In this document: in pieces, positions 1 through 64,000 of the stretch
How positions within the stretch are numbered: position 1 is the stretch's first letter
Layout of the letters: each line of letters opens with the position of its first letter
IMG/VR virus record: IMGVR_UViG_3300042308_000216
Location: 1 to 64,000 of that record
Length of the DNA: 64,000 bases
DNA from: a virus
Direction: 5' to 3' (one strand)
Position numbers and translations under genes: made by a program
The notes under the pieces: generated by a model
Told to the model about the DNA's origin: nothing
What the model saw: only the letters and a program-made list of their open reading frames with translations
Databases searched by the model: none

Positions 1-31
1 ATAGCCTCACACCTCAACACATTGTATTAAT

Positions 32-244
32 TTACTGCTCTTTTTCCATATCTAGACCTGTAGATACAGTTAAGATTAGAATAATAATGGTATGTAACAC
101 CCATATAGGTGAACATTGAATGTTATAGAATGTTTCCATAAATACAACAGACAATGTAAAATTAACAATAGAACCACCTATCATTAATAGGAAGAACATC
201 CCTGTTATCATCAGGAATGTTCTTAAGCTTGGATTATTTTTCAT
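32..244 (-). CDS. small membrane protein (2 predicted TM helices), putative early gene
   Basis: 70-aa ORF with two hydrophobic stretches; lies 2 nt downstream of the 247-351 ORF on the minus strand. Confidence 0.6.
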   Translation of the reverse strand: MKNNPSLRTFLMITGMFFLLMIGGSIVNFTLSVVFMETFYNIQCSPIWVLHTIIILILTVSTGLDMEKEQ

Positions 245-246
245 AT

Positions 247-351
247 CTATTTAATTTTAGGATTAAAATCATTGTAAATTTGAAGAAAGCCCATACCTGT
301 AATCACACCTGCAACCCAGCAGAATATGAGTAAATAGTCATTGAAAGTCAT
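247..351 (-). CDS. 34-aa single-TM peptide (MTFNDYLLIFCWVAGVITGMGFLQIYNDFNPKIK), not in ORF track
   Basis: ATG at 351-349, TAG at 249-247, 105 nt; hydrophobic core; tightly coupled to the next ORF at 244. Confidence 0.55.
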   Translation of the reverse strand: MTFNDYLLIFCWVAGVITGMGFLQIYNDFNPKIK

Positions 352-371
352 GAGATTTAGAATTAGAAGGT

Positions 372-820
372 TAGACAAAGTTGAGGACTCGCAATCTTTG
401 GTAGATCACTTATAAGGTTCGTTTTTATCCCCCTTATCATTTTAGATAGATAAATTAACTGTATTCACACACTTTACCAAAGTATGTTAAAAGAAACTTG
501 CAGTTCCTACAGTTAATCAGCCGTTATACCTAAGTATATTGAACTTTAAATCAGTATTCCACTACTGAGCAAGTACCAACGGGATGGAATTTGTATCCGT
601 TGAGATAATAGTTTTAAACAAGCTTTTGGCTGTTAAACTACAACTAGTTCTCACACTAATTGTTAAAGTTCCTGATTTTTAAGTCTGCACTAATTCCATG
701 TTACACTTATCAGAGTGTTTGATATCATCCCATTGTCCTATCTATAGATAGTATGCACTGATATGCATTGGATGAAACATGGTAATAGCCCCACAGGATT
801 GTCAGAGTTTATCAACTCTA
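372..820 (-). ncRNA. putative large, highly structured non-coding RNA (~450 nt) with pseudoknots
   Basis: ORF-free, with more than 10 complementary helices (e.g. 454-463/508-517, 541-549/663-671, 696-702/776-782, 725-730/770-775, 577-582/597-602, 551-556/563-568), loop-loop complementarity, and a G-U pair that favours the minus strand. Confidence 0.65.
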
Positions 821-823
821 AAG

Positions 824-855
824 AAAAAATAAGCAGTTTATGACTTGCTTAGGTC
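824..855 (-). other. compact H-type pseudoknot / terminator-like element
   Basis: minus strand reads GAC-C-TAAGCA-A-GTC-ATAAAC-TGCTTA-TTTTTT: two interleaved stems followed by a U tract. Confidence 0.45.
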
Positions 856-1009
856 TTGGAAACTATAACTAATCAAAGTCATAGTCCTGAATGTCTCTGA
901 TGATAACACCATTAACAACAGTAACGCGTTCTCTATACATGGGAATATGTATTAGAAGGTTTATGTGCTATATTTTAACAAATGATGAGTAACAGCACGT
1001 AACTCAATA

Positions 1010-1044
1010 AAGTAAGAGAATGATAGCACAGATGCTATCACTCT
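1010..1044 (-). terminator. intrinsic terminator-like hairpin downstream of the 1062-1304 ORF
   Basis: TGATAGCA(1021-1028)-CAGA-TGCTATCA(1033-1040) extended by AGAG/CTCT; U-rich tail on the minus strand. Confidence 0.5.
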
Positions 1045-1061
1045 CTAACTCTCACTAAATG

Positions 1062-1304
1062 CTACTTAGCACCTAGCATTACCTGATAGAATGTTCCATT
1101 CTCATTAGTAGCTTCTACTAACTTATGAGAATCATCAGGAATGTTAAATGCAAAGCCAATCTCTAATGCAGTATTAGTACGTAACCATGCTTTAGTCCCG
1201 ATAACAAAATCAGGAGCACCATCAGGTAACACACTTACAGCATTAGAGAATACACCTGGATTAGTTGCAGATGGTTTGCTAGAAATAACGATGAACTTAG
1301 CCAT
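1062..1304 (-). CDS. hypothetical protein (~80 aa, MAKFIVISSK...); track start at 1442 probably too long
   Basis: ORF with phage-like composition; the upstream extension runs through a GC-rich inverted repeat. Confidence 0.6.
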   Translation of the reverse strand: MAKFIVISSKPSATNPGVFSNAVSVLPDGAPDFVIGTKAWLRTNTALEIGFAFNIPDDSHKLVEATNENGTFYQVMLGAK

Positions 1305-1368
1305 GACTTTAGGGGATGGTACATTAGTTATGAACTGAAAGGAACTATTCCCTACAGCACTTTGACAG

Positions 1369-1421
1369 GGGTACCATACCTGCCCAACCTTAGTGGGGGT
1401 AGTTTGCATAAGGTGGTACCC
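1369..1421. repeat. GC-rich inverted repeat at the divergence point of the two genome arms
   Basis: GGGTACCA 1369-1376 / TGGTACCC 1414-1421 with inner CCT/AGG and TGC/GCA pairs. Confidence 0.6.
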
Positions 1422-1443
1422 ATTCCCATACTCACAAAACATT

Positions 1444-1477
1444 TTTGTTTTTTATAAAAAATTTTTATCTACCTTTG
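1444..1477 (+). promoter_or_regulatory. Bacteroidota housekeeping-sigma promoter (-33 TTTG / -7 TAnnTTTG)
   Basis: TTTG 1444-1447 and TACCTTTG 1470-1477 (spacer 22 nt). Confidence 0.55.
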
Positions 1478-1757
1478 TACTGTAACCTAATTTTAATACA
1501 CCTCTTAAAGTTAGACCACCCATAAGTAAAAGTGGGTTAGAAGTTGGATCAAAGGTTTATGAATAATAGACTAAGTTTCTCCGATAGTTACAAAAATGAT
1601 TTTGATATAATTGTAGGACTACCACCAACGTGTAAGGGAAAGAGTAGGCTAGGGGCTAAAAACCAACTACAGGAAATTCAAAATTAACATTCAAACCTCA
1701 AGGGGAAAATTATATCTACTCAGCAACAGGTAGTTAACATATAATCTATCTTTTTAT

Positions 1758-1788
1758 TTTGGATATCCAAACTATGGTTTTACATTTG
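1758..1788 (+). promoter_or_regulatory. Bacteroidota sigma promoter with a palindromic operator-like site
   Basis: TTTG 1758-1761, 19-nt spacer, TACATTTG 1781-1788; perfect palindrome TTTGGATATCCAAA 1758-1771. Confidence 0.7.
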
Positions 1789-1804
1789 TAAAAAACTATA
1801 AGAT

Positions 1805-2125
1805 ATGATAATGTATGAACCACACCCTAAGGGTATTTTAATTGAGTACAAGGAAGCAACTAAAACTTCAACTGGAGTTTACCTTCCTGATGGAATGCAG
1901 AATTTTGAATTAGATGACTATAATGGTGATACCATTATGGCTGTTGGTAAAGATGTTGAGCTTTATAAAGTAGGAGATACAGTTATGTTTTTCCCTCATT
2001 CTATTCCAACTAGCTTTCAAGGTAAAGATTCTGATGGTGTAAAACACAAATACCAAATGTTTAGAGAAGCTGACATCTGCTGCAAGTGTATTGTTAATAC
2101 TATTGAGCCTCCAACAATTTTATAA
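1805..2125 (+). CDS. groES: GroES/Cpn10-like co-chaperonin
   Basis: mobile-loop-like KTSTGVYLPD, then IMAVGKDV..KVGDTVMF and C-terminal FREADI, matching the Cpn10 pattern. Confidence 0.8.
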   Translation: MIMYEPHPKGILIEYKEATKTSTGVYLPDGMQNFELDDYNGDTIMAVGKDVELYKVGDTVMFFPHSIPTSFQGKDSDGVKHKYQMFREADICCKCIVNTIEPPTIL

Positions 2126-2349
2126 TGCTACAGTTAAATCCACCATTATGGTTATATATTCCAGAATTTGAAGCTTATGGTTTAGCTCACTTTGTTGAGA
2201 ACCATGGATTAGAGCATCATTTATACTGGACTGTATTTATGGATAATGGTGAGATTTGGACTTTACCTAATAATAGAGTAAGGGCTGGGTATAATAATAC
2301 TTTAGATAGACATGAAAAGAATAGAAATAAATGCAAGCCAACTCAATGA
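2125..2349 (+). CDS. hypothetical phage protein
   Basis: 74-aa ORF, TAATG-coupled to groES. Confidence 0.7.
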   Translation: MLQLNPPLWLYIPEFEAYGLAHFVENHGLEHHLYWTVFMDNGEIWTLPNNRVRAGYNNTLDRHEKNRNKCKPTQ

Positions 2350-2521
2350 GTTGTATACTACAGTAAATCACTTGCATAAGAATAAGCAACTAACTGAACA
2401 TATGGATGCAGATATAGAACATGGTGGCAATGTCATTAGGTTTATATATGATAGGAATATGGGAAGAAGAGGGTCTTGGGTAGTCATCACACCTATTAGT
2501 GTGGTGTATGATGAGGATTAA
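2312..2521 (+). CDS. hypothetical protein
   Basis: 69-aa ORF in the operon. Confidence 0.6.
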   Translation: MKRIEINASQLNELYTTVNHLHKNKQLTEHMDADIEHGGNVIRFIYDRNMGRRGSWVVITPISVVYDED

Positions 2522-2551
2522 TTTTGTATTTTTGTTTAAAGATTCTAAACA

Positions 2552-2842
2552 ATGATTATAGATCCTAAGTGTGGATCAAATACAGTAGTGTTTGTTCACA
2601 AAGAATTTGATGCAGTAATAGAAAAACTAGGTGTATACACAGAACTTGCTAAGAAATTTATTAAAAGGAATAAAAGGTATCAGTATATCAAACATGTGGA
2701 GAAACTTCCTGACGGAAAATGGGTCTTGGTTTTTAAAGTACTGCCATCTAATCATGAATCTATTAAGGAATATAATAGGATTGTAGAAGGTAGTAAGAGA
2801 GAACTCTGGATTAATTACTTAAACCACTTTATAATAGGATGA
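2552..2842 (+). CDS. hypothetical protein
   Basis: 96-aa ORF; TATTTTTG at 2527-2534 upstream. Confidence 0.65.
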   Translation: MIIDPKCGSNTVVFVHKEFDAVIEKLGVYTELAKKFIKRNKRYQYIKHVEKLPDGKWVLVFKVLPSNHESIKEYNRIVEGSKRELWINYLNHFIIG

Positions 2843-3162
2843 TAATCAAAGCTCTTGAACAAACTTTTACTATTAAAGATTCTAAAGACGAGAATGGAGA
2901 ACCCATCACTCTTGAGATTCCAGGAAAGTTTATAGTCAAGAGAGTTGAGATTCATGAAGTAATGGAGTTCTCAGAAATTATTAATGAGAGAACTAATAAA
3001 CCATACAAAACTAGATGCCTACTTAGGACTATAGATGGTTGGTTACCTGTTAAACATTCTTTTGAACAGTTAATGGAAATGAAGAATACACCACAAAGAG
3101 TAATAATACGAGGATTATATGCTGCAGCAAGAGGTAGTAAAAGTACTAACAGAAATAAGTAA
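2839..3162 (+). CDS. hypothetical protein
   Basis: 107-aa ORF with ATGA overlap. Confidence 0.65.
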   Translation: MIIKALEQTFTIKDSKDENGEPITLEIPGKFIVKRVEIHEVMEFSEIINERTNKPYKTRCLLRTIDGWLPVKHSFEQLMEMKNTPQRVIIRGLYAAARGSKSTNRNK

Positions 3163-3382
3163 AAGGCATAATATATCATACAAAGATGCTAAGAGTATTT
3201 ACTGTGATGTGTTTGTTTTTTTAGAAGAAGAGTTTAGTAAAATAAATGATAATAATCCAGAAACTTGGAATAGTAACTGTATTGTCAAAAATTTTGGTAA
3301 ATTTGTAGTAAATAAAAGTAAATTAAAAAGATATGGAACTATCAAAAAGATTAAGGGAGAACCCAATGAACTCCCCACTTAA
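3119..3382 (+). CDS. HU/IHF-like DNA-binding protein (divergent)
   Basis: helix-helix N-terminus followed by IVKNFGKFVV, the HU beta-arm start motif. Confidence 0.5.
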   Translation: MLQQEVVKVLTEISKRHNISYKDAKSIYCDVFVFLEEEFSKINDNNPETWNSNCIVKNFGKFVVNKSKLKRYGTIKKIKGEPNELPT

Positions 3383-3716
3383 GTTTATAGGAAGATTATT
3401 TGAACTTAGGGATGCTGCTCATGTTGAGCATTTAAAAACTAGAAGCTTTGCAGCACACAGTGCACTCAACGGATTTTATGATGAACTACTTGAATTAGCT
3501 GATGGCTTTGTAGAAAGCTACCAAGGTAAACATGGTATTGTTAACATTGATATTAAATACACAAAGCCAGATAGTTTCTTAACTTATCTTGAAGAGTTTG
3601 CTAAATATGTAGAAAGTTCAAGAGATGTGTTTAAAGATGAGTTTTTAAAAAACCAAGTTGATGAGATTGCATCACTAGCATACTCTACAATTTATAAATT
3701 AACATACCTTAAGTAA
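3366..3716 (+). CDS. ferritin/Dps-like four-helix bundle protein (DUF5856-like)
   Basis: AHVEHL..SFAAHSALNGFYDEL..LADGFVESYQG metal-ligand pattern; likely start 3366 (track gives 3333). Confidence 0.7.
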   Translation: MNSPLKFIGRLFELRDAAHVEHLKTRSFAAHSALNGFYDELLELADGFVESYQGKHGIVNIDIKYTKPDSFLTYLEEFAKYVESSRDVFKDEFLKNQVDEIASLAYSTIYKLTYLK

Positions 3717-4237
3717 TGAAGATTTTTGATCTAAAGGATAATGAGATTACTATCTCACCAGAGATCTTAACTATTGAGTGTTTTGAGACTCTTTGGAAGA
3801 GTGATAAGAGTAAAAATAAGATTAATGCTTACAACGACTTTAAGTATATTTACCATTTATGTGATTTCAACTCTCCATATAATAACTACTCAGAAGAAAA
3901 AAGAATTGAAGCAATCAAAGAGGAAGTTATCGGTAACAAAGAATATCAAGCTTCAGAGCAAGTCCAGCAGGCTTGTAAGATATACAAAGGACTAAAGGAA
4001 ACACCTATTGAAAGGTTGTTTAATAGTGTTAAGGATAAGATAGAAGAGATGTCAGACTATTTAAAAGAGAATACTCTTGATAGTGAATCAGTTACACCAG
4101 TATTGAAGATAATGGATTCTATTAGTAAGGTAATCTCACAATACAAGACATTAGAATCAGCAGTTAAATCTGAGAAAGAAACTACTGCTATTAAGAATAG
4201 AGGAGATAAAATTGTAAACACATCTTTTAATGTATGA
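3716..4237 (+). CDS. conserved protein upstream of TerL, candidate terminase small subunit
   Basis: position immediately before TerL; helical 173-aa protein. Confidence 0.5.
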   Translation: MKIFDLKDNEITISPEILTIECFETLWKSDKSKNKINAYNDFKYIYHLCDFNSPYNNYSEEKRIEAIKEEVIGNKEYQASEQVQQACKIYKGLKETPIERLFNSVKDKIEEMSDYLKENTLDSESVTPVLKIMDSISKVISQYKTLESAVKSEKETTAIKNRGDKIVNTSFNV

Positions 4238-6276
4238 TATTAAGTAATACAAAAGCATTCCTAGAGGCTAGAACAGAGTTTGAAACTACGGGATTTTATA
4301 CTAAAGCTCTTATTGGTACATACCAGTATAATGAGTTTTGGAAAGAGGAAGTAAGAAAGTGTATGGAAGGTGTAACTATAGGTAATGTCACAATACCTGG
4401 AACATATTATTTCTACCTGAACTACACTAGGATGCTTTTAAAAGATGAAAAAACTGGAAGAAAGACTGAAGGATTTCCTAGATTTACAGATGTAGATTTA
4501 GAATTCTTTACGTTAATTGAGCAAGCAAGAAAAGAGAAAAAAGGTTTTATCATGGTTAAGCCAAGAAGAACTGGATTTTCTTACAAGAATGCTGCACTAG
4601 TTGTACATGAATACAATTTTTTTAGAAATGCCAAGTGTATTATCTCTGCTTATGAAAATAAGTACTCAGATAATACAATGGCTATGACATTAAATAATAT
4701 TAACTTTTTAGATCAAAATACTGTATGGTATAAACCTAGAAACCCTAATACTCAAGACTATGTGAAGTCTAGACATCAACAAAAGATGGAAGATGGTAGA
4801 GATGTATGGGTAGGTTATCAATCTGATATTAGAAAAATTACATTTAAAGATAACTCATTTGCATCTGCAGGTATGAGTAGCTCTATTTTCCTATTTGAGG
4901 AAGCAGGTATCTTTAGTAATATCATAGAATCATACAATATTTCTGAGCCTTGCTGGAAAGATGGAGATGATGTTATTGGTATTCCTATTATTTATGGTAC
5001 AGGTGGAGACATGGGTGGTGGAACTGCTGCATTTTCTGAAATGTATTATGACCCAGAAAGGTTTAATCTCTTAGCATTCCCTAATGAGTGGGAACCTGAG
5101 AAGGGTAACCAACAATGTGGGTGGTTTTTACCATCTACTAAACAAAGATTTGGTGTATTCACTGACAAAGAAACTAAAAAAACTGTACCATTAGTAGATA
5201 ATGATGGAAATTCTAATGAAGAGTATGCTTTAAAGTCAATTATGGCTTATAGAGAAACTAAAAAAGGTAATCCATCAGCTTATAGAGATGCAGTAACACA
5301 ATATCCACTCACACCATCAGAAGCATTCTTAGTAACATCAGGAAATATGTTTCCTACTATGCTACTTAATGAAAGATTGGCTGATATTAAGGTTAATTCT
5401 CAAAAATATGTTGAGAGTAATTGGGTTGGTTACATTACACCACAAGAAGATGGTGAATTAAGGTTCACATCTATGGATAATGTATTACCACTTAGAGATT
5501 ATCCTATTAAACGTAGACCAGATGATGATATTAAGGGGTGTATTGAGGTTTATGAGCAACCTCAAAAAGATAGTGATGGGAAAGTCTTTGTTAGAAGGTA
5601 TGTTGTAGGTATTGACCCCTATGATGATGACTATTCTACTACAGATTCTGTAGGTTGTGCCTTTGTATTTGATAGATTTACTAGAAGAATAGTAGCTGAG
5701 TACACAGGTAGACCACAATTAGCTAAAGAATTCTATGAAAACTGTAGAAAGTTAATAGTATATTACAATGCTGCAGGATTTCCTGAGATTAATAAGTTAG
5801 GTTTTGTTACTTACATGGAACACAGAAAGTGTTTGCATATGTTAGCAGAAACTCCAGTACAACTTAGAGATAAGATTGAATGGAAACCTAATTTAAATAC
5901 ATCTTATGGGTTTAAAGCTACAGAAAGAACAAATACATGGGGTAGAGAGTTAATTAGAGAATGGTTATTAGAACCAATTGAACCTAACTCAGAAATACTT
6001 AATGTTAATAGACTCCGTTCTACAGGATTAATACAAGAATTGATTAAGTGGAATAAGGATGGAAACTTTGATAGAGTGTCAGCATTAATTGCTGTATTAA
6101 TACTAGATGTAACTTTAAACAAACAAGCAATACAAGCTGAAACAAGAAGTACTAAAAACTTTTTAGAATCTGACTTCTTTAAAGAAAGAGGATTTTTAAA
6201 GCACAGTGATGACCCATTTGCTGATAACAGCTATAGTGAAGGCGGTGCTTTTTTTAACAACATGTTTACCAAGTAA
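4234..6276 (+). CDS. terL: terminase large subunit
   Basis: YYFYLNY, Walker A KPRRTGFSY, Walker B FLFEEAG, GTGG, nuclease GIDPY and NFDRVSA motifs typical of crAss-like TerL. Confidence 0.95.
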   Translation: MILSNTKAFLEARTEFETTGFYTKALIGTYQYNEFWKEEVRKCMEGVTIGNVTIPGTYYFYLNYTRMLLKDEKTGRKTEGFPRFTDVDLEFFTLIEQARKEKKGFIMVKPRRTGFSYKNAALVVHEYNFFRNAKCIISAYENKYSDNTMAMTLNNINFLDQNTVWYKPRNPNTQDYVKSRHQQKMEDGRDVWVGYQSDIRKITFKDNSFASAGMSSSIFLFEEAGIFSNIIESYNISEPCWKDGDDVIGIPIIYGTGGDMGGGTAAFSEMYYDPERFNLLAFPNEWEPEKGNQQCGWFLPSTKQRFGVFTDKETKKTVPLVDNDGNSNEEYALKSIMAYRETKKGNPSAYRDAVTQYPLTPSEAFLVTSGNMFPTMLLNERLADIKVNSQKYVESNWVGYITPQEDGELRFTSMDNVLPLRDYPIKRRPDDDIKGCIEVYEQPQKDSDGKVFVRRYVVGIDPYDDDYSTTDSVGCAFVFDRFTRRIVAEYTGRPQLAKEFYENCRKLIVYYNAAGFPEINKLGFVTYMEHRKCLHMLAETPVQLRDKIEWKPNLNTSYGFKATERTNTWGRELIREWLLEPIEPNSEILNVNRLRSTGLIQELIKWNKDGNFDRVSALIAVLILDVTLNKQAIQAETRSTKNFLESDFFKERGFLKHSDDPFADNSYSEGGAFFNNMFTK

Positions 6277-6277
6277 T

Positions 6278-6312
6278 AATTTGTAAACTAAATAAACGTA
6301 AATTTGTAAACT
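6278..6312 (+). promoter_or_regulatory. promoter upstream of the portal gene with a direct repeat
   Basis: TAAATTTG 6299-6306; AATTTGTAAACT repeated at 6278 and 6301. Confidence 0.5.
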
Positions 6313-6316
6313 TAAT

Positions 6317-8851
6317 ATGAATAATTTAGTAATACAAGTACCAGAACAAGCTTTACCAGATTCCAAGAAGGATTTAGAGTGGGGAATGAGATGTGTAGAT
6401 GCTGGGGAGAATGTATTGATGTTTGATTCCTCTGTAGTAAGACAGACTTTTTATAATAAAAAAGTTAATTACAGACTTAGGAACAACATGCTTACAGATA
6501 AAGATATACAACAGATTTGTGAGCCTTATGGAGTAGAGTTTTCTGCTGCTCCTAAAAGTATGCAACATATTGGATTAGGTAACTCTAAGATTAACACTTT
6601 AGTAGGTGAAGAAGCTAAGAGATTAACTAGGTATCCATTTAAAGCTTATATATCATCTGATGACCAAATGGGCATTTCTTCTAAAGAGGAGAATATCAGA
6701 GATATGTGGTATAATAAATTAGTAGATGTAGCTAAGCAAAAAATAGAGGCTTCTATGGAGGGTCAACAAGTAGACCAAAAAACCATGGAAGAAGAAATGC
6801 AGAAAGAACTTGGAAAATTTGATAAATACCTTAAATATAATTATCAAGATTTGAAAGAGATGACTGCTAATAAGATACTTAAGTATGAATATAAAAGACT
6901 TGATGTATCAGATACTTTCCTAAGATGTTGGGAAGATTTTCTAGTTTGTGGTGAAGAAGTAGTGTGTATTGAGGAATTAGGTAATGATATAGTATTTAGA
7001 AAGGTTAATCCTTTGTATTTGTTTACTATACAATCTCCTGAGACCTATAAACTTGAAGATGCAGATTGGATTGTAGAATATACAATGATGTCAGTAGGTC
7101 AAGTAGTAGATTATTATTACACAGAACTTACTAAAGATGAGATAGATACATTAGAGCAAAGCAAGGAATATAACAGTATGAAAACTGGTGGTATTCAAAT
7201 GGCTTATAATAGGGATATTACAGTAGAGGAAAGATTTGGGTATACAGCAGGGGAGTTGTTTGTACCTAATCAAATTGCTACACACTATTTTGGGGGAGCA
7301 TACGACCAAAGAGGAAACGTCAGAATTATGCGTGTATGCTGGAAGTCGAGAAGAAAGATTGGAAAGGTAAAGTACTATGATGAATACGGAAGTCAAGAAG
7401 AGAAGATTGTAGATGAGTATTACACATTAGATACAGATGCTGGTGAAACAGTAGATTGGATATGGATTAATGAGTGGTGGGAAGGGACGAAGATAGCAAA
7501 CGATATTTATGTAAAGATTAGACCAATCCCTTATCAATCAAGGAGTATGGCTAATTTATCAGAAAGTAAACCACCTTATGTAGGTATTTACTGTAATACA
7601 AATAATTCAAGGGTAATGTCTTTCATGGACAATATTAAACCTATGGATTATTTATATGATATTTATTTCCACAGATTAAACCTAGCCTTATCAAAATACA
7701 AAGGCCCAATGTTAGGAATCAATGTAAGTATGATTCCATCAGAGTGGGATCCTTTGAAGTGGTTGCAGTATGCAGAAGCAACTAACATTTTATTCTTAGA
7801 TCCAACTAATGAAGTAATTAAAGGACCAATGCAAGGTAAATCTGCAGGTACTTTTAATCAAATGTCAGCACAAGGTATTAACCTTGAAATGGGTAACTAT
7901 ATTACACAGCACGTTAACCTTATTGGATTTATTAAACAACAGATGGATTTAATATCTGGAGTTAATGAATACAGACAAGGTGATATTAAAGGTGATGCCA
8001 ATGTAGGTACATCTAATATGGGATGGTCAGCATCTAACTCAATGACTGAGAAATACTTTTCACTACACAACTCATTTAAAAGAGATTGTATGCAGAGATT
8101 ATTAGAAGTTGCTAAGTATGTTTGGAAACAAAATCCAAAGAAAGTACAGTATGTAGGTGATGATATGATGGTTGAAGTAGTTAATAGTTATGACGAATTC
8201 TGTGAATCTGAATATGATATCCACATAGATGATGGTCCAAATACTCAAGAACTTATGCAAGCACTTAATCAATTGGCTCATGCAGGTATGCAGACAGGTC
8301 AGATTAAGTTTAGAGACCTCATTGAAATCTACAAAAAAGATAGTATATCAAGCTTGGCTAGATATTTAGAAGAAGCTCAGGATAAGATGGCTCAAGAACA
8401 GCAAGAACAACAACAGGCTCAACAGCAGCATGAAAAAGAACTTGCAGAACAACAAGCACAATTACAACAACAAGCATTACAGCTTGAGTATGAAAAGCTT
8501 GATAGAGAAGATGTCAATAGACAATTGGATAGAGATAATAAAATCCAAGTTGAAACTCTTAAAGCATTAGGTTTTGCACAAGAAACAGATGTAAATGAAA
8601 ATATGATACCTGATGTACTAGAGCAAAGTAAAATTGCCTTACAACAACAAAAGCAAACTTTTGAGCAAGTACAAAAAGATAGAGAGCATCAATTAAGGTA
8701 TACTGCAGATAAACAAAAGAATGAAATTGAGAAAAAGAAATTAGTTGTTAAAGAGAAAGAAATCACTTCTAAAAAAGAGATTGAAGAACTCAAAGCAGAG
8801 ACAGCTCTAAAGGTTGCAAGAGAAAATAAGAATAAATATGACAAGAAATAA
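6317..8851 (+). CDS. portal protein
   Basis: 844 aa after TerL; WINEWWEGTKI motif and C-terminal Q/E-rich coiled-coil barrel as in crAss-like portals. Confidence 0.9.
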   Translation: MNNLVIQVPEQALPDSKKDLEWGMRCVDAGENVLMFDSSVVRQTFYNKKVNYRLRNNMLTDKDIQQICEPYGVEFSAAPKSMQHIGLGNSKINTLVGEEAKRLTRYPFKAYISSDDQMGISSKEENIRDMWYNKLVDVAKQKIEASMEGQQVDQKTMEEEMQKELGKFDKYLKYNYQDLKEMTANKILKYEYKRLDVSDTFLRCWEDFLVCGEEVVCIEELGNDIVFRKVNPLYLFTIQSPETYKLEDADWIVEYTMMSVGQVVDYYYTELTKDEIDTLEQSKEYNSMKTGGIQMAYNRDITVEERFGYTAGELFVPNQIATHYFGGAYDQRGNVRIMRVCWKSRRKIGKVKYYDEYGSQEEKIVDEYYTLDTDAGETVDWIWINEWWEGTKIANDIYVKIRPIPYQSRSMANLSESKPPYVGIYCNTNNSRVMSFMDNIKPMDYLYDIYFHRLNLALSKYKGPMLGINVSMIPSEWDPLKWLQYAEATNILFLDPTNEVIKGPMQGKSAGTFNQMSAQGINLEMGNYITQHVNLIGFIKQQMDLISGVNEYRQGDIKGDANVGTSNMGWSASNSMTEKYFSLHNSFKRDCMQRLLEVAKYVWKQNPKKVQYVGDDMMVEVVNSYDEFCESEYDIHIDDGPNTQELMQALNQLAHAGMQTGQIKFRDLIEIYKKDSISSLARYLEEAQDKMAQEQQEQQQAQQQHEKELAEQQAQLQQQALQLEYEKLDREDVNRQLDRDNKIQVETLKALGFAQETDVNENMIPDVLEQSKIALQQQKQTFEQVQKDREHQLRYTADKQKNEIEKKKLVVKEKEITSKKEIEELKAETALKVARENKNKYDKK

Positions 8852-8899
8852 GCTATATAGAATAAGCTTAAATAACAATAAGATAAGAATTAATAAACA

Positions 8900-8907
8900 T
8901 AATTTTG
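8900..8907 (+). promoter_or_regulatory. TAnnTTTG -7 element
   Basis: TAATTTTG 16 nt upstream of ATG 8924. Confidence 0.55.
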
Positions 8908-8923
8908 TAAACAAGTAAGAAAA

Positions 8924-10114
8924 ATGAAAGTAAATAAGTATTATTCTCCAGAATTTGGTGGACCAGATGGTGGAGTAGAAACAATTGACAACTCTTCAGA
9001 CAAGAACTTAATTAAGGATGTTGCTGAAAGTAGTGATTTTGATTTTGACACAGAGCTTTCTAATCTGATAAGTGATTCAGAAGAAGATAGTGATGATGAG
9101 AAAAGCATTGAACAGAAAGCAAAAGATTTTGCTCCTAGTGATGCTGATAGTTCTTTGAAAGATGATAAAGAAGATGAACCTTTATATAAGGTTTTAGCTG
9201 AACAGCTAAAGTCTGAAGGTTTATTTGATGATGAAGATTTTGCTGCTGATGATGATTTTGAATTTGATGGTTCTCCTGAGAGTTTTAAATACTTAATGGA
9301 AAGACGTGACTTTAAAAGAGGTTTAAAAATCTTTGAAGAAGTTGTATCTGAGATGCCAGCTAAAATGAGAACTCAATTCCAATTATTTATGGATGGGTTA
9401 GATGAAGATTCAGCATCTGATATTGGTAGTAAATTAGTAGATTATTCTAGTGTAACTAAAGAAGACCTTGAAAGTAATCCTGCAAAAGCAGAACAACTTT
9501 ACAGAGAACTTCTTAGAACAAAAGGATTTTCTAATGATAAGATTAATAAGTATGTAGAAAGAGCTAGAGATTTAGATGAATTAGCTGATGAAGGTTTTGA
9601 AGCAGCACAATCATTAAATCAAGATACTCAAAAACAAATACAACTTAAAAAACAAGAAGAACAATACATTGCTCAAAAAAGACAACAAGAAGCTGGACAA
9701 AGACTGCAAGCTCTTAAGTCAGCAATTATAAATACACCTGAGATTTTCAAAGGTGTAGCACTTACAGATAAAATGAAAGACCAACTGTATAAGTCAATGA
9801 CAGAAACAGTTGCTTATGACGAAAATAAACAACCATTAAACAAAGTAGCAGCCTTGTCAAGAAAAAATCCTGAAGCTTTTAGAATGCAGTTGCATTATCT
9901 GACTGAACTTGGTTTATTTAATACAGATGAAAGAGGTAATCTTAAACCTGACTTAACTAAACTAATGAGATTAGCAGAAACTAAAGTATCAAGATCTATT
10001 GATGACAGATTAAAAAAAGCTGCTTTTAGATCAGGCTCAAACTTGAGTAATAATATTTCAGAAAAAGAGTCTGATGTGTTATCCTCACTTGAACATTTCC
10101 TTAAAAATAAATAA
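8924..10114 (+). CDS. acidic scaffold-like protein (conserved crAss gene before MCP)
   Basis: D/E-rich N-terminus, coiled coil, immediately upstream of MCP. Confidence 0.7.
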   Translation: MKVNKYYSPEFGGPDGGVETIDNSSDKNLIKDVAESSDFDFDTELSNLISDSEEDSDDEKSIEQKAKDFAPSDADSSLKDDKEDEPLYKVLAEQLKSEGLFDDEDFAADDDFEFDGSPESFKYLMERRDFKRGLKIFEEVVSEMPAKMRTQFQLFMDGLDEDSASDIGSKLVDYSSVTKEDLESNPAKAEQLYRELLRTKGFSNDKINKYVERARDLDELADEGFEAAQSLNQDTQKQIQLKKQEEQYIAQKRQQEAGQRLQALKSAIINTPEIFKGVALTDKMKDQLYKSMTETVAYDENKQPLNKVAALSRKNPEAFRMQLHYLTELGLFNTDERGNLKPDLTKLMRLAETKVSRSIDDRLKKAAFRSGSNLSNNISEKESDVLSSLEHFLKNK

Positions 10115-10122
10115 ATAAAACC

Positions 10123-11634
10123 ATGCAATTATTTCAACTACAGAAATACGCAGCCAAAGACTACAATGGTCTAGTAACTGCAAATAACTTGGGAGCTTTA
10201 TACATGAAGCGACCTCAGCTTGTAACTAACACCATTCACCAGATTTTTAGAACTAATTTGAAGAATGCGATGTTTGACTTCCTTAATCAATTTCCAACTG
10301 TGGAAGTTGAAGAAAATAACTACTATGAGTGGATGCTCCAAGGTCAACATGAAAAAAATATTCCTTTATTAGAAGCATATGATGCTGCTGGAACTACTGC
10401 TGCTGAAGCAGGTGAACTAGGTGCAGGTGTTGCTGCTTTCTATATGGTATATGGTGAAGAATACTTTGAAGCAGATAACATTATCAAAGGTAACAAAGCA
10501 GAATACTTACTTCGTGTAATCTCTGTTAAACCTAAAGGTACTAACTTTGAGTATGAAGTAGAACTTTTGACATCAGATCCAACTCTTTCTGTTCCTGCAG
10601 AAGAACTTGAAGCTGGTCAGCGTTGGGCTAAGTTTTTTAACGTAGCACCATCTACACTTTCTAGCCGTGGTCAAAAGCCTAATTTCACTTCACCATTCAG
10701 AATGCGTAACAGAATTACAATGCAGCGTTTTGAGTATGAAGTTCCTGGTAACATGATTAACGAAGGTAAAAACTACCCATTAGAGTTTTCATTCCCAGGT
10801 CTTGATGGTAAGCAAGAAAAAGTTTGGATTAACTACCTTGATATGGTAGCTATGTACCAAGCTGAAGTTGCTAACGTAGTTATGCACTTTTATGGTCTAC
10901 ACAACTTTACAGAAAAAGATTTGTTCTTGAACAAAGATGCTTCTGGTAAATATCCATTAGAATCAGGTGCTGGTTTGTTTGAGCAAATTGCACCATCTAA
11001 TATTCACTATTATTCAACTCTTGACTTGGACTTCTTAACTGAAGTATTCTTGGATCTATCTATTGGTAGAATTGAAATGGGTAATCGTGTTGTTACTTTG
11101 TGTACAGGTGAATATGGTATCCGTGATTTCCACAGAGCTGTACTTGCTAAAGGTGGTACTGAATTATTGTTAAGCAATACAGGTTCTGGTCCAGGTCGTA
11201 GTAATGATACTTCTGTTTACAAAGAAAATGGTGGAAAACTTACAGGTATTCCTAAGCCGCTTTCTGCTGGTTTCCAATTCACTAAATACTATTCAATCAA
11301 TGGTATTACATTTGAATTAATGTACTGTCCAATGTTTGATGATAAAGTTCTTTTCCCAGAGACTCACCCAGAAGGTGGAACTACTGAATCTCGTAGAATG
11401 ATTGCTATGGATTTTGGTGGTGAATCAGGAATTAAGAGAGTATCTGTAAAAGGTCAACCATCTGTATTCCGTTATATCCCAGGTATGCGTGATCCATTCA
11501 CACCTGCAGGTAAAGGTTCTCCTTCAATGGCAGTATCTAGATCTGATGGTTATGAAATTCACAGAATGATGTGGGGTGGAATGATGATTACTGATCCAAC
11601 AAAAGTTGTAGATTTCCGTTATAACTTAGTATAA
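10123..11634 (+). CDS. major capsid protein
   Basis: 503 aa; synteny; YYEWML..., GAGLFEQI, TGEYG, YIPGMRDPF, DGYEIH resemble crAss MCPs; more CGT/AAC/TTC codons, consistent with high expression. Confidence 0.9.
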   Translation: MQLFQLQKYAAKDYNGLVTANNLGALYMKRPQLVTNTIHQIFRTNLKNAMFDFLNQFPTVEVEENNYYEWMLQGQHEKNIPLLEAYDAAGTTAAEAGELGAGVAAFYMVYGEEYFEADNIIKGNKAEYLLRVISVKPKGTNFEYEVELLTSDPTLSVPAEELEAGQRWAKFFNVAPSTLSSRGQKPNFTSPFRMRNRITMQRFEYEVPGNMINEGKNYPLEFSFPGLDGKQEKVWINYLDMVAMYQAEVANVVMHFYGLHNFTEKDLFLNKDASGKYPLESGAGLFEQIAPSNIHYYSTLDLDFLTEVFLDLSIGRIEMGNRVVTLCTGEYGIRDFHRAVLAKGGTELLLSNTGSGPGRSNDTSVYKENGGKLTGIPKPLSAGFQFTKYYSINGITFELMYCPMFDDKVLFPETHPEGGTTESRRMIAMDFGGESGIKRVSVKGQPSVFRYIPGMRDPFTPAGKGSPSMAVSRSDGYEIHRMMWGGMMITDPTKVVDFRYNLV

Positions 11635-11645
11635 TAAATAATAGT

Positions 11646-11677
11646 AAAGGAGGGTTGAAATACATCCTCCTTTATTT
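11646..11677 (+). terminator. intrinsic terminator after MCP
   Basis: AAAGGAGG...CCTCCTTT hairpin followed by ATTT. Confidence 0.7.
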
Positions 11678-11678
11678 A

Positions 11679-11686
11679 TACCTTTG
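11679..11686 (+). promoter_or_regulatory. TAnnTTTG -7 element
   Basis: TACCTTTG 14 nt before ATG 11701. Confidence 0.6.
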
Positions 11687-11700
11687 TAAAAAATAAGAAA

Positions 11701-12666
11701 ATGGCTAAAAAGATTAATGACACAGACACAATGAATACACCACTAGAAAGCTTCTTTATAGATAAAGTGGTTAAAGTTGTACCAATTGTAAGACCCAATA
11801 GTTGGGGACACAAATATCAAATCAGTGAAGATGGTAAAGATAAGACCAATGGTTCTTATCAATTTAATACTGCACTCACTTATTTGTCAGTACCTGTAAG
11901 TAAAAAGACAGGTCTATATATTAGACCACTTGACAATATCAAGAAAGTTAGAACTCCTGAGTTTCCTGATGATGAAATTACTGAACAAGAATTCTTTGAA
12001 AGAATGTTAGGAATGAATAAAGGAGACCTTGACATCACTAAATATAAAACTGATGAAAAAGGTAATCGTTTTCCTGATACATATTGGCAAAGAAGTGGTA
12101 CAGTTAAATTGAGAAATGAAGCAAATACTTTGGATCTATCTGTTCCAATAGATATGCTAAAATATAAAGTACTAATGTTAAACAAGAATGTGGTGGCTCC
12201 ATCACCTTCAGAAAAAAACAAAAAGCGTACTTACAGATTTATGATAGTAGATCAGGAAGTTGCTGAAGTACAAGAGAAAGAAGAATTAAATGTAAAACTA
12301 GAAGCATATTCTTGGTTTGCAAGAGTTAAAGCAGATATTGAACAATTAAAAGAAATTATGTGGTTATATGATTCAAGAATTAGTAATACTACAAACTATG
12401 ATTATGTGTTTGCCTATGTTGGAAAACTCGTTAATGATTCACCTGCTCAATTCTTAAAAGTAGTAAATGACATTAATAAAGATGCAAAATTACTATTAAT
12501 GAAAGCTTTAAAGAATGGTGCTTTAATTTTAACTAAAGAAAAAACTTACCAATTCCTAGATGGTAAAGATATTGGTCCACAAGTGAATGCTATTAAGTTC
12601 ATTAATGACCCAGAAAACTTTGCTATTATAGAAAGACTTAAAGAACAATCTGGCTATGACAGCTAA
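11701..12666 (+). CDS. conserved crAss-like protein downstream of MCP
   Basis: 321 aa; synteny; LDLSVPIDMLKYKVL motif. Confidence 0.7.
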   Translation: MAKKINDTDTMNTPLESFFIDKVVKVVPIVRPNSWGHKYQISEDGKDKTNGSYQFNTALTYLSVPVSKKTGLYIRPLDNIKKVRTPEFPDDEITEQEFFERMLGMNKGDLDITKYKTDEKGNRFPDTYWQRSGTVKLRNEANTLDLSVPIDMLKYKVLMLNKNVVAPSPSEKNKKRTYRFMIVDQEVAEVQEKEELNVKLEAYSWFARVKADIEQLKEIMWLYDSRISNTTNYDYVFAYVGKLVNDSPAQFLKVVNDINKDAKLLLMKALKNGALILTKEKTYQFLDGKDIGPQVNAIKFINDPENFAIIERLKEQSGYDS

Positions 12667-13432
12667 TGAAATGTGGAATAATGTCCTTGTGACATATGAT
12701 GCACTTTACTCACAAAGTGCTCCTGGGTTTGTTGACCCTGAAGCAAGCATTATTCTAACAAAGGCTCAGTGGTATTATGTACTTCAGAGAATCAACCCTA
12801 AGAGTAATAGAAACATGGAGGGTTTTGAGGAAACTGAAATTAGAATCCAAGAGCTTTCTTCTTTAATAAAAGATAGTGGAGATGCAAATCCTCCTATTCA
12901 AAAATTACCTACTAATCAACAAATTGGAACATTGCCTGGAGAAACTCTCTGGGCAATTCCAGTTGATTGCATGCTACCTATTTATGAAGGTTGTACTACA
13001 AATACTAAACAGTGTGGTATTACTCCTCCTGTATATAATAGAATCATGACAATACCAATATCTCATGATGAGTACAATTTAAATTTTTCTAACCCTTATA
13101 AGAAACCTTGGACTGATGGTACTGAAGGTATTATATGGAGATTAGAACATGGTACTCAAAGTGTAACTTATAATGCTGTAACTCAAGAAAGAAAAATACA
13201 TGGTATTATATACAGTACTAATCCTAATGAAACTATTACTAATTATTATATGAGATATATTAAATATCCTCAAGATATTCAAATTAATTTATCCAATCCT
13301 TTATTACAAGTAAATTGTAAACTAGACCCAATATCACATCAAAGTATCTGTGACATCGCTGTAAAATTACTCTCTGCAGCAGTGAGAGAACAGATACCAG
13401 CTACCCAATTAAGTGCAGAGAATTTAGAATAA
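12656..13432 (+). CDS. tail ring (head-tail connector) protein
   Basis: GFEETEIRIQELSSL, NPYKKP, YYMRYIKYP, HQSICDIAV pattern resembles crAss ring proteins. Confidence 0.65.
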   Translation: MTANEMWNNVLVTYDALYSQSAPGFVDPEASIILTKAQWYYVLQRINPKSNRNMEGFEETEIRIQELSSLIKDSGDANPPIQKLPTNQQIGTLPGETLWAIPVDCMLPIYEGCTTNTKQCGITPPVYNRIMTIPISHDEYNLNFSNPYKKPWTDGTEGIIWRLEHGTQSVTYNAVTQERKIHGIIYSTNPNETITNYYMRYIKYPQDIQINLSNPLLQVNCKLDPISHQSICDIAVKLLSAAVREQIPATQLSAENLE

Positions 13433-13440
13433 ATATTTTA

Positions 13441-13448
13441 TATATTTG
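13441..13448 (+). promoter_or_regulatory. TAnnTTTG -7 element
   Basis: TATATTTG upstream of 13485. Confidence 0.55.
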
Positions 13449-13484
13449 TAAAACAAAACAAACAACAAATTAACATTTTAAAAA

Positions 13485-14777
13485 ATGGCTTTAGATTCAA
13501 AAAATAATATCAAGAGTGTATTTATCATTCCTGATCAGGCTTACACAACTGTAGCTAAAATGTTCCCAGGTCAAGACCTTGGAGCAGTAGCAGTTTGTGA
13601 TATGTCAAATAATGTATTTACTAGTGCTAATATCAATGGTTCTGGTTTTCTTGTAGATGGTGCTGGTGTACCAGTTACTAAAATCAAACTTATCAAAGAT
13701 CGTGGAGAGTATTTACCACTTCAGCAAGTAGTTCTTAGTTTACCAAGTGTTGCTACTTATACAGGTACTGCACACGTAGATGCTAGTGAACAAGTATCTT
13801 ACATTGGTAACAATGGTACTACTGGTACTATTACTGGTGCATTAGGTCCAGTGACTAGCAACTTCTTTATCATCAAACTTGAGCACACACCAAACTCATT
13901 TATCTATGGTAAACGTCCTGCAAGTTACAAGTATGGTACTTACCAATCAACAGGTTCTGATACTGATAATACAGTAGCTGAAAACCTTGTTAAATCATTA
14001 GTTCAAAATTTCCGTGCAAATAGAACTACTGATTGGAGAGTTAGATCAGAAGTAGTATGTAATGCTGCAGCAGGTAGTGCTGTTGGTTTTACTAGCGTTA
14101 CTCTTACTAAATATTCAAAAGCTGTTACTGTAGTAGGAACTCTTCCTGCTGTTGGTGATGTTTTACGTATTGCTGATGCAGGTGTTACTACTGTAGGTGC
14201 TACAACTGCTGTTTACAAAGTTGTTGCAGTTAATGCTACTAGTAATGTAATTACTTTAAATTATGCTTACCAAGGACCAAGTGGTTCAACTATAGCTGCT
14301 GATTGTGCTGATATTACTGCTCTTTATACAGCAGCAAGTGCTGGTATCAAAATTACAGGTATCAAGCAAAAATATGATGTTAACCGTTGGAGACAATATG
14401 ACAAAGTTAGATTCAATGTTCTTCTTGAAGGATTTGGAGTTGCTACTCCAGTAGATACTACTGCTGCATTAGATGGTACTGGTGTTTATGAGCAAGTTGC
14501 TAATGATGAGTATATCTCTTGGGGTGACGAAGGTCAAGTATTTGTTGACCAAGTTCCACCATTGTTCCGTGAGCAAGATGCTGTTTCTACTGCTTCTTAT
14601 ACTCCACTTAACATTGGTTGGTTAGATAGACTTCCATCAATGATTGGTGCAGGTGAAAACAGAGGTGCTATCATTAATTATTTTGTAGATGTAACAACTA
14701 ATCAAGGACAAGATGTAGTTGATCTTTTAGATGCATTTGTACTTCAAAGAGGATTTGCTAACGCAACATTTGTTTAA
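13485..14777 (+). CDS. auxiliary capsid / abundant virion protein
   Basis: 430 aa, beta-rich, high-expression codon use, own promoter and terminator; position matches the crAss auxiliary capsid gene. Confidence 0.55.
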   Translation: MALDSKNNIKSVFIIPDQAYTTVAKMFPGQDLGAVAVCDMSNNVFTSANINGSGFLVDGAGVPVTKIKLIKDRGEYLPLQQVVLSLPSVATYTGTAHVDASEQVSYIGNNGTTGTITGALGPVTSNFFIIKLEHTPNSFIYGKRPASYKYGTYQSTGSDTDNTVAENLVKSLVQNFRANRTTDWRVRSEVVCNAAAGSAVGFTSVTLTKYSKAVTVVGTLPAVGDVLRIADAGVTTVGATTAVYKVVAVNATSNVITLNYAYQGPSGSTIAADCADITALYTAASAGIKITGIKQKYDVNRWRQYDKVRFNVLLEGFGVATPVDTTAALDGTGVYEQVANDEYISWGDEGQVFVDQVPPLFREQDAVSTASYTPLNIGWLDRLPSMIGAGENRGAIINYFVDVTTNQGQDVVDLLDAFVLQRGFANATFV

Positions 14778-14797
14778 CAATTAATCTCTAGATAAGG

Positions 14798-14842
14798 ATA
14801 GTGAAAGACCTAGTTTTCGGATTAGGTTTTTCACTATTTTTG
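14798..14842 (+). terminator. strong intrinsic terminator overlapping the next TAnnTTTG element
   Basis: ATAGTGAAAGACCTAGT-TTTCGG-ATTAGGTTTTTCACTAT hairpin plus T tract; TATTTTTG at 14835-14842. Confidence 0.75.
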
Positions 14843-14867
14843 TTTGAGATAAAACCTATAACATACT

Positions 14868-15482
14868 ATGGCATTAACACCAACAATATCAGCATGTTTA
14901 AATGGATGTACTGGTATAACTATTACAGATACTACTGGGTTTTATAATAGTACTACTAATCCTGGTGGATGGAATAATAGTTTAACTGTTTATAAAACAG
15001 TTCCTACTACACCTTATGTACAATCAGCAACATTAACTATTACATTAAATAACTCATCAACACCATTAGCAACTATTAATGTACTTACTGCTATACAAGA
15101 TTCTATATTTCCAGTATTTGATTTATACACTTATGCTCCTGTAGATGTTTTTGGTAATACTACATTAGCTGATGGTTCTTATACTTTTGAATATACTGTT
15201 GTAGATAATAACAATGTTACATATGTTACAGATACATTAATAGTAGTATATTGTAATGTAATTTGCTGTGTAGAAAAACTGGCTTTAGCAGCAATAGACC
15301 AAGATTGTAATACTTGTGAATCAGAAGCTTTCAATACTTTTGTATTAGCTGATGGTATATTACAAGCTTTAAAAGCAGTAGCAGAATGTTCAGGTGAAGC
15401 TGAGTTCTTAAAACTATTAAACAAACTTCAAAGACTCTGTGGAACATCAACAACTGGTGGTTGTGGTTGTGGCTGCAGTTAA
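14868..15482 (+). CDS. virion (tail hub-like) protein with Cys-rich C-terminus
   Basis: DTTGFY..TNPGGW N-terminal motif, Ig-like strands, ends in CGTSTTGGCGCGCS. Confidence 0.55.
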   Translation: MALTPTISACLNGCTGITITDTTGFYNSTTNPGGWNNSLTVYKTVPTTPYVQSATLTITLNNSSTPLATINVLTAIQDSIFPVFDLYTYAPVDVFGNTTLADGSYTFEYTVVDNNNVTYVTDTLIVVYCNVICCVEKLALAAIDQDCNTCESEAFNTFVLADGILQALKAVAECSGEAEFLKLLNKLQRLCGTSTTGGCGCGCS

Positions 15483-15498
15483 AAATATATAAAAAATT

Positions 15499-16899
15499 AT
15501 GGATAAATTTATAAAAAGTACAGGTAGGGATCCATTCTTAATAGACCCAAATGATTTCAACCCAGGATTCTTTGGGCATTTAAATGCTTTAGTTGAAGCT
15601 ATTACTGACCTCCAAAATAATGGAGGAGGTGGTGGTGGAGGAAATCCAATTGCTGTATATCAAGATGCTACTGAAATAACAGCTAATACTTCTCAATTAA
15701 CATTTGTTGGTGGTGGAGTCTCTTTAGTTGGAAGTGGTGCTAATGCACAGATTAATATACCTGCTACTAGAGGACCTCAAGGCCCACAGGGTCCAATAGG
15801 TCCACAAGGCCCTCAAGGATTAAGAGGATTAACAGGTGCTACAGGAGCAAATGGTGCTGCAGGAATTCAAGGGCCTCAAGGTCCAATTGGTTTAACTGGA
15901 CCTGCAGGTGCAACTGGCCCAACTGGAGCCACAGGTGCAAATGGTGTTAATGGTAATAAATATAAAACTAATTCTAGTACATCTTTTGGTCCTGGAACTG
16001 GGTCAAGAACTTTTGTTGTTGTTGATGCAGATTTAGCATATACAGCAGGACAATATGTTGTAATTTCTGATGGTACAAGAACAATGACAGGTACTGTTAC
16101 AAGTTACAGTATAAGTCCTAATAATTTAGTAATTCTTGTAGATACATTTACAGGTACAGGAACAGGTAATGCTTGGCAAATAAACCTTCAAGGTATTCAA
16201 GGTCCAACAGGGCCTACTGGTTCTACTGGACCACAAGGAGCTACTGGCCCTCAAGGTCCTACAGGAGCTACTGGAGCAACAGGGGCTCAAGGACCAACGG
16301 GTCCTGCAGGTGCAACAGGTGCAACAGGTCCTTCAGGAGCTACAGGCTCTACAGGTGCAGCTGGGGCAGCAGGAGCTAAATGGTGGAGTGCTTCTGCAGA
16401 CCCTAATGTAACAGATATTGGAGGTTCTGCTATTGGAGATTTTGCATTACTAAGTACAAATGGTTTAACTTATCAAAAAACAGGTGCTAGTACTTGGACA
16501 TCTGTTGTAAATATTACAGGTCCCACAGGTCCACAAGGTCCTGCTGGAACAGCAGGTTCTGCTGCAACTGTAGTAGCATTTACAGCAGATGGTTATGGTG
16601 GACCTCTTACAGGAAGTAATGTTACTCTTTTAAGAGTAGTTGTACCTTTTAATGTAAGTTATAGTTCACTTAGTGTTACAACTGATATTGCAGGTGGTGT
16701 AGCAAGTGCAGTAGTTTTAGAAGTTAGAAAAAATGGAACTGCTTTTTATACTGCAACTGTAAATGCATCAGCAGTAGTTATCACAGGTTCAACTACAGCA
16801 TTAGTCCCAACTGATGTTTTAACATTTGTAATAACATCAACTAATGCAAGTAATGCAGCAACAAAACTTTTTGTTTCAATGTCAGGAACAAGATCTTAA
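15499..16899 (+). CDS. collagen-like fibre protein
   Basis: long Gly-X-Y runs ([12 protein letters not shown]) separated by beta domains. Confidence 0.8.
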
Positions 16900-16911
16900 A
16901 ATATATAAATT

Positions 16912-17751
16912 ATGTGTTCATGTACAGGAAGTTGTGATTGTAATTCTATAACAGTACCTAGAGGTCCTCAAGGTGAAAAAGGTGATACTGGTTCTCAGGG
17001 TATACAAGGTATACAAGGCCCAATTGGATTAACTGGTTCAATAGGACCACAAGGACCTAGTGGAGTTGTAAATGTAGAGGCTCCTGTTACAAATACAGGA
17101 ACACCTACTTCTGCTATAATTGGTGTTGATATAAATGAACTAGTAACTTTAATAAATACTTCTAATGCTGGAGTTGGTTTTATACCAACAGGAGCAATAG
17201 TAGCTTTTAGTGCATTAACTCCACCTACAGGATGGGCAACTTGTGTTGGACAAGAAGTTCTTAAAACCGGTGTTTATGCAGAATTATATGCAGTAATAGG
17301 AGATACTTATGGTACACCTAGTGGTGTTGATACTTTTATTTTACCTAATTTAAAAACAAAAGTGCCAGTAGGGTATGATTTTACAACTCCATTGTTTAAT
17401 ACAATGGGTAATTTTGGTGGTAGTACAGCAACTCCACTTAGTCAAGCTAACCTACCATTACATACTCATGGTAATACTTTTGCAGTTACAGGTAGTGGTT
17501 CTCATGATCACTATTCTAGACAAACTGTAAGTATTGGTGAAGGTGGATCAGATTTTAAAGTTGCAAAAATTGATGCAGATGATAATGGTGATGGTGGAAG
17601 TTACATAATAAACAGTGTACTATCTGGTTCAAATGGAGCACATACTCATAATATTTCTGGAACTATATTAGATGGTTCTGGAACATTTTTAAATACACCA
17701 GTTACTAACATGCAACCATACTTAGTAATTAACTATATAATTAAACTATAA
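16912..17751 (+). CDS. collagen-repeat fibre with phage tail-collar domain
   Basis: Gly-X-Y run, IPTGAIVAF..PPTGWATC.GQ..YAELYAVIG.TYG..TF.LPNL collar motif, HTH/HDH/HTH metal-binding tip motifs, NMQPYLVINYIIK end. Confidence 0.85.
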   Translation: MCSCTGSCDCNSITVPRGPQGEKGDTGSQGIQGIQGPIGLTGSIGPQGPSGVVNVEAPVTNTGTPTSAIIGVDINELVTLINTSNAGVGFIPTGAIVAFSALTPPTGWATCVGQEVLKTGVYAELYAVIGDTYGTPSGVDTFILPNLKTKVPVGYDFTTPLFNTMGNFGGSTATPLSQANLPLHTHGNTFAVTGSGSHDHYSRQTVSIGEGGSDFKVAKIDADDNGDGGSYIINSVLSGSNGAHTHNISGTILDGSGTFLNTPVTNMQPYLVINYIIKL

Positions 17752-17755
17752 AAAT

Positions 17756-18355
17756 ATGTGTGATTCTAACTGCGGCTGTGGCTGCAATTCAACAGTAATT
17801 CCAAGAGGTCCGCAAGGTATACCTGGCATACCTGCTACAATAGAACTAGGTACTGTAGCTACTGGAAATCCAGGTACTGATGTAATTATTACAAATTCAG
17901 GTACTACAGATAATGATGCTATATTTAACTTTACAATTCCTAGAGGAGATCAAGGAATACAAGGCCCTCCAGGCCCAAACGGAACTGGTACTCAAGGACC
18001 TCAAGGAGTACCTGGTATTGCTGCAACTATAGCAGTTAATTCTACAACAACAGGTTTACCTGGTACAAATGCTTTAGTAACAGCTGGTGGAACTCCTAGT
18101 GCAGTTCTTTTAAACTTTACTATTCCAAGAGGAGATACTGGAGCTACAGGAGAAACTGGACCTGAAGGTCCTCCTGGCACAAGTGGATTTATCTATGAAA
18201 CTTTTGATGGTAATACTATACCTGCAGAAGCTAATAGAGAAAATCAATATCTAAGAAGAAAAATTAGTAATGATGGTTATGAATTTGTAAATTTTTCACA
18301 AATGGTAGCTGACAATCAATTTCATATAAACAATTTAGGTTTTAATCAATTTTAA
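17756..18355 (+). CDS. collagen-like protein with FNFTIPRG repeats
   Basis: two ATI...(F/L)NFTIPRGD units with Gly-X-Y; Cys-rich N-terminus. Confidence 0.75.
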   Translation: MCDSNCGCGCNSTVIPRGPQGIPGIPATIELGTVATGNPGTDVIITNSGTTDNDAIFNFTIPRGDQGIQGPPGPNGTGTQGPQGVPGIAATIAVNSTTTGLPGTNALVTAGGTPSAVLLNFTIPRGDTGATGETGPEGPPGTSGFIYETFDGNTIPAEANRENQYLRRKISNDGYEFVNFSQMVADNQFHINNLGFNQF

Positions 18356-18357
18356 TC

Positions 18358-18735
18358 ATGGCAAAAAATACAATAGCATATTATACAAAAAGCGGTAGAG
18401 TATCAAGTAATAATGTTCCAAACAGTACACCAGTTACTATATTTGCAGCTGGTCCAGAAGGTAGTAAAATATTAGCAATAAATGCAGTTGCTATTAATAA
18501 TGTTAGCACTCTTACTCTACGTGTTGATGATGGTGATGGTAATATTAGTGTATTAGCAGTTTTACCAGGTCTAATATTAGAATCTAATGGAGATGTATTT
18601 GATTATATTCCTCTTCCACTGACTGGAAGCGGAAGTAAATATATGAATCTAGAAGCAGGTAGTACAATTACAGCTGGTGTATCAGGTAGTTCACCAATAA
18701 CTGCAACTGTTAGTGTATACGGAGAAGACTATTAA
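18358..18735 (+). CDS. small beta-rich virion protein
   Basis: 125-aa ORF in the tail module. Confidence 0.6.
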   Translation: MAKNTIAYYTKSGRVSSNNVPNSTPVTIFAAGPEGSKILAINAVAINNVSTLTLRVDDGDGNISVLAVLPGLILESNGDVFDYIPLPLTGSGSKYMNLEAGSTITAGVSGSSPITATVSVYGEDY

Positions 18736-18749
18736 AATTTATTAATAAA

Positions 18750-21700
18750 ATGATATTAACTACATCTCTTATAAACACAACAGTACTTAGAGCTTTTTGT
18801 GCATTAGGTGCAAAAGCAATTAAGTATTATGGAGGACTTGCTATAGGTAAGAATAACACTTGCTTATTTAGAGAAATGACTTTGCTTAGAGTATACATAG
18901 ATATACTCAAAAACTTTAAAATAGTAGGTAGTGAGATATCTTGCTGTTGTGAAATAGAAGGTGATTATGATACATTATTAAATAATCTATCTAATGCTAC
19001 AGAATCTCCAATACAATTTAATTGTGATGGTACTGGGTATATGATATTTATTGGTGATCCATATACATTTACATATTCTTATGATGAAGTACATAAAGTA
19101 ATGGTAATTAAGTTTGATATACCTAGTATTAGTTATACAAGTTACTTTGATGTAGTAGATCCTGGAATTAATAAATATTACGAATTTAAATTAGATGGTG
19201 TTGTTGTATATTCAAATACATCTACAACTTTTGATGATTTTATAGATGATTTTAACCTTACAAATCAATTAGGGTATACTCTAGTTGACACAGGTACATC
19301 TATTGTTATTACTTCTGAGTTTGGATTTGTTAGAGAAGATATATCTATTACACAAGGAACATCTGAAATATTTATAGAAGAAACAATTATTATAGGTGAT
19401 GATATTACAGAAACATTTAACTATGTATCATTTAGTGAAGCTTGTAGTCTGAGATCTTCATTAAATTCTCCATTCCAACCAATATCACCATTAAAAGTAG
19501 CTACATTAGATATAACAGGTGTTGGTTTACAAAATGAAGATTATACTATTACAATACTTGACCAATTTGGTAATTTAATAACAACACAAACATTTTCTGG
19601 TGATTATTTAATAGACCCAGATGCAGTTGCATTGCAATGGAATATACAATATGGATATGCTAATAATTGGTTAATGACTTACAATGGTTCAGAGTATGTA
19701 TTTACTTCTCCTTTTACTGGTATTAATTATGAAGGATATCAAATAAGTTTTTCACAAACTGAAGATGTTGCAGTTCCTGGTATAAAAGCAAGTGCTACGG
19801 GTGTTGTTAATTTTGTTGAATTTAATAATCTTTTTAATAATTATGTTAATAGTACTTTATTAGGTGGTACAACAGCAGGAATTAGTTCAACTCCAAACTC
19901 AATAGCTCTTGGATTAGGTGGAGCAATAGTAGCATTAGGATTAGGCTATACATATTCAGTAACTGGTAATGTAATTACTTTGTATGCACCTACAGTAGGT
20001 ACATCATTTAATGGATTACCTTATCAAATAGAAAGAATAGTTTCACAAATTGTAAACACAGTTACATTTTGCATAATTACAAGTTCAGCAAATGGTGATA
20101 CAATTACAATAACTGTTAATACTGATTCAGGTCCTGTAGTTATTGGTACATATGTAGCTACTAATATAGATGCTCCATTTAAAGTAGCTCTTGAACTTAC
20201 TATTTCTATAAATACAGGAGGTACTGGATTTACAGCAGTTCAAGATAATAGTTGCATAACAATATCACCACCATCAGGTAGTGGTAATACTTATGTAGGT
20301 GATACAGTAAATGCTGATAAAACAGGAACTGTAAGAATAGAGCCAAATATTCAAACTTTTCCAGGTAATGTACCTGCATCAGAATCTGTTATAAGTTTTG
20401 ATTTATTTGAAGGTGGGCAAGATCCTAATCTAGGACCTTCTGTTATAACATATAATTCTGTATTTGAAGAAGTAGGTAGCACAACTCCTTTTGTTAATAG
20501 GAATCCTTGTATTACAAGATGTCATGAAACTAGTATAAACATTACAGGAACAGCTACAGAATACTACAATGATTTAATCATATTGTCTATTTTAAACCCA
20601 TTAGGTAATCCAGAATATTCAGCAGCATATCCAATAACTATGACATTGCAAGAAATTGTAGATGCTTGGAATGCTGACCCTAATACAGTATTATATCCTG
20701 CAACATTAGATGGTACTGTAATAAGTTTTAAATCTTGTTTACCTTTATTTGATGCTTATCCTTATAAAGCAGAACTTGTTCAATATGAAAATGGTACTAA
20801 TGCTGCTACTATTCTATTAATCAATAGTAGTGTGTTACCTTCTTCAGGACCTTTTGTTGTATCAAATTCTTTGAATGGTACTGTATATAATAGTACAACA
20901 TCTTTTAATACTATTGAAGAATTTATTGATGATTTTAATGATTTAAACACAGGAGATTTTAATGCTACTTATGTAGGACCAGAAACATCACCTAATCCAC
21001 CTCCAGTATATTCAAATGCATTATTAACTATAAATGAACCTTTTGGTTCTTTAGATGGATTACTTTTAAAATTAGAAGCTTCTATTTTTAATGGTTCTAC
21101 ATATGGGCCACCAGTTCTTATAGGTAGTTATACTGTACAAGCAGGTGATACTAATTCAATTATAGCAACTGGATTAAGAAACGGTGTAAATAATGCTAAT
21201 ATTTTTCAAGGTACTGCTATTACACCACCTCCATTTACTGGAGATTTAGTATTAACAGTTAATGATAATGCTACATTACCATCACAACAAGAAGACTATA
21301 ATGGTAATGTTTTAGCTTTATATAAAACAGTACCAAATGGTTTTGCTTCTACTACTCTTAAAATAGCAACTGCTTTTGTACCAGCAGTTTTACAAATAGG
21401 AGTACTTAGTACTCCATCTGTATCATTTCCAACGTATAATATACTTAATACAGATACATCTGAAGATATTGTAGATGCTTATGTTAATATTATTAATACT
21501 TCAGGTACAGGATTTACAGCTTATAATATAGGATCAGGTATTCCTCCTTATGCATATTTATTAATAGAAGCTCCTAACCCTGGCTCATATTTTAATAATA
21601 CTGGTTTAAGTATTTCAGCTACTGCTATTAGTATTACTTCACTATCTACACCAACATTTACTTTTCAAGGAGGTACTGACACTGAAATAGGTATAGATTT

Positions 21701-22007
21701 TACACTTTTTAGTGGTGGTGAAAATCCAGGACCACTAGAGCCTACTGGTAATTCATTTGTAGAATTCTCTGTAACAGGAGAAGAGTATAATACTATTGAT
21801 TTAACTTATGATTATAATTCAGGTGCTTATATAGATACTAATACTTTATCAGGAGCTGTTAATGCAACTCGTGAAGAGTATATTAATAATTTTACATTAT
21901 GTGAAGAACAACCAGGTTCTTGTATGTCTACAACAGTAACACAAACTTGCTTATCTAATGATGATGTTAAGAAAGTTATAACTAACATAAACAAAATAAT
22001 AAAATAA
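18750..22007 (+). CDS. large tail-associated protein with repeated beta domains
   Basis: 1085 aa, T/G/N-rich internal repeats (IN..GTGFTA), helical Cys-containing termini. Confidence 0.6.
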   Translation: MILTTSLINTTVLRAFCALGAKAIKYYGGLAIGKNNTCLFREMTLLRVYIDILKNFKIVGSEISCCCEIEGDYDTLLNNLSNATESPIQFNCDGTGYMIFIGDPYTFTYSYDEVHKVMVIKFDIPSISYTSYFDVVDPGINKYYEFKLDGVVVYSNTSTTFDDFIDDFNLTNQLGYTLVDTGTSIVITSEFGFVREDISITQGTSEIFIEETIIIGDDITETFNYVSFSEACSLRSSLNSPFQPISPLKVATLDITGVGLQNEDYTITILDQFGNLITTQTFSGDYLIDPDAVALQWNIQYGYANNWLMTYNGSEYVFTSPFTGINYEGYQISFSQTEDVAVPGIKASATGVVNFVEFNNLFNNYVNSTLLGGTTAGISSTPNSIALGLGGAIVALGLGYTYSVTGNVITLYAPTVGTSFNGLPYQIERIVSQIVNTVTFCIITSSANGDTITITVNTDSGPVVIGTYVATNIDAPFKVALELTISINTGGTGFTAVQDNSCITISPPSGSGNTYVGDTVNADKTGTVRIEPNIQTFPGNVPASESVISFDLFEGGQDPNLGPSVITYNSVFEEVGSTTPFVNRNPCITRCHETSINITGTATEYYNDLIILSILNPLGNPEYSAAYPITMTLQEIVDAWNADPNTVLYPATLDGTVISFKSCLPLFDAYPYKAELVQYENGTNAATILLINSSVLPSSGPFVVSNSLNGTVYNSTTSFNTIEEFIDDFNDLNTGDFNATYVGPETSPNPPPVYSNALLTINEPFGSLDGLLLKLEASIFNGSTYGPPVLIGSYTVQAGDTNSIIATGLRNGVNNANIFQGTAITPPPFTGDLVLTVNDNATLPSQQEDYNGNVLALYKTVPNGFASTTLKIATAFVPAVLQIGVLSTPSVSFPTYNILNTDTSEDIVDAYVNIINTSGTGFTAYNIGSGIPPYAYLLIEAPNPGSYFNNTGLSISATAISITSLSTPTFTFQGGTDTEIGIDFTLFSGGENPGPLEPTGNSFVEFSVTGEEYNTIDLTYDYNSGAYIDTNTLSGAVNATREEYINNFTLCEEQPGSCMSTTVTQTCLSNDDVKKVITNINKIIK

Positions 22008-22011
22008 AAAT

Positions 22012-22374
22012 ATGAGTAATTATTTCCCAGATGGTAGACCCATCCAAAGAATGATGCATGCCCTTAGTAGTGATGCTGAAATAGTAGCAATATCACCTAC
22101 TGATTTAACAGGTAATGTAATACAAGCATTTAAAGCAGATTTTGTAACAAATCCTAATAATTATCCAGGATACACTGCTAATTCATTTAATGAAGTGTTA
22201 AATAAAGCAAATATAATATATATTATGGCTGATGGTGGGTATTTTAATTTATCTAATAACCTTAATAAAGTATACCCACCAATAGGTGGTATGTACATAC
22301 ATGGAGCTGAAACTATTAGAAAAATTAATGTAAGTGCTTGCCAAGTTATTTTATTCATTAAACCAACACCTTAA
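22012..22374 (+). CDS. hypothetical virion protein
   Basis: 120-aa ORF in the tail module. Confidence 0.55.
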   Translation: MSNYFPDGRPIQRMMHALSSDAEIVAISPTDLTGNVIQAFKADFVTNPNNYPGYTANSFNEVLNKANIIYIMADGGYFNLSNNLNKVYPPIGGMYIHGAETIRKINVSACQVILFIKPTP

Positions 22375-24332
22375 TGTTTAAATTCAATAACCCAAGAAAA
22401 GATTATAGCATTAGACCTCCTAAACAGGCTATTGCTAATAATGCTTTCTATGTTATTGATAGTGCTAACATAGATTTTGCATATAATACTATTAACAAAG
22501 AGTTAACTGCTAATCTAACAAAGACAGGAGTTATTGCAGGTACTTATGGTAGTTCTACTATAGTCCCTGTAATAACTCTTGACATTTATGGTAGAATAAC
22601 AGGAGTTACTACTGCTACAATACCAGAATTATTATTACAAACTAATAGTGTAGATAATCCTACACAAACTATATTAAATTTAATAGCAGGTACCAATATG
22701 ACTATCACTGATGATGGTCTAGGTAATATTACATTTGATTCTACAGGAGGAAGTGGTGGAACCTATACAGCAGATAATGGTATTACTGAAACTACAAATA
22801 ACTTTCAATTAGGTGGACCGCTTGTTCTTAATACTGTTATAAGTGGTGCTACCAGAGCATATGGAATTGATTTTAGTGAGCTTAGTTATATTACTGGAAC
22901 TACTGACCAATTAAATGTAGTAGCTGATAATGGTATAGATAATACACAGCTAGACATATCTGGTGGAGGTGGTCAAATTATTCATACTAATACTGTTGCA
23001 GGATCTCAATCTGCTGTATTACTTCAGTCAAGTACAGCAGCATTACAGCAAATTTCTGCTGCAAGTGGTGGATCTATTCAATTTACTTCAGCATTTGGCT
23101 TATTTGGATATTATCATACCCCAGTATTGACCCAAGTTCAATACCAAGTAGAAATTAATTCTGTTGGAATACACGTAGTTACACCAAATGTTCAAGCTTT
23201 AACAGCTAGTGTTGGTCAGGTACTTACATTACAAAATGCTACAACAGGACAGGTAGAGTTTCAAACTTCAACTGCTGGGGGTGGTGGAGGTGGTAGAAGT
23301 TACTATTTAAATGGAAGCGTTGTTCAAGGAACATTTGGAGGTATAACTGACATGAGACAAATGAGTCCAGTTCCTGTTATTGGAACTGGGGCTGACTTTC
23401 AAATAAGTTCAAATGGATATATTAAGAGCTTTATAACAGATGCTGGAGACCCCAACAAGGCTGTAATTCCTGCTGGTAATTGGAATTTTGAGTTATGGTT
23501 TAGTGCTAACAATGGTGGAGGAAGTCCTAGTTTTTACGTAGAACTTTCTAAATATGATACAGTAGGTGGTACATTTACACCTATTTCAACAAGCTCTACA
23601 AATCCAGAAGGTATTACAAATGGAACGGCAATAGATCTTTATTTTACAGCACTTAGTGTACCACAAACTACTCTTGCTTTAACAGATAGACTTGCTGTAA
23701 GAGTCTTTGTAAACAATAGTGGTAGAACAATTACACTACATACACAAGGTCCTCACCTTAGTCAAATAATTACAGATTTTCCATCAGGTATTGTTTCTCT
23801 TAATGGGCTAACTGCATTTACACAAAACTTTGCAACACCAGGTACAACAGGATTAACACCTAATTGGGTTTCTAGTTCAGATACTCATACATTAAATATT
23901 CCATTAGCTAGTACAGCAAGTGTAACAGCAGGGTTAATTAGTAATACTGATTATACAGCATTTAAAGCTGGTTCTTGTGGTGTTATATTTACTGCTGTAA
24001 GTGGTGTAATAACTAATGGTACTACAGGATATGCTCAAGTACCATATGATGGAACAATTACAGGATGGACTCTTGTATCAACAAGTGCATCAGGTAGCTG
24101 TACAGTTACAGTATTTAAAGATGCTTTTGCTAACTATCCTCCTACTTCACCTACTGATAATATATTTACAGTACAACCTGCACTTGTTTCTCAGATAAAA
24201 AATCAAAATTTATCTCCTACATTTGTAGGCTCACAAGCAACTGTAGCTGCAGGAGATTGGATTGGATTTACAATCTCAGGTGTAGCTTTAGTATCTTGGG
24301 TAAATTTAACATTATCAATAACTAAGACATAA
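22374..24332 (+). CDS. tail fibre / spike protein
   Basis: GTYGSSTIVPVITLDIYGRITG and YTADNGIT fibre motifs, modular beta domains. Confidence 0.7.
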   Translation: MFKFNNPRKDYSIRPPKQAIANNAFYVIDSANIDFAYNTINKELTANLTKTGVIAGTYGSSTIVPVITLDIYGRITGVTTATIPELLLQTNSVDNPTQTILNLIAGTNMTITDDGLGNITFDSTGGSGGTYTADNGITETTNNFQLGGPLVLNTVISGATRAYGIDFSELSYITGTTDQLNVVADNGIDNTQLDISGGGGQIIHTNTVAGSQSAVLLQSSTAALQQISAASGGSIQFTSAFGLFGYYHTPVLTQVQYQVEINSVGIHVVTPNVQALTASVGQVLTLQNATTGQVEFQTSTAGGGGGGRSYYLNGSVVQGTFGGITDMRQMSPVPVIGTGADFQISSNGYIKSFITDAGDPNKAVIPAGNWNFELWFSANNGGGSPSFYVELSKYDTVGGTFTPISTSSTNPEGITNGTAIDLYFTALSVPQTTLALTDRLAVRVFVNNSGRTITLHTQGPHLSQIITDFPSGIVSLNGLTAFTQNFATPGTTGLTPNWVSSSDTHTLNIPLASTASVTAGLISNTDYTAFKAGSCGVIFTAVSGVITNGTTGYAQVPYDGTITGWTLVSTSASGSCTVTVFKDAFANYPPTSPTDNIFTVQPALVSQIKNQNLSPTFVGSQATVAAGDWIGFTISGVALVSWVNLTLSITKT

Positions 24333-24724
24333 TGCCACTTACAATACTAGGAACATTATCATTATCAGGAAGTGCTACATTTGCAGGAACAGATGGGTGG
24401 ACTTGTGGTACATTATCTTTAACTGCAGCAGGTACATTTACTATAACATTACAAAATAGTATTACATATACTACAACTACAGCAGCTATATTAACAGGGG
24501 GAACTAATGCTGCTAGATATACAATGACATCTAATAGTGGTACAGTAAGGGCTATATGGACATTAGAAAATGGAGCATCGCAATCTTTAATATATGTACA
24601 AGGTACACGTATAGATTCATCAAGTGGTCAAACAATATATCCATTTGGTGTAACACCAATAGATTCTCTAAATTGGGTTCAGCTTACAACTCCAGGAAGT
24701 GTAGCATACACATTTGTGAGTTAA
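24332..24724 (+). CDS. beta-solenoid cap-like protein, paralog of 26633-27355
   Basis: shared N-terminal pattern L.I.GTL...G..TF and C-terminal IDS...NW..L. Confidence 0.6.
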   Translation: MPLTILGTLSLSGSATFAGTDGWTCGTLSLTAAGTFTITLQNSITYTTTTAAILTGGTNAARYTMTSNSGTVRAIWTLENGASQSLIYVQGTRIDSSSGQTIYPFGVTPIDSLNWVQLTTPGSVAYTFVS

Positions 24725-24754
24725 TTTTAATTATATTTGTAAAAATATTAAGGT

Positions 24755-24997
24755 ATGACATATAAAATACTTTCTACAAGACAAATAGATGAAACGCTAT
24801 TTACAACTGTTGAATATAACTTTGATGGCAATATTGTTACTATTGAAGTAGCACATTTTATGCCTAAAACAGAAGAAGAAATTGAACAAAATATCATTAA
24901 TAGAGCTTCAACAGAAGTAGCTAAAATAGAAGCATCTGCAACTATTTCTACATTAGTTGAATCTATTGTTATTGGTGAAATAAAACCTATTGAGTAA
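24755..24997 (+). CDS. small acidic protein, possible fibre assembly chaperone
   Basis: 80 aa; own TATATTTG element at 24732-24739. Confidence 0.55.
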   Translation: MTYKILSTRQIDETLFTTVEYNFDGNIVTIEVAHFMPKTEEEIEQNIINRASTEVAKIEASATISTLVESIVIGEIKPIE

Positions 24998-26628
24998 TGG
25001 CTTTAAGATATTGGAGACCAGGGGGTACAGGTAATTGGAATAGCACTACAAATTGGAGTGATACTCCAACTGGAGTAACAGGATCTACTGTCCCATCTGC
25101 TATAGATGATGTATTTTTTACTTCTAATTCTGGTTCAGGTACAGCTACTGTAACTTCTGGAGCTCTTTGTAAAAGTATTAATTTAACAAGTTTTGGAGGC
25201 TCTTTAGCCATGTCTAATTCTATATCAGTTTCAGGAGATGTAACTATTGGAGCAGGCATGGTTTCTGCACAAATAACTGGAGTTGGTAGTTTTACTATAA
25301 ATGCTAATTCAACATTTGATATTTTAAATGGAGTTGTAATTCCAAATATTGCAATAGCTACTGCAACATCTGGTGTAAACGTAACAATAACTTTAGTTAG
25401 AGATGTAACAATAACTAATTTTACATCAACACAAAATGGTCCAAATACTGTAAATAGTTTTTTAATAAATAGAACTTCAGTTGGTAATGGAGATAATTTA
25501 TTTATTACTGGTAATTTTACACATAACGCCAATCTTATACTTTTAACAGGGACTTCTAAAATCAATTTTATTACGTCTACTACATCTGTACTTAGCAATA
25601 CTTCTTCAACAGTAATTAGTGTAATTATTAATGCAACTGGAACATTGACTGGAACTTTATATAAAAATGGAGGAACATTAGTTAGAACCGCAGGTACTGT
25701 TAGTGGTGTAAATTTAACTATATATGGATGCACAATTACTTCAAATGGTGCTATATGGGGTAATATAACAAGTCCAGCTATTAATAGTAGTACTATTACA
25801 ACTAACGATGATTTGATTTGTACAGGTACCTTTGCACAAGCTAATTCATATTTTGTTGCTTGGGTGCATAACAGTAGTAGTGTAGTTAGAATGAGAGGTA
25901 CATCAGCACTTATAAATTCTAGAGGATTATCTGTAGTATTTGATGGATCTCAAAATTGTTCGATTATTAGTGGTAATCAGATAAATACGTTGGATATGAC
26001 ATTCAATCCTTTTAGTGGATGTCAATTAACTATTGGAGCATTTACATTATCAGGTGGTGGAAATACTATAACTTATTTAGATTCTAATGGAGGTCCAGTA
26101 CCTTTATCAACTGGATTACTTACTTTTAATAGTACTACTATTATGAATACAACACCTTCTATATCTAAATATATTATTTGGAATTCATTTACTATTGTTA
26201 CTTCTGGAGCAACACTTACATTAACTACAGATTTACACGTTTCATTTACTACAGCAATGGCTGGTAATTTTGTATTAAACACATCAACTGGAAGCAAACT
26301 TTATATGGGCGGGACTAACGCTATTCCCACAAGTTACGCAATATCAGGAACAGCAATAATTGTTTTATATTATACAGGAACACTACAAACTAATGGAGGC
26401 ACTATTTCTTCTAATATATTGATATCACCAAATACTGGTCAAACTTATACAATATCATCTTTAATAAAATCAGGTAATGGGTCTAGTATAACATACACTT
26501 CAGGTGGAGGTGTAATTAATGCAACTAGTGGTACATTAACAATTATTGCAAATATAACAATTGCTACTGGTAGTATGTCTTGGGGAAATGTAACAACAGC
26601 TAATAATACAACTATTACAATAAACTAA
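24997..26628 (+). CDS. beta-helix receptor-binding / adhesin-like protein
   Basis: RYWRPGGTGNWNSTTNWS...VPSAIDDVFF N-terminal motif followed by T/S/G/I-rich solenoid repeats. Confidence 0.7.
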   Translation: MALRYWRPGGTGNWNSTTNWSDTPTGVTGSTVPSAIDDVFFTSNSGSGTATVTSGALCKSINLTSFGGSLAMSNSISVSGDVTIGAGMVSAQITGVGSFTINANSTFDILNGVVIPNIAIATATSGVNVTITLVRDVTITNFTSTQNGPNTVNSFLINRTSVGNGDNLFITGNFTHNANLILLTGTSKINFITSTTSVLSNTSSTVISVIINATGTLTGTLYKNGGTLVRTAGTVSGVNLTIYGCTITSNGAIWGNITSPAINSSTITTNDDLICTGTFAQANSYFVAWVHNSSSVVRMRGTSALINSRGLSVVFDGSQNCSIISGNQINTLDMTFNPFSGCQLTIGAFTLSGGGNTITYLDSNGGPVPLSTGLLTFNSTTIMNTTPSISKYIIWNSFTIVTSGATLTLTTDLHVSFTTAMAGNFVLNTSTGSKLYMGGTNAIPTSYAISGTAIIVLYYTGTLQTNGGTISSNILISPNTGQTYTISSLIKSGNGSSITYTSGGGVINATSGTLTIIANITIATGSMSWGNVTTANNTTITIN

Positions 26629-26632
26629 TACT

Positions 26633-27355
26633 ATGGCTTTAAATATAGGAGGTACTTTAAATATAGGAGGAAATACTACTTTTAGTAGTAGCTCTTCTCA
26701 AGGATTTATAACTGTAAATTATACTCAAACAGCACCAGGTTCTATAGTTACATTAAAATCAGGAGTTACATATACAGTTAGTGGGCAGTTAACTATTACA
26801 GGTACTGCAGCATCAAGATGTACTTTACAAGCAACTAGTCTTATAAATATTGCTACTGGCTTTGTAACACCAGGAGCTCCTAGTGGAACTTTAAATATTT
26901 CAAGTGCAGGTGTTACTATTACTTCACCACCATCAGGATATTATAATATAATGAGTCAATTCCCAGGAAATGCACCATTATTAAAAAGAGGTGTTGCTGG
27001 AATGAATGGTTCAAATGTAACTTCAATCACATCTTTTCCAACAGTACCACCAGGTACTTCTCCTGGTAACTTTACTTTAGGAAATAATAGAAGTTTTACA
27101 ATGAGCTCTAGAAATATACAAATAGGATTAACTACTAAATTTATTCATACTTCTGTTCTAGGTGATGCTGCTAGAAGTTTAAATTATGTAACTACTTTTG
27201 ATATAGATAGTACAGGCAGTAGTGGTGGTACAATTAAAGCTGATAATTCTTATCAAAATAGAGTTGGTATTCCTAATCCTAACTTGTGGAGAACAATTAA
27301 TTGGGATTCTTTAGTACCTTTAACACCATTAATTACTGTAGGTTATATAGAATAA
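26633..27355 (+). CDS. beta-solenoid C-terminal module (paralog of 24332-24724)
   Basis: follows 24997-26628 by 4 nt with the same repeat style. Confidence 0.6.
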   Translation: MALNIGGTLNIGGNTTFSSSSSQGFITVNYTQTAPGSIVTLKSGVTYTVSGQLTITGTAASRCTLQATSLINIATGFVTPGAPSGTLNISSAGVTITSPPSGYYNIMSQFPGNAPLLKRGVAGMNGSNVTSITSFPTVPPGTSPGNFTLGNNRSFTMSSRNIQIGLTTKFIHTSVLGDAARSLNYVTTFDIDSTGSSGGTIKADNSYQNRVGIPNPNLWRTINWDSLVPLTPLITVGYIE

Positions 27356-27357
27356 TT

Positions 27358-27816
27358 ATGAGTTCACCGACTAAAACAAGTTCTAAAGGAATTGAACTAA
27401 TTAAATCTTTTGAAGGTTTTTATGCAAAACCTTATATGTGTCCAGCTAATGTAGCTACAATTGGCTATGGTACAACTAGATATCCTAATGGTAAAAAAGT
27501 AACATTGAATGATAGTCCTATAACAGAAGCAGTAGCAATAGAGTATCTAAAAGATTCTTTAATAAAATTTGAACGTGATGTTGATGCTTTTTGCAGAGAT
27601 GACATTAATCAAAATCAATTTGATGCTATAGTATCATTCTGTTATAATGTTGGGTCTAGTGCTTTAAAATCATCAACATTATTAAAAAAATTAAACGTAA
27701 ATCCTAATGATCCTAATTTAGTACAAGAGTTTGCTAAATGGAATAAAGGTGGTGGAAGAGTACTAAAAGGTCTAGTTAGACGTAGAAAAGCAGAGGCTGA
27801 TTTATACTTTGCTTAA
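27358..27816 (+). CDS. endolysin, GH24 (T4/P21-type) lysozyme
   Basis: LIKSFEG..PYMCPANVATIGYGTT, NQNQFDAIVSFCYNVG, GLVRRRKAE; likely start 27358 (track gives 27301). Confidence 0.92.
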   Translation: MSSPTKTSSKGIELIKSFEGFYAKPYMCPANVATIGYGTTRYPNGKKVTLNDSPITEAVAIEYLKDSLIKFERDVDAFCRDDINQNQFDAIVSFCYNVGSSALKSSTLLKKLNVNPNDPNLVQEFAKWNKGGGRVLKGLVRRRKAEADLYFA

Positions 27817-27833
27817 TTAAGTATCTTTGTAGT

Positions 27834-28304
27834 ATGAAGAAATTCTTACTCTGTCTGCCATTATTGTTGGTATTTACTTTCATAGGAGGTAATCAACCTG
27901 GTCCTTATATACAAGGAGATATAAGTATACAACCTATTGTAGAAAATGCAGATTTAGATATTAAGTATCAATATATAAGAAGCATCAAAGTATACTACAA
28001 AGATCCATTAGAAAAACCAATTATATTACAAAACAATGGTGCTATATATAACTATTGCTCAGATTCATCTGTAGTTATCTTTAAATCTGTTGCAGATTCT
28101 ATAAAGATACCTAGTGTTAAAAGAATGTCTTGTGAAATAATGGCTATCATTAACTTAACTAAAAGAGATTCTGAATGGTTAAAGTCACATATTGTTAATG
28201 AGGTTGCAGTAGTAAACACTATAACTGATAACAGGTTTTCTGTTTATATGGATGATACTGAATACTTTAGAAGACTAATGCTTAAATACAATGCAAAGTA
28301 TTAA
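27834..28304 (+). CDS. secreted hypothetical protein
   Basis: MKKFLLCLPLLLVFTF signal-like N-terminus; TATCTTTG at 27822-27829. Confidence 0.6.
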   Translation: MKKFLLCLPLLLVFTFIGGNQPGPYIQGDISIQPIVENADLDIKYQYIRSIKVYYKDPLEKPIILQNNGAIYNYCSDSSVVIFKSVADSIKIPSVKRMSCEIMAIINLTKRDSEWLKSHIVNEVAVVNTITDNRFSVYMDDTEYFRRLMLKYNAKY

Positions 28305-29175
28305 ATGGATACTTCTATTAATAACAAGTATAGGGTTTGCTCAATGTCCAAATATAGGATTTGAAAATAGTAACTTTAGTGGATGGGTAGGTAGCAGAGG
28401 TTCTTGTTGTCCTATAGTTATAACAAATGCAGGTATAGTTTCTAATAGGCATACTATAACATCAGGTACAGCAACAGATACTAATACTTGTAATGTAGTT
28501 CCAATAGTTGCTCCAGGTAGTACTCGTTCTGCTAGATTAGGTAATAATGATGTTAATGCAGAAGCTGAAAGCTTAAGTTATAACTTTACAGTAACACCAA
28601 CATCTAATTTAATTACTTATCAGTATGCTGTAGTGTTTGAAGACCCAGGACATACAGCATCACAGCAACCTAGATTTGAAGCATCAATAGTAAGAGCTAA
28701 TGGAACTGTTGTAGCATGTACACAATTTTTAGCAACTGCAGCTAGTGGATTAGCAGGATTTCAATCTTGTAATAAAGTTGATGTTTTAGGATATCCAATA
28801 GTTGTTAGATATAAAAATTGGAGTACAATAGCTGCAGATGTTTCTGCATATATGGGTCAAACTTTAACTTTAAGATTTAGAACAGGAGATTGTTCACAAG
28901 GTGGGCATTTTGGTTATGCTTATGTAGATGCTAGTTGTGGACCACTGCAATTAGCTATAGATTATTGTGTTAATGATATGTATGCTGTAGTTACTGCACC
29001 ATCAGGATTCTTTTCTTATCTATGGTCTACAGGAGAAACAACACAAACTATTTATGTAAATCCACTGCAAGCTATTACTGTTTCTTGCACTATAACAACT
29101 GCTTTAGGATGCACATCTGTAGTATCTGTACCTATAACACCAGTTGCTAATTTCCCTGCAATATATACCAATTAA
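28291..29175 (+). CDS. secreted Bacteroidota adhesin-like domain protein
   Basis: signal peptide ending FA|Q, CPNIGFE..NFSGW, YQYAVVFEDPGH, GDCSQGGHFGYAYVD and YLWSTGETTQTI motifs typical of T9SS-secreted proteins. Confidence 0.7.
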   Translation: MQSIKWILLLITSIGFAQCPNIGFENSNFSGWVGSRGSCCPIVITNAGIVSNRHTITSGTATDTNTCNVVPIVAPGSTRSARLGNNDVNAEAESLSYNFTVTPTSNLITYQYAVVFEDPGHTASQQPRFEASIVRANGTVVACTQFLATAASGLAGFQSCNKVDVLGYPIVVRYKNWSTIAADVSAYMGQTLTLRFRTGDCSQGGHFGYAYVDASCGPLQLAIDYCVNDMYAVVTAPSGFFSYLWSTGETTQTIYVNPLQAITVSCTITTALGCTSVVSVPITPVANFPAIYTN

Positions 29176-29213
29176 TCGTATTTATTTTATAGTTATCTTT
29201 GTAAAAATACTAT

Positions 29214-29774
29214 ATGAAAAATTTGGTAATGTCAATTATTTTTATATTACTTTGTGTATCAAGTTATGCACAAGTACCTACACCCCTTGTTGCCAATGGG
29301 CAAACTGTCTGTGTAGGTGCTAACCACCATTATGGTGATCAAGTAATTACACCATCATCTAACTATGCATTTAGTATAACTCCTGTACAAGCATTTAGTG
29401 TTGTAGGAAAACAAATAAATATTACTTGGACTGTTCAAGGAGTATATACTATGACTATGACAGAGACAACATCTGCAGGGTGTCTATATACAACTACTTG
29501 TATTATCACTGTATTACCACCTATAACAGTAGCATTAGATCCTATTGTTGTATGTCAAGATGGTTTACCACAAACTATAACAGGAACTAACATTGGCTCT
29601 AACCCATCTTTTAGTGGAGTAGGAGTATCTAACAATACATTTAATCCTTCAGGTATATTACCTGGGATATATACTATAAACTTAACTTCAACAACAGCTA
29701 ATGGTTGTGCTACAGTAGGCACCACAACAGCAACAATAAATCCACTACCAACAGGCATTATATATACAGATTAA
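29214..29774 (+). CDS. secreted Ig/PKD-like repeat protein
   Basis: signal peptide ending YA|Q; FSGVGV...FNPS...PG.YTI...NGC repeat; TATCTTTG at 29194-29201. Confidence 0.7.
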   Translation: MKNLVMSIIFILLCVSSYAQVPTPLVANGQTVCVGANHHYGDQVITPSSNYAFSITPVQAFSVVGKQINITWTVQGVYTMTMTETTSAGCLYTTTCIITVLPPITVALDPIVVCQDGLPQTITGTNIGSNPSFSGVGVSNNTFNPSGILPGIYTINLTSTTANGCATVGTTTATINPLPTGIIYTD

Positions 29775-30331
29775 TGAAACTATATGCATTATTTTGTTTA
29801 ATTAGTTTAAATATAAATGCACAAACAATTAGAGAATATGAACTATGCAATGATTATTTAACTAAAGAAATCAGGGCTGTAACTACAAATGCTACTGTAA
29901 GTTGGGAGGTTTCACCTTATGTACCATACCAAGTAAGTAATAATGTTATGACTATTACTTTTAACAGTACAGGTTACTATGTTATAAGTGCTGATTTTAG
30001 AAATGGTGATTGTTATAAAGAAGATAAAATAATAATAATAATAAAAGAATGTACAGAGACTTTTATTTATTTTCCCAATAGTTTTACACCTAATGGAGAT
30101 AATGACAATGAAAGCTTTGGACCAAAAGGAATAAATGTTTATGATTTTAAAATGTATGTATATAACAGATGGGGAGAGTTAATCTTCACTGCAAAAGATA
30201 TAAGTGATAGATGGGATGGCTATTATAAAACTAGAGTATGTCAAAGTGATATCTACGTTTATAAAGCCTTCTATAAAGATAAAAGAGGTAAGGAGTATAA
30301 CAAAATTGGTAAAATAGCACTAATTAAATAA
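29774..30331 (+). CDS. T9SS type-B sorting (gliding-motility-associated C-terminal, CHU_C) domain protein
   Basis: signal peptide NA|Q; IYFPNSFTPNGDNDNESF..YVYNRWGELIF..WDG..DIYVY..GKIALIK; true start 29774 (TAATG overlap). Confidence 0.88.
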   Translation: MKLYALFCLISLNINAQTIREYELCNDYLTKEIRAVTTNATVSWEVSPYVPYQVSNNVMTITFNSTGYYVISADFRNGDCYKEDKIIIIIKECTETFIYFPNSFTPNGDNDNESFGPKGINVYDFKMYVYNRWGELIFTAKDISDRWDGYYKTRVCQSDIYVYKAFYKDKRGKEYNKIGKIALIK

Positions 30332-30339
30332 CCTAACTT

Positions 30340-30654
30340 ATGAACCAGACTCTATTATTAGCCATCATTGCAGCAATATCATCAGTATTAACAATACTAA
30401 TTCCTAAGCTTCTACCATCAACTAGAAGAAAGGATGCTGTAGATATGTATGCAGAACTACAAGAAAAACTATATAGTGAGATAGAAAGACTAGAAAAGAA
30501 AATCTTACAATTAGAAAATAAAGAGAAGGAAGCTTTTGATGTAGAAGAAAAACTCACCAAAAGAATCATGGAATTAGAACAAGAAAATAAAAGACAAGCC
30601 TATGAAATTGAACAACTTAAAGCAGAACTTGCTAAACATGTCAAAAGTAACTAA
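30340..30654 (+). CDS. single-TM coiled-coil protein, holin/antiholin-like
   Basis: N-terminal TM then coiled coil; lysis context. Confidence 0.5.
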   Translation: MNQTLLLAIIAAISSVLTILIPKLLPSTRRKDAVDMYAELQEKLYSEIERLEKKILQLENKEKEAFDVEEKLTKRIMELEQENKRQAYEIEQLKAELAKHVKSN

Positions 30655-30895
30655 AGACTCATTCTTTGAATCTCTCAAAGGCAGTAATGGTAAAATAGAC
30701 CATAAACGATTAACAGTATTAGCTTTTGTATTAGTGTTTATTGGTATAACTATAATAGGCTTGTATAAAAAAACACCTATTGTAAACCAAACACTAATGG
30801 AAACTATACTGTATATAATTGGATCTGTTATATTAGGAGGGATGGGATTAACAAAAATAAAAACAAAAACAGAAACAACCAATGAAACTCAGTAA
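30638..30895 (+). CDS. putative holin (2 TM)
   Basis: GKIDHKR followed by two TM segments, directly upstream of an endolysin; likely start 30638. Confidence 0.6.
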   Translation: MSKVTKDSFFESLKGSNGKIDHKRLTVLAFVLVFIGITIIGLYKKTPIVNQTLMETILYIIGSVILGGMGLTKIKTKTETTNETQ

Positions 30896-31394
30896 AAACT
30901 TCGCATTAGATGAATTAACCAAATCACCATCTGCAACTAGATGGGGCTTTGAAGAACAGTTTACACCTACACAAGATGTAATAGATAACCTTACTTTATT
31001 ATGTGTTAAAGTGTTACAGCCTATTAGAGATATCCTAAAGGATTCAATAACAGTTACATCTGGATATAGATGTCCTAGATTAAATGCTAAAATTGGTGGT
31101 GCCTACACTATTATCAATGGTAAACCTGTACAGAGTTCACAGCATTGCTTTGGACAAGCTGCAGATATTAACTATGTTAAGTCAGATGGAGACCACAATA
31201 ACTTAATCTTAGCAGCAGTCAAAGAACTAATGTCTGACCCTAGCTTTACTTTTGACCAATGTATAGCAGAATTTGGTACAGAGAGTAATCCTGCTTGGGT
31301 ACACATCTCTTATTCTAATAAGAAAAACAGAATGCAAGTTCTTAGAGCATACAAGTCAGGTAAAAAAACTTTATATAAAGAGTGGAAACTATGA
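30882..31394 (+). CDS. endolysin, peptidase M15A family
   Basis: LSKNFALDEL, VTSGYRC..LN..IGG, SQHCFGQAADI, WVHIS zinc-ligand motifs. Confidence 0.9.
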   Translation: MKLSKNFALDELTKSPSATRWGFEEQFTPTQDVIDNLTLLCVKVLQPIRDILKDSITVTSGYRCPRLNAKIGGAYTIINGKPVQSSQHCFGQAADINYVKSDGDHNNLILAAVKELMSDPSFTFDQCIAEFGTESNPAWVHISYSNKKNRMQVLRAYKSGKKTLYKEWKL

Positions 31395-31966
31395 AGAAAC
31401 ATAACACTTGGATAGGTATTGAAGCAGTTATAATTGGATTACTCCTCTTAGTACTATTATTCTTAAAGCAATGTGAGAGTAATGTTGAGGTTGTTAATCC
31501 TGTTAGCAGAGTAGTGTATACAAAAACAGATACAGTTACTATAATTAAAAGAGATACAATTACAAGATATGTTACATTAAAAGTTCCAGTACCAATTCCC
31601 CATGTAACACCTGATGGTGATACACTACAAACTTATGTTCAAGAATATAGTGATAGTATTTTAGATGCTACTTTAACAGCTAAATTAAAAGGTAAGCTTG
31701 ATTCTTGGGATTTTAAATACAAAGCTAAGATTCCTATTACTATAACTAACACAGTAACAGTTACTAATACTATTAAAGAGACTAAAGAAGTCAATGTTCC
31801 TAAGAACATGTTATTTGTTAATGGTGTATTTGTAGGTAACATGAACAACATTGATGGTGGGTTAGGTATATCTTTTTATCATAAAAAGGGTTATATTTAC
31901 CAACTGAATTACCTACCTTTAAGCAGAGGCATTATAGCAGGTATATCATTCCAATTGAATAGATAA
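31391..31966 (+). CDS. spanin-like membrane protein
   Basis: N-terminal TM ending KQC, DTVT/RDTI repeats, beta C-terminus; follows the endolysin. Confidence 0.5.
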   Translation: MKKHNTWIGIEAVIIGLLLLVLLFLKQCESNVEVVNPVSRVVYTKTDTVTIIKRDTITRYVTLKVPVPIPHVTPDGDTLQTYVQEYSDSILDATLTAKLKGKLDSWDFKYKAKIPITITNTVTVTNTIKETKEVNVPKNMLFVNGVFVGNMNNIDGGLGISFYHKKGYIYQLNYLPLSRGIIAGISFQLNR

Positions 31967-31968
31967 CT

Positions 31969-32721
31969 ATGATAACATTAAACCAAATGATTTATCAAAT
32001 CTATGAAGGACTTCAGATTACATCTGATGATACTTCATTAGATAAAAGGTTGATTAAAGATTTGATTAATCAATCAAGAGCTAATTGGATTAGAAAAGAA
32101 CACAATAAGAACAGAAGTATTGATGATAATGTCATCCAAGATTTAGGTTGTATAGACATTGAGCTTACAGATAGGATATCAGCTAATTGCTGTGACATAT
32201 CTACAGATTGTAGGATTCTTAGGTCTAAAAATAAAATACCTAATGCTATTGAGTTAAACCATGAAAAGATAATCACTAGAGTATCAGCAGTAGACTTTAT
32301 GTCTATTCCTGTTATAGTTATGGATTATGATGCTGCTATTTATTTTGGCAATGGTAGATACAATAAAAAAGCTTTAGCTGCTTTTATTAAGAGTAATTAT
32401 TTATACATTATATATAACAAAGGTGCTTACAATATGCTAATTGAAAAATTAAATGTTCAAGGTGTATTTGAAGATCCTACAGAAGCTGCACAATTTGATA
32501 ATGGTTGTGGTGAACCTTGTTTTACTTGGGATTCACGTTATCCTATTAATGCTTGGATGTGGCAGACTTTAGTTAAACCAGAAGTACTTAATGAATTGAG
32601 AGTTAAGAGAACCTTATATAGAGATGATAACAACAATGCTAAGGATGATGCTATTCCATCAGTAGCAGCTAATTTCACACAAGCTGGTACAGATCCTGGT
32701 CAAAGCAGGCAACAAGAATAA
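31969..32721 (+). CDS. tail ring protein
   Basis: QDLGCIDIE, GVFEDPTE, YPI motifs of crAss-like ring proteins; synteny. Confidence 0.65.
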   Translation: MITLNQMIYQIYEGLQITSDDTSLDKRLIKDLINQSRANWIRKEHNKNRSIDDNVIQDLGCIDIELTDRISANCCDISTDCRILRSKNKIPNAIELNHEKIITRVSAVDFMSIPVIVMDYDAAIYFGNGRYNKKALAAFIKSNYLYIIYNKGAYNMLIEKLNVQGVFEDPTEAAQFDNGCGEPCFTWDSRYPINAWMWQTLVKPEVLNELRVKRTLYRDDNNNAKDDAIPSVAANFTQAGTDPGQSRQQE

Positions 32722-33245
32722 TGACAAGAAAAGATTCTAAAAACAAGTTTGATGTACATAATACTTATGAAGATATTTATAAGCATTATAAAGTAAATAC
32801 AGATAAGCCAATAGATAAAGCTAACCATGCTGCAGTATTGGCTGATACTTTTGAAACTCTAATGAACATGGTAATCAAAGATGGTTACTCATTAAAGTTT
32901 CCACACAAGTTTGGAGAATTGGAAATACAAAAGAAAAAACAGAAGATAGTTTATAATGAGAATGGTTCTATAAATAGAATCTGTTATAAAATTGATTGGG
33001 GTGAGACTAAGAAACACTGGCAAACAGTTTATGGTGATATCTCATCTGAAGATTTAAAACAGATTAAGAATAAACCTAAAATCTATTGTAAGAATAAATA
33101 TAGAATGAAGTTTAAATATATTAAAGATAAAGCTGTATATAAAGGTAAGTCAGCAGTAATGTTTATACCAAGTAGAAAATGGTGTAGAGAATTAGCTACT
33201 CATCTTAAAACAAATCCTTATAGAACAGATTATAAAGAACAATGA
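32721..33245 (+). CDS. IHF/HU-like protein of the crAss tail module
   Basis: LKFPHKFGELEIQK and IDWGETKK; conserved position before the ring and muzzle genes. Confidence 0.65.
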   Translation: MTRKDSKNKFDVHNTYEDIYKHYKVNTDKPIDKANHAAVLADTFETLMNMVIKDGYSLKFPHKFGELEIQKKKQKIVYNENGSINRICYKIDWGETKKHWQTVYGDISSEDLKQIKNKPKIYCKNKYRMKFKYIKDKAVYKGKSAVMFIPSRKWCRELATHLKTNPYRTDYKEQ

Positions 33246-33532
33246 TTATAAAATTAAATGCTATGGCAGACAATAAAAAAAGGTGGGAGAAATCAGAAAC
33301 TGCTGATGGAATCACTAAGAGAGTATCAGTTGAACAAGTTGAAAATGGTTACATTGTAACTATGGAAAAATATGGTAGACCATCTATAGATGATGAAGAT
33401 GATAGCAAATATACTAATGATTGCAAGAAATATATTTCTAAGAAAAATCCTCTTGAAGGTATGGCACCTAAGACAGAGAAAGAATCTGTAGAAGATAAAA
33501 TTCTTGATGGACTAGAAAACTTATCCTTTTAA
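33242..33532 (+). CDS. hypothetical acidic protein (start may be 33263)
   Basis: VEQVENGYIV motif; fills the operon gap. Confidence 0.6.
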   Translation: MIIKLNAMADNKKRWEKSETADGITKRVSVEQVENGYIVTMEKYGRPSIDDEDDSKYTNDCKKYISKKNPLEGMAPKTEKESVEDKILDGLENLSF

Positions 33533-33537
33533 TAACT

Positions 33538-34506
33538 ATGGCTACTTCAGGTAAACTTATCAGTTTAAAAACTATTGTAGAGAGAGTCTACATGGATTTT
33601 GGATTCAATTATTCATTATCATTCACAGAAGCTGCTGAATGGGCTGGTAGTTTACTTGCTTTACTTAAAGCTCCTGTAGTATTACAACACCATGTTGAAG
33701 AGATTGTAATTGATGAAGGTAGAGGTAAACTCCCTTGTGATTTAGAATCTATTATACAAACTGCTAGAAAAGTAGAAGGTGTTAGTGATGGTTGTTCTAC
33801 AGGTGTAATTGCTACATTAGATAGAGGTACACAGTATGTAGAAATCTCTGCTATTGATATTGTAAATAGAAAGTTTAAGTTATGTGGTTGTAATGCATTC
33901 ACTACTTGTGATGAGTGTACTACTGTTGAAGGTCCAGATATTCCAGGAAATATTCCTTGTGAACCTCGTAAACCTATTATCAGAAGATATGGTGGTGGTA
34001 CTGAAAGACCTAACTTTAGATTAGAGCCTATGAGATGGGCTACTGATTCTTTTAATAATAGTATGCATTGTACTAATTATGATTATGCTTGTGGTCGTGG
34101 AACTAGTACATATACAGTAAATGGTAATTACATATTTACATCTTTTGACCATGGTTCTGTAATGATGGCTTACTTAGCTATACCTACAGATGAAGAAGGT
34201 TATCCTTTAATTCCTGCAGATGAATGGTGGAGACAAGCAGTACAATATGAAATTGCTTATAAGATTGCAATGAAATTATTTATCCAAGGTAATATTGCAG
34301 ATAAAACATTTCAATACATTGAAAAAGAAAGAGATTGGAAAGTAGGACAAGCTGTTAATAAATCTAAAATGCCTTCTATTGATGAGATGGAATCATTTAA
34401 GAATCAGTGGCTTAGACTTATTCCAAATTATAACAACCATACTACATTCTTTAAGAATATGCAGATGCCAGAGAGAATGTTTAATCATCCATATAGATAC
34501 TTTTAA
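33538..34506 (+). CDS. tail ring / tubular adaptor protein (P22 gp4-like position)
   Basis: LPCDL, YIFTSF..G.V.MAYLAIPTDEEGYPLIP motif typical of crAss ring protein 1; upstream of the muzzle gene. Confidence 0.75.
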   Translation: MATSGKLISLKTIVERVYMDFGFNYSLSFTEAAEWAGSLLALLKAPVVLQHHVEEIVIDEGRGKLPCDLESIIQTARKVEGVSDGCSTGVIATLDRGTQYVEISAIDIVNRKFKLCGCNAFTTCDECTTVEGPDIPGNIPCEPRKPIIRRYGGGTERPNFRLEPMRWATDSFNNSMHCTNYDYACGRGTSTYTVNGNYIFTSFDHGSVMMAYLAIPTDEEGYPLIPADEWWRQAVQYEIAYKIAMKLFIQGNIADKTFQYIEKERDWKVGQAVNKSKMPSIDEMESFKNQWLRLIPNYNNHTTFFKNMQMPERMFNHPYRYF

Positions 34507-34509
34507 TAT

Positions 34510-37500
34510 ATGCCAGCTAGTAAAAATACATGGAATAAGGGACTTAATTCTGATTTATCTAAACTAAAAAGTCAACAAGATAGTTATTTAGATGCTAAGA
34601 ATATTAGAGTACTTACAGATGAAGGTACTTCAAGTTTAGCCATAGAAAATATTAAAGGCACTAAACTTAGTTTTAAATTACCGCAAGTTCAAAAAACTTT
34701 TAAAGTTGATTTTACAGGTGTTGAGGGAAATGTAACTGTTTTTATAGATAGAATAGATACTATTGATGGTTTTGTAATTCAAAATGCAGCAGGAAAATCT
34801 AATCAAATTATTGCTGATGAACTAAATACTTTAATACAAGCATCTACTCTTTTATATGATAATCAATATATTAAAGCATACTACAATAATAACTATATAG
34901 TTATATATGATTTTTTACCGCAGTCAGAAGTTGATGCTGGTATATCTGGTATTAATGTTCAAACAACTCCTTCTGCATCTGTTATTAGAACTAGAGCTGT
35001 ATATAACCATACAATACTTGGTTGGGGATATTATAATGACAACTTAGTTATTATTAGTTGTGATGCAAATAGTAATTCTGAAACTCCTGTTGGAACAGAA
35101 GGTTTTATATGGGATGTTAGATATATTAATCAAGATAATACTATTTCAAATCCTGATGGTGATTATTTAAATCCACTTTACCATCTTAAGTATGCTGGTA
35201 AATTAGATTTATCTAGACAGTATGCTATCTATAAACATTTAAAATGTAGATATGAAAGTTCTGAAATAATAAGATTAGTGTGGACTGATTGGAACAATAA
35301 CCTTAGAACTTGTAATATAGCAGAACCGCAAATATGGGCAACACCTGAAACTGTATTTTCATTTTTACCAGTACATGCACCACAAAAACCTGTAGTATCA
35401 AGAGTTATACTTGGGGGTAATTTACCTGTAGGTAAGTATCAATATTTTTATCAATTATACACTGAGCAAGGAGCTGTATCTACTTACTCTCCTTTAAGTA
35501 ATTTAATTGGATTAAATGCTGGTGATTTAAGCTATGCTCAAAATGGAGGATTACAAGGACAGCCAGCTGGTAAATCTACTGAGATAACTATTATTAATTT
35601 AGATACTAACTATTCTTTTATAAGATTAGGTTATGTTATATATCAAACTGCGGATAATCCAGAGGCTTTTTGGTTTTTTGAAGATATTGTACCTCAAAGT
35701 GGTACATATACTACAACACATAATGGTAATGAAAACGATATACCTATTGAACCATTCTCTGTAATAACTAATTTAAATAAACCACCCAGCATCTTTAAAA
35801 CTATTGATGTAGTTAGAAATAGATTATTTGCAGCCAATGCAAAGACTATAAAATTTGATATGGATGGTGTATTTGATACTAGAGCATATAGATATACTAG
35901 GGTTAGTAAACTTGCTAAATTATATAATGAACAATCAGATGTATTTGGTTTTCCAAGTGTACTTATAAATGGTGCTACAAATACTGTTAGTATTGAAAAT
36001 GTTACACAAACAGGTACTTTTTATGAACAGTTATTAGCAATACCTGATTCTTTTGATTTAATTAATCCATTTAATAATGAAGATCCAACTAATGATTTTA
36101 ATAATAATAATTGGATTACAAACTCACAATTTAAATATCAAAAAGATGGCTTAACTATAGGAGGATCAGGTCCTAACATATCTTATGATTTTTGTATAGC
36201 TAATAACATTGCTGAAACAGGAAACTTTCAACCAACAGGTAGTCCTTATCTAGGACCTAGATTAGATTATAATGGTATTTATGCATCAGAATTTAATGAT
36301 ACATATACTTATGCAGCTGGAGCAAGTCAGTGGTTAGATACACCTAAAAGTCCATTAATTGAAACATTGTTTACAGGATACTCAAGAGGTGAAGTTTATA
36401 GATGGGGTATTGTATTTTTTGATAAATATGGTTTTCCATCTTATGCTAATTGGATAGGAGATATCAAATTTCCATTTTCAACTGATGATAATGGAAATTA
36501 TGGATTAACTAAAGAAACTACAGGAGTTAATGGTAGTCCGTTTTTCCTTATTAATGATCCTACCAAAGTAAAAAGAACATACGGTACTGGACCTGACCCA
36601 TTTAATATATTTAATATAACAAGTAATACTGATATAATTTTAAATGGTAATTTTCTTTGGAATTACAATGCTGTAAATTCTAATAATACATCTTCACAGT
36701 TTTGTGATGAGTTAAATGCTGCTGGTATTGGTTTAACTGCAACAGCTGTTTTTCCATCAGTTTCAAATAGTCCAATTATGATTTCAGGAGCTCCTTCAGG
36801 ATCTACATTATCATTATACAGGCATATTAATCAGGTAGGTAATAGTGGGTCTGATCTTTATTTACTATCTCCTACTAATCCAGTAGAGACACAGCAACTA
36901 GGAATTACATTTTACTTAGATACTACAACTCCTCAATTCCAAGCAATTAAAGATAGTATATCAGGTTGGTCTTATGTTAGAGTAAAGAGAGATGTAGTTA
37001 ATAGTACTAAATTGGGTACAGGATATTTACAACCTACATTCCAACTATTTAACAATTCAAATGCAGAAGATGGCCTTGCTTTAATACCATATGAAAAAGG
37101 ATATATGTCTTCCTATGTACGTACAGGAACAAGTCAACTTAATTCAAGGTGGAATTATCTTGCAAGTAGAGTTAGAGCACAAAACCAAGTTTTTGTAGCC
37201 CCTAATTTTTTAACTAGATCTGTTGGTGGATTTTCACAAAGAGACTACATAAGATTTATAGGAAGAACAAAAGTGTTACCTAATGCAGTAAAATACTGGC
37301 AAGAAATACTTAGTCCTGATTTTAATAACTATGATCCAGGTAATGGAGGTGGTGTTGGTTCTTTTATGTATTATGTAAAATCCAATGACTTTGATTACAA
37401 TTATTTAGATTCAGGAACTACATATCCACCTTCATCAATAGCTACAACAAGTAATTATTTAAATGTTAATAGTACTTGGGAAGTAAAGGCTAGATTATGG

Positions 37501-39309
37501 GTAAATAAAAGTACTACAGGTAATTACCTTGAACCTACTTTAGGTCCACTATTTACTAAGTTTTATAATATGTCTGATGGTGGGCTAGATTTTAATATGT
37601 ATACTCCTATTGATAATTTAAAATTTACACAATGGGGTACTCAATGTGAAATAGTGCAATTTGATTCTGCAAGGTCTTATCCAGATACAGCTAATGTTTA
37701 TGGAGATTTAGTACAATTTCCATTTTATTTAGCATCTTATGAAAGATTCTTAGCTAAACAATATGGTGGAGCTTCAAGGTCAGCTAGATATGGTAATCAG
37801 TATATACTTACAAATCACTTTATGCCTTATCCATCAATACCTGATGCTGTAATAAGAAATGATGTTTATGGTGGAGATACTTATGTTAATTATTTTGATT
37901 GGCAAAGATCTAATCCTAATGGTAGTGATGTAAGTGGATGGCCTGTTGAAACTGGCCCAAATGGTGTAGATGCAAACTACAGACCTACAGGAGTAGCAGT
38001 ATTCTTTCCAGCAGAATGTATTTTTAATGCAGATTTAAATACTTCTACTGCAGGACATGCATCAGTTAGACCTGATACAGCCCCAATGGATATAGCTAAC
38101 TATACCTATAATCCAGCAATGTCTCAACAAAATACAACTAATGTATTTGTATCAAAAGGATTTAATCAAACTAGTGTAGGTGAAGAACCACATACTATAT
38201 ATGGTTCAGATCCTAAAATAGATAATGAAAGGTCAGATGCTTGGAGAACATTGTTTATTAACAACTCTTTATCTGTTAATGGTAACTATGGTGAGATTAA
38301 TAGAATAGCACAATTTAAAGATAAGTTGTTTTACTATCAAAATGATGCTGTTGGTATAGCAGCAGTTGATGAAAGAATTCTTGAAAATGATGGTGATGTT
38401 AATCAAACTCAATTAGGTATTGGTAGACTATTACAGAGATATGATTATATAACTACAGAAACAGGATGCAAGCATTCTTTTGCTGTAGAGACTACAGGTG
38501 ATGGTATTTACCATTATGATTCTTTTATTAATAAACTATTTAAATATACATTAGGTAGATCAAAAGCAGACTCTGATGGTATGAATCCATTAACAGATAT
38601 TAAAGGATTAGTAGGTTTCTTTAGAACTGCATTTGTTGGTAGTACTCTTAAATCAGAAGATAAAATATTAAGAAAAGATAGTAGAGTAGGTATTGTATCT
38701 GGATATAATTCAGAATACAATACTGTATATTTTACTTTCTTTGATGAAGAAGAAGGTATTCAACATACTATATCTTATAATGAGTTAATGGATGCTTTTG
38801 AATCATTCTATGATTTCTACCCATCTATGTATCTAAATATGAGAAAAAGGTTTTTATCATTAGATCCAAATATTACTGGTAATGGTTATATGCATAATCT
38901 TGGGTTAAGAAATAATTTCTATGACCAATGGTTTCCATCAACTGTTAAGTTTAGAGTTAATGAAAATTCAGATCTTGTTAAAACATTTGATAACTTTCAG
39001 ATTAATACTGAAGTTATTATAAACAATTTACAAACTGCAAGAACAGTTACCTCTTATTCTATTTCTAATGACTATCAAATTATTCCAGAAATAGATGCTA
39101 ACTTTGTACAAAAGATAAGAAGTTGGAGAATGATTATTCCAAGAGACGAGACTAACCCTGCATTGACTATTAAACCTAGAATATCAGATAAGTATATGGA
39201 TGTTACATTTAATTATTATGATAGTAATGGTGGTTTAGGAGATGATATATTTAGACTACATGATGTAATAACAGAATATTCAATGAGAAGTAAAATTTTA
39301 CCTAAATAA
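34510..39309 (+). CDS. tail muzzle (stabilisation, P22 gp10-like) protein
   Basis: 1599 aa; KGLNSDLS..DAKNIR start, NRLFAAN, RGEVYRWGIVF, GGDTYVN, YGEIN motifs; synteny. Confidence 0.8.
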   Translation: MPASKNTWNKGLNSDLSKLKSQQDSYLDAKNIRVLTDEGTSSLAIENIKGTKLSFKLPQVQKTFKVDFTGVEGNVTVFIDRIDTIDGFVIQNAAGKSNQIIADELNTLIQASTLLYDNQYIKAYYNNNYIVIYDFLPQSEVDAGISGINVQTTPSASVIRTRAVYNHTILGWGYYNDNLVIISCDANSNSETPVGTEGFIWDVRYINQDNTISNPDGDYLNPLYHLKYAGKLDLSRQYAIYKHLKCRYESSEIIRLVWTDWNNNLRTCNIAEPQIWATPETVFSFLPVHAPQKPVVSRVILGGNLPVGKYQYFYQLYTEQGAVSTYSPLSNLIGLNAGDLSYAQNGGLQGQPAGKSTEITIINLDTNYSFIRLGYVIYQTADNPEAFWFFEDIVPQSGTYTTTHNGNENDIPIEPFSVITNLNKPPSIFKTIDVVRNRLFAANAKTIKFDMDGVFDTRAYRYTRVSKLAKLYNEQSDVFGFPSVLINGATNTVSIENVTQTGTFYEQLLAIPDSFDLINPFNNEDPTNDFNNNNWITNSQFKYQKDGLTIGGSGPNISYDFCIANNIAETGNFQPTGSPYLGPRLDYNGIYASEFNDTYTYAAGASQWLDTPKSPLIETLFTGYSRGEVYRWGIVFFDKYGFPSYANWIGDIKFPFSTDDNGNYGLTKETTGVNGSPFFLINDPTKVKRTYGTGPDPFNIFNITSNTDIILNGNFLWNYNAVNSNNTSSQFCDELNAAGIGLTATAVFPSVSNSPIMISGAPSGSTLSLYRHINQVGNSGSDLYLLSPTNPVETQQLGITFYLDTTTPQFQAIKDSISGWSYVRVKRDVVNSTKLGTGYLQPTFQLFNNSNAEDGLALIPYEKGYMSSYVRTGTSQLNSRWNYLASRVRAQNQVFVAPNFLTRSVGGFSQRDYIRFIGRTKVLPNAVKYWQEILSPDFNNYDPGNGGGVGSFMYYVKSNDFDYNYLDSGTTYPPSSIATTSNYLNVNSTWEVKARLWVNKSTTGNYLEPTLGPLFTKFYNMSDGGLDFNMYTPIDNLKFTQWGTQCEIVQFDSARSYPDTANVYGDLVQFPFYLASYERFLAKQYGGASRSARYGNQYILTNHFMPYPSIPDAVIRNDVYGGDTYVNYFDWQRSNPNGSDVSGWPVETGPNGVDANYRPTGVAVFFPAECIFNADLNTSTAGHASVRPDTAPMDIANYTYNPAMSQQNTTNVFVSKGFNQTSVGEEPHTIYGSDPKIDNERSDAWRTLFINNSLSVNGNYGEINRIAQFKDKLFYYQNDAVGIAAVDERILENDGDVNQTQLGIGRLLQRYDYITTETGCKHSFAVETTGDGIYHYDSFINKLFKYTLGRSKADSDGMNPLTDIKGLVGFFRTAFVGSTLKSEDKILRKDSRVGIVSGYNSEYNTVYFTFFDEEEGIQHTISYNELMDAFESFYDFYPSMYLNMRKRFLSLDPNITGNGYMHNLGLRNNFYDQWFPSTVKFRVNENSDLVKTFDNFQINTEVIINNLQTARTVTSYSISNDYQIIPEIDANFVQKIRSWRMIIPRDETNPALTIKPRISDKYMDVTFNYYDSNGGLGDDIFRLHDVITEYSMRSKILPK

Positions 39310-39311
39310 GC

Positions 39312-42300
39312 ATGGCAGAGAAAAATTCACTTTGGAAGAACATTAGAAATAAGGCTAAGCAAAACAGAGCCTCTGGTGCTACACCTAAAAAGCCTACTAC
39401 AGAAATGCTTAGGCAAGAAAGAAAGATTAGAGCTCAAAAAGCTGGTGGTGGACCAGTAAAAGAAAACCCATTGTATAAATCTAATGAAGATTATGCATAT
39501 AATCAATGGGTGCAATCTATGCCTGAAAACCTTAGACAAGAATCTCCAGGTTATAACATGAGAGGTGCTTGGGAAGGTGGGTTAGAACCTGAAATGTTTT
39601 ACAGAGATGAGCAAGGAACCTTTAGAACTGCTCATGAACCACATCCATTTAATCCTACATATGAACCACATTTAGGAAGTAGAAATCCTAATACTGGAGA
39701 AATATTAAAATCACCAGAACACCATACTTATGATATGGCTATTGAAGGTGATATTAGAGCAGGGTATACTCCAAGAGTAGATGCTAGAACAGGTACAATG
39801 TATTCAACTAATTCTAGTGATCCTACAACAGCAGGACCATTTAAAGAATATGCTACAGGAAGCTTTGTAGGTGAAGATGATGAACTTGAAAAGAAACTTG
39901 CTGACTTAAGAAAACAAGCAGCAAAACCTGCTAACAAAGTACCTACTGCACAAGAGAATTTTATTAATGCTACTAAAAATATTCCTAATTATAGTATGGA
40001 TCCTAATTACCAAGCTCCAGCTGTAGGAACTAATTACACTACTAAAGAAGAAATGTCTGCTAGACCTTACCCAGCATCTGGTAAAATAGATATTGATCCA
40101 GGAGCAGAGTTGTTGCCTTTTGCTGTTTTTGAAGCTATGAGTATTCCAGGACTAGTTAAAAACTATAAATATAACATGAATCTTTATAAAAATGCTCCTA
40201 CTATAGGTAATTTTAATATGGCACATCCAAGAAATTTAAAAAGAGCAAAAGATGCTTTAAATAAAGCTGCAATAATAACAGCATCTGAAACTGTGCCTGA
40301 ACTTATTAATGCAGCTGGAGGATATACTATAAATAATAATAAATCTATGAAAAATAATAATCAATCTTGGAAAGAGTATCTTAAGTATGCACAAGGTGGA
40401 CATACTAATCCATATAACCAATATCAGGATGACCAATATCTTCAATATGAAGTAGGTGGTAAAGTATGGAAAAACATTGCTGCAGGTTTATATGGAGCAG
40501 GTGAAGGTATATTAGATACTGTAACTATGGGAGCTACTGATGAATTAACTGATAAAGGATTTGAAGCTCTTAGTAAAGCAGGAAATAAAAACATAGATTT
40601 AAATAATCCTGATGATGTTAAGTTTTTAAAATCACAGCAAAAAGTTAAAGGTTATAGTAATGCAGCAGGTGCTATTGGTACTGCAGCAGTTACAGGTAAT
40701 GTTCAAGGTGCTATCAAGCAAGGTACTAAAGGATTGAATACTGCATTCCAAGCTACTGATGGTATGAGTGATGATTTTAAAAAATGGTCACAAGGAGTTA
40801 CTGGTGTTGCAGGAGTTGCTTCTGGATTTGCAGGAGGTATGAATTCAGATAGTTTTAATGCTGCTGCAAAAGCAGGAACAGGTGTTGCAGGCTTTGGGCA
40901 AAAAGTAGGTAAGTATTCACCATTAATAGGACAAGCTTCAGGATTTATTGGAGGTAATGACCAGCCACTTTGGCAACAAGGTCAAGCACAACAAGATACT
41001 TTAAATTCTCCAGATTATATTGCAGCACAAAGAGAAAAAAATGCATCTTATACAAACCAAGGATTAATGTATGGTCAAGGTGGAAACATGTCAAATAATT
41101 CATTAAATTTGCGTGACACTATGGGGTACAATAGATTTGCTCAAGGCGGTGCATTTAATCAATATGGAATAAATATGATTCCAGAATCTGCAGGATTGCA
41201 TCATCAAAGTGCTTATGGTGGTGTACCTATTGGACCTAATGCTTTAGCTGAAGGTGGAGAGATTAAAATGGATAATGGTGATGGTAGCCAATATATAGTA
41301 TCAGACCAAGTTGATGGTGCTGAAACTCAAAAAGATTTTACCTTTTCTAAAGGCGGTAAGTATAAAGAACTTAATAGAACTTTAGCTGATGGTATGAAAC
41401 AAGACCTTAACAAATATACTTATGGTTCATTAGCTACCAGTGATAGAGTTAAAGGTGATTTAAGAAGACCTAATGATTCTTACTCTCAAAGTACTGTAGA
41501 GCAAATTAAAAATAAGTGGCAACAGAAAACAGAATATGCTAGACAACGTAGTCAGCAAGAACAAGCTATTGCACAAGCAGAAGAACAAAAGAGAATGGCA
41601 GAAGAGCAGTACATAGCTGCTTATGGTGGTAGAATTAATCCTAAGAAATATCCAGGATTAAATATGACTAAAAAAGCTAAAGGTGGTTATGTTCATAATC
41701 AAATGATTCAACCTATGTTAGCTGAAGGTGGTCCATTATATGGAGACCCTGCATCACCATATACTTATGCAATGGGTGGAGTTGGAAATAGTATAAATAC
41801 AAATCAACCTAGTAATCAACCAAGATATACTTCTTGGGAAGATATGAGAACAAAAATGAATGCAGCTCAAGCAGCTAAACCTCAACTAACTTTAGATCAG
41901 CAAAGAGCACAAGATAGTCAAACTATGGGAAGAATAGGTCAGATATTTGATTCTTATAATCATCCTAATACACCTAATCTTGTTAGCAGTCCTAGACCTA
42001 TTAATTTCCAAGTACCAACTGGCTATGCTCAAGGTGGTATGTATGGTGACCCATATGCTAGAGGTGGTCAAATAGATTACACTAATGATATGTATAGTAT
42101 GTATGCAGGTGGTGGTCCAATGCCTAGTGATTTACCACAAGCATTTAATGGTCCTGCTGCACAGAATAGTAATGGTATGTATTTATACCCTGAAGGGGGT
42201 CCAGGTGTAATACCAACAGGCAATCCAATATACACACCAGATTCTGGAATAGAACAGTTTGCTCCTGATGCTTCTTGGCTTGATGGTGGTAATCAAGTAG

Positions 42301-44222
42301 CTGCTCCAGGAAATGTTGTTTCTTGGCCTTCATATCCTGAGACTTATGGAGATATGGAAGACCCTGAAGGAGTTTCTTTAAACATGCCTACTAATGACCC
42401 AAGAAATAGAAATAGACGTGGTTTTGATTTTGACTTTGATTTTAATTTAAGAGATTTAGGTAGAAAATGGAAACATAGAGGTAGAGGACATTCTAGTGGA
42501 AAACCTCAGAGTAGGAAATGGGGAGATACTATTTGTACTGTACATCCTGATGGTGGTTCAATATATTATGATTTAGGTGGTATTCTTCCACCAACTGGTA
42601 CACCTCCACCAACTACTGAATTTAATTTTGAACAAAATCCAAATTATTTAGTAACTCAAAAAGGACCAATACTTGCATCATCAGATACAACAGCTACACC
42701 TCAACCCCCAAAAGCTGCATACATTCAAAGACCATATATGAAAGGTCATAGTAGTAAATACTATAATTTATATAGTACTGATCCTGAAGAAAGAAAGAAA
42801 GCTTTATTAGCAAATAAAGCAAATAATGCAATGATTGATATTGAAAAAGGTAAAAGTACTGGTCCACAAAATCTGTTATCTACATTTACTAAAGCAGATG
42901 GTGGTATGATGCCTTCAGAACAACAAATGCAACAAGAACAACAAGGTGGTCAAGACCAAATGATGCAAATGGTTCAACAAGTTGCACAAGCAATTGGTGG
43001 TGGTGCAAACCCAGAGCAAGTTATGCAACAAGTTATGCAACAATTAGTACAAGCTGGAGCACCAGAAGAACAGGCAATGCAACAAGCACAGCAAATTGTA
43101 CAAGCTGCTATGCAAGAAGTACAAGGTCAGCAGCAACAACAACCTATGCAAGAAGGACAGCAAATGCCTCCTCAACAAGGTATGGCTAGAGGTGGTTACT
43201 TTAATGGTAAAAGACAATACTATACAGGTGGTACAGGTGGTACAGATGGACCAGTAAGACCTTTAACAATGCAAGAAGCTGTTGATGCAGGAGAATATAG
43301 TCTTTACCCAAAAGTTACTTCACGTACTGGTGAATTTGAAGACCAATTTTATAATACTAGTACTGGTCCAACTGGTTCAACTTTTGCATTTGCAAATAAC
43401 CAACCAGCTATTCAAGAAGAACAAGCTCCTATGAGTTTAAAACCTAATGTAGTTAATAATCAAAGTAACAGAGAAGAACTTTTAAATGTATTACCTACAA
43501 AAAAACGAGCAGAAGATAAATTAAAAGAAGATAAAAAGAAAGAAGATAAAAAAGATAATAAAACTAATACAACTACAACACAACAACAAACTCCAAAAGG
43601 TTCTAAAATGTCTGCTACTGATTTAGCTTTTATGGCTGCTCAATTAGCTGGACCTGCTTATCAATTCTTTCAAAAGAAACCAGAAGCTTTTCAATATAAA
43701 AAAGGAGAAGCTAAAACACTAGATTCTTCAACAGCTATTATGCTTGCTGACCAAGCTTTAAAAGAATCTGAAGCTGGAGCTGGTTATGCTATTAGACAAG
43801 CTGCTCCAACAGCAGGAAGTTATTTAGCTAACATTAGAGCTAATGCTTTAGACTTTGGTAAAAAACGTGGTGCAAGTTCAGCTGGTATTAGAGGTCAATA
43901 TGACTTACAAAATACAGGAATTCTAAATCAATTTGAGCAATATAATACTGAACTTGAAAACAAAGCTATTGATGCTATGCAGCAAGATCAAGCTAACTAT
44001 CAAGAACAAAGAACTAATGCTCTTTACAATGCAGGTGCTAATTTAGCAGGTATGCGTAAAGATTATAATGCTGGTGAGATTGATAAATTAATTGCTAATA
44101 ACATTGGTACTAGTAATTACAAATATGACCAAGCTAAGCAAACCATAACTTATAAAAAACCTGATGGTAAAGAAGTTACAATACCTGTATCAACAGTATT
44201 AGGTGGTAATACAACAACATAA
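39312..44222 (+). CDS. cargo/ejection protein 1 with about 20 xxxGG motifs
   Basis: follows the muzzle gene; Gly/Ala hydrophobic helices, HHQSAYGGVPIG..AEGGE motif, Q/M-rich low complexity. Confidence 0.7.
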   Translation: MAEKNSLWKNIRNKAKQNRASGATPKKPTTEMLRQERKIRAQKAGGGPVKENPLYKSNEDYAYNQWVQSMPENLRQESPGYNMRGAWEGGLEPEMFYRDEQGTFRTAHEPHPFNPTYEPHLGSRNPNTGEILKSPEHHTYDMAIEGDIRAGYTPRVDARTGTMYSTNSSDPTTAGPFKEYATGSFVGEDDELEKKLADLRKQAAKPANKVPTAQENFINATKNIPNYSMDPNYQAPAVGTNYTTKEEMSARPYPASGKIDIDPGAELLPFAVFEAMSIPGLVKNYKYNMNLYKNAPTIGNFNMAHPRNLKRAKDALNKAAIITASETVPELINAAGGYTINNNKSMKNNNQSWKEYLKYAQGGHTNPYNQYQDDQYLQYEVGGKVWKNIAAGLYGAGEGILDTVTMGATDELTDKGFEALSKAGNKNIDLNNPDDVKFLKSQQKVKGYSNAAGAIGTAAVTGNVQGAIKQGTKGLNTAFQATDGMSDDFKKWSQGVTGVAGVASGFAGGMNSDSFNAAAKAGTGVAGFGQKVGKYSPLIGQASGFIGGNDQPLWQQGQAQQDTLNSPDYIAAQREKNASYTNQGLMYGQGGNMSNNSLNLRDTMGYNRFAQGGAFNQYGINMIPESAGLHHQSAYGGVPIGPNALAEGGEIKMDNGDGSQYIVSDQVDGAETQKDFTFSKGGKYKELNRTLADGMKQDLNKYTYGSLATSDRVKGDLRRPNDSYSQSTVEQIKNKWQQKTEYARQRSQQEQAIAQAEEQKRMAEEQYIAAYGGRINPKKYPGLNMTKKAKGGYVHNQMIQPMLAEGGPLYGDPASPYTYAMGGVGNSINTNQPSNQPRYTSWEDMRTKMNAAQAAKPQLTLDQQRAQDSQTMGRIGQIFDSYNHPNTPNLVSSPRPINFQVPTGYAQGGMYGDPYARGGQIDYTNDMYSMYAGGGPMPSDLPQAFNGPAAQNSNGMYLYPEGGPGVIPTGNPIYTPDSGIEQFAPDASWLDGGNQVAAPGNVVSWPSYPETYGDMEDPEGVSLNMPTNDPRNRNRRGFDFDFDFNLRDLGRKWKHRGRGHSSGKPQSRKWGDTICTVHPDGGSIYYDLGGILPPTGTPPPTTEFNFEQNPNYLVTQKGPILASSDTTATPQPPKAAYIQRPYMKGHSSKYYNLYSTDPEERKKALLANKANNAMIDIEKGKSTGPQNLLSTFTKADGGMMPSEQQMQQEQQGGQDQMMQMVQQVAQAIGGGANPEQVMQQVMQQLVQAGAPEEQAMQQAQQIVQAAMQEVQGQQQQQPMQEGQQMPPQQGMARGGYFNGKRQYYTGGTGGTDGPVRPLTMQEAVDAGEYSLYPKVTSRTGEFEDQFYNTSTGPTGSTFAFANNQPAIQEEQAPMSLKPNVVNNQSNREELLNVLPTKKRAEDKLKEDKKKEDKKDNKTNTTTTQQQTPKGSKMSATDLAFMAAQLAGPAYQFFQKKPEAFQYKKGEAKTLDSSTAIMLADQALKESEAGAGYAIRQAAPTAGSYLANIRANALDFGKKRGASSAGIRGQYDLQNTGILNQFEQYNTELENKAIDAMQQDQANYQEQRTNALYNAGANLAGMRKDYNAGEIDKLIANNIGTSNYKYDQAKQTITYKKPDGKEVTIPVSTVLGGNTTT

Positions 44223-44233
44223 TAAAATAAGAT

Positions 44234-46069
44234 ATGAATAGATTTTACAAACCAACACCAAGAGAATATGTATCTACACATGTAGATATGCCTTGGGAGT
44301 TTTTACAAGGAGCTGCTGAAACAAAACAAAAAGGTTTTGATACTGCAGTAGCAACTGGAGATGCATCTGAAAAGTTATTAAACTTTAAAGTTGCTCCTGG
44401 AGATATTGAAAACTACAAAAAGAAAGTAGGTCAATATAATTCAGAAATTCAAGGAGCTACAGATTATTTATTTGAAACTGGTGACTATACTAATGCTAGT
44501 AGAAAATTAGTTGGCACTGTAAGAAATATAACTGCAGATACAGATATTAATGAGATGAAAGCTTTTCAAGCTAATTGGGAGAAAGCATTAGAAGAAAGAC
44601 AAAAAGACCCTGATTATAAAACTAGGTCTTGGTGGCAACAAGGTGAAGATTTAAATACAGCTACTTCTTGGAATCCTGAATTAGGTAGACACGTTAATAG
44701 ATCTATTGATACAGGATACAAATCACCAGATTTAAATAAAGACTTAAGAGAAACTTTTGGTACATTACATATGTCTAAATCAGAAACAGGTTATGATATA
44801 GTAAATGATGCAACAGGAGAAATAGAACATATAACTACAGGCGGTGGATCTATTACTCCAAAGTATATTGAATTTAGAGCAAAAACAATATTACCTAATT
44901 ATTTACAAACCGCTTCTGGAAAAGACCATATTATACAAGCACAAAAAGAAGGTTACACAGGAGATGCTTTAATGAAAAGAGCTTCTGAAATTGCATATAC
45001 TAATTTGTATAATCATGGATTACAACAAATACAAAGTGAATCAAAAAATATACGTAGAAAAGATTATCAACCTGAATGGAAAAGAAATGAAATATTAGGA
45101 AAAGTAGAAGCTGAGAAAAAATATATTCCTGATAGTTCTTTTGTAGTTACTAAAGAGCAAAAACCTATTACAACTAGTGATTTATTACCACTTGGTGCTA
45201 ACGCTAAAACTAATATGTTTGGTAGTGGAGATATTATGAAAATAAAATTTGCACCAAAAACTTTTAGTGATTTAGCTCCTAAATACAGAGCAACAGCTGA
45301 AGCTGCTTATAAAACTTTATATGGTGAAGTTAAATATAATGAAGTTAAATCTGGTAAAAAAGAGTTAACAACTGCTGATCTAAATAATTTTGTGTCTTAC
45401 TACAACAACCTTAATCTAGGTTTAAGAAGTAATACAAACACAGCATCAATTCCAGATGTAAAATTACTACATAATGATTTATTTGGGTTTAAAGAAGATG
45501 CAGTTCCAGGCGGTGTAATTGCATCAGGTGCAGGTAGAAATTATCCACCTAATACTAAAGTATATGATGTTATAAATAGTGAATGGACTACTTTAGGGCA
45601 AATTGAAACAGCAAATGGAGATAAAGCTATTAAATACACAGTAAATAAAGAATACGGATCTCACAATCCAATATATCAAATATCTGGTAAAGACCCTTAT
45701 TTTGCACAAGGTTATTCAATAGTTGGTACTCAAGGCAACAAAACTTTCCAATACATTTTACCAACTAATACTAAAAATGATGAAGCTACTATGGAAGCAG
45801 AAGTAAATAATGCTATATACAGTAGTGGATTACCTACGCATGTAAATTTATATAATCAAGATTATACTATTTTACACCAAAAAGGACCTAATGGAAAAGA
45901 TGCTTTTTCTTTAGTTGATGTTAATCCTACTAATGGATTAGTAAAACCACATTTGATTAATAATCAACCAGCTATATTTGAAACTCCAGAAGCTTTAATA
46001 GGTACTGTAGGAGCTGTTATACAAATGGCACAAGAAGCACAAGAGAAACAAGCAAAAAAAACTAAATAA
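44234..46069 (+). CDS. cargo/ejection protein 2
   Basis: NRFY..REYVSTHVDMPWEFL N-terminus resembles crAss cargo proteins; synteny. Confidence 0.6.
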   Translation: MNRFYKPTPREYVSTHVDMPWEFLQGAAETKQKGFDTAVATGDASEKLLNFKVAPGDIENYKKKVGQYNSEIQGATDYLFETGDYTNASRKLVGTVRNITADTDINEMKAFQANWEKALEERQKDPDYKTRSWWQQGEDLNTATSWNPELGRHVNRSIDTGYKSPDLNKDLRETFGTLHMSKSETGYDIVNDATGEIEHITTGGGSITPKYIEFRAKTILPNYLQTASGKDHIIQAQKEGYTGDALMKRASEIAYTNLYNHGLQQIQSESKNIRRKDYQPEWKRNEILGKVEAEKKYIPDSSFVVTKEQKPITTSDLLPLGANAKTNMFGSGDIMKIKFAPKTFSDLAPKYRATAEAAYKTLYGEVKYNEVKSGKKELTTADLNNFVSYYNNLNLGLRSNTNTASIPDVKLLHNDLFGFKEDAVPGGVIASGAGRNYPPNTKVYDVINSEWTTLGQIETANGDKAIKYTVNKEYGSHNPIYQISGKDPYFAQGYSIVGTQGNKTFQYILPTNTKNDEATMEAEVNNAIYSSGLPTHVNLYNQDYTILHQKGPNGKDAFSLVDVNPTNGLVKPHLINNQPAIFETPEALIGTVGAVIQMAQEAQEKQAKKTK

Positions 46070-46072
46070 GCT

Positions 46073-49000
46073 ATGCCTGGAGAAAACCTTGGTACCACCA
46101 CTATTGCAATTCCTTTACAGAAAATAAAACCGTATAAACCTACAAGTACTACACAAGCAGTACCTGAAACTTATGCTGGTCCTCAATCTAGATATGATGA
46201 TAATTATTTCATAGATCAAAGTAAAATGAACTCTGAATTTTTTCAGAGTATGAGAGCTGAAAATCAAGGGTTTGGTATGGAACTAGCTACCGCTGGTGCT
46301 AACCTTATTCCTAATATTGCATTAAGTATTGGTGAAACTGCTGGTTATTTATTTGATGTTGAGGATTGGTCAAACATGATTCAAGGAAATAAAACTGATT
46401 ATGGTAATGCTATAACTAAATGGGCTAGTGATAACAAGAATCCCTTTGGTCAAGTATACACAAAAAGCACTGATGGTGGTTTTGATATGTCAGACTCTGC
46501 TTGGTGGGTATCTAATGGTGGAGGGTTAGTAGAGTCTTTAGTTGCTTTTGGAATAACAGGATTTGGTGTTGGTAGTGTATTAGGCAAAAGTGCTTCTATG
46601 CTATCAAAAACATTAGGTGCTTATGGTAAAACTAAATTTGCTATTGAGGGTGCTGCTAAATTAGGTACTTCATTATCATTAGCATATAGTGAAGGTGCTA
46701 TGACTGGTGCTCAAGTATTTAAAGATGTGTATGATGATACCTATAATTTTGAGTATTTAAAAAATGTAAATGCAGGTATGGGGGATAAGGAAGCTAAAGC
46801 AAGAGCTCATTATACTGCTACTGATGTTGCAGGTGAAGGTGCAACTAAAGCTGTTAGAACTAATACACTAATTAATACATTTTTAAATATACCTGAAACA
46901 AATGTTCTATTTAGAAGTATGGGTGCATCTAGATATATAGATGATGCTTTAAAACTTCAAAAAGGAGAATTTGCTAGAGATGCTGTTGAAAGAATAAAGA
47001 AATTTGATGTTAATAAACATTTAACTAGACAAGGTATAGAACATTGGGGCAAAGAAACTGGCAGTGAAATGTTAGAAGAGATGGTCAATGTTTATGCTGA
47101 AGAGTCAGGTAAAAATGTTGGTAGGCTAGCTACAGGACAAGACATTGTTTCTCTTGGAGATATGCTAGCTAATGATGATATATGGGCAGCAGGATTCTGG
47201 GGTGCTATTGGTGGTAGTATGAATGGTTTTGTTATGGGTAAAATGCCTAAGTGGGTTGTCCAAGAAGATGGAACTAAAAAAAGAACTACTGTTGGTGCAT
47301 ATAATAAAGAACAAGTAAAAGATAAATATAAAGAACAATTAACTGACCTTCAAGATAGATTAACAGAATTTGTTGATGCTAGAGATGCTTTAGATATAGC
47401 AGCTAAGTCAGGTGATGAAAGAGCTTATAAAGAAGCTGCTGACAAAGTATTTAGTTATAATAGTTTCAACTCTATTGTAAAAGGTACTGAAGAACAGTTA
47501 CTAAATGATTTTCAAGAGATAGCTGCATTTACTCCTGAGCAAGCTGCACAACAAGGTTTTGCATCAGACTACAAAGAAAGAGCTACTGAAAAAATACAAT
47601 CTGTTAGACAAAATACAGCAGAGTGGAATAAGATTCAAGATAGACATTCTTCACAGGATTTAGATCAAGCAGGATTTCCTGAAACTATTTTTCAGCAACA
47701 CATGAATGTTCAGAATAATAAAAAGATTATTCAAGATAACACAATTGAACTTGCTAAATTAGAATCAGAGATAGCACAAGCACATGTATTAAGAGGTACA
47801 GATTTAACAACTACATCTTTTAATGATGTTAAATCTAGTATTGATGCTGTTGAGCATGCTTTTGAAATGGCTGCTAAAGATTTAAGTGATATTGACTCAT
47901 TAAGCACACTTGATAGTAAAACTAGACAGAAAAAAATAGCAGAGCTTAGTAATAAATATGGTAATATTGAAAATGCTAAAATACAAATACAAAAGCATTT
48001 AGAAGAACTAGAAGAAAAAAGAGAAGACCTATTTAATAATTTAGAAATTCAAAAAGAAAATTTCTATTCTTTCATTGACCCTGAAAACACAATGTCAGAT
48101 GATGAAAAACTAGATAGATATAAAAATATAATTGCACAGAATAGTTCAGATATATATTCATTAACAGAAGGTAAGAAAGTATTAGAAACAAATAGAAAGA
48201 TACTAGCTTCACAGATAGAAGAACTTAGAGTATTAAAAAGTGATAAAGGTCTTGAAAGATTTAAAGCTCTTAAGAAAGAAAAGATGGCTGAGAGAGATGC
48301 TCTTGATGCTCAAGCTGCTGCTAAAGCTAGAGCAGAAGCAGAGGCTAAAGCTAAAGCTGCTAAAGTTGAAGAGATTAAAGTTAAAAAGAAAGAAGCTCCA
48401 GAAACAGTAACACCACAAGAAGAAGAGATTATACAAGCCAACACTCCTGTAGAAAGTTTTGAAGAAGGTGTTTACTCAGGTGAAGGTTCAAATAAAGAAG
48501 GGTTAGAAGAGCAGTATAAAGAAATTACAAAGATAGCTGATAACTCAGATGAAGAAGGTAAAGTTAAAGACAGCTCTGGGCAAACTATTTCTGTTGGAGA
48601 TAAACTTATGTATGGTTCTAACAAACTAGCTTATGCTAGTACTGTTGAATATATTGTAGAAGATGATAAAATTAAACATACATCATTAAAACTTAATCCT
48701 GAGACTAATCCTGATTTATTAACTGATAAATATGTACCAGGAACTAAATTAAAGATAAAGAAGTTAACACCAGAAGAATTTAAATCACATGAGTTTTTTG
48801 CTCCTGATAATATTAAATTTATAGATGAAGTAGGTAGAGAAATATTAGTTGCTAATAAAGGACAGAAAGTAACATTTGAAATGTTAAGCCATCCTTATAT
48901 GCAACCCATTGGTATATACAATGAAGCAGGAGAGTATCAAGCTATGCTGCATGCTGTTACTTATATTAATGATAATAGAGTTGTATCTGAGAATGTAGAA

Positions 49001-52000
49001 ACTGATTTACAAACTTTAATTAATATTAGAGCTGCTGTTACAAATGAATTTCAAGATATTAAACTTAGTTCTAAAAGTAATGGTAAACTAAACCAGTTAC
49101 CAATGTTCTATAGATTATCAGAACTTATTGATGAGAATGTAGAGTTTGCTATTGCAACATCATCTATTCAATTAAACACTAGTAAAGTAACACCTGTTGA
49201 AAATTTAGCTAATACTAAAGGCTACAAAGTAGGTCAGGTATATGCATTAACTGTTATGCCTGATGGTAGAAAGTTAGCTGTACCTGTAAAGACAACTAAG
49301 ATTAAAGAAAACCCACAAGTACTTACAGAGTTAATGTCTGCTTTAGATATTTTCTTAAAAGGAGGTAATAGAGAAGACTTACAAGCTGTTTTTGGTAAAT
49401 ACTTACATTCAGTATTTAGTAAAGATAAACTAACACCAGATGGTAATTCTTTTCAAGAAGACCCTAATGGTAATGATAGATTCTATATTGACTTTACTTC
49501 AACAAATGTTAAAGGTATTATATTTGGAAAAGCAGGATTTTCTAAAAACTTTATTAGTGGTGATACACCTATAGATGCTTTAGAAGGATTAAAAAAAGAG
49601 TTAGCTTCTATTATTCAAGAGAGTTATATCAATCTTAATTTTCAAAGCTTAAAAGACCCTGATTTTGTAAAAACATATGTAACAAGTAATGTTAGATTTT
49701 ATCCATTACCTAATGGTAAGGTAACTGTGTTTGATAATCCAGTACTTGGATTTGACCCATCTACATTAATAAATGCTACAGCACCTGCTGCTAAAGTAAC
49801 ACCACAACCTATTGTTACACCTACAACACAAAGTTCTGAATCTGTCTTTAATATAACTATTGAACAGATAAAAAACAATATAGCAGAATTAAGAGCTAAA
49901 GAACAAGCAGAGTATGCTGCTATTGATCCTAATGATACAGCAGCAAGAAAAAAGATTTATGAAGACTATAATAAATTAATTACTACTTTAATAAATGAAG
50001 CAGAAGCTGATATAGAAAAAAGAAAAGAAGCAGAGTTAGAATTAGAATCTGAAAGAATTGTAGAAAGTACTGAAATTTGGAAAGATGAAGAAGGTCGTTT
50101 ATTTAGAATTGATAAACTAAAAAACGGTAAACAAAGATTAGCCGCTACAGATGAAGAAGGTAAACTGCTTAGTGTAATAGATATCTATGAAGGTTCTGTA
50201 TCTCCTACTAAGTTTATAGCAGATGGAGAAAAAGTAAAAGACCAAGAAGTAAAAGAAAATAAGATAGTAGATAAAATTAATGCTAAATATAAAGAAGAAC
50301 TAGATGCTGTAAAACAAGTTAAACCTACTACTACACCTATTTCTGATATAGAAACTAAAAAAGCAGATATAGAAACTGCTTTTGATTATATAACTACTCG
50401 TAAATATAAAGGTGAAAATAATAGATTAAATGAAATAAATAAAATTGGAGAAGATCTTGCTAAACGCTTTGTAGCTACTCTTAAAGAAAAAGGTTTAGTT
50501 AAAGAAGACTACAGAATGGCTCCTAGAACTGATGGGTCTGTAGAAAAAATGAAAGTAAATACAGATGATAAAGGTAATAATTTAGGAAATGATTGGAGTA
50601 CTGCTGGTAAATTTAAAGATGAGTTTAGAAAATTTGTTAATGTAGAATTAGCTTCTTTAAAAAGTAAAGCTACTACTACACCTACAGCACAATCAACTAC
50701 AGATACTAAAGCTGAAATAGAAAAAAGATTAAAAGAAGAAATTATATCTTTAGAAAAAGATTTAAAGGCTATTAAATTTAAAGATGGAAATACACTAGGA
50801 AAAATGTTTCCTGATTGGTCAGTAGAAGCTGCTACTTTTATAAGAGAACATTTTAAAAAAGCTGTTACTGAAGAAGATTATAATAAAGCAGTAAGATATG
50901 AAAACCTAGTAAACCATTTTGATGCTGTAGTTAAAAATGAATTAAATAAATTAACACTTCAACCTACAGCTCAACCTACTGCTGCAGATATTAAAGCTGA
51001 TATAGAAAATAGAATTGTTATTACTGGAACTGACCAAGGATTTGAAGTATATAATACATCAAATATTAAAAATGAGAAAGCAGGAACTGTAGCTGATGTT
51101 AGAAGAAAGTATTCTGATGATAAATATGAAATAGAATTTGGTAAAGGAGATGATAAAAAAAGTATTTTTTCTGATATAAATTATGGTCAAAAAGAAGATT
51201 CCTATCATTATTTTATAACAGATAAAAAAACAAAGAAGAGATACTACGTAGTAGGAATTAGCAGTAGAGTTACTGGTACTGATCCCCAAAGAGATGGAAG
51301 TCTATTTGCAACTATAGAGGACGATGGTAATATTACAGATTTTACAAGAACAGTATTAGAACTTGCTCTTATAAAAGAATTTGAAAATCAAACGAAAAAA
51401 AGAAAGAATATATTTAGACCTTTACCACAAAAATTTATTGACAAAGTAAAAGCTGCAGAACAAGCTGCTTTAGGGCAAGCTCAACCTACACCTGCTACAG
51501 AAACACCAACAACTCCACAAGAAAAAGGAGAGTTTTCTATTCAAGGTACATTTCGTGGATTAACTCATGTATTAGGTGATCCTGCTAATATGATTCCTGA
51601 TCTTAGAGATACAGGATTTATTGATAAGCCAACTTTTTCTGAATCTGTTCAAAAAGGTAAAAAGTTTTTTACACTTTCTATTCCACAAGCAGATGATGTT
51701 TATAGACAAGGCTATTTATCAGTGTCTTTAGTATTTCCTGAAACAACAACTAAAACAATGGCTGATGTCAAAGCTGCTTTAGAAGCAAAAGTAGCTGAAG
51801 CTAAATCTGTTATTGCAACTGCAAGAGATAAAGGATCTAATGCAGAAGCTTTTTTAAAAAACAAGGTTAGTGCAGAATACACAGAACAACCTTCTGTAAC
51901 AGAACCAGTACCTGTAGTTGAACAACAACCTGTACCACAACCTACAGTTGAATTAAAATCTGCTGGTGGAGCAAAGTTTAACTTGAAACTACCTAAAGAA

Positions 52001-53338
52001 GATTCAGATTTAAGTATAACTACTACAGAAGAACTAGGTGTTGAACAAGTAGCACAAGAAGTATTACCTGCTTTAGAAGATAGATTAAGAGGATTTTTAT
52101 CATCTATTAATGTAGATACATTAGTTGTAGATAATTTACAAGAAAGATTAAAAGAAAAAGGATTGAATACTGATGCTGTTGCAATATCAGATATATTACA
52201 CAAAGCAATATTCCTAGATTCAGAAAGGTATAATACTATGGATTATGCTGAAGAGGTTGCTACTTTTGCAATTGAGTTTATGGGAGCTAGTAAACATGCT
52301 GAGGCATCTCCTTTAATTAGAAAAGCACTAGACAATATATCAAGTTGGGAAAAATACCAACAATACTATGATTTATATAAGGATAATCCTATTTATAAAA
52401 ACAACGAAAGAAAATTAAAAGTTGAAATACTTAGTAAGCTATTAGCTGAAAAAATAATAGAGAATAAAGATAAAACTAAAAAAACAAAACAAGATAAAAA
52501 GCTAACAACTTTAGAAACTATTATTAATGACATACTAGCTTTGTTTGATAAAATATGGAAATCAGATTACTATAGAGCTGTTGATAGATTTTTAAAACAA
52601 AAAGGTATTCAAACTAAAGGAGTTAATAAAATTAACATTAGACCTTTTGATGCTGTAATAAATGAGATTGTAGATGATATACTATTTAATAATACATCTA
52701 AAATAATTAATAATGCTAATAGAGCTAGAAAAGGAGAAACTGCTGTTTCTTTAAAAGAAGTTTTAGAAAACAATCCTACTATAAATGAGATATATAATAA
52801 ACTAAACTCTTTAGGTTTTATGTTTACAGGTTCTCCTGCTCTTTCAAATGAAGGAACTATATACAGAGAATCTAATGATACTTTACATGATTTAGATTGG
52901 CAAGTACCAAAAGAGTTAGAAGATAATTGGTTAGACATAATAAAAGAAACTTTTCCAGAAATAGGGTATAAGATTAATGAAAAAACAAATCAAGCTCAGA
53001 TTTTTAGTAAGGGTGAAAAAACTACTCACACTTTAATGATTAAAGGAATGCCTGTTGACTTTTTTATAAGTGTTAATCCTCCATCCAATAAAAATACATT
53101 TGGAGATATGAGATGGCAGGATACCTTTGAAGCTAAGATGGATATAGGTAGAGACAAAGACATCAGAGACTTAATTGACTTTAAAACTTTATTTAATGAT
53201 TACTTTTCAAATCCTGGTTACTTATATTATTCTTTAGGTCAAGTTAAACCAGGAAAACAAATTGAAAAATATGTATCTTTGCAAGATAAGGTTAACACCC
53301 TTATAGAAGAAGGTAAAGCAACTAAATTTTGTAAGTAA
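46073..53338 (+). CDS. giant polyvalent cargo protein: membrane-inserting N-terminus, KADIE-bounded cassettes, degenerate zincin, C-terminal nucleotidyltransferase
   Basis: 2421 aa; Gly-rich hydrophobic helices; repeats at 49870-51530; GS (52829) + DLD (52889) + RDKD. Confidence 0.75.
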   Translation: MPGENLGTTTIAIPLQKIKPYKPTSTTQAVPETYAGPQSRYDDNYFIDQSKMNSEFFQSMRAENQGFGMELATAGANLIPNIALSIGETAGYLFDVEDWSNMIQGNKTDYGNAITKWASDNKNPFGQVYTKSTDGGFDMSDSAWWVSNGGGLVESLVAFGITGFGVGSVLGKSASMLSKTLGAYGKTKFAIEGAAKLGTSLSLAYSEGAMTGAQVFKDVYDDTYNFEYLKNVNAGMGDKEAKARAHYTATDVAGEGATKAVRTNTLINTFLNIPETNVLFRSMGASRYIDDALKLQKGEFARDAVERIKKFDVNKHLTRQGIEHWGKETGSEMLEEMVNVYAEESGKNVGRLATGQDIVSLGDMLANDDIWAAGFWGAIGGSMNGFVMGKMPKWVVQEDGTKKRTTVGAYNKEQVKDKYKEQLTDLQDRLTEFVDARDALDIAAKSGDERAYKEAADKVFSYNSFNSIVKGTEEQLLNDFQEIAAFTPEQAAQQGFASDYKERATEKIQSVRQNTAEWNKIQDRHSSQDLDQAGFPETIFQQHMNVQNNKKIIQDNTIELAKLESEIAQAHVLRGTDLTTTSFNDVKSSIDAVEHAFEMAAKDLSDIDSLSTLDSKTRQKKIAELSNKYGNIENAKIQIQKHLEELEEKREDLFNNLEIQKENFYSFIDPENTMSDDEKLDRYKNIIAQNSSDIYSLTEGKKVLETNRKILASQIEELRVLKSDKGLERFKALKKEKMAERDALDAQAAAKARAEAEAKAKAAKVEEIKVKKKEAPETVTPQEEEIIQANTPVESFEEGVYSGEGSNKEGLEEQYKEITKIADNSDEEGKVKDSSGQTISVGDKLMYGSNKLAYASTVEYIVEDDKIKHTSLKLNPETNPDLLTDKYVPGTKLKIKKLTPEEFKSHEFFAPDNIKFIDEVGREILVANKGQKVTFEMLSHPYMQPIGIYNEAGEYQAMLHAVTYINDNRVVSENVETDLQTLINIRAAVTNEFQDIKLSSKSNGKLNQLPMFYRLSELIDENVEFAIATSSIQLNTSKVTPVENLANTKGYKVGQVYALTVMPDGRKLAVPVKTTKIKENPQVLTELMSALDIFLKGGNREDLQAVFGKYLHSVFSKDKLTPDGNSFQEDPNGNDRFYIDFTSTNVKGIIFGKAGFSKNFISGDTPIDALEGLKKELASIIQESYINLNFQSLKDPDFVKTYVTSNVRFYPLPNGKVTVFDNPVLGFDPSTLINATAPAAKVTPQPIVTPTTQSSESVFNITIEQIKNNIAELRAKEQAEYAAIDPNDTAARKKIYEDYNKLITTLINEAEADIEKRKEAELELESERIVESTEIWKDEEGRLFRIDKLKNGKQRLAATDEEGKLLSVIDIYEGSVSPTKFIADGEKVKDQEVKENKIVDKINAKYKEELDAVKQVKPTTTPISDIETKKADIETAFDYITTRKYKGENNRLNEINKIGEDLAKRFVATLKEKGLVKEDYRMAPRTDGSVEKMKVNTDDKGNNLGNDWSTAGKFKDEFRKFVNVELASLKSKATTTPTAQSTTDTKAEIEKRLKEEIISLEKDLKAIKFKDGNTLGKMFPDWSVEAATFIREHFKKAVTEEDYNKAVRYENLVNHFDAVVKNELNKLTLQPTAQPTAADIKADIENRIVITGTDQGFEVYNTSNIKNEKAGTVADVRRKYSDDKYEIEFGKGDDKKSIFSDINYGQKEDSYHYFITDKKTKKRYYVVGISSRVTGTDPQRDGSLFATIEDDGNITDFTRTVLELALIKEFENQTKKRKNIFRPLPQKFIDKVKAAEQAALGQAQPTPATETPTTPQEKGEFSIQGTFRGLTHVLGDPANMIPDLRDTGFIDKPTFSESVQKGKKFFTLSIPQADDVYRQGYLSVSLVFPETTTKTMADVKAALEAKVAEAKSVIATARDKGSNAEAFLKNKVSAEYTEQPSVTEPVPVVEQQPVPQPTVELKSAGGAKFNLKLPKEDSDLSITTTEELGVEQVAQEVLPALEDRLRGFLSSINVDTLVVDNLQERLKEKGLNTDAVAISDILHKAIFLDSERYNTMDYAEEVATFAIEFMGASKHAEASPLIRKALDNISSWEKYQQYYDLYKDNPIYKNNERKLKVEILSKLLAEKIIENKDKTKKTKQDKKLTTLETIINDILALFDKIWKSDYYRAVDRFLKQKGIQTKGVNKINIRPFDAVINEIVDDILFNNTSKIINNANRARKGETAVSLKEVLENNPTINEIYNKLNSLGFMFTGSPALSNEGTIYRESNDTLHDLDWQVPKELEDNWLDIIKETFPEIGYKINEKTNQAQIFSKGEKTTHTLMIKGMPVDFFISVNPPSNKNTFGDMRWQDTFEAKMDIGRDKDIRDLIDFKTLFNDYFSNPGYLYYSLGQVKPGKQIEKYVSLQDKVNTLIEEGKATKFCK
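53274..53281 (+). promoter_or_regulatory. TAnnTTTG -7 element upstream of the RNA polymerase gene
   Basis: TATCTTTG 56 nt before ATG 53338. Confidence 0.4.
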
Positions 53339-56300
53339 TGAGTAATTGTCAAACGACTTTCCAGGATAGAACTATCCCTTCTGGGGATTTTGAATTTCAA
53401 ATAGCATCTAACCAAATTGATTTATCACCAACAGACAAGTCTGATTTAGATACAATGTCTTTACTGACATTAGACTTATCAACAATACCTTTACTATCTC
53501 CTGATAAGATTAACTCTGCTCAACAAGAGGAGATGATTAATTGGTTAACAGGTGAAGTAATTAACTTCTCATTAAATAATGCTGTTAAAGGTGTTGATGA
53601 AAAAGAGTTAATAAATAATGCTTTTAACGATGCATCAGAGCTTCTTAAAAGCGGTGCTTTACAAGCTGTAGAATTAGGTATACCAATATTAGAAGAAAGA
53701 ATAAACAGTATTCTTGAGGTATATGATAAGCTAAAAGAGATTGTACAAATTAGAGTTAATAATTTTGGTATTGATTTTGAAGCTGATGCTGTTACACCAG
53801 AAGATGCTACTGAAAATTATGAAGAAGATAAAGCTTTAAAAGTAAATCCTTATACAAAAATTGGTCAGGAAATTAAAAGACAGCTTTTTACTATTTATGA
53901 TTTAGATAGTTTACAAGAGGATGGTTCTTACACAGAAGATGATGTAAAAAGAACTTGGTTTGGATTCCCTGCTTACAAATCTATTAACCAAGTATTACCC
54001 ACAATACTATCACACTCTAAAGATTTACCTGCAGAGTTTGATGTGATTAAAGCAAAGATGCTAGATAGCAAAGATGCTAATAAATGGTTTGTACCCTTAC
54101 TTGATAAATTAAGTGAGGCTGATGGACAAGTTAGAAATCAGTTTTCTAGATGGGCTAGTAAAGCACAAATCAATTTAAAGTATTTATTGTTTGATACCAA
54201 GACTAATGAGTTTCAATTTAACAATAGTAACTCAGGTAGGCAAGTAGATATCATAACTAACAAATGGAAGAATAACCTTATACAAACAGAGCTATTTAAA
54301 ATTAATCCAGACACTAATGAGTATGAGTTAGATAGAGAAAAAGCAGATGCTATAACTAAAAACTTTGAAGCATTCAGTGAAAAGTATAAAATGCTTAAAG
54401 AGAATTATCCAGAAGAGTTATTTACAGAACTGGCTGATATCTTAAAAAGTATTGGTGTTGATATTAAACCAAGAGAAATTAAAAGAATGCAAAGGTTTCT
54501 TGATACACAAGGAACCAAATGGGGGAATAGTCCAAGAGCTAAATTTAGTCAGTTCTTTGTAGCTGATAAAGGTGCAGTGGATTTTATGATTCAAAGATTA
54601 TCTAAAGCAGATAAAGAAGCTGAAGGTTCTTTTAATAAATACAATCCACTATCTAATAATACTGGTGTTAGAGCATTAACATTGTTATACTCTTATTACC
54701 AAGAAATTTCTACTAATGATTCTTACAAGAATAGTAACAATGATACTATTTATGCATATAGTCCTAAGAAATATGCAACAGACCAATTTCAAAGAATAGC
54801 TGATACAGCTTATTTAGGTAGATTAATGGAAACTCAATTTGCTAGTAACTCTACTTGGGGTAAAGCATTGATGTCTGAGGATCCTGATACAAGAGCTAGA
54901 TTTCTAGAAGTATTCACATTAGATTATTTTGATGGTGCTACAGGTAAAGGCTCTAAATTAAATACTCCATTTGACCAACTATCTGCATCTGAAAGAGAAA
55001 AGTTTTTACTGACTTGTTTTCAAAACCAAAATAGAAAAGTACAAAGTAAATACAGATATGGTTCTACTTCTTATCTAACTATGTCTGATAAGAAAACCTT
55101 AATTAGTGTTCAACATATATTAGAAGATGTTGATATTAATCCAGAAACAAATAAGCTAGGTAGTAAAAGTATTGACTTATTATATCAAGTATTTAAAGCA
55201 GAGCAGCAAAGGATTAGAGAATTTGAAGCATTAAGTGCAGAGAATAAAAAAGGTTTATCAAAAGAATATGTAAAAGGTGCAAAAGAGTATATCTTAAATC
55301 CTTGGGTTACAAAATATAAAGCTGAAGGAAAAGAACTTGACTCATCAGAAGATGTTAAAATAGCTATTGAAGAATACTATAATGATATTATAAATACTAA
55401 AATAGCTACTTGGAAAGAGGTTGGTATTATATCTACAGATAATGAAGATAATATAACTACAACTTTTGATAAAGAGTATTTTGAGAATGTTAAAAATAGT
55501 AAAGTAGGTAGTAAAGCAAATATTAATGCTGCTATTGCTTATGCTGCTATTGACTATGAAGTAAATACAATAATTGGTAACTTAAATCTATTTCAATTAT
55601 TTGCTGGTGACCCAGCTAGTTATTGGAAAAACAATGTTGATGATACATTAGTAAATGTTGGTAAACGTCTAGCAGCACAGATTGCTCCTGGAGATTCATT
55701 AGCTAATACTAGATATACAGACATTGCTGGTATTAATGGGCATAGCTATACACAAGTTATTGCTAAAGACCATAAAATGATATCATCATCTATCAAGTAT
55801 CTAACTAAGCTGCTTGATGGTAAAGAAGTTACTGATAAAGAGATTGAAGATTATAGAGCAGGTAATACTAAAGCAATAGAAGAAAAATATCCTAATGCTG
55901 CAGCTTACTTTGATATAGAAGCTACTGATGCTCAGGAATATACTACAGCATTAGAGCATGCTTACAATCTATACCATGAAGGTAAGTTATCTGATAAAGT
56001 ATATAAAGACTTAGCAAATAAATTAATTAATGATAGAGAGTTAAGTGATAGTGATGTTAAAGTGCTAATGCAACCTATGAAACCAGTTTACTTTAATGGT
56101 GATGTTAAGTCAGCAGGTACTGGTTCATTAAATTATTATGATATGTCTTACATTAAGACTTCATCATTTCCATTGTTAAAAGAATTTACAGTAGGTACTG
56201 AGCTTGACAAGTTAAGAAAACAACTAGAGAAATTACAAGACCCAACTGGTTCTAAAGACCCTAGCCAAATTAAACTTGTTAGAATGGTAATGAGTTCAGG

Positions 56301-59300
56301 TATTAAGATTGGTGCTGTGCAGAATCCTGTAACAGTATTCAATCCTGATGGAACAGTTAATCCTGATATTGACTTTACAAGCTCTACAAAGTCTTTAACT
56401 AGAGATGGATATAGAATTCAGTTAGAGGTTCCTTTAAAAGATAAGAAAGAAGTTAATAGAGGTACACAAGAGATTAAACTTTTGTTTACAGATTTACTTG
56501 ACCATAAATTTGCTAATGGTAAAACAGGACAACAGTTAAAAACTGAATACCTTGATTTAAACAGACAACTATTTAAAACTCAATTAGAGATATTTAAAAA
56601 CCAAATAGATGCAGATGAAAAAGGTGAATTTAATATTCAACTATTAAGAGATAAACTAGTAGAAGAAGCACAATCAAGAAACTTTTCACTGAATGAGATT
56701 GAGTCTTTGAGACTAGTTGATTTAGACTCTGAAGGTAAGTTTGTAATTCCATTAGTTTTTAACTCAGCATCAGATAAGTTTGAAAGCTTAATGATTTCTT
56801 TAATAGATAACTCTGTTAGAAAACAAAAGCAAACTGGTTACAGCTCTCCATTAGGTTCATCTTCTGGATTTAAATTTCAGAATGACCTTAAAAGTATAGA
56901 TAAGAGTAAAATTATTTGGGTTGAAGGTTTTGATCCATCAGGAGATTTAAAGCAACAAAGAATTGTAGATGGTAAAGTAAGAGGTTCACAAGTATTTGTA
57001 CCTTGGAAATTCAGAGATAACAATGGTAAGCTTTTAAATGCAAAAGATTTTACTAAAGAGTTGCCTGATGGTAGAATAGTAATTGATCATGATAAATTAC
57101 CAAAAGATATATTAAAGTCATTTGGATTTAGGATTCCTACACAGGGATTAAACTCAATGGCTTATATTGAGATTGCAGGATTTTTACCAGAAGAATCTGG
57201 TGACTTGTTAATTGCACCTGCTGAATTTACAAAGCAGATGGGTTCTGACTTTGACATTGATAAATTATATAGTTACTTATATACTACAGAATTTAATTAT
57301 AAAACTGGTAAACTAGAAAAGTTTGTATTTAATAATAAAGATGTATTTGAAATACTATCTAGTACTAACTCTAGTTTAGTTACTAAAGACAATAAAGATT
57401 ACAGATTAAAAACATTAATCAAAGAGTTTGGATATATTAAAGTAGCCAAATCTCTTTTCCAATTTTATAACAGTAAAATAGATACTCTTAAAAAAGAGTT
57501 AGATGATAAGTGGTCATTACATGAAGCTTTTGTAAGTAATGTACTAGACACTATTGATGTTAAAGAAGCATCATTGGATACAAATAAAACATTAATCAAT
57601 AAAGCTTTTAGAGAGAATGAAATCTATGTTGCTTTCTTGAGAGATGAGTTATCAGAGTTAAGGTCTGTAATATCTGCATTAGAGAAAAATGAATTAGATG
57701 AAGGTGTTAATGAATACCTTGTAGATAAATTTGATATCTATGTAGATGAAGTAAGAACAGAAAGTATAAATGAATTACTTAGAAAAGAGTTTGAATTAAA
57801 TAATAGATTAGAAAAATCTGTTGTAATAAAAGAAAGTCTTAAGAAGTTTAATGCTTCTATTAGTGATACTGTAAAAGTTGCTTTAGATATTAAGAATGAT
57901 ATTTTTGAGACTAAAAGAGATTTAAGAAATATATTAAAGTACACTAGTACATTACAGAATGAAATTCTAGATATGCACATCACAGTGCTATCTGACCCAT
58001 CAGATTTAGTACAGTCTAAAGTAACATCAGCATTAGGATTTGGTAAGCTAGGTGAACTTAAAAAGGTATATGATAAAGAATCTAAATCAAAAGCAGAAAG
58101 TACTAGCCCTTTATCATCAGGATACCAATCTCAGAAATATTTATCTGCAAGAGGTGGTAAAGCAGGTACAGGATACTTTAGTGCATTAAATGTATTTGTA
58201 TCTGTTATGCAGGGACTAGGATTAAAGTATAATGTATCTACTCCTGTAGATAATGGTAAATTTGCAATGATAGAGAAAAACCTAGTTATCCATAAAAAAG
58301 GTAATGGGTTGAGTAAGAATGTTGATAACATGAATAACCTTAAATCTGAGAATGCTGTAGCATACCAATCAGCAGCTGTGGATGATGAGAAAGAACAGAT
58401 TATGGCTTCTCTTAATATCACATCAGAAACATTCTATGCTATTGGTGCATGGATATTAGATGGTCATTCACAAGAAGCTATTACAGGTATTTTAACTCAG
58501 CCTATTGTTGCTGAGTATATCAATGCAATCAATAATAAAACAGATATTTTTTCAGATTTTACTAAGAATGCAGATCTTATTGTGTTTAATGAGTTGTATG
58601 AAAAGTACTCTAAGATGACAGGTCTTAGTCAAGAAATATTAAATGAAACTGATTTTAATAATACTGTATTATCAGAAGATGTTTTATGGAATTCTTACAA
58701 AGCTACTACTAAAGATGCTAATTGGGCTATGACTCAATTAACTGCTCTACATAAATTTAGAGAAGCTGATGTTATGGGTAAAAGCATACAAAAAACCATC
58801 AGTGCATTTAGTGTGGATTCTAAAGGATTAGGTAAATCTTTTATAGAAGTTGGTTTAAAGTTAGATGATATTAAAACTGAAAGAGAAAGTGGTAAAATTA
58901 CTAACATAGAAAAACTACTTAATCAATCTGTAGGTGGATTAGCTGTGCAATATTCTTTAGAAACAGTTCACCAACTATTTAGTAAGTTCTACCCATACTT
59001 AATTCCTGAAAGTTATAACAAAGTTACTTTTGATGAGTATTTACAAGTTACATTTAAAGATAATCTTTCAGCAGAGCAAAGAGAAAAAGAGTTTAGAGAT
59101 TTCTATAACCACATGAAAGCTGGTGTGTATGCAAATATGCTTCAGCAACCTGGTGTAGATTTATATACTAGAAGAAAAGAGTTAATGTATGGTGAAAATT
59201 CATTAGGTAAAAGAGTACAAGAACTGCAAAAAACTACTAAGAACCCATTTTTAATTAAACTTACTCCTAATGTAGCTACTATTGTAGGAGATCCTGATAC

Positions 59301-62300
59301 AGTAAGTATGAGGTCTATTGGTGGTGAGTTATTTAATGAAGATGATTTATATGTTGGCTTTTTAGATTTATTTAATAAACCTGAAAACAGACAGTTAGCT
59401 AAAGACTTAGTTGATTACTTCTATATTAATGGTGGTAGTCAGAAAGCTAGAGAGTTTTCTAAATATATTCCAACTGGGTTTATGGTTGCTAGTGGTTATG
59501 CAGATAGTTTAAGAAGTGCTAACTTATTTAACCTATCAAATATTCTAGGTTCACCTCAAATGTTTTTACAGAACTACATCAGAAACAATCCTAGTAAAGC
59601 ACCTCAACTTAATAGAGGAGATTATACTATGAGTCCTGATGGTAAAGTCACTGTTACTAGTGACCAATTTACATATGTACCTAAAAATGGTGTTGATGTT
59701 GGTGTTAGTACAGCAATACCTTATGTTTCAATACCAGAAGTAAAAGTAAATCCAGATGATAGTATTAAAGTAACTATAAGACTTTACATGTATGATGACC
59801 AAGGTAGTTATGTAGAAATTCCTAGATTGGGATTTACAACATCAAACTATTCAGGTACAGAGTATGGTAGTAGATATTCTGCTATAGATTCTAATGCTGT
59901 AAAACAAAGAGTTCAAAATCCTAATACAGTGCAAGAACCTGTTAGGCAAGAAGCTAGTTCAGATCCTGTTATTCCAAATAGTATTAAAGTAGCTGCTAAT
60001 GACTTTGAAGCACTAAACATTAATAAGGTTAATAACAAAGAAGATGTTAAAGTAACACTATCTATTATTAATAACAGTACATCAAAAGCATTATTAGACT
60101 TACTTGATAAAATAGGTAGCTTAACTTTAGAAGCTACTCCAGGTAATTCTTCATATAAAGCAGGTAGAATTACAATAGATAGTAGAATTAAAGATCCATC
60201 TGTACTACAAACTAAAGTATTGCATGAAGTTACACATGCTGTAACATCTGAAATAATTAATAAAATACTATTAAACCCTAATAACCCTAACTTTGAAGGA
60301 TTATCTGAATCTCAAAAGTTAGCTTACATGAGGTTAAATAAAACATTTACTACATTAAGACAATCTGTAATTGATGGTAGAGTACCTGGATTAAACAAAG
60401 AAGGATTAGAATTATTTGAAGCTAAAATAGATGCCCTTAAAAAAGGTCAAAAAGGAATTGACTTTACACCAGATGATGTTGAGTATAATCCATATTTAAA
60501 TCTTAAAGAATTTTTAGCAGAAGCATTTTCTAATACTACTTTTCAAAAGCAATTAGATGCTATGAAATTTACTGAAGACAGATCAATGCTTCAGAAGTTG
60601 TTAGAAGATATTGCAAACTTCTTAAATAAATTTGTAGCTGACTACAATAAAGATAATGTACTTGCTTCTGTACTATATGATGGGTTTACACTAGCTGGTG
60701 GTAATGAAGTAAATATTTATTTTAAATCTGGTGAAAATAGAATACTATCTAATTTAAATTTAAATTCTTTTACAGGTAAAGATGGTAAAAGATATGCTTC
60801 TGTAGAACATGCATACCAATCTTGGAAATCAGGATCATTTGATGAATCAACATATACATCTCCTAATTGGGTATTTAATGGTGGAGATAATTATAAAGTA
60901 TCTGGTAATAAAGGTACTAAAACAGAAAACAATTGGAATCTAGATTTAATGAAAGGTCTTATTAGACAATCATTAGATCAAAACCCAAATGCTAAACAAG
61001 CATTACTTAATACAGGAGATAAAATACTTACTCATAACCAAGATAATACTATTTGGAAAAATGCTTTTCCTCAGATATTAATGGAATTAAGAAAAGAGTA
61101 TTATGATGCAGGATTATCTGGTGTTAACAATCCAAGTGATTATGTTAATCACTCTGGTGGTGCTGTAGGTTCTGATGAATCTTGGGATATTATAGGTAGA
61201 CAATTTGGTGTAACACAGCATAAGCATTACAGAGAACCAGGTGCATTAAAGCTAGACTCAGCTGAACTTGATAGTAGAGGTATTAAACCTGTAAATGTAT
61301 CTGAAGCTTTATACAATGAAGGTATTCAAAAATCTACTAGAGCAGCTCAACAAATGTATGGGTTAAAAGGTCAGATAAAAATGAATTACATTATTCGTAA
61401 TTGGGCACAAGTTAAAAATGCTGACTCTATATATGCAATAGGTGTAATTCTTAAACCTGGTAATAGACTTAATACAAAAGATGATAGAATAGCTTTAGTA
61501 CCACAAGTAAAAGGAGGTACAGGATATGCAGTACAGATGGCTATTAATGAAGGTAAGCCTGTATATGTATATGATGGCACAAAGAATGGGTGGTTTAAAT
61601 ATGATTACAATATAAAAGATTTTGTACCTACAAGTATACCAACACTTACTAAAAACTTTGCTGGTATAGGCTCAAGAAAATCTCAAGATTGGAATAAAGA
61701 TTTACAAGCTATTAGAGATGTTTATGCTAATACTTTTAAAGTACAGCAAGATACTTCTACAAATACTGGAGGTAATCCAAAAGGAGAGAAAATTGCTGAT
61801 GGTATGTATGTAAACCAACAAGGACTATCTCCACAAGAAGAACTTGAATTATTTGAACTTGTTAGACCAATTTTAGAGCAACAAGCTGTAAAAAGTAATA
61901 AAGGTAAATCAGCTCCTAAAATGGCTGGATTAAATTTAAATTGGGATTATGTAAGTAATAGAAGAGGGCAACAGACAAGAATAAATGTTGGAGAAACATT
62001 AAAACCTAATGATACTTATGGTTGGTTTACACAATCTGCTAATGGTCAAGAGTTATATCCAATTACTGGTAGAATGATAGAGTTAATGAGTAAAGCTACT
62101 GGTATAGATGTTAGTAATTATGATGGTTCTATTATAAATATATATGATTCTAATAGTTTTATTGGTAACCATCCTGATATTGATGAAAGTAAGACAGCAG
62201 AAAAATATCCTGTTGTTGTTGTTAATATAGGAGGTCCAGGAAATATTGTATTAGGTAATAAAAAAGTTGATTTAAATTCAGGAGCAGGTTATGTATTTGG

Positions 62301-64000
62301 ATTTGAAGGTAAAAATAGAACTATACCTCATTCTACTTATGCAGCACCTATTAAAGGTACATTACCATCTATAACAACAAGTATGGATGGTGAGACATTA
62401 GCAGCTGGTTCTTATAGAGTTTCAATTACTATGAGAAGAGTTATGCCTTTAGAGCAAGGTATGCCTAGTAAACCAAATACAGTTAATACCATATCTAAAA
62501 CTCAACCTGTTGAAACTAGTACTGAAGAAATTCAACAAAACTTAGCTGAACCTACACCTCAACCTCAGAAGAGTACATTTACATATAAAAATAAAACTAT
62601 AGAAACTGAGTTTAAACTAACAAATGGTCAAGTAAATGCAATAGAAAGACTTACTGATTTTGCATTAGGTAACACTAAAACAATTACATTGCAAGGAGCT
62701 GCTGGTACAGGTAAAACATCTGTTATAGGTTACTTACAAAAGTTCCTAGGTGACAACTATAACTTTATTTATATGGCACCTACACATGCAGCAACTGCTG
62801 AGTTAGCAACTGCTACAGTTAAGTCAGGTAATAGAGATTTACCTATGACTGTACAATCTGCATTTAATAAAAGACAGAATCAAGATACTGGTGAGTGGGA
62901 ATATGGTACTACTAAAAAGTTAAATAATAAATTAGAGTATACAGATAATATTATTGTAATAGATGAAGTATCTATGTTAGCTGATAAAGACTACAACATA
63001 ATACTAGATGCTATTAAAAAGAAACAGATTCAAGTTATCTTTATGGGTGACATACTTCAGATACCTGAAGTTGATACTAATAATCCAGAAAGAAAAAGTG
63101 TATCAAAAGCATTTTCTGCTAATGAGCAAGTATTACTTACTGAAGTAAAAAGAACTGATGATAATGATATACTTACAATCTTAACAGAACTTAGAAACAA
63201 CCCAACAAGTTTAATACCAGTAATACCAAATAGTAATAGATTACAGTATTTAGACCAAGGAGAGTTTGATAATCAAATAGTAGAAACTATTAGAATAGAA
63301 CCTGAAGAAACTGTACTACTTAGCTATACAAATAATGGTGTTAAAGACAGTAATAGAAAATTAAGAAGAGCATTAGGTAGAGTTGGTAATCTACAAGAAA
63401 ATGATATTATAGTTGGTTTTTCAGGTTACAAGTCTAAGCAAATTGAAAAAGGAAACATTGCTAATAGTGTTAGATACACTGTAGAAAATGTTGAAAAAGA
63501 TGGTAGTAATTATATTATAACAGCAAAATCTCAAAAGCTAAAGGCTTTAGAAGATTTAGGTGTAAAGAATGTAAATGAATATGCAGTAGGTACATACAAA
63601 CAATTATCAGCAAATGATTCTTTAGTATTTGAAGACCTTACTAATGAAGACCTTGAAAAAAACAATAGAGATGTTTCAGAAATATTAAAACTAGTTTATG
63701 ATACTAAGCAAGCTGCTGTAGCTAGAAGAATTAGATGGAATGTATATGATGCTGCTTTAGCTAAAGCATCTATGTATTTTGAAAATGTTAATTTAGGTAG
63801 TGACTATGTTTATAATCCAAATACAAATAGAATGGAGTTATACAACTATATAGTTCATGGTGACATACTTAAAAACTTTGCAGAGTTAAAAGTAGAAAAA
63901 GGTATTGACTATGGTCATGCTATTACTATACATAAATCTCAAGGTAGTACAATCAAGAATGTATTTTTTGATGCTAGTACTTTACCTCAAGGAACATCTT
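53338..64000 (+). CDS. virion-packaged RNA polymerase polyprotein (over 3550 aa, truncated by window end) fused to zincin, NADAR, cpSLOG, AlkB and SF1B helicase domains
   Basis: ATG 53338 (TAATG overlap); ATDAQEY 55921, RIPTQG 57130, catalytic GSDFDIDK 57241-57264; HEVTH 60223; SVEHAYQ ~60800; HSGGAVGSD 61150; HPD 62170; GAAGTGKT 62695; all in the same frame. Confidence 0.92.
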   Translation, partial: MSNCQTTFQDRTIPSGDFEFQIASNQIDLSPTDKSDLDTMSLLTLDLSTIPLLSPDKINSAQQEEMINWLTGEVINFSLNNAVKGVDEKELINNAFNDASELLKSGALQAVELGIPILEERINSILEVYDKLKEIVQIRVNNFGIDFEADAVTPEDATENYEEDKALKVNPYTKIGQEIKRQLFTIYDLDSLQEDGSYTEDDVKRTWFGFPAYKSINQVLPTILSHSKDLPAEFDVIKAKMLDSKDANKWFVPLLDKLSEADGQVRNQFSRWASKAQINLKYLLFDTKTNEFQFNNSNSGRQVDIITNKWKNNLIQTELFKINPDTNEYELDREKADAITKNFEAFSEKYKMLKENYPEELFTELADILKSIGVDIKPREIKRMQRFLDTQGTKWGNSPRAKFSQFFVADKGAVDFMIQRLSKADKEAEGSFNKYNPLSNNTGVRALTLLYSYYQEISTNDSYKNSNNDTIYAYSPKKYATDQFQRIADTAYLGRLMETQFASNSTWGKALMSEDPDTRARFLEVFTLDYFDGATGKGSKLNTPFDQLSASEREKFLLTCFQNQNRKVQSKYRYGSTSYLTMSDKKTLISVQHILEDVDINPETNKLGSKSIDLLYQVFKAEQQRIREFEALSAENKKGLSKEYVKGAKEYILNPWVTKYKAEGKELDSSEDVKIAIEEYYNDIINTKIATWKEVGIISTDNEDNITTTFDKEYFENVKNSKVGSKANINAAIAYAAIDYEVNTIIGNLNLFQLFAGDPASYWKNNVDDTLVNVGKRLAAQIAPGDSLANTRYTDIAGINGHSYTQVIAKDHKMISSSIKYLTKLLDGKEVTDKEIEDYRAGNTKAIEEKYPNAAAYFDIEATDAQEYTTALEHAYNLYHEGKLSDKVYKDLANKLINDRELSDSDVKVLMQPMKPVYFNGDVKSAGTGSLNYYDMSYIKTSSFPLLKEFTVGTELDKLRKQLEKLQDPTGSKDPSQIKLVRMVMSSGIKIGAVQNPVTVFNPDGTVNPDIDFTSSTKSLTRDGYRIQLEVPLKDKKEVNRGTQEIKLLFTDLLDHKFANGKTGQQLKTEYLDLNRQLFKTQLEIFKNQIDADEKGEFNIQLLRDKLVEEAQSRNFSLNEIESLRLVDLDSEGKFVIPLVFNSASDKFESLMISLIDNSVRKQKQTGYSSPLGSSSGFKFQNDLKSIDKSKIIWVEGFDPSGDLKQQRIVDGKVRGSQVFVPWKFRDNNGKLLNAKDFTKELPDGRIVIDHDKLPKDILKSFGFRIPTQGLNSMAYIEIAGFLPEESGDLLIAPAEFTKQMGSDFDIDKLYSYLYTTEFNYKTGKLEKFVFNNKDVFEILSSTNSSLVTKDNKDYRLKTLIKEFGYIKVAKSLFQFYNSKIDTLKKELDDKWSLHEAFVSNVLDTIDVKEASLDTNKTLINKAFRENEIYVAFLRDELSELRSVISALEKNELDEGVNEYLVDKFDIYVDEVRTESINELLRKEFELNNRLEKSVVIKESLKKFNASISDTVKVALDIKNDIFETKRDLRNILKYTSTLQNEILDMHITVLSDPSDLVQSKVTSALGFGKLGELKKVYDKESKSKAESTSPLSSGYQSQKYLSARGGKAGTGYFSALNVFVSVMQGLGLKYNVSTPVDNGKFAMIEKNLVIHKKGNGLSKNVDNMNNLKSENAVAYQSAAVDDEKEQIMASLNITSETFYAIGAWILDGHSQEAITGILTQPIVAEYINAINNKTDIFSDFTKNADLIVFNELYEKYSKMTGLSQEILNETDFNNTVLSEDVLWNSYKATTKDANWAMTQLTALHKFREADVMGKSIQKTISAFSVDSKGLGKSFIEVGLKLDDIKTERESGKITNIEKLLNQSVGGLAVQYSLETVHQLFSKFYPYLIPESYNKVTFDEYLQVTFKDNLSAEQREKEFRDFYNHMKAGVYANMLQQPGVDLYTRRKELMYGENSLGKRVQELQKTTKNPFLIKLTPNVATIVGDPDTVSMRSIGGELFNEDDLYVGFLDLFNKPENRQLAKDLVDYFYINGGSQKAREFSKYIPTGFMVASGYADSLRSANLFNLSNILGSPQMFLQNYIRNNPSKAPQLNRGDYTMSPDGKVTVTSDQFTYVPKNGVDVGVSTAIPYVSIPEVKVNPDDSIKVTIRLYMYDDQGSYVEIPRLGFTTSNYSGTEYGSRYSAIDSNAVKQRVQNPNTVQEPVRQEASSDPVIPNSIKVAANDFEALNINKVNNKEDVKVTLSIINNSTSKALLDLLDKIGSLTLEATPGNSSYKAGRITIDSRIKDPSVLQTKVLHEVTHAVTSEIINKILLNPNNPNFEGLSESQKLAYMRLNKTFTTLRQSVIDGRVPGLNKEGLELFEAKIDALKKGQKGIDFTPDDVEYNPYLNLKEFLAEAFSNTTFQKQLDAMKFTEDRSMLQKLLEDIANFLNKFVADYNKDNVLASVLYDGFTLAGGNEVNIYFKSGENRILSNLNLNSFTGKDGKRYASVEHAYQSWKSGSFDESTYTSPNWVFNGGDNYKVSGNKGTKTENNWNLDLMKGLIRQSLDQNPNAKQALLNTGDKILTHNQDNTIWKNAFPQILMELRKEYYDAGLSGVNNPSDYVNHSGGAVGSDESWDIIGRQFGVTQHKHYREPGALKLDSAELDSRGIKPVNVSEALYNEGIQKSTRAAQQMYGLKGQIKMNYIIRNWAQVKNADSIYAIGVILKPGNRLNTKDDRIALVPQVKGGTGYAVQMAINEGKPVYVYDGTKNGWFKYDYNIKDFVPTSIPTLTKNFAGIGSRKSQDWNKDLQAIRDVYANTFKVQQDTSTNTGGNPKGEKIADGMYVNQQGLSPQEELELFELVRPILEQQAVKSNKGKSAPKMAGLNLNWDYVSNRRGQQTRINVGETLKPNDTYGWFTQSANGQELYPITGRMIELMSKATGIDVSNYDGSIINIYDSNSFIGNHPDIDESKTAEKYPVVVVNIGGPGNIVLGNKKVDLNSGAGYVFGFEGKNRTIPHSTYAAPIKGTLPSITTSMDGETLAAGSYRVSITMRRVMPLEQGMPSKPNTVNTISKTQPVETSTEEIQQNLAEPTPQPQKSTFTYKNKTIETEFKLTNGQVNAIERLTDFALGNTKTITLQGAAGTGKTSVIGYLQKFLGDNYNFIYMAPTHAATAELATATVKSGNRDLPMTVQSAFNKRQNQDTGEWEYGTTKKLNNKLEYTDNIIVIDEVSMLADKDYNIILDAIKKKQIQVIFMGDILQIPEVDTNNPERKSVSKAFSANEQVLLTEVKRTDDNDILTILTELRNNPTSLIPVIPNSNRLQYLDQGEFDNQIVETIRIEPEETVLLSYTNNGVKDSNRKLRRALGRVGNLQENDIIVGFSGYKSKQIEKGNIANSVRYTVENVEKDGSNYIITAKSQKLKALEDLGVKNVNEYAVGTYKQLSANDSLVFEDLTNEDLEKNNRDVSEILKLVYDTKQAAVARRIRWNVYDAALAKASMYFENVNLGSDYVYNPNTNRMELYNYIVHGDILKNFAELKVEKGIDYGHAITIHKSQGSTIKNVFFDASTLPQGTS

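Follow-up and report, generated by a model that had tools for sequence, protein, structure and literature searches.

The question raised by this locus is whether a stretch of phage DNA that carries no evident gene specifies a large structured RNA, and what such an RNA might do for the phage. The window, which denotes the whole stretch of 64,000 nucleotides that was analysed, covers the initial 64 kb of a viral contig that is 95.9 kb long. By its gene sequences the genome that hosts the locus is that of a crAss-like phage: its large terminase shares 32–33% identity with the terminases that crAss-like phages of Bacteroides, Flavobacterium and Cellulophaga encode, and terminase and portal PHROGs were also matched. 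No DNA match was found among annotated phage records. A preliminary description of positions 372–820 had proposed a large and ornate RNA in an ORF-free stretch. This proposal was borne out; the segment corresponds to a large, conserved phage RNA, which lies on the minus strand. Coordinates joined by an arrow (→) are read along that strand, and a downward arrow (↓) marks a cut.

As had been claimed, the segment contains no ORF of at least 60 aa (code 11). Coding under an alternative genetic code was rejected, as there is no long frame when TAG is read as Q or TGA as W, and the stop-to-stop frames reach a maximum of 61–64 aa. A tRNA or tRNA-like element was also rejected; ARAGORN finds none in the window, and GCGAGUCC resembles a T-loop but gives no T-arm. 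The folding of 372–820 on the minus strand was better than that of shuffled sequence (z = −4.16, with 0 of 100 shuffles as good), while the plus strand gave z = −2.15. Most of the helices listed in the preliminary description were recovered in the minus-strand minimum free energy (MFE) fold (ViennaRNA, 681→379). One of these, the hairpin 467–473/481–487, was recovered as 487→479/475→467, and its U-G pairs are possible on the minus strand only, as had been remarked.

One third of the RNA belongs to a known class. Positions 825→670 (670..825) are a full-length self-cleaving ribozyme of the hatchet class (Rfam RF02678), which scores 82.6 bits where the gathering score is 51 (E 1.4e-15, model positions 1–133 of 133), and this was the sole Rfam match above threshold in the whole window. 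ROOL, GOLLD, group I/II introns, HDV-like, twister, pistol and hammerhead RNAs gave no match at gathering score in the window, and no other family was found at E ≤ 10 within 200–1100. The earlier statement that the RNA belongs to no known family therefore fails for 825→670 and stands for the remaining 290 nt (669→381), which match no Rfam family; the novelty lost to the Rfam hit is that of 825→670 only. The suggested kinship with ROOL or GOLLD had to be given up, as neither Rfam model matched. Nor is a new ribozyme needed, since the ribozyme is a known hatchet and the conserved 3′ tail resembles a second substrate site for it.

Hatchets are defined by an Mg-dependent self-cleavage that leaves 2′,3′-cyclic phosphate and 5′-OH ends. 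The hatchet cut lies 5′ of P1, with the C at −1 carrying the nucleophile, and a non-conserved P0 hairpin is found just upstream in ∼90% of hatchets (Li et al., 2015; PMC4604424). With cleavage at its 5′ edge, a hatchet remains on the downstream (3′) product (PMC8782182). The RNA in the window has the sequence features of this class (RF02678; PMC4604424), namely P0, C at −1, P1, both cores and the variable insert, with a predicted cut at the 5′ edge. P1 is formed by 821→816 with 807→802, and both conserved cores, CAA-CCUGUGGGGC and GUGCAGAC..AAAAAUCAGG, can be recognised. The core nucleotides flanking P1 and P2 (CAA..CCUGUGGGGC; GUGCAGAC..AAAAUCAGG) match the consensus, and the same cores occur in all family members. 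The Rfam alignment predicts the first cleavage site at C823↓U822 (822..823), with U824 at −2. P0 is a hairpin of 8 bp with one bulge (U851-A830; 830..851), followed by six U (U829-U824) and separated from the site by a 7-nt spacer; homologs have a hairpin at this position without sequence conservation. The P0 hairpin and its U-run have the form of an intrinsic terminator, so they might throttle read-through into the ribozyme. The segment 824–855, which had separately been read as an H-type pseudoknot with a U-tract, is accounted for by P0 (851→830) and the six U.

Several of the helices drawn earlier can now be placed on the ribozyme. The helix 804–809/814–819 corresponds to P1 but was offset by 2 nt, and those between 696 and 782 fall within the variable insert. 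A closing helix at 374–378/799–803 is not conserved and was rejected because the pairing would use the conserved CAA linker of the ribozyme. In a further observation, one homolog (L144:3600–4128, minus strand) carries an extra hairpin in the P1 loop and a 16-nt hairpin between H7 and H8, and still scores 60.6 bits. The hatchet class as described ends at ∼133 consensus positions, whereas here the ribozyme always precedes a conserved pseudoknotted domain of 250–330 nt that ends in an apparent second copy of the cut site. The hatchet literature that was found covers chemistry and crystal structure only and gives no biological role. In the papers that were accessible, no report was found of a hatchet linked to a downstream conserved domain, to a second site or to phage-made circles.

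The 290 nt behind the ribozyme (669→381) represent, as judged by sequence comparison, a new RNA family, with ∼27 phage and metagenome loci in which it follows a hatchet in conserved form. When viral contigs were scanned for the hatchet core, they returned 113 loci, which had only the core in common with the window. The near-invariant 3′ end, an 18-mer (AAGAUUGCGAGUCCUCAA), recovered 7 viral and 16 metagenome stretches. All genuine full-length stretches with the 18-mer have a hatchet 240–320 nt upstream on the same strand, with 60–84 bits where scanned. L199, L203/L205, L213 and L218 were discarded as chance matches to the 18-mer, as they have neither a hatchet nor the extended motif; L199, L203 and L213 are more GC-rich than the family. 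A covariance model of the 3′ half of the family (R1) scored all members at 87–161 bits, with L007 at 37 bits, and gave weak but correctly placed matches behind hatchets in a further subgroup with the tail GCAAGUCCUCAA. This tail and a CUCAC variant bring nine more hatchet loci.

Behind the ribozyme, the structural elements follow in the order H1, H2, an optional H3, H4, H5, a three-way junction (outer helix, H6a and H6b), H7, H8 and the tail. Folding energy for the non-hatchet part alone was modest (z = −2.0 on the minus strand, −1.15 on the plus strand); therefore, it is comparative evidence, not energy, that establishes the fold. H1 (641..662) pairs 662→655 with 648→641 in the ViennaRNA fold, and the homologs have the stems CAAC/GUUG, CCAG/CUGG and CAAUAG/CUAUUG at its place. 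H2 (609..640), supported by ViennaRNA and homolog comparison, consists of 640→635 with 614→609 and an inner stem, and reproduces the helix described earlier as 609–614/635–640. H4 (576..603; 603→597 with 582→576) closes a 14-nt loop and H5 (551..568; 568→563 with 556→551) closes the loop GUGGAA; both are fully paired in every member, in ∼8 and ∼6 sequence versions, respectively. The long-range helix 671→663/549→541 (3′ strand at 541..549), which encloses H1 to H5, was found with its 9 bp in the MFE fold as previously drawn, but L195 retains it (ACUUUAA/UUAAGGU), L212 and L144 have a weak form and other subgroups have none, so that it is lineage-specific. The MFE pair 522→519/389→386 was rejected, as it is not conserved in other subgroups.

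The three-way junction (453..518) is built from the outer helix 518→508 with 463→453, H6a (507→493) and H6b (487→467), the last being followed by a conserved GAAU. The outer helix has 11 bp and contains the 10-bp helix 454–463/508–517 of the preliminary description. H7 (412..437) pairs AUAAGG (437→432) with CCUUAU (417→412) around an A-rich loop. H8 (393..407) pairs GAUCU (407→403) with AGAUU (397→393), with other stem versions in L007 (AGAGU/ACUCU) and in subgroup D (CCUGUG/CACAGG), and occupies the P0-equivalent place for the predicted second site. All 6 pairs of H7 are altered on both sides (ACAGGG/CCUUGU, CUUGGC/GCCAAG). In the three helices of the junction this holds for 4, 5 and 4 pairs, and in the five helices of the 3′ half for 22 of 27 pairs, in an alignment that was fitted to the structure of the model. 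In this model-fitted alignment, 90.8% of cells are paired, vs 76.6% after shuffling (0 of 500 shuffles reached the observed value) and 29–47% when the partner was slid.

Three long-range tertiary pairings, identified from covarying sequence, hold the fold together. PK1 joins the H4 loop (UUCCA, 589→585) to the H5 loop (UGGAA, 561→557). It is the kissing loop first drawn as 590→585 with 561→556, and the same two loops in the homologs carry one of 3 versions (UUCCA:UGGAA, GUCACA:UGUGAC or CUCAC:GUGAG). PK2, which is new here, joins CUUGC in the H4-H5 linker (569..573; 573→569) to GCAAG in the H6a loop (501→497) and occurs in 6 versions (CUUGC:GCAAG, AAUUGC:GCAAUU, GCUUAA:UUAAGC, GCUCA:UGAGC, GCUGA:UCAGC and AGUUC:GAACU). 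PK3 joins UGGUA in the H6b loop (479→475) to (U)ACCA in the H8 loop (403→399); the pseudoknot suggested earlier thus proves to be a loop-loop contact, and its 3–4 versions include UGGUA:UACCA, UUGAC:GUCAA and CUAGG:CCUAG. As plain MAFFT misaligned the subgroups at H4-H5, the tertiary pairs were checked by position and not counted by a pair tool. In this check of 20 members, PK1 to PK3 were found in the same order in all, except for L007, which lacks PK1, and each member carried only its own version. The two tertiary contacts of the preliminary description thus covary among homologs.

The RNA ends in an invariant tail, GCGAGUC↓CUCAA (381..392), with a predicted second hatchet site at C386↓C385. 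The tail proved similar in sequence to a hatchet cut site and appeared to covary with P1. It reads GAGUC↓C-UCAA, vs UUC↓U-UUAGAG at the native site and aUC↓u-ucAc in the Rfam consensus, with UC at −2/−1. In most members the P1 3′ strand is CCUUGA, and its final four bases pair with the tail UCAA, giving 4 bp; the P1 strand of the window is CUCUGA, and three pair, U384-C383-A382 with A802-G803-U804. The tail also tracks P1 where both differ, with UUAA facing UUAA in L007 and UCAC facing GUGA in two members, L016 and L090. At 91 distinct GUC-N-UYAN sites located behind hatchets, the tail base that went with a G in P1 was C in 55 cases and U in 18, and the one that went with an A in P1 was U in 18 and C in 0; these sites include chance matches and related sequences, so the association is not a clean test.

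The spacing around the two sites is alike. A distance of 7 nt separates H8 from the proposed second site downstream of it and likewise P0 from the native one; the conserved stretch sets in ∼5 nt ahead of site 1 and breaks off ∼5 nt beyond site 2. The 9-mer AGUCCUCAA has 25 copies in 2 Mb of hatchet loci, of which 22 are found no more than 500 nt behind a hatchet, a zone that makes up 3.3% of the sequence. This 9-mer ends two unrelated classes of unit, at ∼79 nt behind the hatchet in a short class and at 286–316 nt in the class of the window. A crude count of TC-N-(P1 complement) sites in this AT-rich DNA gave 33/89 downstream vs 30/89 antisense. The alternative P1, for which the window offers 3 bp and most members 4 bp, would be short vs the closed native P1 hairpin of 6 bp, which it would need to displace.

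Two other hatchet unit classes were observed alongside this family. The short class (∼200 nt; L009, L027, L046, L049, L053, L073, L082, L083, L085, L095 and L100) ends in a hairpin and AUAGUC↓CUCAAC, ∼79–81 nt after the hatchet 3′ core; the terminal motif is that of the window's family and the intervening RNA is unrelated. Another class (L014, L029, L054, L056, L068, L097, L098, L102, L106 and L113) has CACUC↓A-UUAAGG 211–216 nt after the hatchet, in which all 6 nt of the P1 5′ strand of this class are repeated.

As the cut site recurs at the end of the fold, the phage probably excises, and perhaps circularises, a 437-base RNA. The hatchet would fold and cut its own 5′ edge at C823↓U822, leaving a 5′-OH on an RNA that starts with the ribozyme. 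The following 290 nt would fold into H1, H2, H4, H5, the three-way junction, H7 and H8, locked by the three long-range pairings, and would present the tail site GAGUC↓CUCAA to the hatchet core, with UCA(A) replacing the P1 5′ strand. A second cut at C386↓C385 would then free a 437-nt RNA with 5′-OH and 2′,3′-cyclic phosphate ends. Because ends of this kind can be joined by RtcB-type ligases or through the reverse ribozyme reaction, a circle may result, the junction of which would read ...GCGAGUC-UUUAGAGUUGA... As DNA in viral contigs, this junction pattern gave only chance matches in coding sequence. We infer both in vivo cleavages, the role of the fold and the circularisation, and we give an even chance to the proposal that two hatchet cuts release this RNA (U822..C386, GC 0.34), possibly ligated into a circle. 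The predicted units across the family are 364–474 nt long with a GC of 0.32–0.37. The role of the knotted domain may be to position H8 and the distal site at the ribozyme, to serve as cargo, or both.

The genomic setting of the RNA was then considered. The locus sits in an arm that diverges from the GroES-like/terminase/portal arm. It is flanked by a 126-aa ORF on the same, minus strand (1442→1062; 1062..1442), which has no PHROG match, and by two small hydrophobic minus-strand ORFs. The first of these (34 aa from ATG at 351; 351→247, 247..351) begins 30 nt past the tail and is conserved only in the close relative L212; the second, membrane-like one (70 aa; 244→32, 32..244) has relatives in L212 and L208. 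The 126-aa ORF and the RNA are probably co-transcribed, the transcript arriving from upstream. A 14-bp hairpin (1015..1046, minus strand) follows the 126-aa ORF ∼190 nt ahead of the ribozyme and is terminator-like, with a weak U-run. The Bacteroidota-type motif TAnnTTTG occurs at 1686, ∼240 nt upstream of the 126-aa ORF, as the sole minus-strand copy in 1–2000; in the whole window it was counted 59 times on the plus strand vs 28 on the minus strand.

The distribution of the element is patchy and mosaic. The closest terminase relatives (96–99% identical) lack both window positions 29–1420 and the hatchet, and four remoter terminase relatives (84%, 79%, 49% and 49%) have the entire element. The ORF, the ribozyme unit and the small ORFs (29–1420) appear on these sequence comparisons to be a swapped cassette. 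L115–L136 (terminase 83–99%) share window positions 1415–1800 and not the region to the left of it, and L119 matches again at window positions 1–29 only. No close relatives were found through the 126-aa neighbour protein. A dedicated protein partner was rejected, as the ORFs downstream of the members fall into many unrelated groups, and no neighbouring protein is conserved across the members. Given this and the absence from the closest relatives, an accessory role of the RNA is more likely than a core one, as the patchy distribution also suggests. Genes for tmRNA (Rfam RF00023) were seen beside tRNA genes in related phage contigs (L119:660–1041, 72 bits; L195:8424–8820, 63 bits).

The explanation that competes best with excision by two cuts, although it seems unlikely to us, is a linear, stable, trans-acting phage RNA. 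The hatchet would make its 5′ end and a terminator or host nuclease its 3′ end, the invariant single-stranded tail and the conserved loops would contact RNA or protein of host or phage, and the fold would serve as a decoy, a sponge or a scaffold. A hairpin and U-run stand right after the tail in many members (L217, L139, L206, L209 and L144) and could alone set the 3′ end; the window and subgroup D, however, have no terminator there, and a scan of window positions 1–1800 found no intrinsic terminator after 381. The complex fold with invariant unpaired nucleotides, the lack of a conserved neighbouring protein and the mosaic distribution would all suit a trans-acting RNA, and the tail could instead bind a protein or another RNA. 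Such a role leaves unexplained why the tail copies the hatchet cut site and why AGUCCUCAA also ends an unrelated, much shorter hatchet unit. Across 185,579 reference genomes the tail 18-mer had one match, by chance, so the tail is not a copy of host sequence (such as a CRISPR repeat mimic or an attachment site); a complementary host site would also have matched, and none was seen.

It is improbable that the element is a cis-acting leader of the downstream genes, in which ribozyme cleavage would detach the upstream message and the fold would act by antitermination at the hairpin behind it (as lambda nut or HK022 put do behind the first early gene), by insulation or by 5′-end protection. The window, L139, L144, L156 and L159 share one order of promoter region, first small ORF, RNA element, hairpin and a series of small ORFs on the same strand, and nearly every member has a same-strand ORF within 20–185 nt downstream, whatever the ORF family. 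These downstream genes are, however, unrelated between members and their distance varies widely. Moreover, known put or nut sites need far less than 290 nt with three tertiary contacts. Least credible of all, and hardly to be expected, is that the 3′ domain acts as a further, new ribozyme, which would cleave itself within the invariant tail and so trim its 3′ end independently of the hatchet: its pseudoknots, multistem junction and invariant nucleotides beside the putative cut are the mark of biochemically sophisticated RNAs (criteria in PMC5737381), but short hatchet units without the 290-nt domain end in the same tail motif, the tail tracks the hatchet P1, and there is no match to a known ribozyme family.

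The preferred reading, excision by two hatchet cuts, can be set beside known systems. Like ROOL and GOLLD, the RNA would be a large, ornate, phage-borne and protein-independent fold; in contrast to them, it is smaller, is attached to a ribozyme and has predicted processing sites at defined positions, and their Rfam models do not match it. In Tornado designs and retrozymes, self-cleavage at both ends gives 5′-OH and 2′,3′-cyclic phosphate ends, which are joined by an RtcB-type ligase. Those systems use two ribozymes, whereas here one hatchet would cut two sites.

Circular RNAs with hatchets have been described by Lee et al. (preprint 10.1101/2022.07.19.500677) in 34 clusters of 357–567 nt; the most diverse cluster is 440 nt long, the median GC of the hatchet circles is 35% and most of them come from freshwater metatranscriptomes. 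No mention of a DNA source for them was found there. These 'viroid-like' circles carry a single hatchet in one polarity, and their length and GC fit the units predicted here, the comparison being one of size and GC alone. They differ in having been recovered as circles of RNA and considered as potential replicators, whereas the window unit is encoded once in a DNA phage genome. The broader proposal is that Bacteroidota DNA phages encode single-copy hatchet units that are self-excised by two cuts of one ribozyme and closed into ∼440-nt circles, with the 290-nt triple-pseudoknot domain as distal-site scaffold, circle cargo or both. We advance it tentatively, as somewhat short of an even chance.

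The significance of the locus depends on how much of this reading holds. If the structure alone holds, it provides a new complex RNA family that is suited to structural work. As a concrete unit, the locus offers a defined predicted 5′ cut, a conserved 290-nt fold, three covariation-backed contacts and a 3′ end resembling the cut site. If cleavage at both sites and ligation are true, one small ribozyme would process two sites, and the phage would produce, early in its leftward arm, a circular RNA that resists nucleases. If ∼440-nt phage circles are real, the orphan hatchet class would gain a natural job, and the aquatic 'viroid-like' hatchet circles would be reassigned to phage transcripts and not RNA replicators, with the lake circles gaining a DNA source.

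Follow-up and report, generated by a model that had tools for sequence, protein, structure and literature searches.

A phage cassette of four predicted exported proteins, with two shared C-terminal tails and one type-B T9SS sorting domain, in a lake crAss-like phage

The window analysed here is a stretch of 64,000 nucleotides, positions 1 to 64,000 of IMG/VR record IMGVR_UViG_3300042308_000216, whose full length is 95.9 kb (59% complete) and whose carrier is a lake crAss-like phage; all the features described below lie on the + strand. Between a lysozyme gene and an M15 peptidase gene we confirmed, as they had been described in an earlier note on this DNA, four ORFs, namely A (27834-28304), B (28291-29175), C (29214-29774) and D (29774-30331). 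The end of A overlaps the start of B by 14 nt and the stop codon of C overlaps the start of D (TAATG), an overlap that recurs in other contigs. Directly upstream is the phage lysozyme (endolysin) gene (27358-27816; PF00959, E 1e-40), also found in contigs L002 and L119, and directly downstream, at 30340-31394, are two small membrane proteins (one of 104 aa with a TM segment and a coiled coil, the other of 97 aa) and the M15 peptidase, in the same order in L002 and L119. This lysozyme-to-M15 slot is kept in relatives down to about 45% identity, and the dN/dS values, which range from 0.10 to 0.28 across the four genes, indicate that A to D are under purifying selection.

The earlier note had named a host-contig chimera as one of the findings that would undo its reading. 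Outside phages, B, C and D have their nearest relatives in bacteria, as an assembly chimera or a host contamination within the viral contig would have it, but terminase, portal, major head and tail-fibre genes of phage type lie upstream in the record and giant crAss-type cargo genes lie downstream. Because the same cassette and flanks occur in the related phage contigs L002 and L119 (the same flanks extend to the independent contigs L119-L121) and GC content is even throughout the region, a chimera is excluded; synteny across assemblies had already refuted it, and we assign it practically no probability. When 50,697 deposited phage genomes were searched, neither a megablast of the region nor a tblastn of B gave a match, and a search of deposited phage genomes with D gave just two records of uncultured jumbo phages and a fragment.

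All four proteins start with a signal peptide, called by reading the sequence and its conservation across relatives, without a predictor. The cleavage predicted for B, C and D is of the SPase I type, before Gln and without a lipobox: ...SIGFA↓QC in B (residues 1-17, cleavage at FA↓Q18; 28291-28344), ...SSYA↓QV in C and ...NINA↓QT in D, whose signal peptide reads MKLYALFCLISLNINA↓Q. The Gln that follows the predicted site is invariant in the C family (Q20) and near-universal in the relatives of B, where the Q-C pair is conserved, and of D. Both the run of four signal-peptide genes and the three cleavages before Gln (FA↓Q, YA↓Q, NA↓Q) were thus as first noticed. In A the corresponding site is ...FIGG↓NQ, and relatives of A have ...↓QQP.

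The earlier note had also given two of the genes their own TAnnTTTG elements, and we recovered them as TATCTTTGTA, a promoter-like element of Bacteroidota type, at 27822-27831, 3 nt before the ATG of A, and a second TATCTTTGTA at 29194-29203, 10 nt before the ATG of C. Over the gene starts examined, TAnnTTTG occurs at most 40 nt upstream of 8 of them, against 1.4 expected. Because the first element lies so near the ATG, the mRNA of A could be leaderless or nearly so. From the spacing of only 8 nt between D and the next gene, the cassette appears to be co-transcribed with the membrane-protein and M15 genes downstream.

Gene A (27834-28304) encodes a beta-rich protein of 156 aa that is predicted to be exported. 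It matched no Pfam, NCBIfam or PHROG family, and its 47 relatives are all unnamed. Its structure model has a pLDDT of 86, and fold searches (Foldseek, VIA-align) gave nothing above a Z of 6.9, obtained with Bartonella IalB (3dtd) and within background. The dN/dS of A against L002 is 0.095.

Following its signal peptide, B consists of a head of about 200 residues (28345-28950), modelled as a CBM/MAM-like beta jelly-roll, and an Ig-like domain (residues about 221-283; 28951-29139), with model strands at 222-281 and a conserved YCV...GF.SY.W.TG.TT...GC block. The model of B has a pLDDT of 87.7. The best fold match of the head is the porphyran-binding CBM 8xmz (Z 12.2, rmsd 3.2 over 132 residues), 2xom (CBM61) gave a Z of 11.1, and Foldseek likewise returned CBMs. 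Such a jelly-roll does not fix the function of B, since the same fold is common to MAM domains and GH16 enzymes; a catalytic fold was not found for the head, and inspection of the family alignment by eye showed no GH16-type motif. B matched no Pfam, NCBIfam or PHROG family. In the best 80 bacterial loci, the homologues of the head always form the N-terminus of proteins of 540-2716 aa with a type-B CTD (CHU_C), all of them single chains and none (0/80) tail-ended. The proposal that the middle proteins carry domains normally N-terminal in one large protein therefore held for B in these loci and only in part for C, whose PKD-like domains are found within large ORFs and, in addition, in bacterial proteins that stand alone and end in a tail.

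The body of C (29214-29738) comprises the signal peptide (YA↓Q20) and two PKD-like Ig domains, as read from its sequence and its family. Among 13 aligned family members, 7 match PKD_6 (PF19408; best E 3.7e-10), and C of this phage gives only a sub-threshold PKD_4 match (20.2 bits; cut-off 27). C has no PHROG, and its dN/dS is 0.18. The first part of D (29774-30049) holds the signal peptide (NA↓Q17) and an N-terminal Ig-like domain, and the second part (30068-30328) is a type-B T9SS C-terminal sorting domain, which exceeds the curated cut-offs of both CHU_C (PF13585; 48.5 bits, cut-off 27) and TIGR04131 (51.2 bits, cut-off 35) and in which FPNxFTPNGD, NRWG and WDG blocks can be recognized by eye. 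The intact type-B CTD ascribed to the last gene is thus borne out, and with it the view that the phage encodes type-B T9SS cargo. In contrast to D, B and C have no match to CHU_C, TIGR04131 or Por_Secre_tail, and because they lack a T9SS CTD they are not T9SS cargo by the usual definition.

According to one report (PMC12618676), a type-B CTD has five conserved motifs, A to E, required for secretion, and orphan type-B CTD proteins of F. johnsoniae can share one host shuttle; type-B cargo remains attached to PorP-like proteins at the surface (PMC9143113). No PorP/SprF gene (PF11751) was matched in the whole 95.9 kb record (59% complete), which extends what had been reported for the window, and a host PorP/SprF-type partner would be needed. 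A cognate shuttle of this kind is often encoded beside its cargo, and its absence here weighs against the reading that we favour below. In contig L003 an outer-membrane-like protein of 265 aa adjoins a further CHU_C gene, and Pfam does not assign it to PorP/SprF.

The two middle proteins end in the shared tail that the earlier note had pointed out. B closes with a linker and tail reading ...PVANFPAIYTN-COOH (29140-29172), and C with NPLPTGIIYTD-COOH (residues 176-186; 29739-29771), which is conserved in its family and is the docking strand predicted by the complex model described below; FPAIYTN and TGIIYTD each run directly into the stop codon. Across the 95.9 kb record the codon pattern for I-Y-T-[N/D]-stop turns up at exactly two sites, where B and C end, and a reversed control pattern does not occur (0). 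In 15 relatives of B (78-94% identity) P[AVT]IYTN is invariant while the preceding linker is variable, and in the B-family alignment the tail occupies the place taken in other members by a type-B or type-A CTD. Three tail classes are found among phages (IYT[N/D], I-x-H-[N/D] and S-D-x-N), and B and C of one phage have the same class in all loci that contain both. Tail-ended B and C genes recur together with small D-like genes in many IMG/VR contigs of different phage types, and of the small D-like genes in viral contigs, 28 have a neighbour on the upstream side, which in 27 cases is a tail-ended C-like gene (185-200 aa). These observations support the tails as a shared, functional feature of B and C.

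A complex model of C with D reached a score of 0.62, the best of three controls reaching 0.19. The 0.62 mark was attained by 58 of 80 solved complexes and by 2 of 110 mismatched pairs, counts that are only roughly valid here because our own alignments were used for the model. The runs agreed in at least 90% of contacts, with a partner pLDDT of at least 84, and the interface lies between C residues 176-186 (plus 114-116) and D residues 18, 20, 31-40 and 71-88. As modelled, the tail of C (its last 11 residues) would dock on the N-terminal Ig-like domain of D and not on its CTD. The predicted acceptor strand of D varies with the tail class (KEIRAVT with IYTD; [FY]TY.. with I-x-H-N/D), a match drawn from roughly three independent tail classes, for which phylogeny is a confounder. 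The suggestion that the tails serve as attachment strands for CTD-less proteins has thus gained in silico support from the C+D model, as well as comparative support from tail classes that match within each phage and from C and D genes that are almost always adjacent.

Solved structures often show a strand added to an Ig-like domain, so that the confidence of the C+D model may in part be generic. Several other explanations of the tails and of the separate genes were considered and rejected. For recombination or shufflon sites there was only a 16-nt similarity between the two tails, which is the tail coding sequence itself. A SpyTag-like isopeptide donor acting through the terminal Asn/Asp is disfavoured because bacterial tails may end in Phe or Tyr and the acceptor strand has no conserved Lys. 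A vestigial first CHU_C strand that complements the CTD of D is at odds with the model, which places the tail on the N-terminal domain of D, and the CTD of D already has its own first strand. Lastly, B, C and D lie in three different frames with a signal peptide each, which argues against their fusion by read-through, recoding or frameshifting, and recoding is further disfavoured by ORFs of more than 3,500 aa that are open in the standard code.

The tails could also be a conserved domain boundary and nothing else, that is, a Pro linker with the stub of a lost domain or CTD, in which case B and C would act alone in the periplasm or be released at lysis and D would be an unrelated, linked small T9SS cargo. 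Consistent with this, the tail of B aligns with the start of a PKD domain in longer relatives, loosely resembles the first CHU_C strand (FPAIYTN vs FPNSFTPN) and is disordered in the monomer model of B, and some phage contigs (L107-L116, L122 and L123) show B alone, with neither C nor D in the flanks examined. A mere boundary, however, would not lead one to expect an invariant tail behind a variable linker, nor the same end residue in two proteins of unlike domains with a class that changes in step in both, nor a tail-ended gene ahead of nearly every D-like gene, nor a C+D interface that is exactly the tail and scores well above controls. We therefore consider the boundary explanation unlikely.

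In chromosomes of Flavobacteriales we found operons with the same layout of tail, tail and CTD genes, which adjoin ftsY-, guaA- and gyrA-like genes and run in the order tail, tail, PKD_6+CHU_C. In one of them (L137), a GEVED/Ig_7 protein ends in ...QPINHY, a PKD_6 protein ends in ...GPIQHF, and a PKD_6+PKD+CHU_C protein follows. These operons resemble the cassette in gene order, in the Pro-rich linker with a C-terminal tail and in the PKD_6-type first domain of the CTD-bearing last gene, and differ from it in having a GEVED head instead of a CBM-like one, longer stalks and anchors, a last tail residue that may be F or Y, and a housekeeping neighbourhood. Some bacterial operons carry two different tails (IISD vs IIFN), so that a rule of 'same tail, same acceptor' is not general. 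We found no description of such operons in the literature searched.

Because the same arrangement occurs on these chromosomes, the split is not a phage invention, and a phage-specific origin of the split form is ruled out; on the sequence comparison, the phage seems to have captured a multi-subunit system native to Flavobacteriales rather than to have made the split itself. The idea that C and D arose by splitting bacterial proteins of about 350 aa was also dropped, those proteins being longer tail-ended C-like proteins and not fusions.

The bacterial operons bear on another possible partner of the tails. If their main docking sites are on the host, either its PKD_6-type anchor and stalk subunits or its large adhesins, the phage proteins could cap, replace or jam the host adhesin or gliding system, with receptor masking or superinfection exclusion as a result. 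This is close to the function proposed in the earlier note, which had also considered altered adhesion or motility of infected cells. The same tail-and-acceptor architecture in host Flavobacteriales makes cross-docking conceivable, the head of B is 45-52% identical to host adhesin heads, and T9SS and gliding mutants alter Flavobacterium phage susceptibility. Against this, the phage brings a complete set that includes its own anchor, and since the tail and the acceptor strand of D change together within phage lineages, internal pairing is indicated. Docking on host subunits is thus an improbable main function.

The position of the cassette suggests yet another role, as a part of the lysis module that disrupts the outer membrane or capsule from outside or keeps progeny off debris, rather than as an adhesin of the living infected cell. 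Throughout this crAss-like lineage it is always flanked by the lysozyme on one side and by the two membrane proteins with the M15 peptidase on the other, with which it appears to be co-transcribed. However, the trio of B, C and D occupies neighbourhoods other than lysozyme/M15 in T4-like and jumbo phage contigs, the head of B fits binding modules best, with neither a catalytic fold nor, by eye, a GH16-type motif found in it, and the bacterial counterparts are chromosomal operons unrelated to lysis. A role in lysis is accordingly very unlikely.

The reading we favour, and judge to be reasonably probable, is that the cassette specifies a cell-surface adhesin of three, perhaps four, parts that is exported via the host T9SS with the help of tail docking. 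An infected Bacteroidota cell would make the adhesin and export it through its own type IX secretion system. D would be the anchor, in which one Ig-like domain follows the signal peptide and precedes a type-B CTD that a host shuttle of the PorP/SprF type would read; C, with two PKD-like domains, would be the stalk, and B, with a carbohydrate-binding-module-like head and one Ig domain, the tip. B and C would enter the periplasm by their own signal peptides and without a CTD, and each tail, a short Pro-linker and a beta-strand, would extend the first Ig-like domain of the subunit that follows by one strand. The partner of C would be D, and that of B probably the first domain of C, which is related to that of D, or else D itself. 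Once assembled, the complex would 'hitch-hike' across the outer membrane on the signal of D, and the lectin-like head would be displayed on the cell. What we infer in this scheme is the docking site of B, the export of the subunits together, their display at the surface, the binding of sugars and whatever the phage may gain. We found no description of this split T9SS architecture, and no report of T9SS export of a pre-assembled hetero-complex, in the literature searched.

A broader proposal, to which we give somewhat less than an even chance, is that the tail (Pro linker + Φ-x-[H/T]-[N/D], where Φ is hydrophobic) is a general targeting device of Bacteroidota. With it, CTD-less proteins might join a small type-B CTD 'carrier' by adding a strand to its first Ig-like domain, cross the outer membrane pre-assembled and build modular tip-stalk-anchor adhesins, and the device, native to Flavobacteriales, might have been captured repeatedly by unrelated phages (crAss-like, T4-like and jumbo) to re-surface the infected cell. 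If tails do dock CTD-less proteins, a CTD search alone no longer lists all T9SS cargo. The Tat system is known to carry hitch-hiking partners, and the T9SS would join it as a pathway of this kind. Such a modular 'clip-on' adhesin design could be used for surface display in Bacteroidota, and late-gene space in several unrelated lineages of phages would be devoted to altering what the infected cell surface binds. What adhesion, aggregation and the masking of receptors contribute to the dynamics between aquatic phages and their hosts would also become directly testable with a four-gene cassette.

The predicted docking has a likeness in type V pili (FimA/Mfa1) and chaperone-usher pili, where a terminal beta-strand completes or extends the Ig-like fold of the next subunit; type V pili use C-terminal donor strands. 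Donor-strand complementation has been discussed for Mfa4 (PMC4789730). The cassette proteins have no FimA/Mfa or usher match in Pfam or NCBIfam and are not lipoproteins; their export route would be the T9SS, and each cassette gene is present in one copy, without sign of a polymerising major subunit.

Single-chain adhesins of the SprB/RemA type from Flavobacterium johnsoniae, as presented in PMC9143113 and PMC12618676, share with the cassette a Sec signal peptide, a CHU_C/TIGR04131 domain (in D), a head with Ig/PKD repeats and an expected PorP/SprF-like host partner. Here, in contrast, head, stalk and CTD are three polypeptides that lie in three frames and have a signal peptide apiece. Two of the proteins are CTD-less with a short conserved tail, no shuttle is linked and the genes are encoded by a phage. 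'Cryophage', a phage of Bacteroidota, carries genes with T9SS sorting domains that are presumed to use host secretion (Bellas et al. 2020, PMC7468147). The products of those genes have type-A CTDs and are either single enzymes or a PA14 protein, whereas the CTD of the cassette is of type B, sits on a tiny anchor protein and has two CTD-less partners.

Relatives of the trio with I-x-H-N/D tails were found in contigs L003, L004 and L085, which are of the T4-like kind. In these carriers both CTD-less proteins end in I-x-H-N/D and B has an extra PKD domain, whereas in the crAss-like phage the tails are I-Y-T-N/D, without His, and B is without that domain. The crAss-like cassette is moreover fixed inside a lysis gene cluster and has a fourth gene added, A, which is confined to phage lineages with IYT[N/D] tails.

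The four co-directional genes A (27834-28304, 156 aa), B (28291-29175, 294 aa), C (29214-29774, 186 aa) and D (29774-30331, 185 aa) lie between a phage lysozyme gene (27358-27816; PF00959, E 1e-40) and a segment encoding two small membrane proteins and an M15 peptidase (30340-31394). The record that carries them (95.9 kb in full, the window being its first 64 kb) is a genuine phage, since the large terminase, portal, major head protein and tail fibres are encoded upstream of the cassette and five giant ORFs lie downstream, a layout that fits a crAss-like phage. The 3′ end of A overlaps the start of B by 14 nt, and the stop codon of C overlaps the start of D (TAATG). GC content is even over the cassette region. 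In comparison with the related contig L002, A has a dN/dS of 0.095, B of 0.28, C of 0.18 and D of 0.15. The two promoter-like elements reported earlier were found as TATCTTTGTA upstream of A and of C; 8 gene starts have a TAnnTTTG in the 40 nt before them, where 1.4 would be expected, so that host-type promoters for the cassette genes are plausible. The position within the lysis cluster, which is fixed in this lineage, hints at late expression without defining the role, and in other phage types the trio of B, C and D occurs in different neighbourhoods.

The M15 peptidase (30882-31394) and the lysozyme are two different cell-wall hydrolases that bracket the cassette. The two membrane proteins between D and the M15 gene overlap (104 aa, with a TM segment and a coiled coil, and 97 aa), and the M15 gene is followed by one for a 194 aa protein that has a TM segment at its N-terminus; all three are candidate holin- or spanin-like components of the lysis cluster of a Bacteroidota phage. 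Directly 5′ of the lysozyme (24997-27355), two genes encode repeat-rich proteins of 543 and 240 aa that match no family. At the equivalent site (L002:1761-4895), phage L002, which is 89% related, carries an unrelated 1044 aa fibre-like protein, and a more distant crAss-like relative, L119, has yet another gene set upstream of the lysozyme. This segment looks like a swapped receptor-binding module beside a conserved cassette.

Gln after signal-peptide cleavage is known as the Q-rule of the Bacteroidota. As the earlier note had read from the sequence, all four consecutive proteins (4/4) begin with a signal-peptide-like segment, and B, C and D have an Ala-Gln pair at the likely cleavage site; the Gln never varies in the C family and is general among relatives of B and D. 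D scored above the cut-offs of both type-B models (CHU_C, 48.5 bits against 27; TIGR04131, 51.2 bits against 35), in agreement with the intact type-B sorting domain (CTD) assigned to the last gene, and no CTD is present in B or C. The reported absence of a PorP/SprF gene holds for the entire 95.9 kb record. Since type-B cargo on the cell surface remains attached to PorP-like proteins (PMC9143113) and one shuttle can serve several orphan type-B CTDs (PMC12618676), it is reasonable that D is served by a host partner.

B ends in FPAIYTN and C in TGIIYTD, and the I-Y-T-[N/D]-stop codon pattern is limited to these two sites in the whole record, which upholds the shared tail proposed for them. Nearly all full-length short relatives of B stop at the same point, in ...P..P.I-x-H-N/D, and within its own clade ...P[AVT]IYTN is invariant and the preceding linker variable; in the B-family alignment the tail stands in place of the type-B or type-A CTD of other members. 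Tail-ended B and C-like genes recur together in 47 viral loci, where a small D-like CHU_C gene immediately follows the C-like gene and the tail class of B and C is identical within each phage (IYTN/IYTD, ISHN/ISHD, IWHD/ITHD or YSDQN/NSDN). The type-B CTD profile search of viral contigs that the earlier note had called for gave 211 matches in IMG/VR; the best 80 loci hold 30 small D-like CTD genes, and 28 of these have an upstream neighbour, which in 27 cases is a tail-ended gene of 185-200 aa. The N-terminal strand of D changes from one tail class to another (KEIRAVT for IYTD, QKYSV/KKYWI for IFTN, [FY]TY.. for I-x-H-N/D), a pattern that, over few independent classes, fits co-evolution of the two sequences.

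When C (residues 20-186) and D (residues 18-185) were modelled as a complex, each with its own family alignment, the pair scored 0.62 (runs 0.62, 0.64 and 0.62) against 0.19 for the best control. Of 80 solved complexes 58 attained this mark, as did 2 of 110 mismatched pairs; the counts are only rough here because our own alignments were used. Contact agreement between runs was at least 90% and partner pLDDT at least 84. On C, the modelled interface comprises residues 176-186, exactly the tail, and 114-116; on D, it comprises residues 18, 20, 31-40 and 71-88, which belong to the N-terminal Ig-like domain and not to the CTD. The model supports binding of C to D through the tail, short of proof, and part of its confidence may be generic, since solved structures often show a strand added to an Ig-like fold. 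The suggestion that the tails are docking strands for CTD-less proteins on the CTD protein thus finds support both in silico and by comparison. The first domain of C is of the same kind as that of D, as their profiles cross-match, and in phages with only B and D the first domain of D resembles that of C. Given this likeness, the economical reading is a chain in which B would dock on C, and C on D.

The predicted structure of B (pLDDT 87.7; 111 relatives) consists of a beta jelly-roll of about 200 residues with an Ig-like domain after it. The jelly-roll is closest to carbohydrate-binding modules, with a porphyran-binding CBM (8xmz; Z 12.2, rmsd 3.2 over 132 residues) ahead of CBM61 (Z 11.1), and the fold is also common to MAM domains and GH16 enzymes (Z about 10). 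For B, the claim that such domains usually lie at the N-terminus of a single large protein is correct: in all of the best 80 loci in species-representative bacterial genomes (Flavobacterium, Formosa, Crocinitomicaceae, Chitinophaga and others) its head begins a CHU_C-ended protein of 540-2716 aa, and none of these 80 proteins has the tail end. C consists of two PKD-like domains (PKD_6 matched 7 of 13 family members, our C being sub-threshold), and D of one Ig-like domain and the CTD. A has unnamed relatives only and a confident beta-rich model (pLDDT 86), with no fold match above background; it is confined to phage lineages with IYT[N/D] tails, located before or after B. In L119 (L119:5494-6846) the gene order is B-A-C-D, against A-B-C-D here, and B (450 aa) has an extra Cys-rich N-terminal domain (about 155 residues) ahead of the CBM-like head.

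A C-family search over 301 Flavobacteriales genomes revealed three-part operons composed of a head protein with GEVED and Ig_7 domains (430-615 aa, ending in ...QPINH[YF], ...PIIHN, ...LISHN or ...IISD), a PKD_6 protein (ending in ...GPIQH[FN], ...GPIFHN or ...GPIIFN) and a PKD_6+PKD+CHU_C protein. Judging by their ftsY-, rimO/miaB-, guaA- and gyrA-like neighbours on contigs of 115-164 kb, two of these tail-ended operons are chromosomal. The multi-subunit layout is therefore not a phage invention: phages took over a native system of several subunits and made it more compact. The heads differ between the operons and the phage cassette, which points to a modular design. Directly before the tail-ended head gene of both chromosomal operons, we also found an exported LysM-domain protein of about 450 aa (L137:8937-10277, L138:7418-8803).

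The T9SS translocon is reportedly a very large barrel, thought to let folded cargo through, and it is therefore physically possible that a small pre-assembled complex would be exported jointly; we found no report of such export via T9SS in the literature searched. Host-cell aggregation, particle attachment and masking of a surface glycan or receptor are candidate benefits to the phage, and the jamming and superinfection exclusion put forward in the earlier note are hypothetical roles. Phage-encoded T9SS cargo reported previously carries type-A CTDs on single enzymes (PMC7468147), in contrast to the type-B CTD of D, and we found no paper on the tail or the multi-gene architecture. What is new here is the crAss-like carrier, the His-less tail variant, the fourth gene A, the near-obligate C-D adjacency over viral contigs, the chromosomal bacterial counterparts and a controlled complex model that places the tail on the N-terminal domain of D. 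The cassette is a variant of type-B T9SS adhesins, and its putative hitch-hiking mechanism is possibly general.

Other viral loci hold related arrangements. In L107-L116 and L122, a 454 aa B-like protein ends in ...VSVFTN with no C-like or D-like gene within the fetched flanks; either its partners are located elsewhere or the tail is used with a host acceptor. The 123 kb phage contig L003 carries an ISHN-type trio and three more exported proteins (L003:2647-3615, L003:9651-12258): a HYR-like protein (322 aa), a protein of 265 aa that has a signal peptide, ends in ...VIF and looks like an outer-membrane barrel but is not PorP/SprF by Pfam, and, directly after the latter, a 602 aa CHU_C protein. 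A second, larger phage type-B CTD family (650-860 aa, mature N-terminus ...SQYCP...) supplies 48 of the 78 CTD genes encoded by the best viral loci (L159-L218, e.g. L163:1677-3890 and L173:1154-3914). Often an ORF of 162 aa that terminates in ...QPDYC[IV]LN[YF] stands before the CTD gene, and the two may form another two-part phage T9SS cargo.

Follow-up and report, generated by a model that had tools for sequence, protein, structure and literature searches.

The window analyzed here comprises the first 64,000 nt of a 95,877-b IMG/VR record from a genome that is crAss-like by its TerL, portal, and MCP PHROGs, all three of which lie upstream of the gene described below. TerL is ~32% identical to its counterparts in crAss-like phages and matches those only. 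Within a co-directional block of giant genes, we found an open reading frame that starts at position 53338, where it overlaps the stop of an upstream 2,421-aa gene, and that is still open at the edge of the window (53338..63999 within it). Translation of the full record places the end of the frame at 64284, 284 b past the 64,000-nt window, where it overlaps the start of a downstream 1,287-aa gene by 8 b. The 94 further codons beyond position 64000 include one for a conserved C-terminal cysteine, so the gene is incomplete within the window. Profile searches gave no family match for the upstream 2,421-aa protein. The features, in record numbering, are as follows:

46073 to 53338, plus strand: upstream cargo-type protein of 2,421 aa, whose single cysteine is its penultimate residue
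53338 to 64284, plus strand: giant open reading frame, a single frame of 3,648 codons
53347 to 53349, plus strand: Cys4, paired with Cys2420, the penultimate residue of the upstream protein (nt 53330 to 53332)
55351 to 57324, plus strand: two-barrel virion RNA polymerase core (aa 672 to 1329), by homology to phi14:2 gp66 and PDB 6VR4
57247 to 57261, plus strand: catalytic DFDID motif (D1304, D1306, D1308), whose G, D, D, and D are invariant in 26 giants
60001 to 60699, plus strand: zincin-like metallopeptidase domain (aa ~2222 to 2454), with H2296, E2297, H2300, and E2391
60709 to 61107, plus strand: NADAR domain of the phage type (aa 2458 to 2590), with LSN at 2470, EHAYQ at 2490, and L-T-H at 2564 to 2566
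61123 to 61749, plus strand: cpYpsA-like SLOG domain (aa 2596 to 2804), with the Gly-rich loop HSGGAVGSD
61810 to 62451, plus strand: AlkB-type Fe(II)/2-oxoglutarate dioxygenase (aa 2825 to 3038), with H2945, D2947, H2998, R3027, and R3033
62509 to 64098 (last part beyond the window), plus strand: Dda/RecD-type SF1B helicase (aa 3058 to 3587), with all motifs present

A first-pass annotation of the window had read an RNA polymerase followed in the same frame by zincin, NADAR, SLOG, AlkB, and helicase domains, and each of these six calls was verified independently. Its borders agree with those we re-derived to ~20 aa, and the motifs it quoted lie where it had placed them (GSDFDIDK at aa 1302, nt 57241; HEVTH at aa 2296, nt 60223; EFLAE at aa 2391, nt 60508). 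One finding it had named as fatal, an in-frame stop between the polymerase and the other domains, is absent: the extended record encodes a 3,648-aa protein without interruption. An alternative genetic code is unneeded, as the frame is open under table 11. Because the contig is a fragment of an uncultured viral genome, estimated to be 59% complete, we considered whether separate genes had been fused through chimerism in the metagenomic assembly or through a frameshift in sequencing. Chimeric assembly is unlikely because relatives from independent samples (83–92% identity) have identical junctions and because base composition is uniform across the region. Given also the 3,648 stop-free codons and over 100 analogous fusions elsewhere, we regard an artefact as negligibly probable.

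The polymerase body occupies approximately aa 1–2200. Its core matches 6vr4_A over aa 672–1329 (E 8.2e-26), and the polymerase matches phrog_16227 (3.5e-64). On the strength of this homology, the DFDxD motif, and the position of the gene in the block of giant genes, we assign it as a crAss-type (gp66-like) virion RNA polymerase. In Cellulophaga phage phi14:2, gp66 is packaged in the virion by experiment (MS-based annotation; Drobysheva preprint) and transcribes ssDNA but not dsDNA (Drobysheva preprint); QDE-1, a eukaryotic relative of gp66, depends on the helicase QDE-3. The gp67-gp66-gp65 proteins of phi14:2 share with the present locus the homologous polymerase core with its DFDxD motif, a block of giant virion genes, an associated zincin with HExxH, and cysteines confined to the protein ends. 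Unlike the present giant, the 2,180-aa gp66 lacks NADAR, SLOG, AlkB, and helicase domains, and the zincin of phi14:2 is at the N-terminus of gp65 (HExxH at aa 245), whereas here it is fused C-terminally to the polymerase. Among deposited phages, the closest match is the 4,287-aa "structural protein" of Flavobacterium phage FpV4/Fpv3, which is 25% identical over aa 122–2430 (polymerase and zincin), contains LLHEVIHTVT, has a homologous downstream gene (the counterpart of our 1,287-aa gene), and shows the terminal-cysteine pattern. In contrast to the present protein, it ends ~220 aa after HExxH without the ~1,200-aa region that follows here, and the upstream cargo protein is fused at its N-terminus. 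The polymerase giant would likewise be present in the virion and delivered to the host, to which its suppression of cysteine and its gp66-like terminal-cysteine pattern are indirect pointers.

The assignment of the zincin draws on conserved residues and structure. Across 19 sequences, some as little as 23% identical, H2296, E2297, H2300, and E2391 do not vary. The predicted model (pLDDT 76.8) has strands at 64–82, a helix at 88–111 that carries HExxH, and a helix at 190–199 that carries the glutamate. A structure search with this model (VIA-align) returned almost exclusively zincins in the top rows, with Z only 7.3 at best (8vb2 Z 7.3, anthrax LF Z 7.1, then PPEP and aminopeptidase N); N4 gp50 was a weak match. 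As a single sequence, the segment found one close relative only in the locus scan, it gave no match by tblastn against deposited phages, and Foldseek searches of PDB with the zincin and SLOG models gave no row at E <= 0.001. Because a homologous zincin forms the C-terminal end of the FpV4 giant, which has none of the following modules, and the N-terminus of phi14:2 gp65, we conclude from these occurrences that the zincin is not tied to the modules. It is a predicted peptidase, and it might take part in processing, for instance by setting the individual enzymes free, as the first-pass annotation proposed.

Beyond the zincin, the NADAR domain scores under the curated cut-off of PF08719 (E 1.3e-5, 25.9 bits; cut-off 35.1), matches phrog_1017 (4.6e-12), and is 33% identical to a crAss-like "DUF1768" gene; homologous giants carry PF08719 in precomputed annotation. 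Its LSN, EHAYQ, and L-T-H motifs are conserved in 25 sequences. At the position equivalent to the catalytic E125 of YbiA, an equivalence taken from motif context rather than superposition, it has a histidine, and phage NADARs are known from published work to have His in place of the catalytic Glu. Phage NADARs tested to date all strip the guanine-ADP-ribose made by DarT1 and rescue phages. Guanine de-ADP-ribosylation is the activity expected of the fused NADAR.

The SLOG segment, which matches "DprA-like" phage genes, belongs to a family of at least 310 clusters in which H10, S11, G12, G13, A14, G16, and D18 are nearly invariant and G131, G132, and T133 are invariant. Sequence searches at the fold level were weak: Pfam cpYpsA matched 4 of 50 family members (best E 0.0065), the Pfam SLOG models gave no match at threshold, a family profile gave no significant match to PDB sequences, and a single-sequence locus scan with the segment gave no match. 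The predicted model (pLDDT 94.5) aligned to 3imk with Z 13.1 over 146 of 158 residues (VIA-align), and the next tier consisted entirely of SLOG proteins (DprA 7.3, 7.2, and 7.0; TM1055 6.7; YpsA 6.5; MCP 6.3; LOG 5.0). The alignment to 3imk, which we take to represent Pfam cpYpsA, runs end to end, but in canonical SLOGs it begins only at residue ~30–54; this is in keeping with the first-pass reading of this domain as circularly permuted. The family has no characterized member, and its SLOG domains may only bind a ligand.

The AlkB segment also scores under its curated cut-off (PF13532, E 1.1e-6, 29.5 bits; cut-off 31.2). A profile of 16 relatives matched only AlkB-family chains in PDB (5xeg 2.9e-9, E. 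coli AlkB 0.02, ALKBH2 0.06). The HxD...H iron triad and the RxxxxxR 2-oxoglutarate motif are intact, and the five key residues are conserved in 34 sequences. Family knowledge points to alkyl lesions as the putative substrates of AlkB and to DarT adducts as those of NADAR. The helicase carries its full motif set, Walker A and Walker B included, with GAAGTGKT at 3120, DEVSM at 3209, GDILQ at 3237, HKSQG at 3532, and VALSRA at 3574, and with matches above the cut-offs of AAA_30 (1.4e-20, 74.3 bits; cut-off 27) and UvrD_C_2 (27.5 bits; cut-off 27.4), as well as to phrog_325 (4.6e-63) and Dda (3upu). It is followed by a 61-aa tail that ends in FKVKCNG, the cysteine of which (Cys3646) is encoded at record nt 64273–64275.

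To our first-pass annotation no description of this exact architecture was known. That held for the order of modules, which a survey of the domain strings of related polymerases showed to be unique among 165 giant relatives, but not for the rarity it implied, as subsets of these modules recur in more than 100 metagenomic crAss-type polymerases, with more than 40 arrangements in 110 giants. By this survey the exact order is unique and the theme of module-carrying crAss-type polymerases is common. Five other giants have all four modules (NADAR, SLOG, AlkB, and helicase), arranged in four further orders; in one relative (P0041) the order of AlkB and SLOG is reversed. Each of the two nearest relatives is missing a single module: P0002 (83–86% identical) lacks only aa ~2840–3048 (AlkB), and P0003 (92%/75% identical) lacks only aa ~2599–2830 (SLOG). 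In relatives, NADAR can be present without SLOG and vice versa, and helicase, NADAR, and SLOG have free-standing homologues in other crAss-like phages. In a sample selected by the polymerase core (the best 80 of at least 558 IMG/VR polymerase loci), we counted the helicase in 15 loci, NADAR in 10, SLOG in 6, and AlkB of the present type in none; this rarity indicates that the modules are accessory and not required for polymerase function. The tail with its conserved C-terminal cysteine always comes after the modules, from which we conclude that they are inserted within the cargo protein rather than added at its end. Together, these comparisons identify NADAR, SLOG, AlkB, and helicase as exchangeable cassettes between the zincin and the conserved Cys-bearing tail.

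The 3,648-aa protein contains only three cysteines (aa 4, 560, and 3646). Among relatives, the fused modules are similarly depleted, with no cysteine in 3,110 residues of zincin, 3,385 of NADAR, 7,939 of SLOG, and 8,394 of AlkB, and 12 in 43,654 of helicase. Free-standing SLOG homologues have 1.18% cysteine compared to 0 in fused ones (Fisher p 1.5e-35). Suppression of cysteine is a hallmark of ejected N4-type proteins, the vRNAP included (PMC11445570). Because the fused modules are as purged of cysteine as the polymerase, co-ejection of the cassettes gains indirect support, although the purge could reflect a constraint other than ejection. The same purge bears on a different account, in which the C-terminal ~1,200 residues are not ejected but are detached within the cell that makes the phage, the zincin being one candidate for the cut, to serve as late replication and repair enzymes, the fusion being a co-expression device. 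The zincin is placed exactly between polymerase and cassettes, polyvalent proteins have been proposed to be processed by such peptidases (PMC5512222), and free-standing homologues of helicase, NADAR, and SLOG would fit such use. Those homologues, however, lack the cargo-specific purge that the cassettes carry, the Cys tail indicates insertion inside a cargo protein, and the same zincin occurs in cassette-free giants. We consider cleavage in the producing cell very improbable.

We weigh the functions of the cassettes mainly within an ejected protein. With six verified domains, several unrelated enzymes, a zincin at its hub, and homology that ties it to the virion, the giant resembles the polyvalent proteins of phages and conjugative elements, including N4 gp50 (PMC5512222), which are giant, virion-delivered, multi-enzyme proteins with a zincin MPTase hub and are predicted to provide early counter-defence and a jump-start of transcription; N4 gp50 is also depleted of cysteine. 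It differs from N4 gp50 in having a two-barrel rather than a T7-like fold, and N4-type proteins have no paired terminal cysteines. The polyvalent-protein paper (PMC5512222) contains no occurrence of NADAR, SLOG, or AlkB. We think it probable that a divergent crAss-like phage here packages a polyvalent protein in its virions and ejects it as a polymerase with a helicase and template-repair cassettes acting in cis. The giant would be packed in the capsid and ejected, partly unfolded, alongside other cargo proteins, and its first ~2,200 residues would transcribe the early genes. In the cell, the helicase would open the incoming duplex and so provide the single-stranded template that this class of polymerase needs. 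NADAR (guanine de-ADP-ribosylation), SLOG (binding or processing of ADP-ribose-type nucleotides), and AlkB (oxidative dealkylation) could then act in cis, so that the template stays readable ahead of any phage gene expression. The case for action in cis on the template is that ssDNA is the substrate both of DarT-type ADP-ribosyltransferases and of N1-A/N3-C alkylation. The first-pass suggestion of a co-injected first-aid kit may be apt.

A variant agrees that the protein is ejected but has NADAR and SLOG break down or sequester small immune signals or toxins derived from ADP-ribose (cyclic ADP-ribose variants, TIR/sirtuin systems), with AlkB and helicase separately serving transcription or replication. 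Iyer et al. 2022 (PMC9503650) argued that phage NADAR and SLOG domains are for the most part directed at soluble signals derived from ADP-ribose and not at DNA adducts, and described recurrent SLOG-NADAR fusions; NADAR adjoins SLOG in the giant, and small NADAR+SLOG proteins exist (P0113, P0211). Against this variant, each domain occurs without the other in relatives, every phage NADAR tested to date acts on guanine-ADP-ribose in DNA, and a polymerase–helicase tether suits a template-bound substrate better than a diffusible one. We judge this variant unlikely. Less credible still is that the cassettes act on RNA, with AlkB demethylating nascent transcripts, NADAR and SLOG processing NAD-capped or ADP-ribosylated RNA ends, and the helicase stripping RNA–DNA hybrids. 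Replicase polyproteins of some plant RNA viruses do contain AlkB and helicase domains, and AlkB-family enzymes are generally known to accept RNA. The modules lie downstream of an RNA polymerase, and NADAR has been tied to RNA-repair contexts (Iyer 2022, PMC9503650). The helicase is nevertheless of the Dda/RecD DNA-helicase type, the substrates known for phage NADARs are DNA, and the sequence itself bears no direct sign of RNA as a substrate.

Ejected template repair would set this protein apart from known phage counter-defence. T4 AdfN/gp30.3, Bas32, and Bas60, together with DarG1, belong to the NADAR family, and the His at the catalytic Glu/Asp position is typical of the phage members, but those phage proteins are small, free-standing, and expressed after infection, whereas here a domain of predicted activity lies inside a polymerase that is probably packaged. 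Likewise, viral YpsA-clade SLOGs, SLOG-NADAR-Macro fusions (PMC9503650), and 3imk (a "putative molybdenum carrier protein") share the SLOG Rossmannoid fold and Gly-rich loop and, in the fusions, the adjoining NADAR, but the viral NADAR and SLOG exemplars of PMC9503650 are typically standalone rather than embedded in a polymerase. Among the papers we searched, none joined Crassvirales with RNA polymerase and NADAR. Should the kit enter the cell together with the polymerase, its counter-defence enzymes would be active before any phage gene is expressed, a window beyond the reach of anti-defence genes that depend on expression. The combination suggests a logic in which the helicase makes the ssDNA template, and the lesions to which ssDNA is prone are undone by the other modules. 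Because related phages shuffle the same modules, the kit looks like a pre-loaded, exchangeable counter-defence set, and the cassette slot may be a natural catalogue of activities useful at DNA entry that could hint at host defences not yet discovered. From sequence alone, the cysteine purge would offer a simple way to tell the ejected domains of crAss-like giants from the others.

Consecutive cargo proteins also show paired terminal cysteines. At cargo gene junctions, one protein has a cysteine in its last few residues and the next has one at position 2–6; these are nearly the sole cysteines across several thousand residues, and the pair is lost where two genes are fused. The gp66 preprint and the crAss001 atlas both make no mention of cargo cysteines. 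In phi14:2, gp67-gp66-gp65 follow the pattern without exception, with Cys1797–Cys3 and Cys2179–Cys3 as the candidate pairs, which suggests head-to-tail thiol links. We tentatively raise the possibility, which we hold to be somewhat doubtful, that the giant is one link in a thiol-linked cargo chain, a redox-cleavable polyprotein in which disulfides in the particle would order ejection and reduction in the cytoplasm would free the proteins without a protease. The Cys-purged cassettes would ride inside such a chain and then guard the ssDNA template opened by the fused helicase. If the paired cysteines are real links, they would explain the ordered exit of several megadaltons of cargo from the capsid.

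The viral record measures 95,877 b, of which the window takes the first 64,000. The frame open from position 53338 to the last base of the window in the ORF listing closes at record position 64284; read with the standard bacterial code, it has no internal stop and encodes 3,648 residues. Beyond the window this frame runs on uninterrupted, so the domains that the first-pass annotation had placed in one frame with the polymerase are indeed joined to it, and translation recovered the motifs at the positions assigned to them. The gene overlaps both neighboring genes, the stop of the upstream one at its start and the first 8 b of the downstream one at its end, and G+C is flat at ~30% across the region. 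The features discussed below are as follows.

Features of the polymerase giant and its neighbors
46073-53338 (window): upstream giant, 2,421 aa
53338 (window) to 64284 (record): polymerase giant, 3,648 aa
60001-60699 (window): zincin
61123-61749 (window): SLOG (free-standing relatives, proteins P0112-P0231)
61810-62451 (window): AlkB (relatives, proteins P0232-P0376)
62509-64000 (window): helicase
64277-68140 (record): downstream giant, 1,287 aa

The window opens with the large terminase, portal, and major capsid protein (PHROG matches with E 1e-85 to 1e-126), and the terminase matches crAss-like phages only (~32% identity). Genes are co-directional up to record position 68140, after which a leftward block follows, and the co-directional run ends in giant genes of 1,599, 1,636, 611, 2,421, 3,648, and 1,287 aa. 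This gene arrangement is the crAss-like layout with a "transcription gene block" (Yutin et al. 2021, PMC7886860). Neither flanking giant had a Pfam or PHROG match; the 1,287-aa protein is homologous to the product of the gene after the giant of Flavobacterium phage FpV4 (22% identity, E 5e-11).

Profile, motif, and structure searches bore out every domain call in the string. Residues 672-1329 match the structure of gp66, the virion RNA polymerase of Cellulophaga phage phi14:2 (6vr4, E 8.2e-26), and the catalytic DFDID lies at 1304-1308, with the Gly and three Asp invariant across 26 distant giants. Among deposited phages, FpV4 and its relatives provide the best match, a "structural protein" of 4,287 aa; the FpV4 giant is 25% identical over residues 122-2430, which comprise the polymerase and zincin. 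The zincin segment aligns in register with 18 whole giants, with H2296, E2297, H2300, E2391, F2392, and A2396 invariant down to 23% identity. Its AlphaFold model (pLDDT 76.8, pTM 0.73) combines a sheet of three strands with a long helix carrying the HExxH and a later one bearing the Glu, the core reported for polyvalent-protein metallopeptidases (PMC5512222). A structural search with this model returned almost exclusively zincins, with the phage PhiM1 ejectosome protein 8vb2 at Z 7.3 and anthrax lethal factor at Z 7.1, along with Pro-Pro endopeptidases, aminopeptidase N relatives, SprT/Wss1, and ArdC. Because these Z values are middling, the zincin call rests on the fold list and the invariant ligands together. 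The best Foldseek row, a weak one, was full-length N4 gp50, a virion polymerase whose C1 subdomain carries an HExxH (PMC13434306); with PhiM1 8vb2, it hints at a peptidase-like module common to ejected proteins of unrelated podophages. Zincins are hubs of polyvalent proteins and are found fused to N4-type virion polymerases (PMC5512222). Polyproteins formed from fused cargo proteins, and a zincin domain in gp65 orthologues, have been described, with polymerase activation or peptidoglycan digestion as proposed roles for the zincin (Drobysheva preprint). In phi14:2 the zincin is on the next protein, whereas here it is on the polymerase itself, and it occurs both with and without cassettes (FpV4 has a cassette-free giant).

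The NADAR segment in isolation matches PF08719 below the curated cut-off (E 1.3e-5) and phrog_1017 at 4.6e-12; it shares 50% identity with a Bacillus phage AgentSmith gene and 33% with a "DUF1768" gene from a crAss-like phage. The LSN, EHAYQ, and L-T-H motifs are kept in 25 fused copies. Phage NADARs have a His in place of the catalytic Glu of YbiA-type NADARs (Schuller et al. 2023, PMC11543638), and the conserved His2566 fits this phage-type His, an equivalence suggested by motif context. T4 AdfN, like two unrelated phage NADARs, removes the guanine-ADP-ribose made by DarT1 and rescues phages (Johannesman et al., PMC11257639).

The family of the SLOG segment comprises at least 310 clusters; its members are free-standing proteins of ~205 aa that carry no Pfam annotation, and some of them are fused to NADAR (P0113, P0211). 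In a 50-sequence alignment, the Gly-rich loop reads HSGGAxGxD and the GGT loop is invariant. The model (pLDDT 94.5) aligns end to end with 3imk (Z 13.1), which we take to be a cpYpsA representative, and Foldseek agrees (probability 0.99). The second tier consists of SLOG members only (DprA, TM1055, YpsA, ShosA, MCP, and LOG), and weak Pfam matches of family members are to DprA, cpYpsA, and YAcAr. Thus, of the circularly permuted SLOG called in the first-pass annotation, the fold stands; the permutation is plausible, as canonical SLOGs align with the model only from their residue ~30-54 on, which is expected if this family is permuted.

The AlkB segment matches PF13532 slightly below the cut-off (E 1.1e-6) and NCBIfam AlkB models score weakly on it. 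H2945, D2947, H2998, R3027, and R3033 are kept in 34 copies. The only PDB chains matched by a profile of 16 members belong to the AlkB family (5xeg at 2.9e-9, followed by E. coli AlkB and human ALKBH2), with HxD, the distal His, and R...R in register. An exhaustive search of a 1.8-billion-protein library found ~200 clusters of this clade in total, nearly all within giants or giant fragments, and the clade appears specialized for polymerase or cargo giants. The helicase matches AAA_30 (1.4e-20), UvrD_C_2 (over its cut-off), and phrog_325, "Dda-like helicase" (4.6e-63); PDB matches include Dda (3upu), NCBIfam matches are RecD2 and RecD, and the SF1B motifs are all intact.

We conclude that the feature is real: the virion polymerase is polyvalent and crAss-type, and its complement of exchangeable cassettes, whose functions we infer from their families, is unusually full. 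A search scored on residues 2440-3648 and restricted to candidates of giant length returned 110 proteins of 2,000-6,200 aa, nearly all with the polymerase core, in which helicase, AlkB, NADAR, and SLOG occur in more than 40 arrangements. Among metagenomic relatives, P0002 (83-86% identity) is without exactly residues ~2840-3048, the AlkB, and P0003 (92% and 75% identity) is without ~2599-2830, the SLOG; the order of AlkB and SLOG is reversed in P0041 (55-62% identity over polymerase and zincin). The polymerases of P0041 and P0085 are 55-80% identical to that of the window protein, but their helicases, of a different clade, are only 27-28% identical, indicating that the helicase itself has been exchanged between clades. 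The FpV4 giant stops ~220 aa past its HExxH; thus, the ~1,200-aa region has been inserted, with the zincin before it and a conserved C-terminal tail after it. All four enzyme modules occur in 5 of 165 giants compared, in four other orders. In a second sample drawn by the polymerase core alone, the best 80 of at least 558 IMG/VR loci included helicase in 15, NADAR in 10, SLOG in 6, and zincin in ~45, and this AlkB clade in none. The modules are therefore accessory, and the window protein is at the module-rich extreme. A 2022 survey found viral NADAR and SLOG typically standalone, yet often virion-associated and often fused together (PMC9503650); AlkB, NADAR, and SLOG are not mentioned in the polyvalent-protein paper (PMC5512222), and our literature search found no paper joining Crassvirales, RNA polymerase, and NADAR. 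The earlier statement that this architecture is undescribed holds for the exact string, whose module order no other giant among the 165 shares; the theme itself, however, is common across metagenomes.

The window protein has 3 Cys in 3,648 residues (4, 560, and 3646); the window's other structural genes have ~0.95% Cys. Fused copies of the zincin (0 Cys in 3,110 residues), NADAR (0 in 3,385), SLOG (0 in 7,939), AlkB (0 in 8,394), and helicase (12 in 43,654) are similarly purged. Free-standing SLOG homologues (109 proteins, 40-47% identical) have 265 Cys in 22,508 residues (1.18%; Fisher p 1.5e-35 against fused SLOG). In N4-like phages, Cys suppression is a hallmark of ejected proteins, the giant polymerase included, and is attributed to passage via the oxidizing periplasm (PMC11445570); by that criterion, the cassettes are constrained in the way that ejected cargo is. 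We regard the purge as the strongest new argument for ejection of the kit. It gives indirect, independent support to the earlier proposal that the kit is co-injected.

phi14:2 gp66 transcribes efficiently when the DNA is single-stranded or denatured, but does not do so when it is duplex, and its eukaryotic relative QDE-1 requires the helicase QDE-3 and RPA (Drobysheva preprint). Both properties make the fused helicase a plausible template opener, and we postulate that this 5'-3' DNA helicase would open the template for the polymerase. The lesions reversed by AlkB arise in single-stranded DNA. Single-stranded DNA is also the substrate of the DarT toxin (PMC11543638). NADAR and AlkB, tethered to the polymerase-helicase, could clear the template in cis; for SLOG, binding or processing of an ADP-ribose-type nucleotide is a possible role.

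Most of the few remaining cysteines lie at protein ends. The single Cys of the upstream 2,421-aa protein is its penultimate residue (window 53330-53332), the giant has Cys4 (window 53347-53349) and Cys3646 (record 64273-64275), and the single Cys of the downstream 1,287-aa protein is at position 5 (record 64289-64291). The pattern is perfect in phi14:2, where the single Cys of gp67 ends the protein, the only two of gp66 are residues 3 and 2179 of 2,180, and gp65 has just Cys3, all three proteins having been found in virions by MS, and in FpV4, where the giant's single Cys is residue 4286 of 4,287 and the next protein has Cys3. Across loci L007-L086, L006, and L088, consecutive cargo proteins are marked by a Cys among the final residues of the first and another at position 2-6 of its successor. 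These pairs are almost the sole cysteines in proteins of thousands of residues: polymerase giants of the 80 IMG/VR loci have 139 Cys in 315,583 residues. A Cys lies in the last 10 residues of 61 of the 77 3'-complete giants, and it co-occurs with a Cys near the N-terminus of the protein that follows (both in 57 loci, neither in 3, mismatch in 1). The polymerase has an N-terminal Cys only where a gene of its own encodes the upstream cargo protein, and in 9 of 11 such cases that protein has a terminal Cys at its C-terminal end; the median DFDxD position is 1,369 with this Cys and 3,075 without (Mann–Whitney p 1.7e-9). Cys is the sole invariant residue in tail alignments and, with one Gly, the invariant residue of leader alignments. 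Because the pairs vanish at fused genes, the pattern suggests a putative thiol link standing in for the peptide bond between cargo proteins. Disulfides have been observed elsewhere in the crAss001 virion (PMC10172136); cargo cysteines are mentioned in neither that atlas nor the gp66 preprint, and no paper we searched describes the paired pattern. Cargo leaders downstream of the polymerase (L008-L086) recur in a handful of forms, M-A-C-x-Y-x-[FY]-x-G-K, M-x-C-S-I-I-R-N, and M-x-x-C-P-N, which may be a docking or ordering signal. The first of these also begins polymerase proteins encoded as separate genes.
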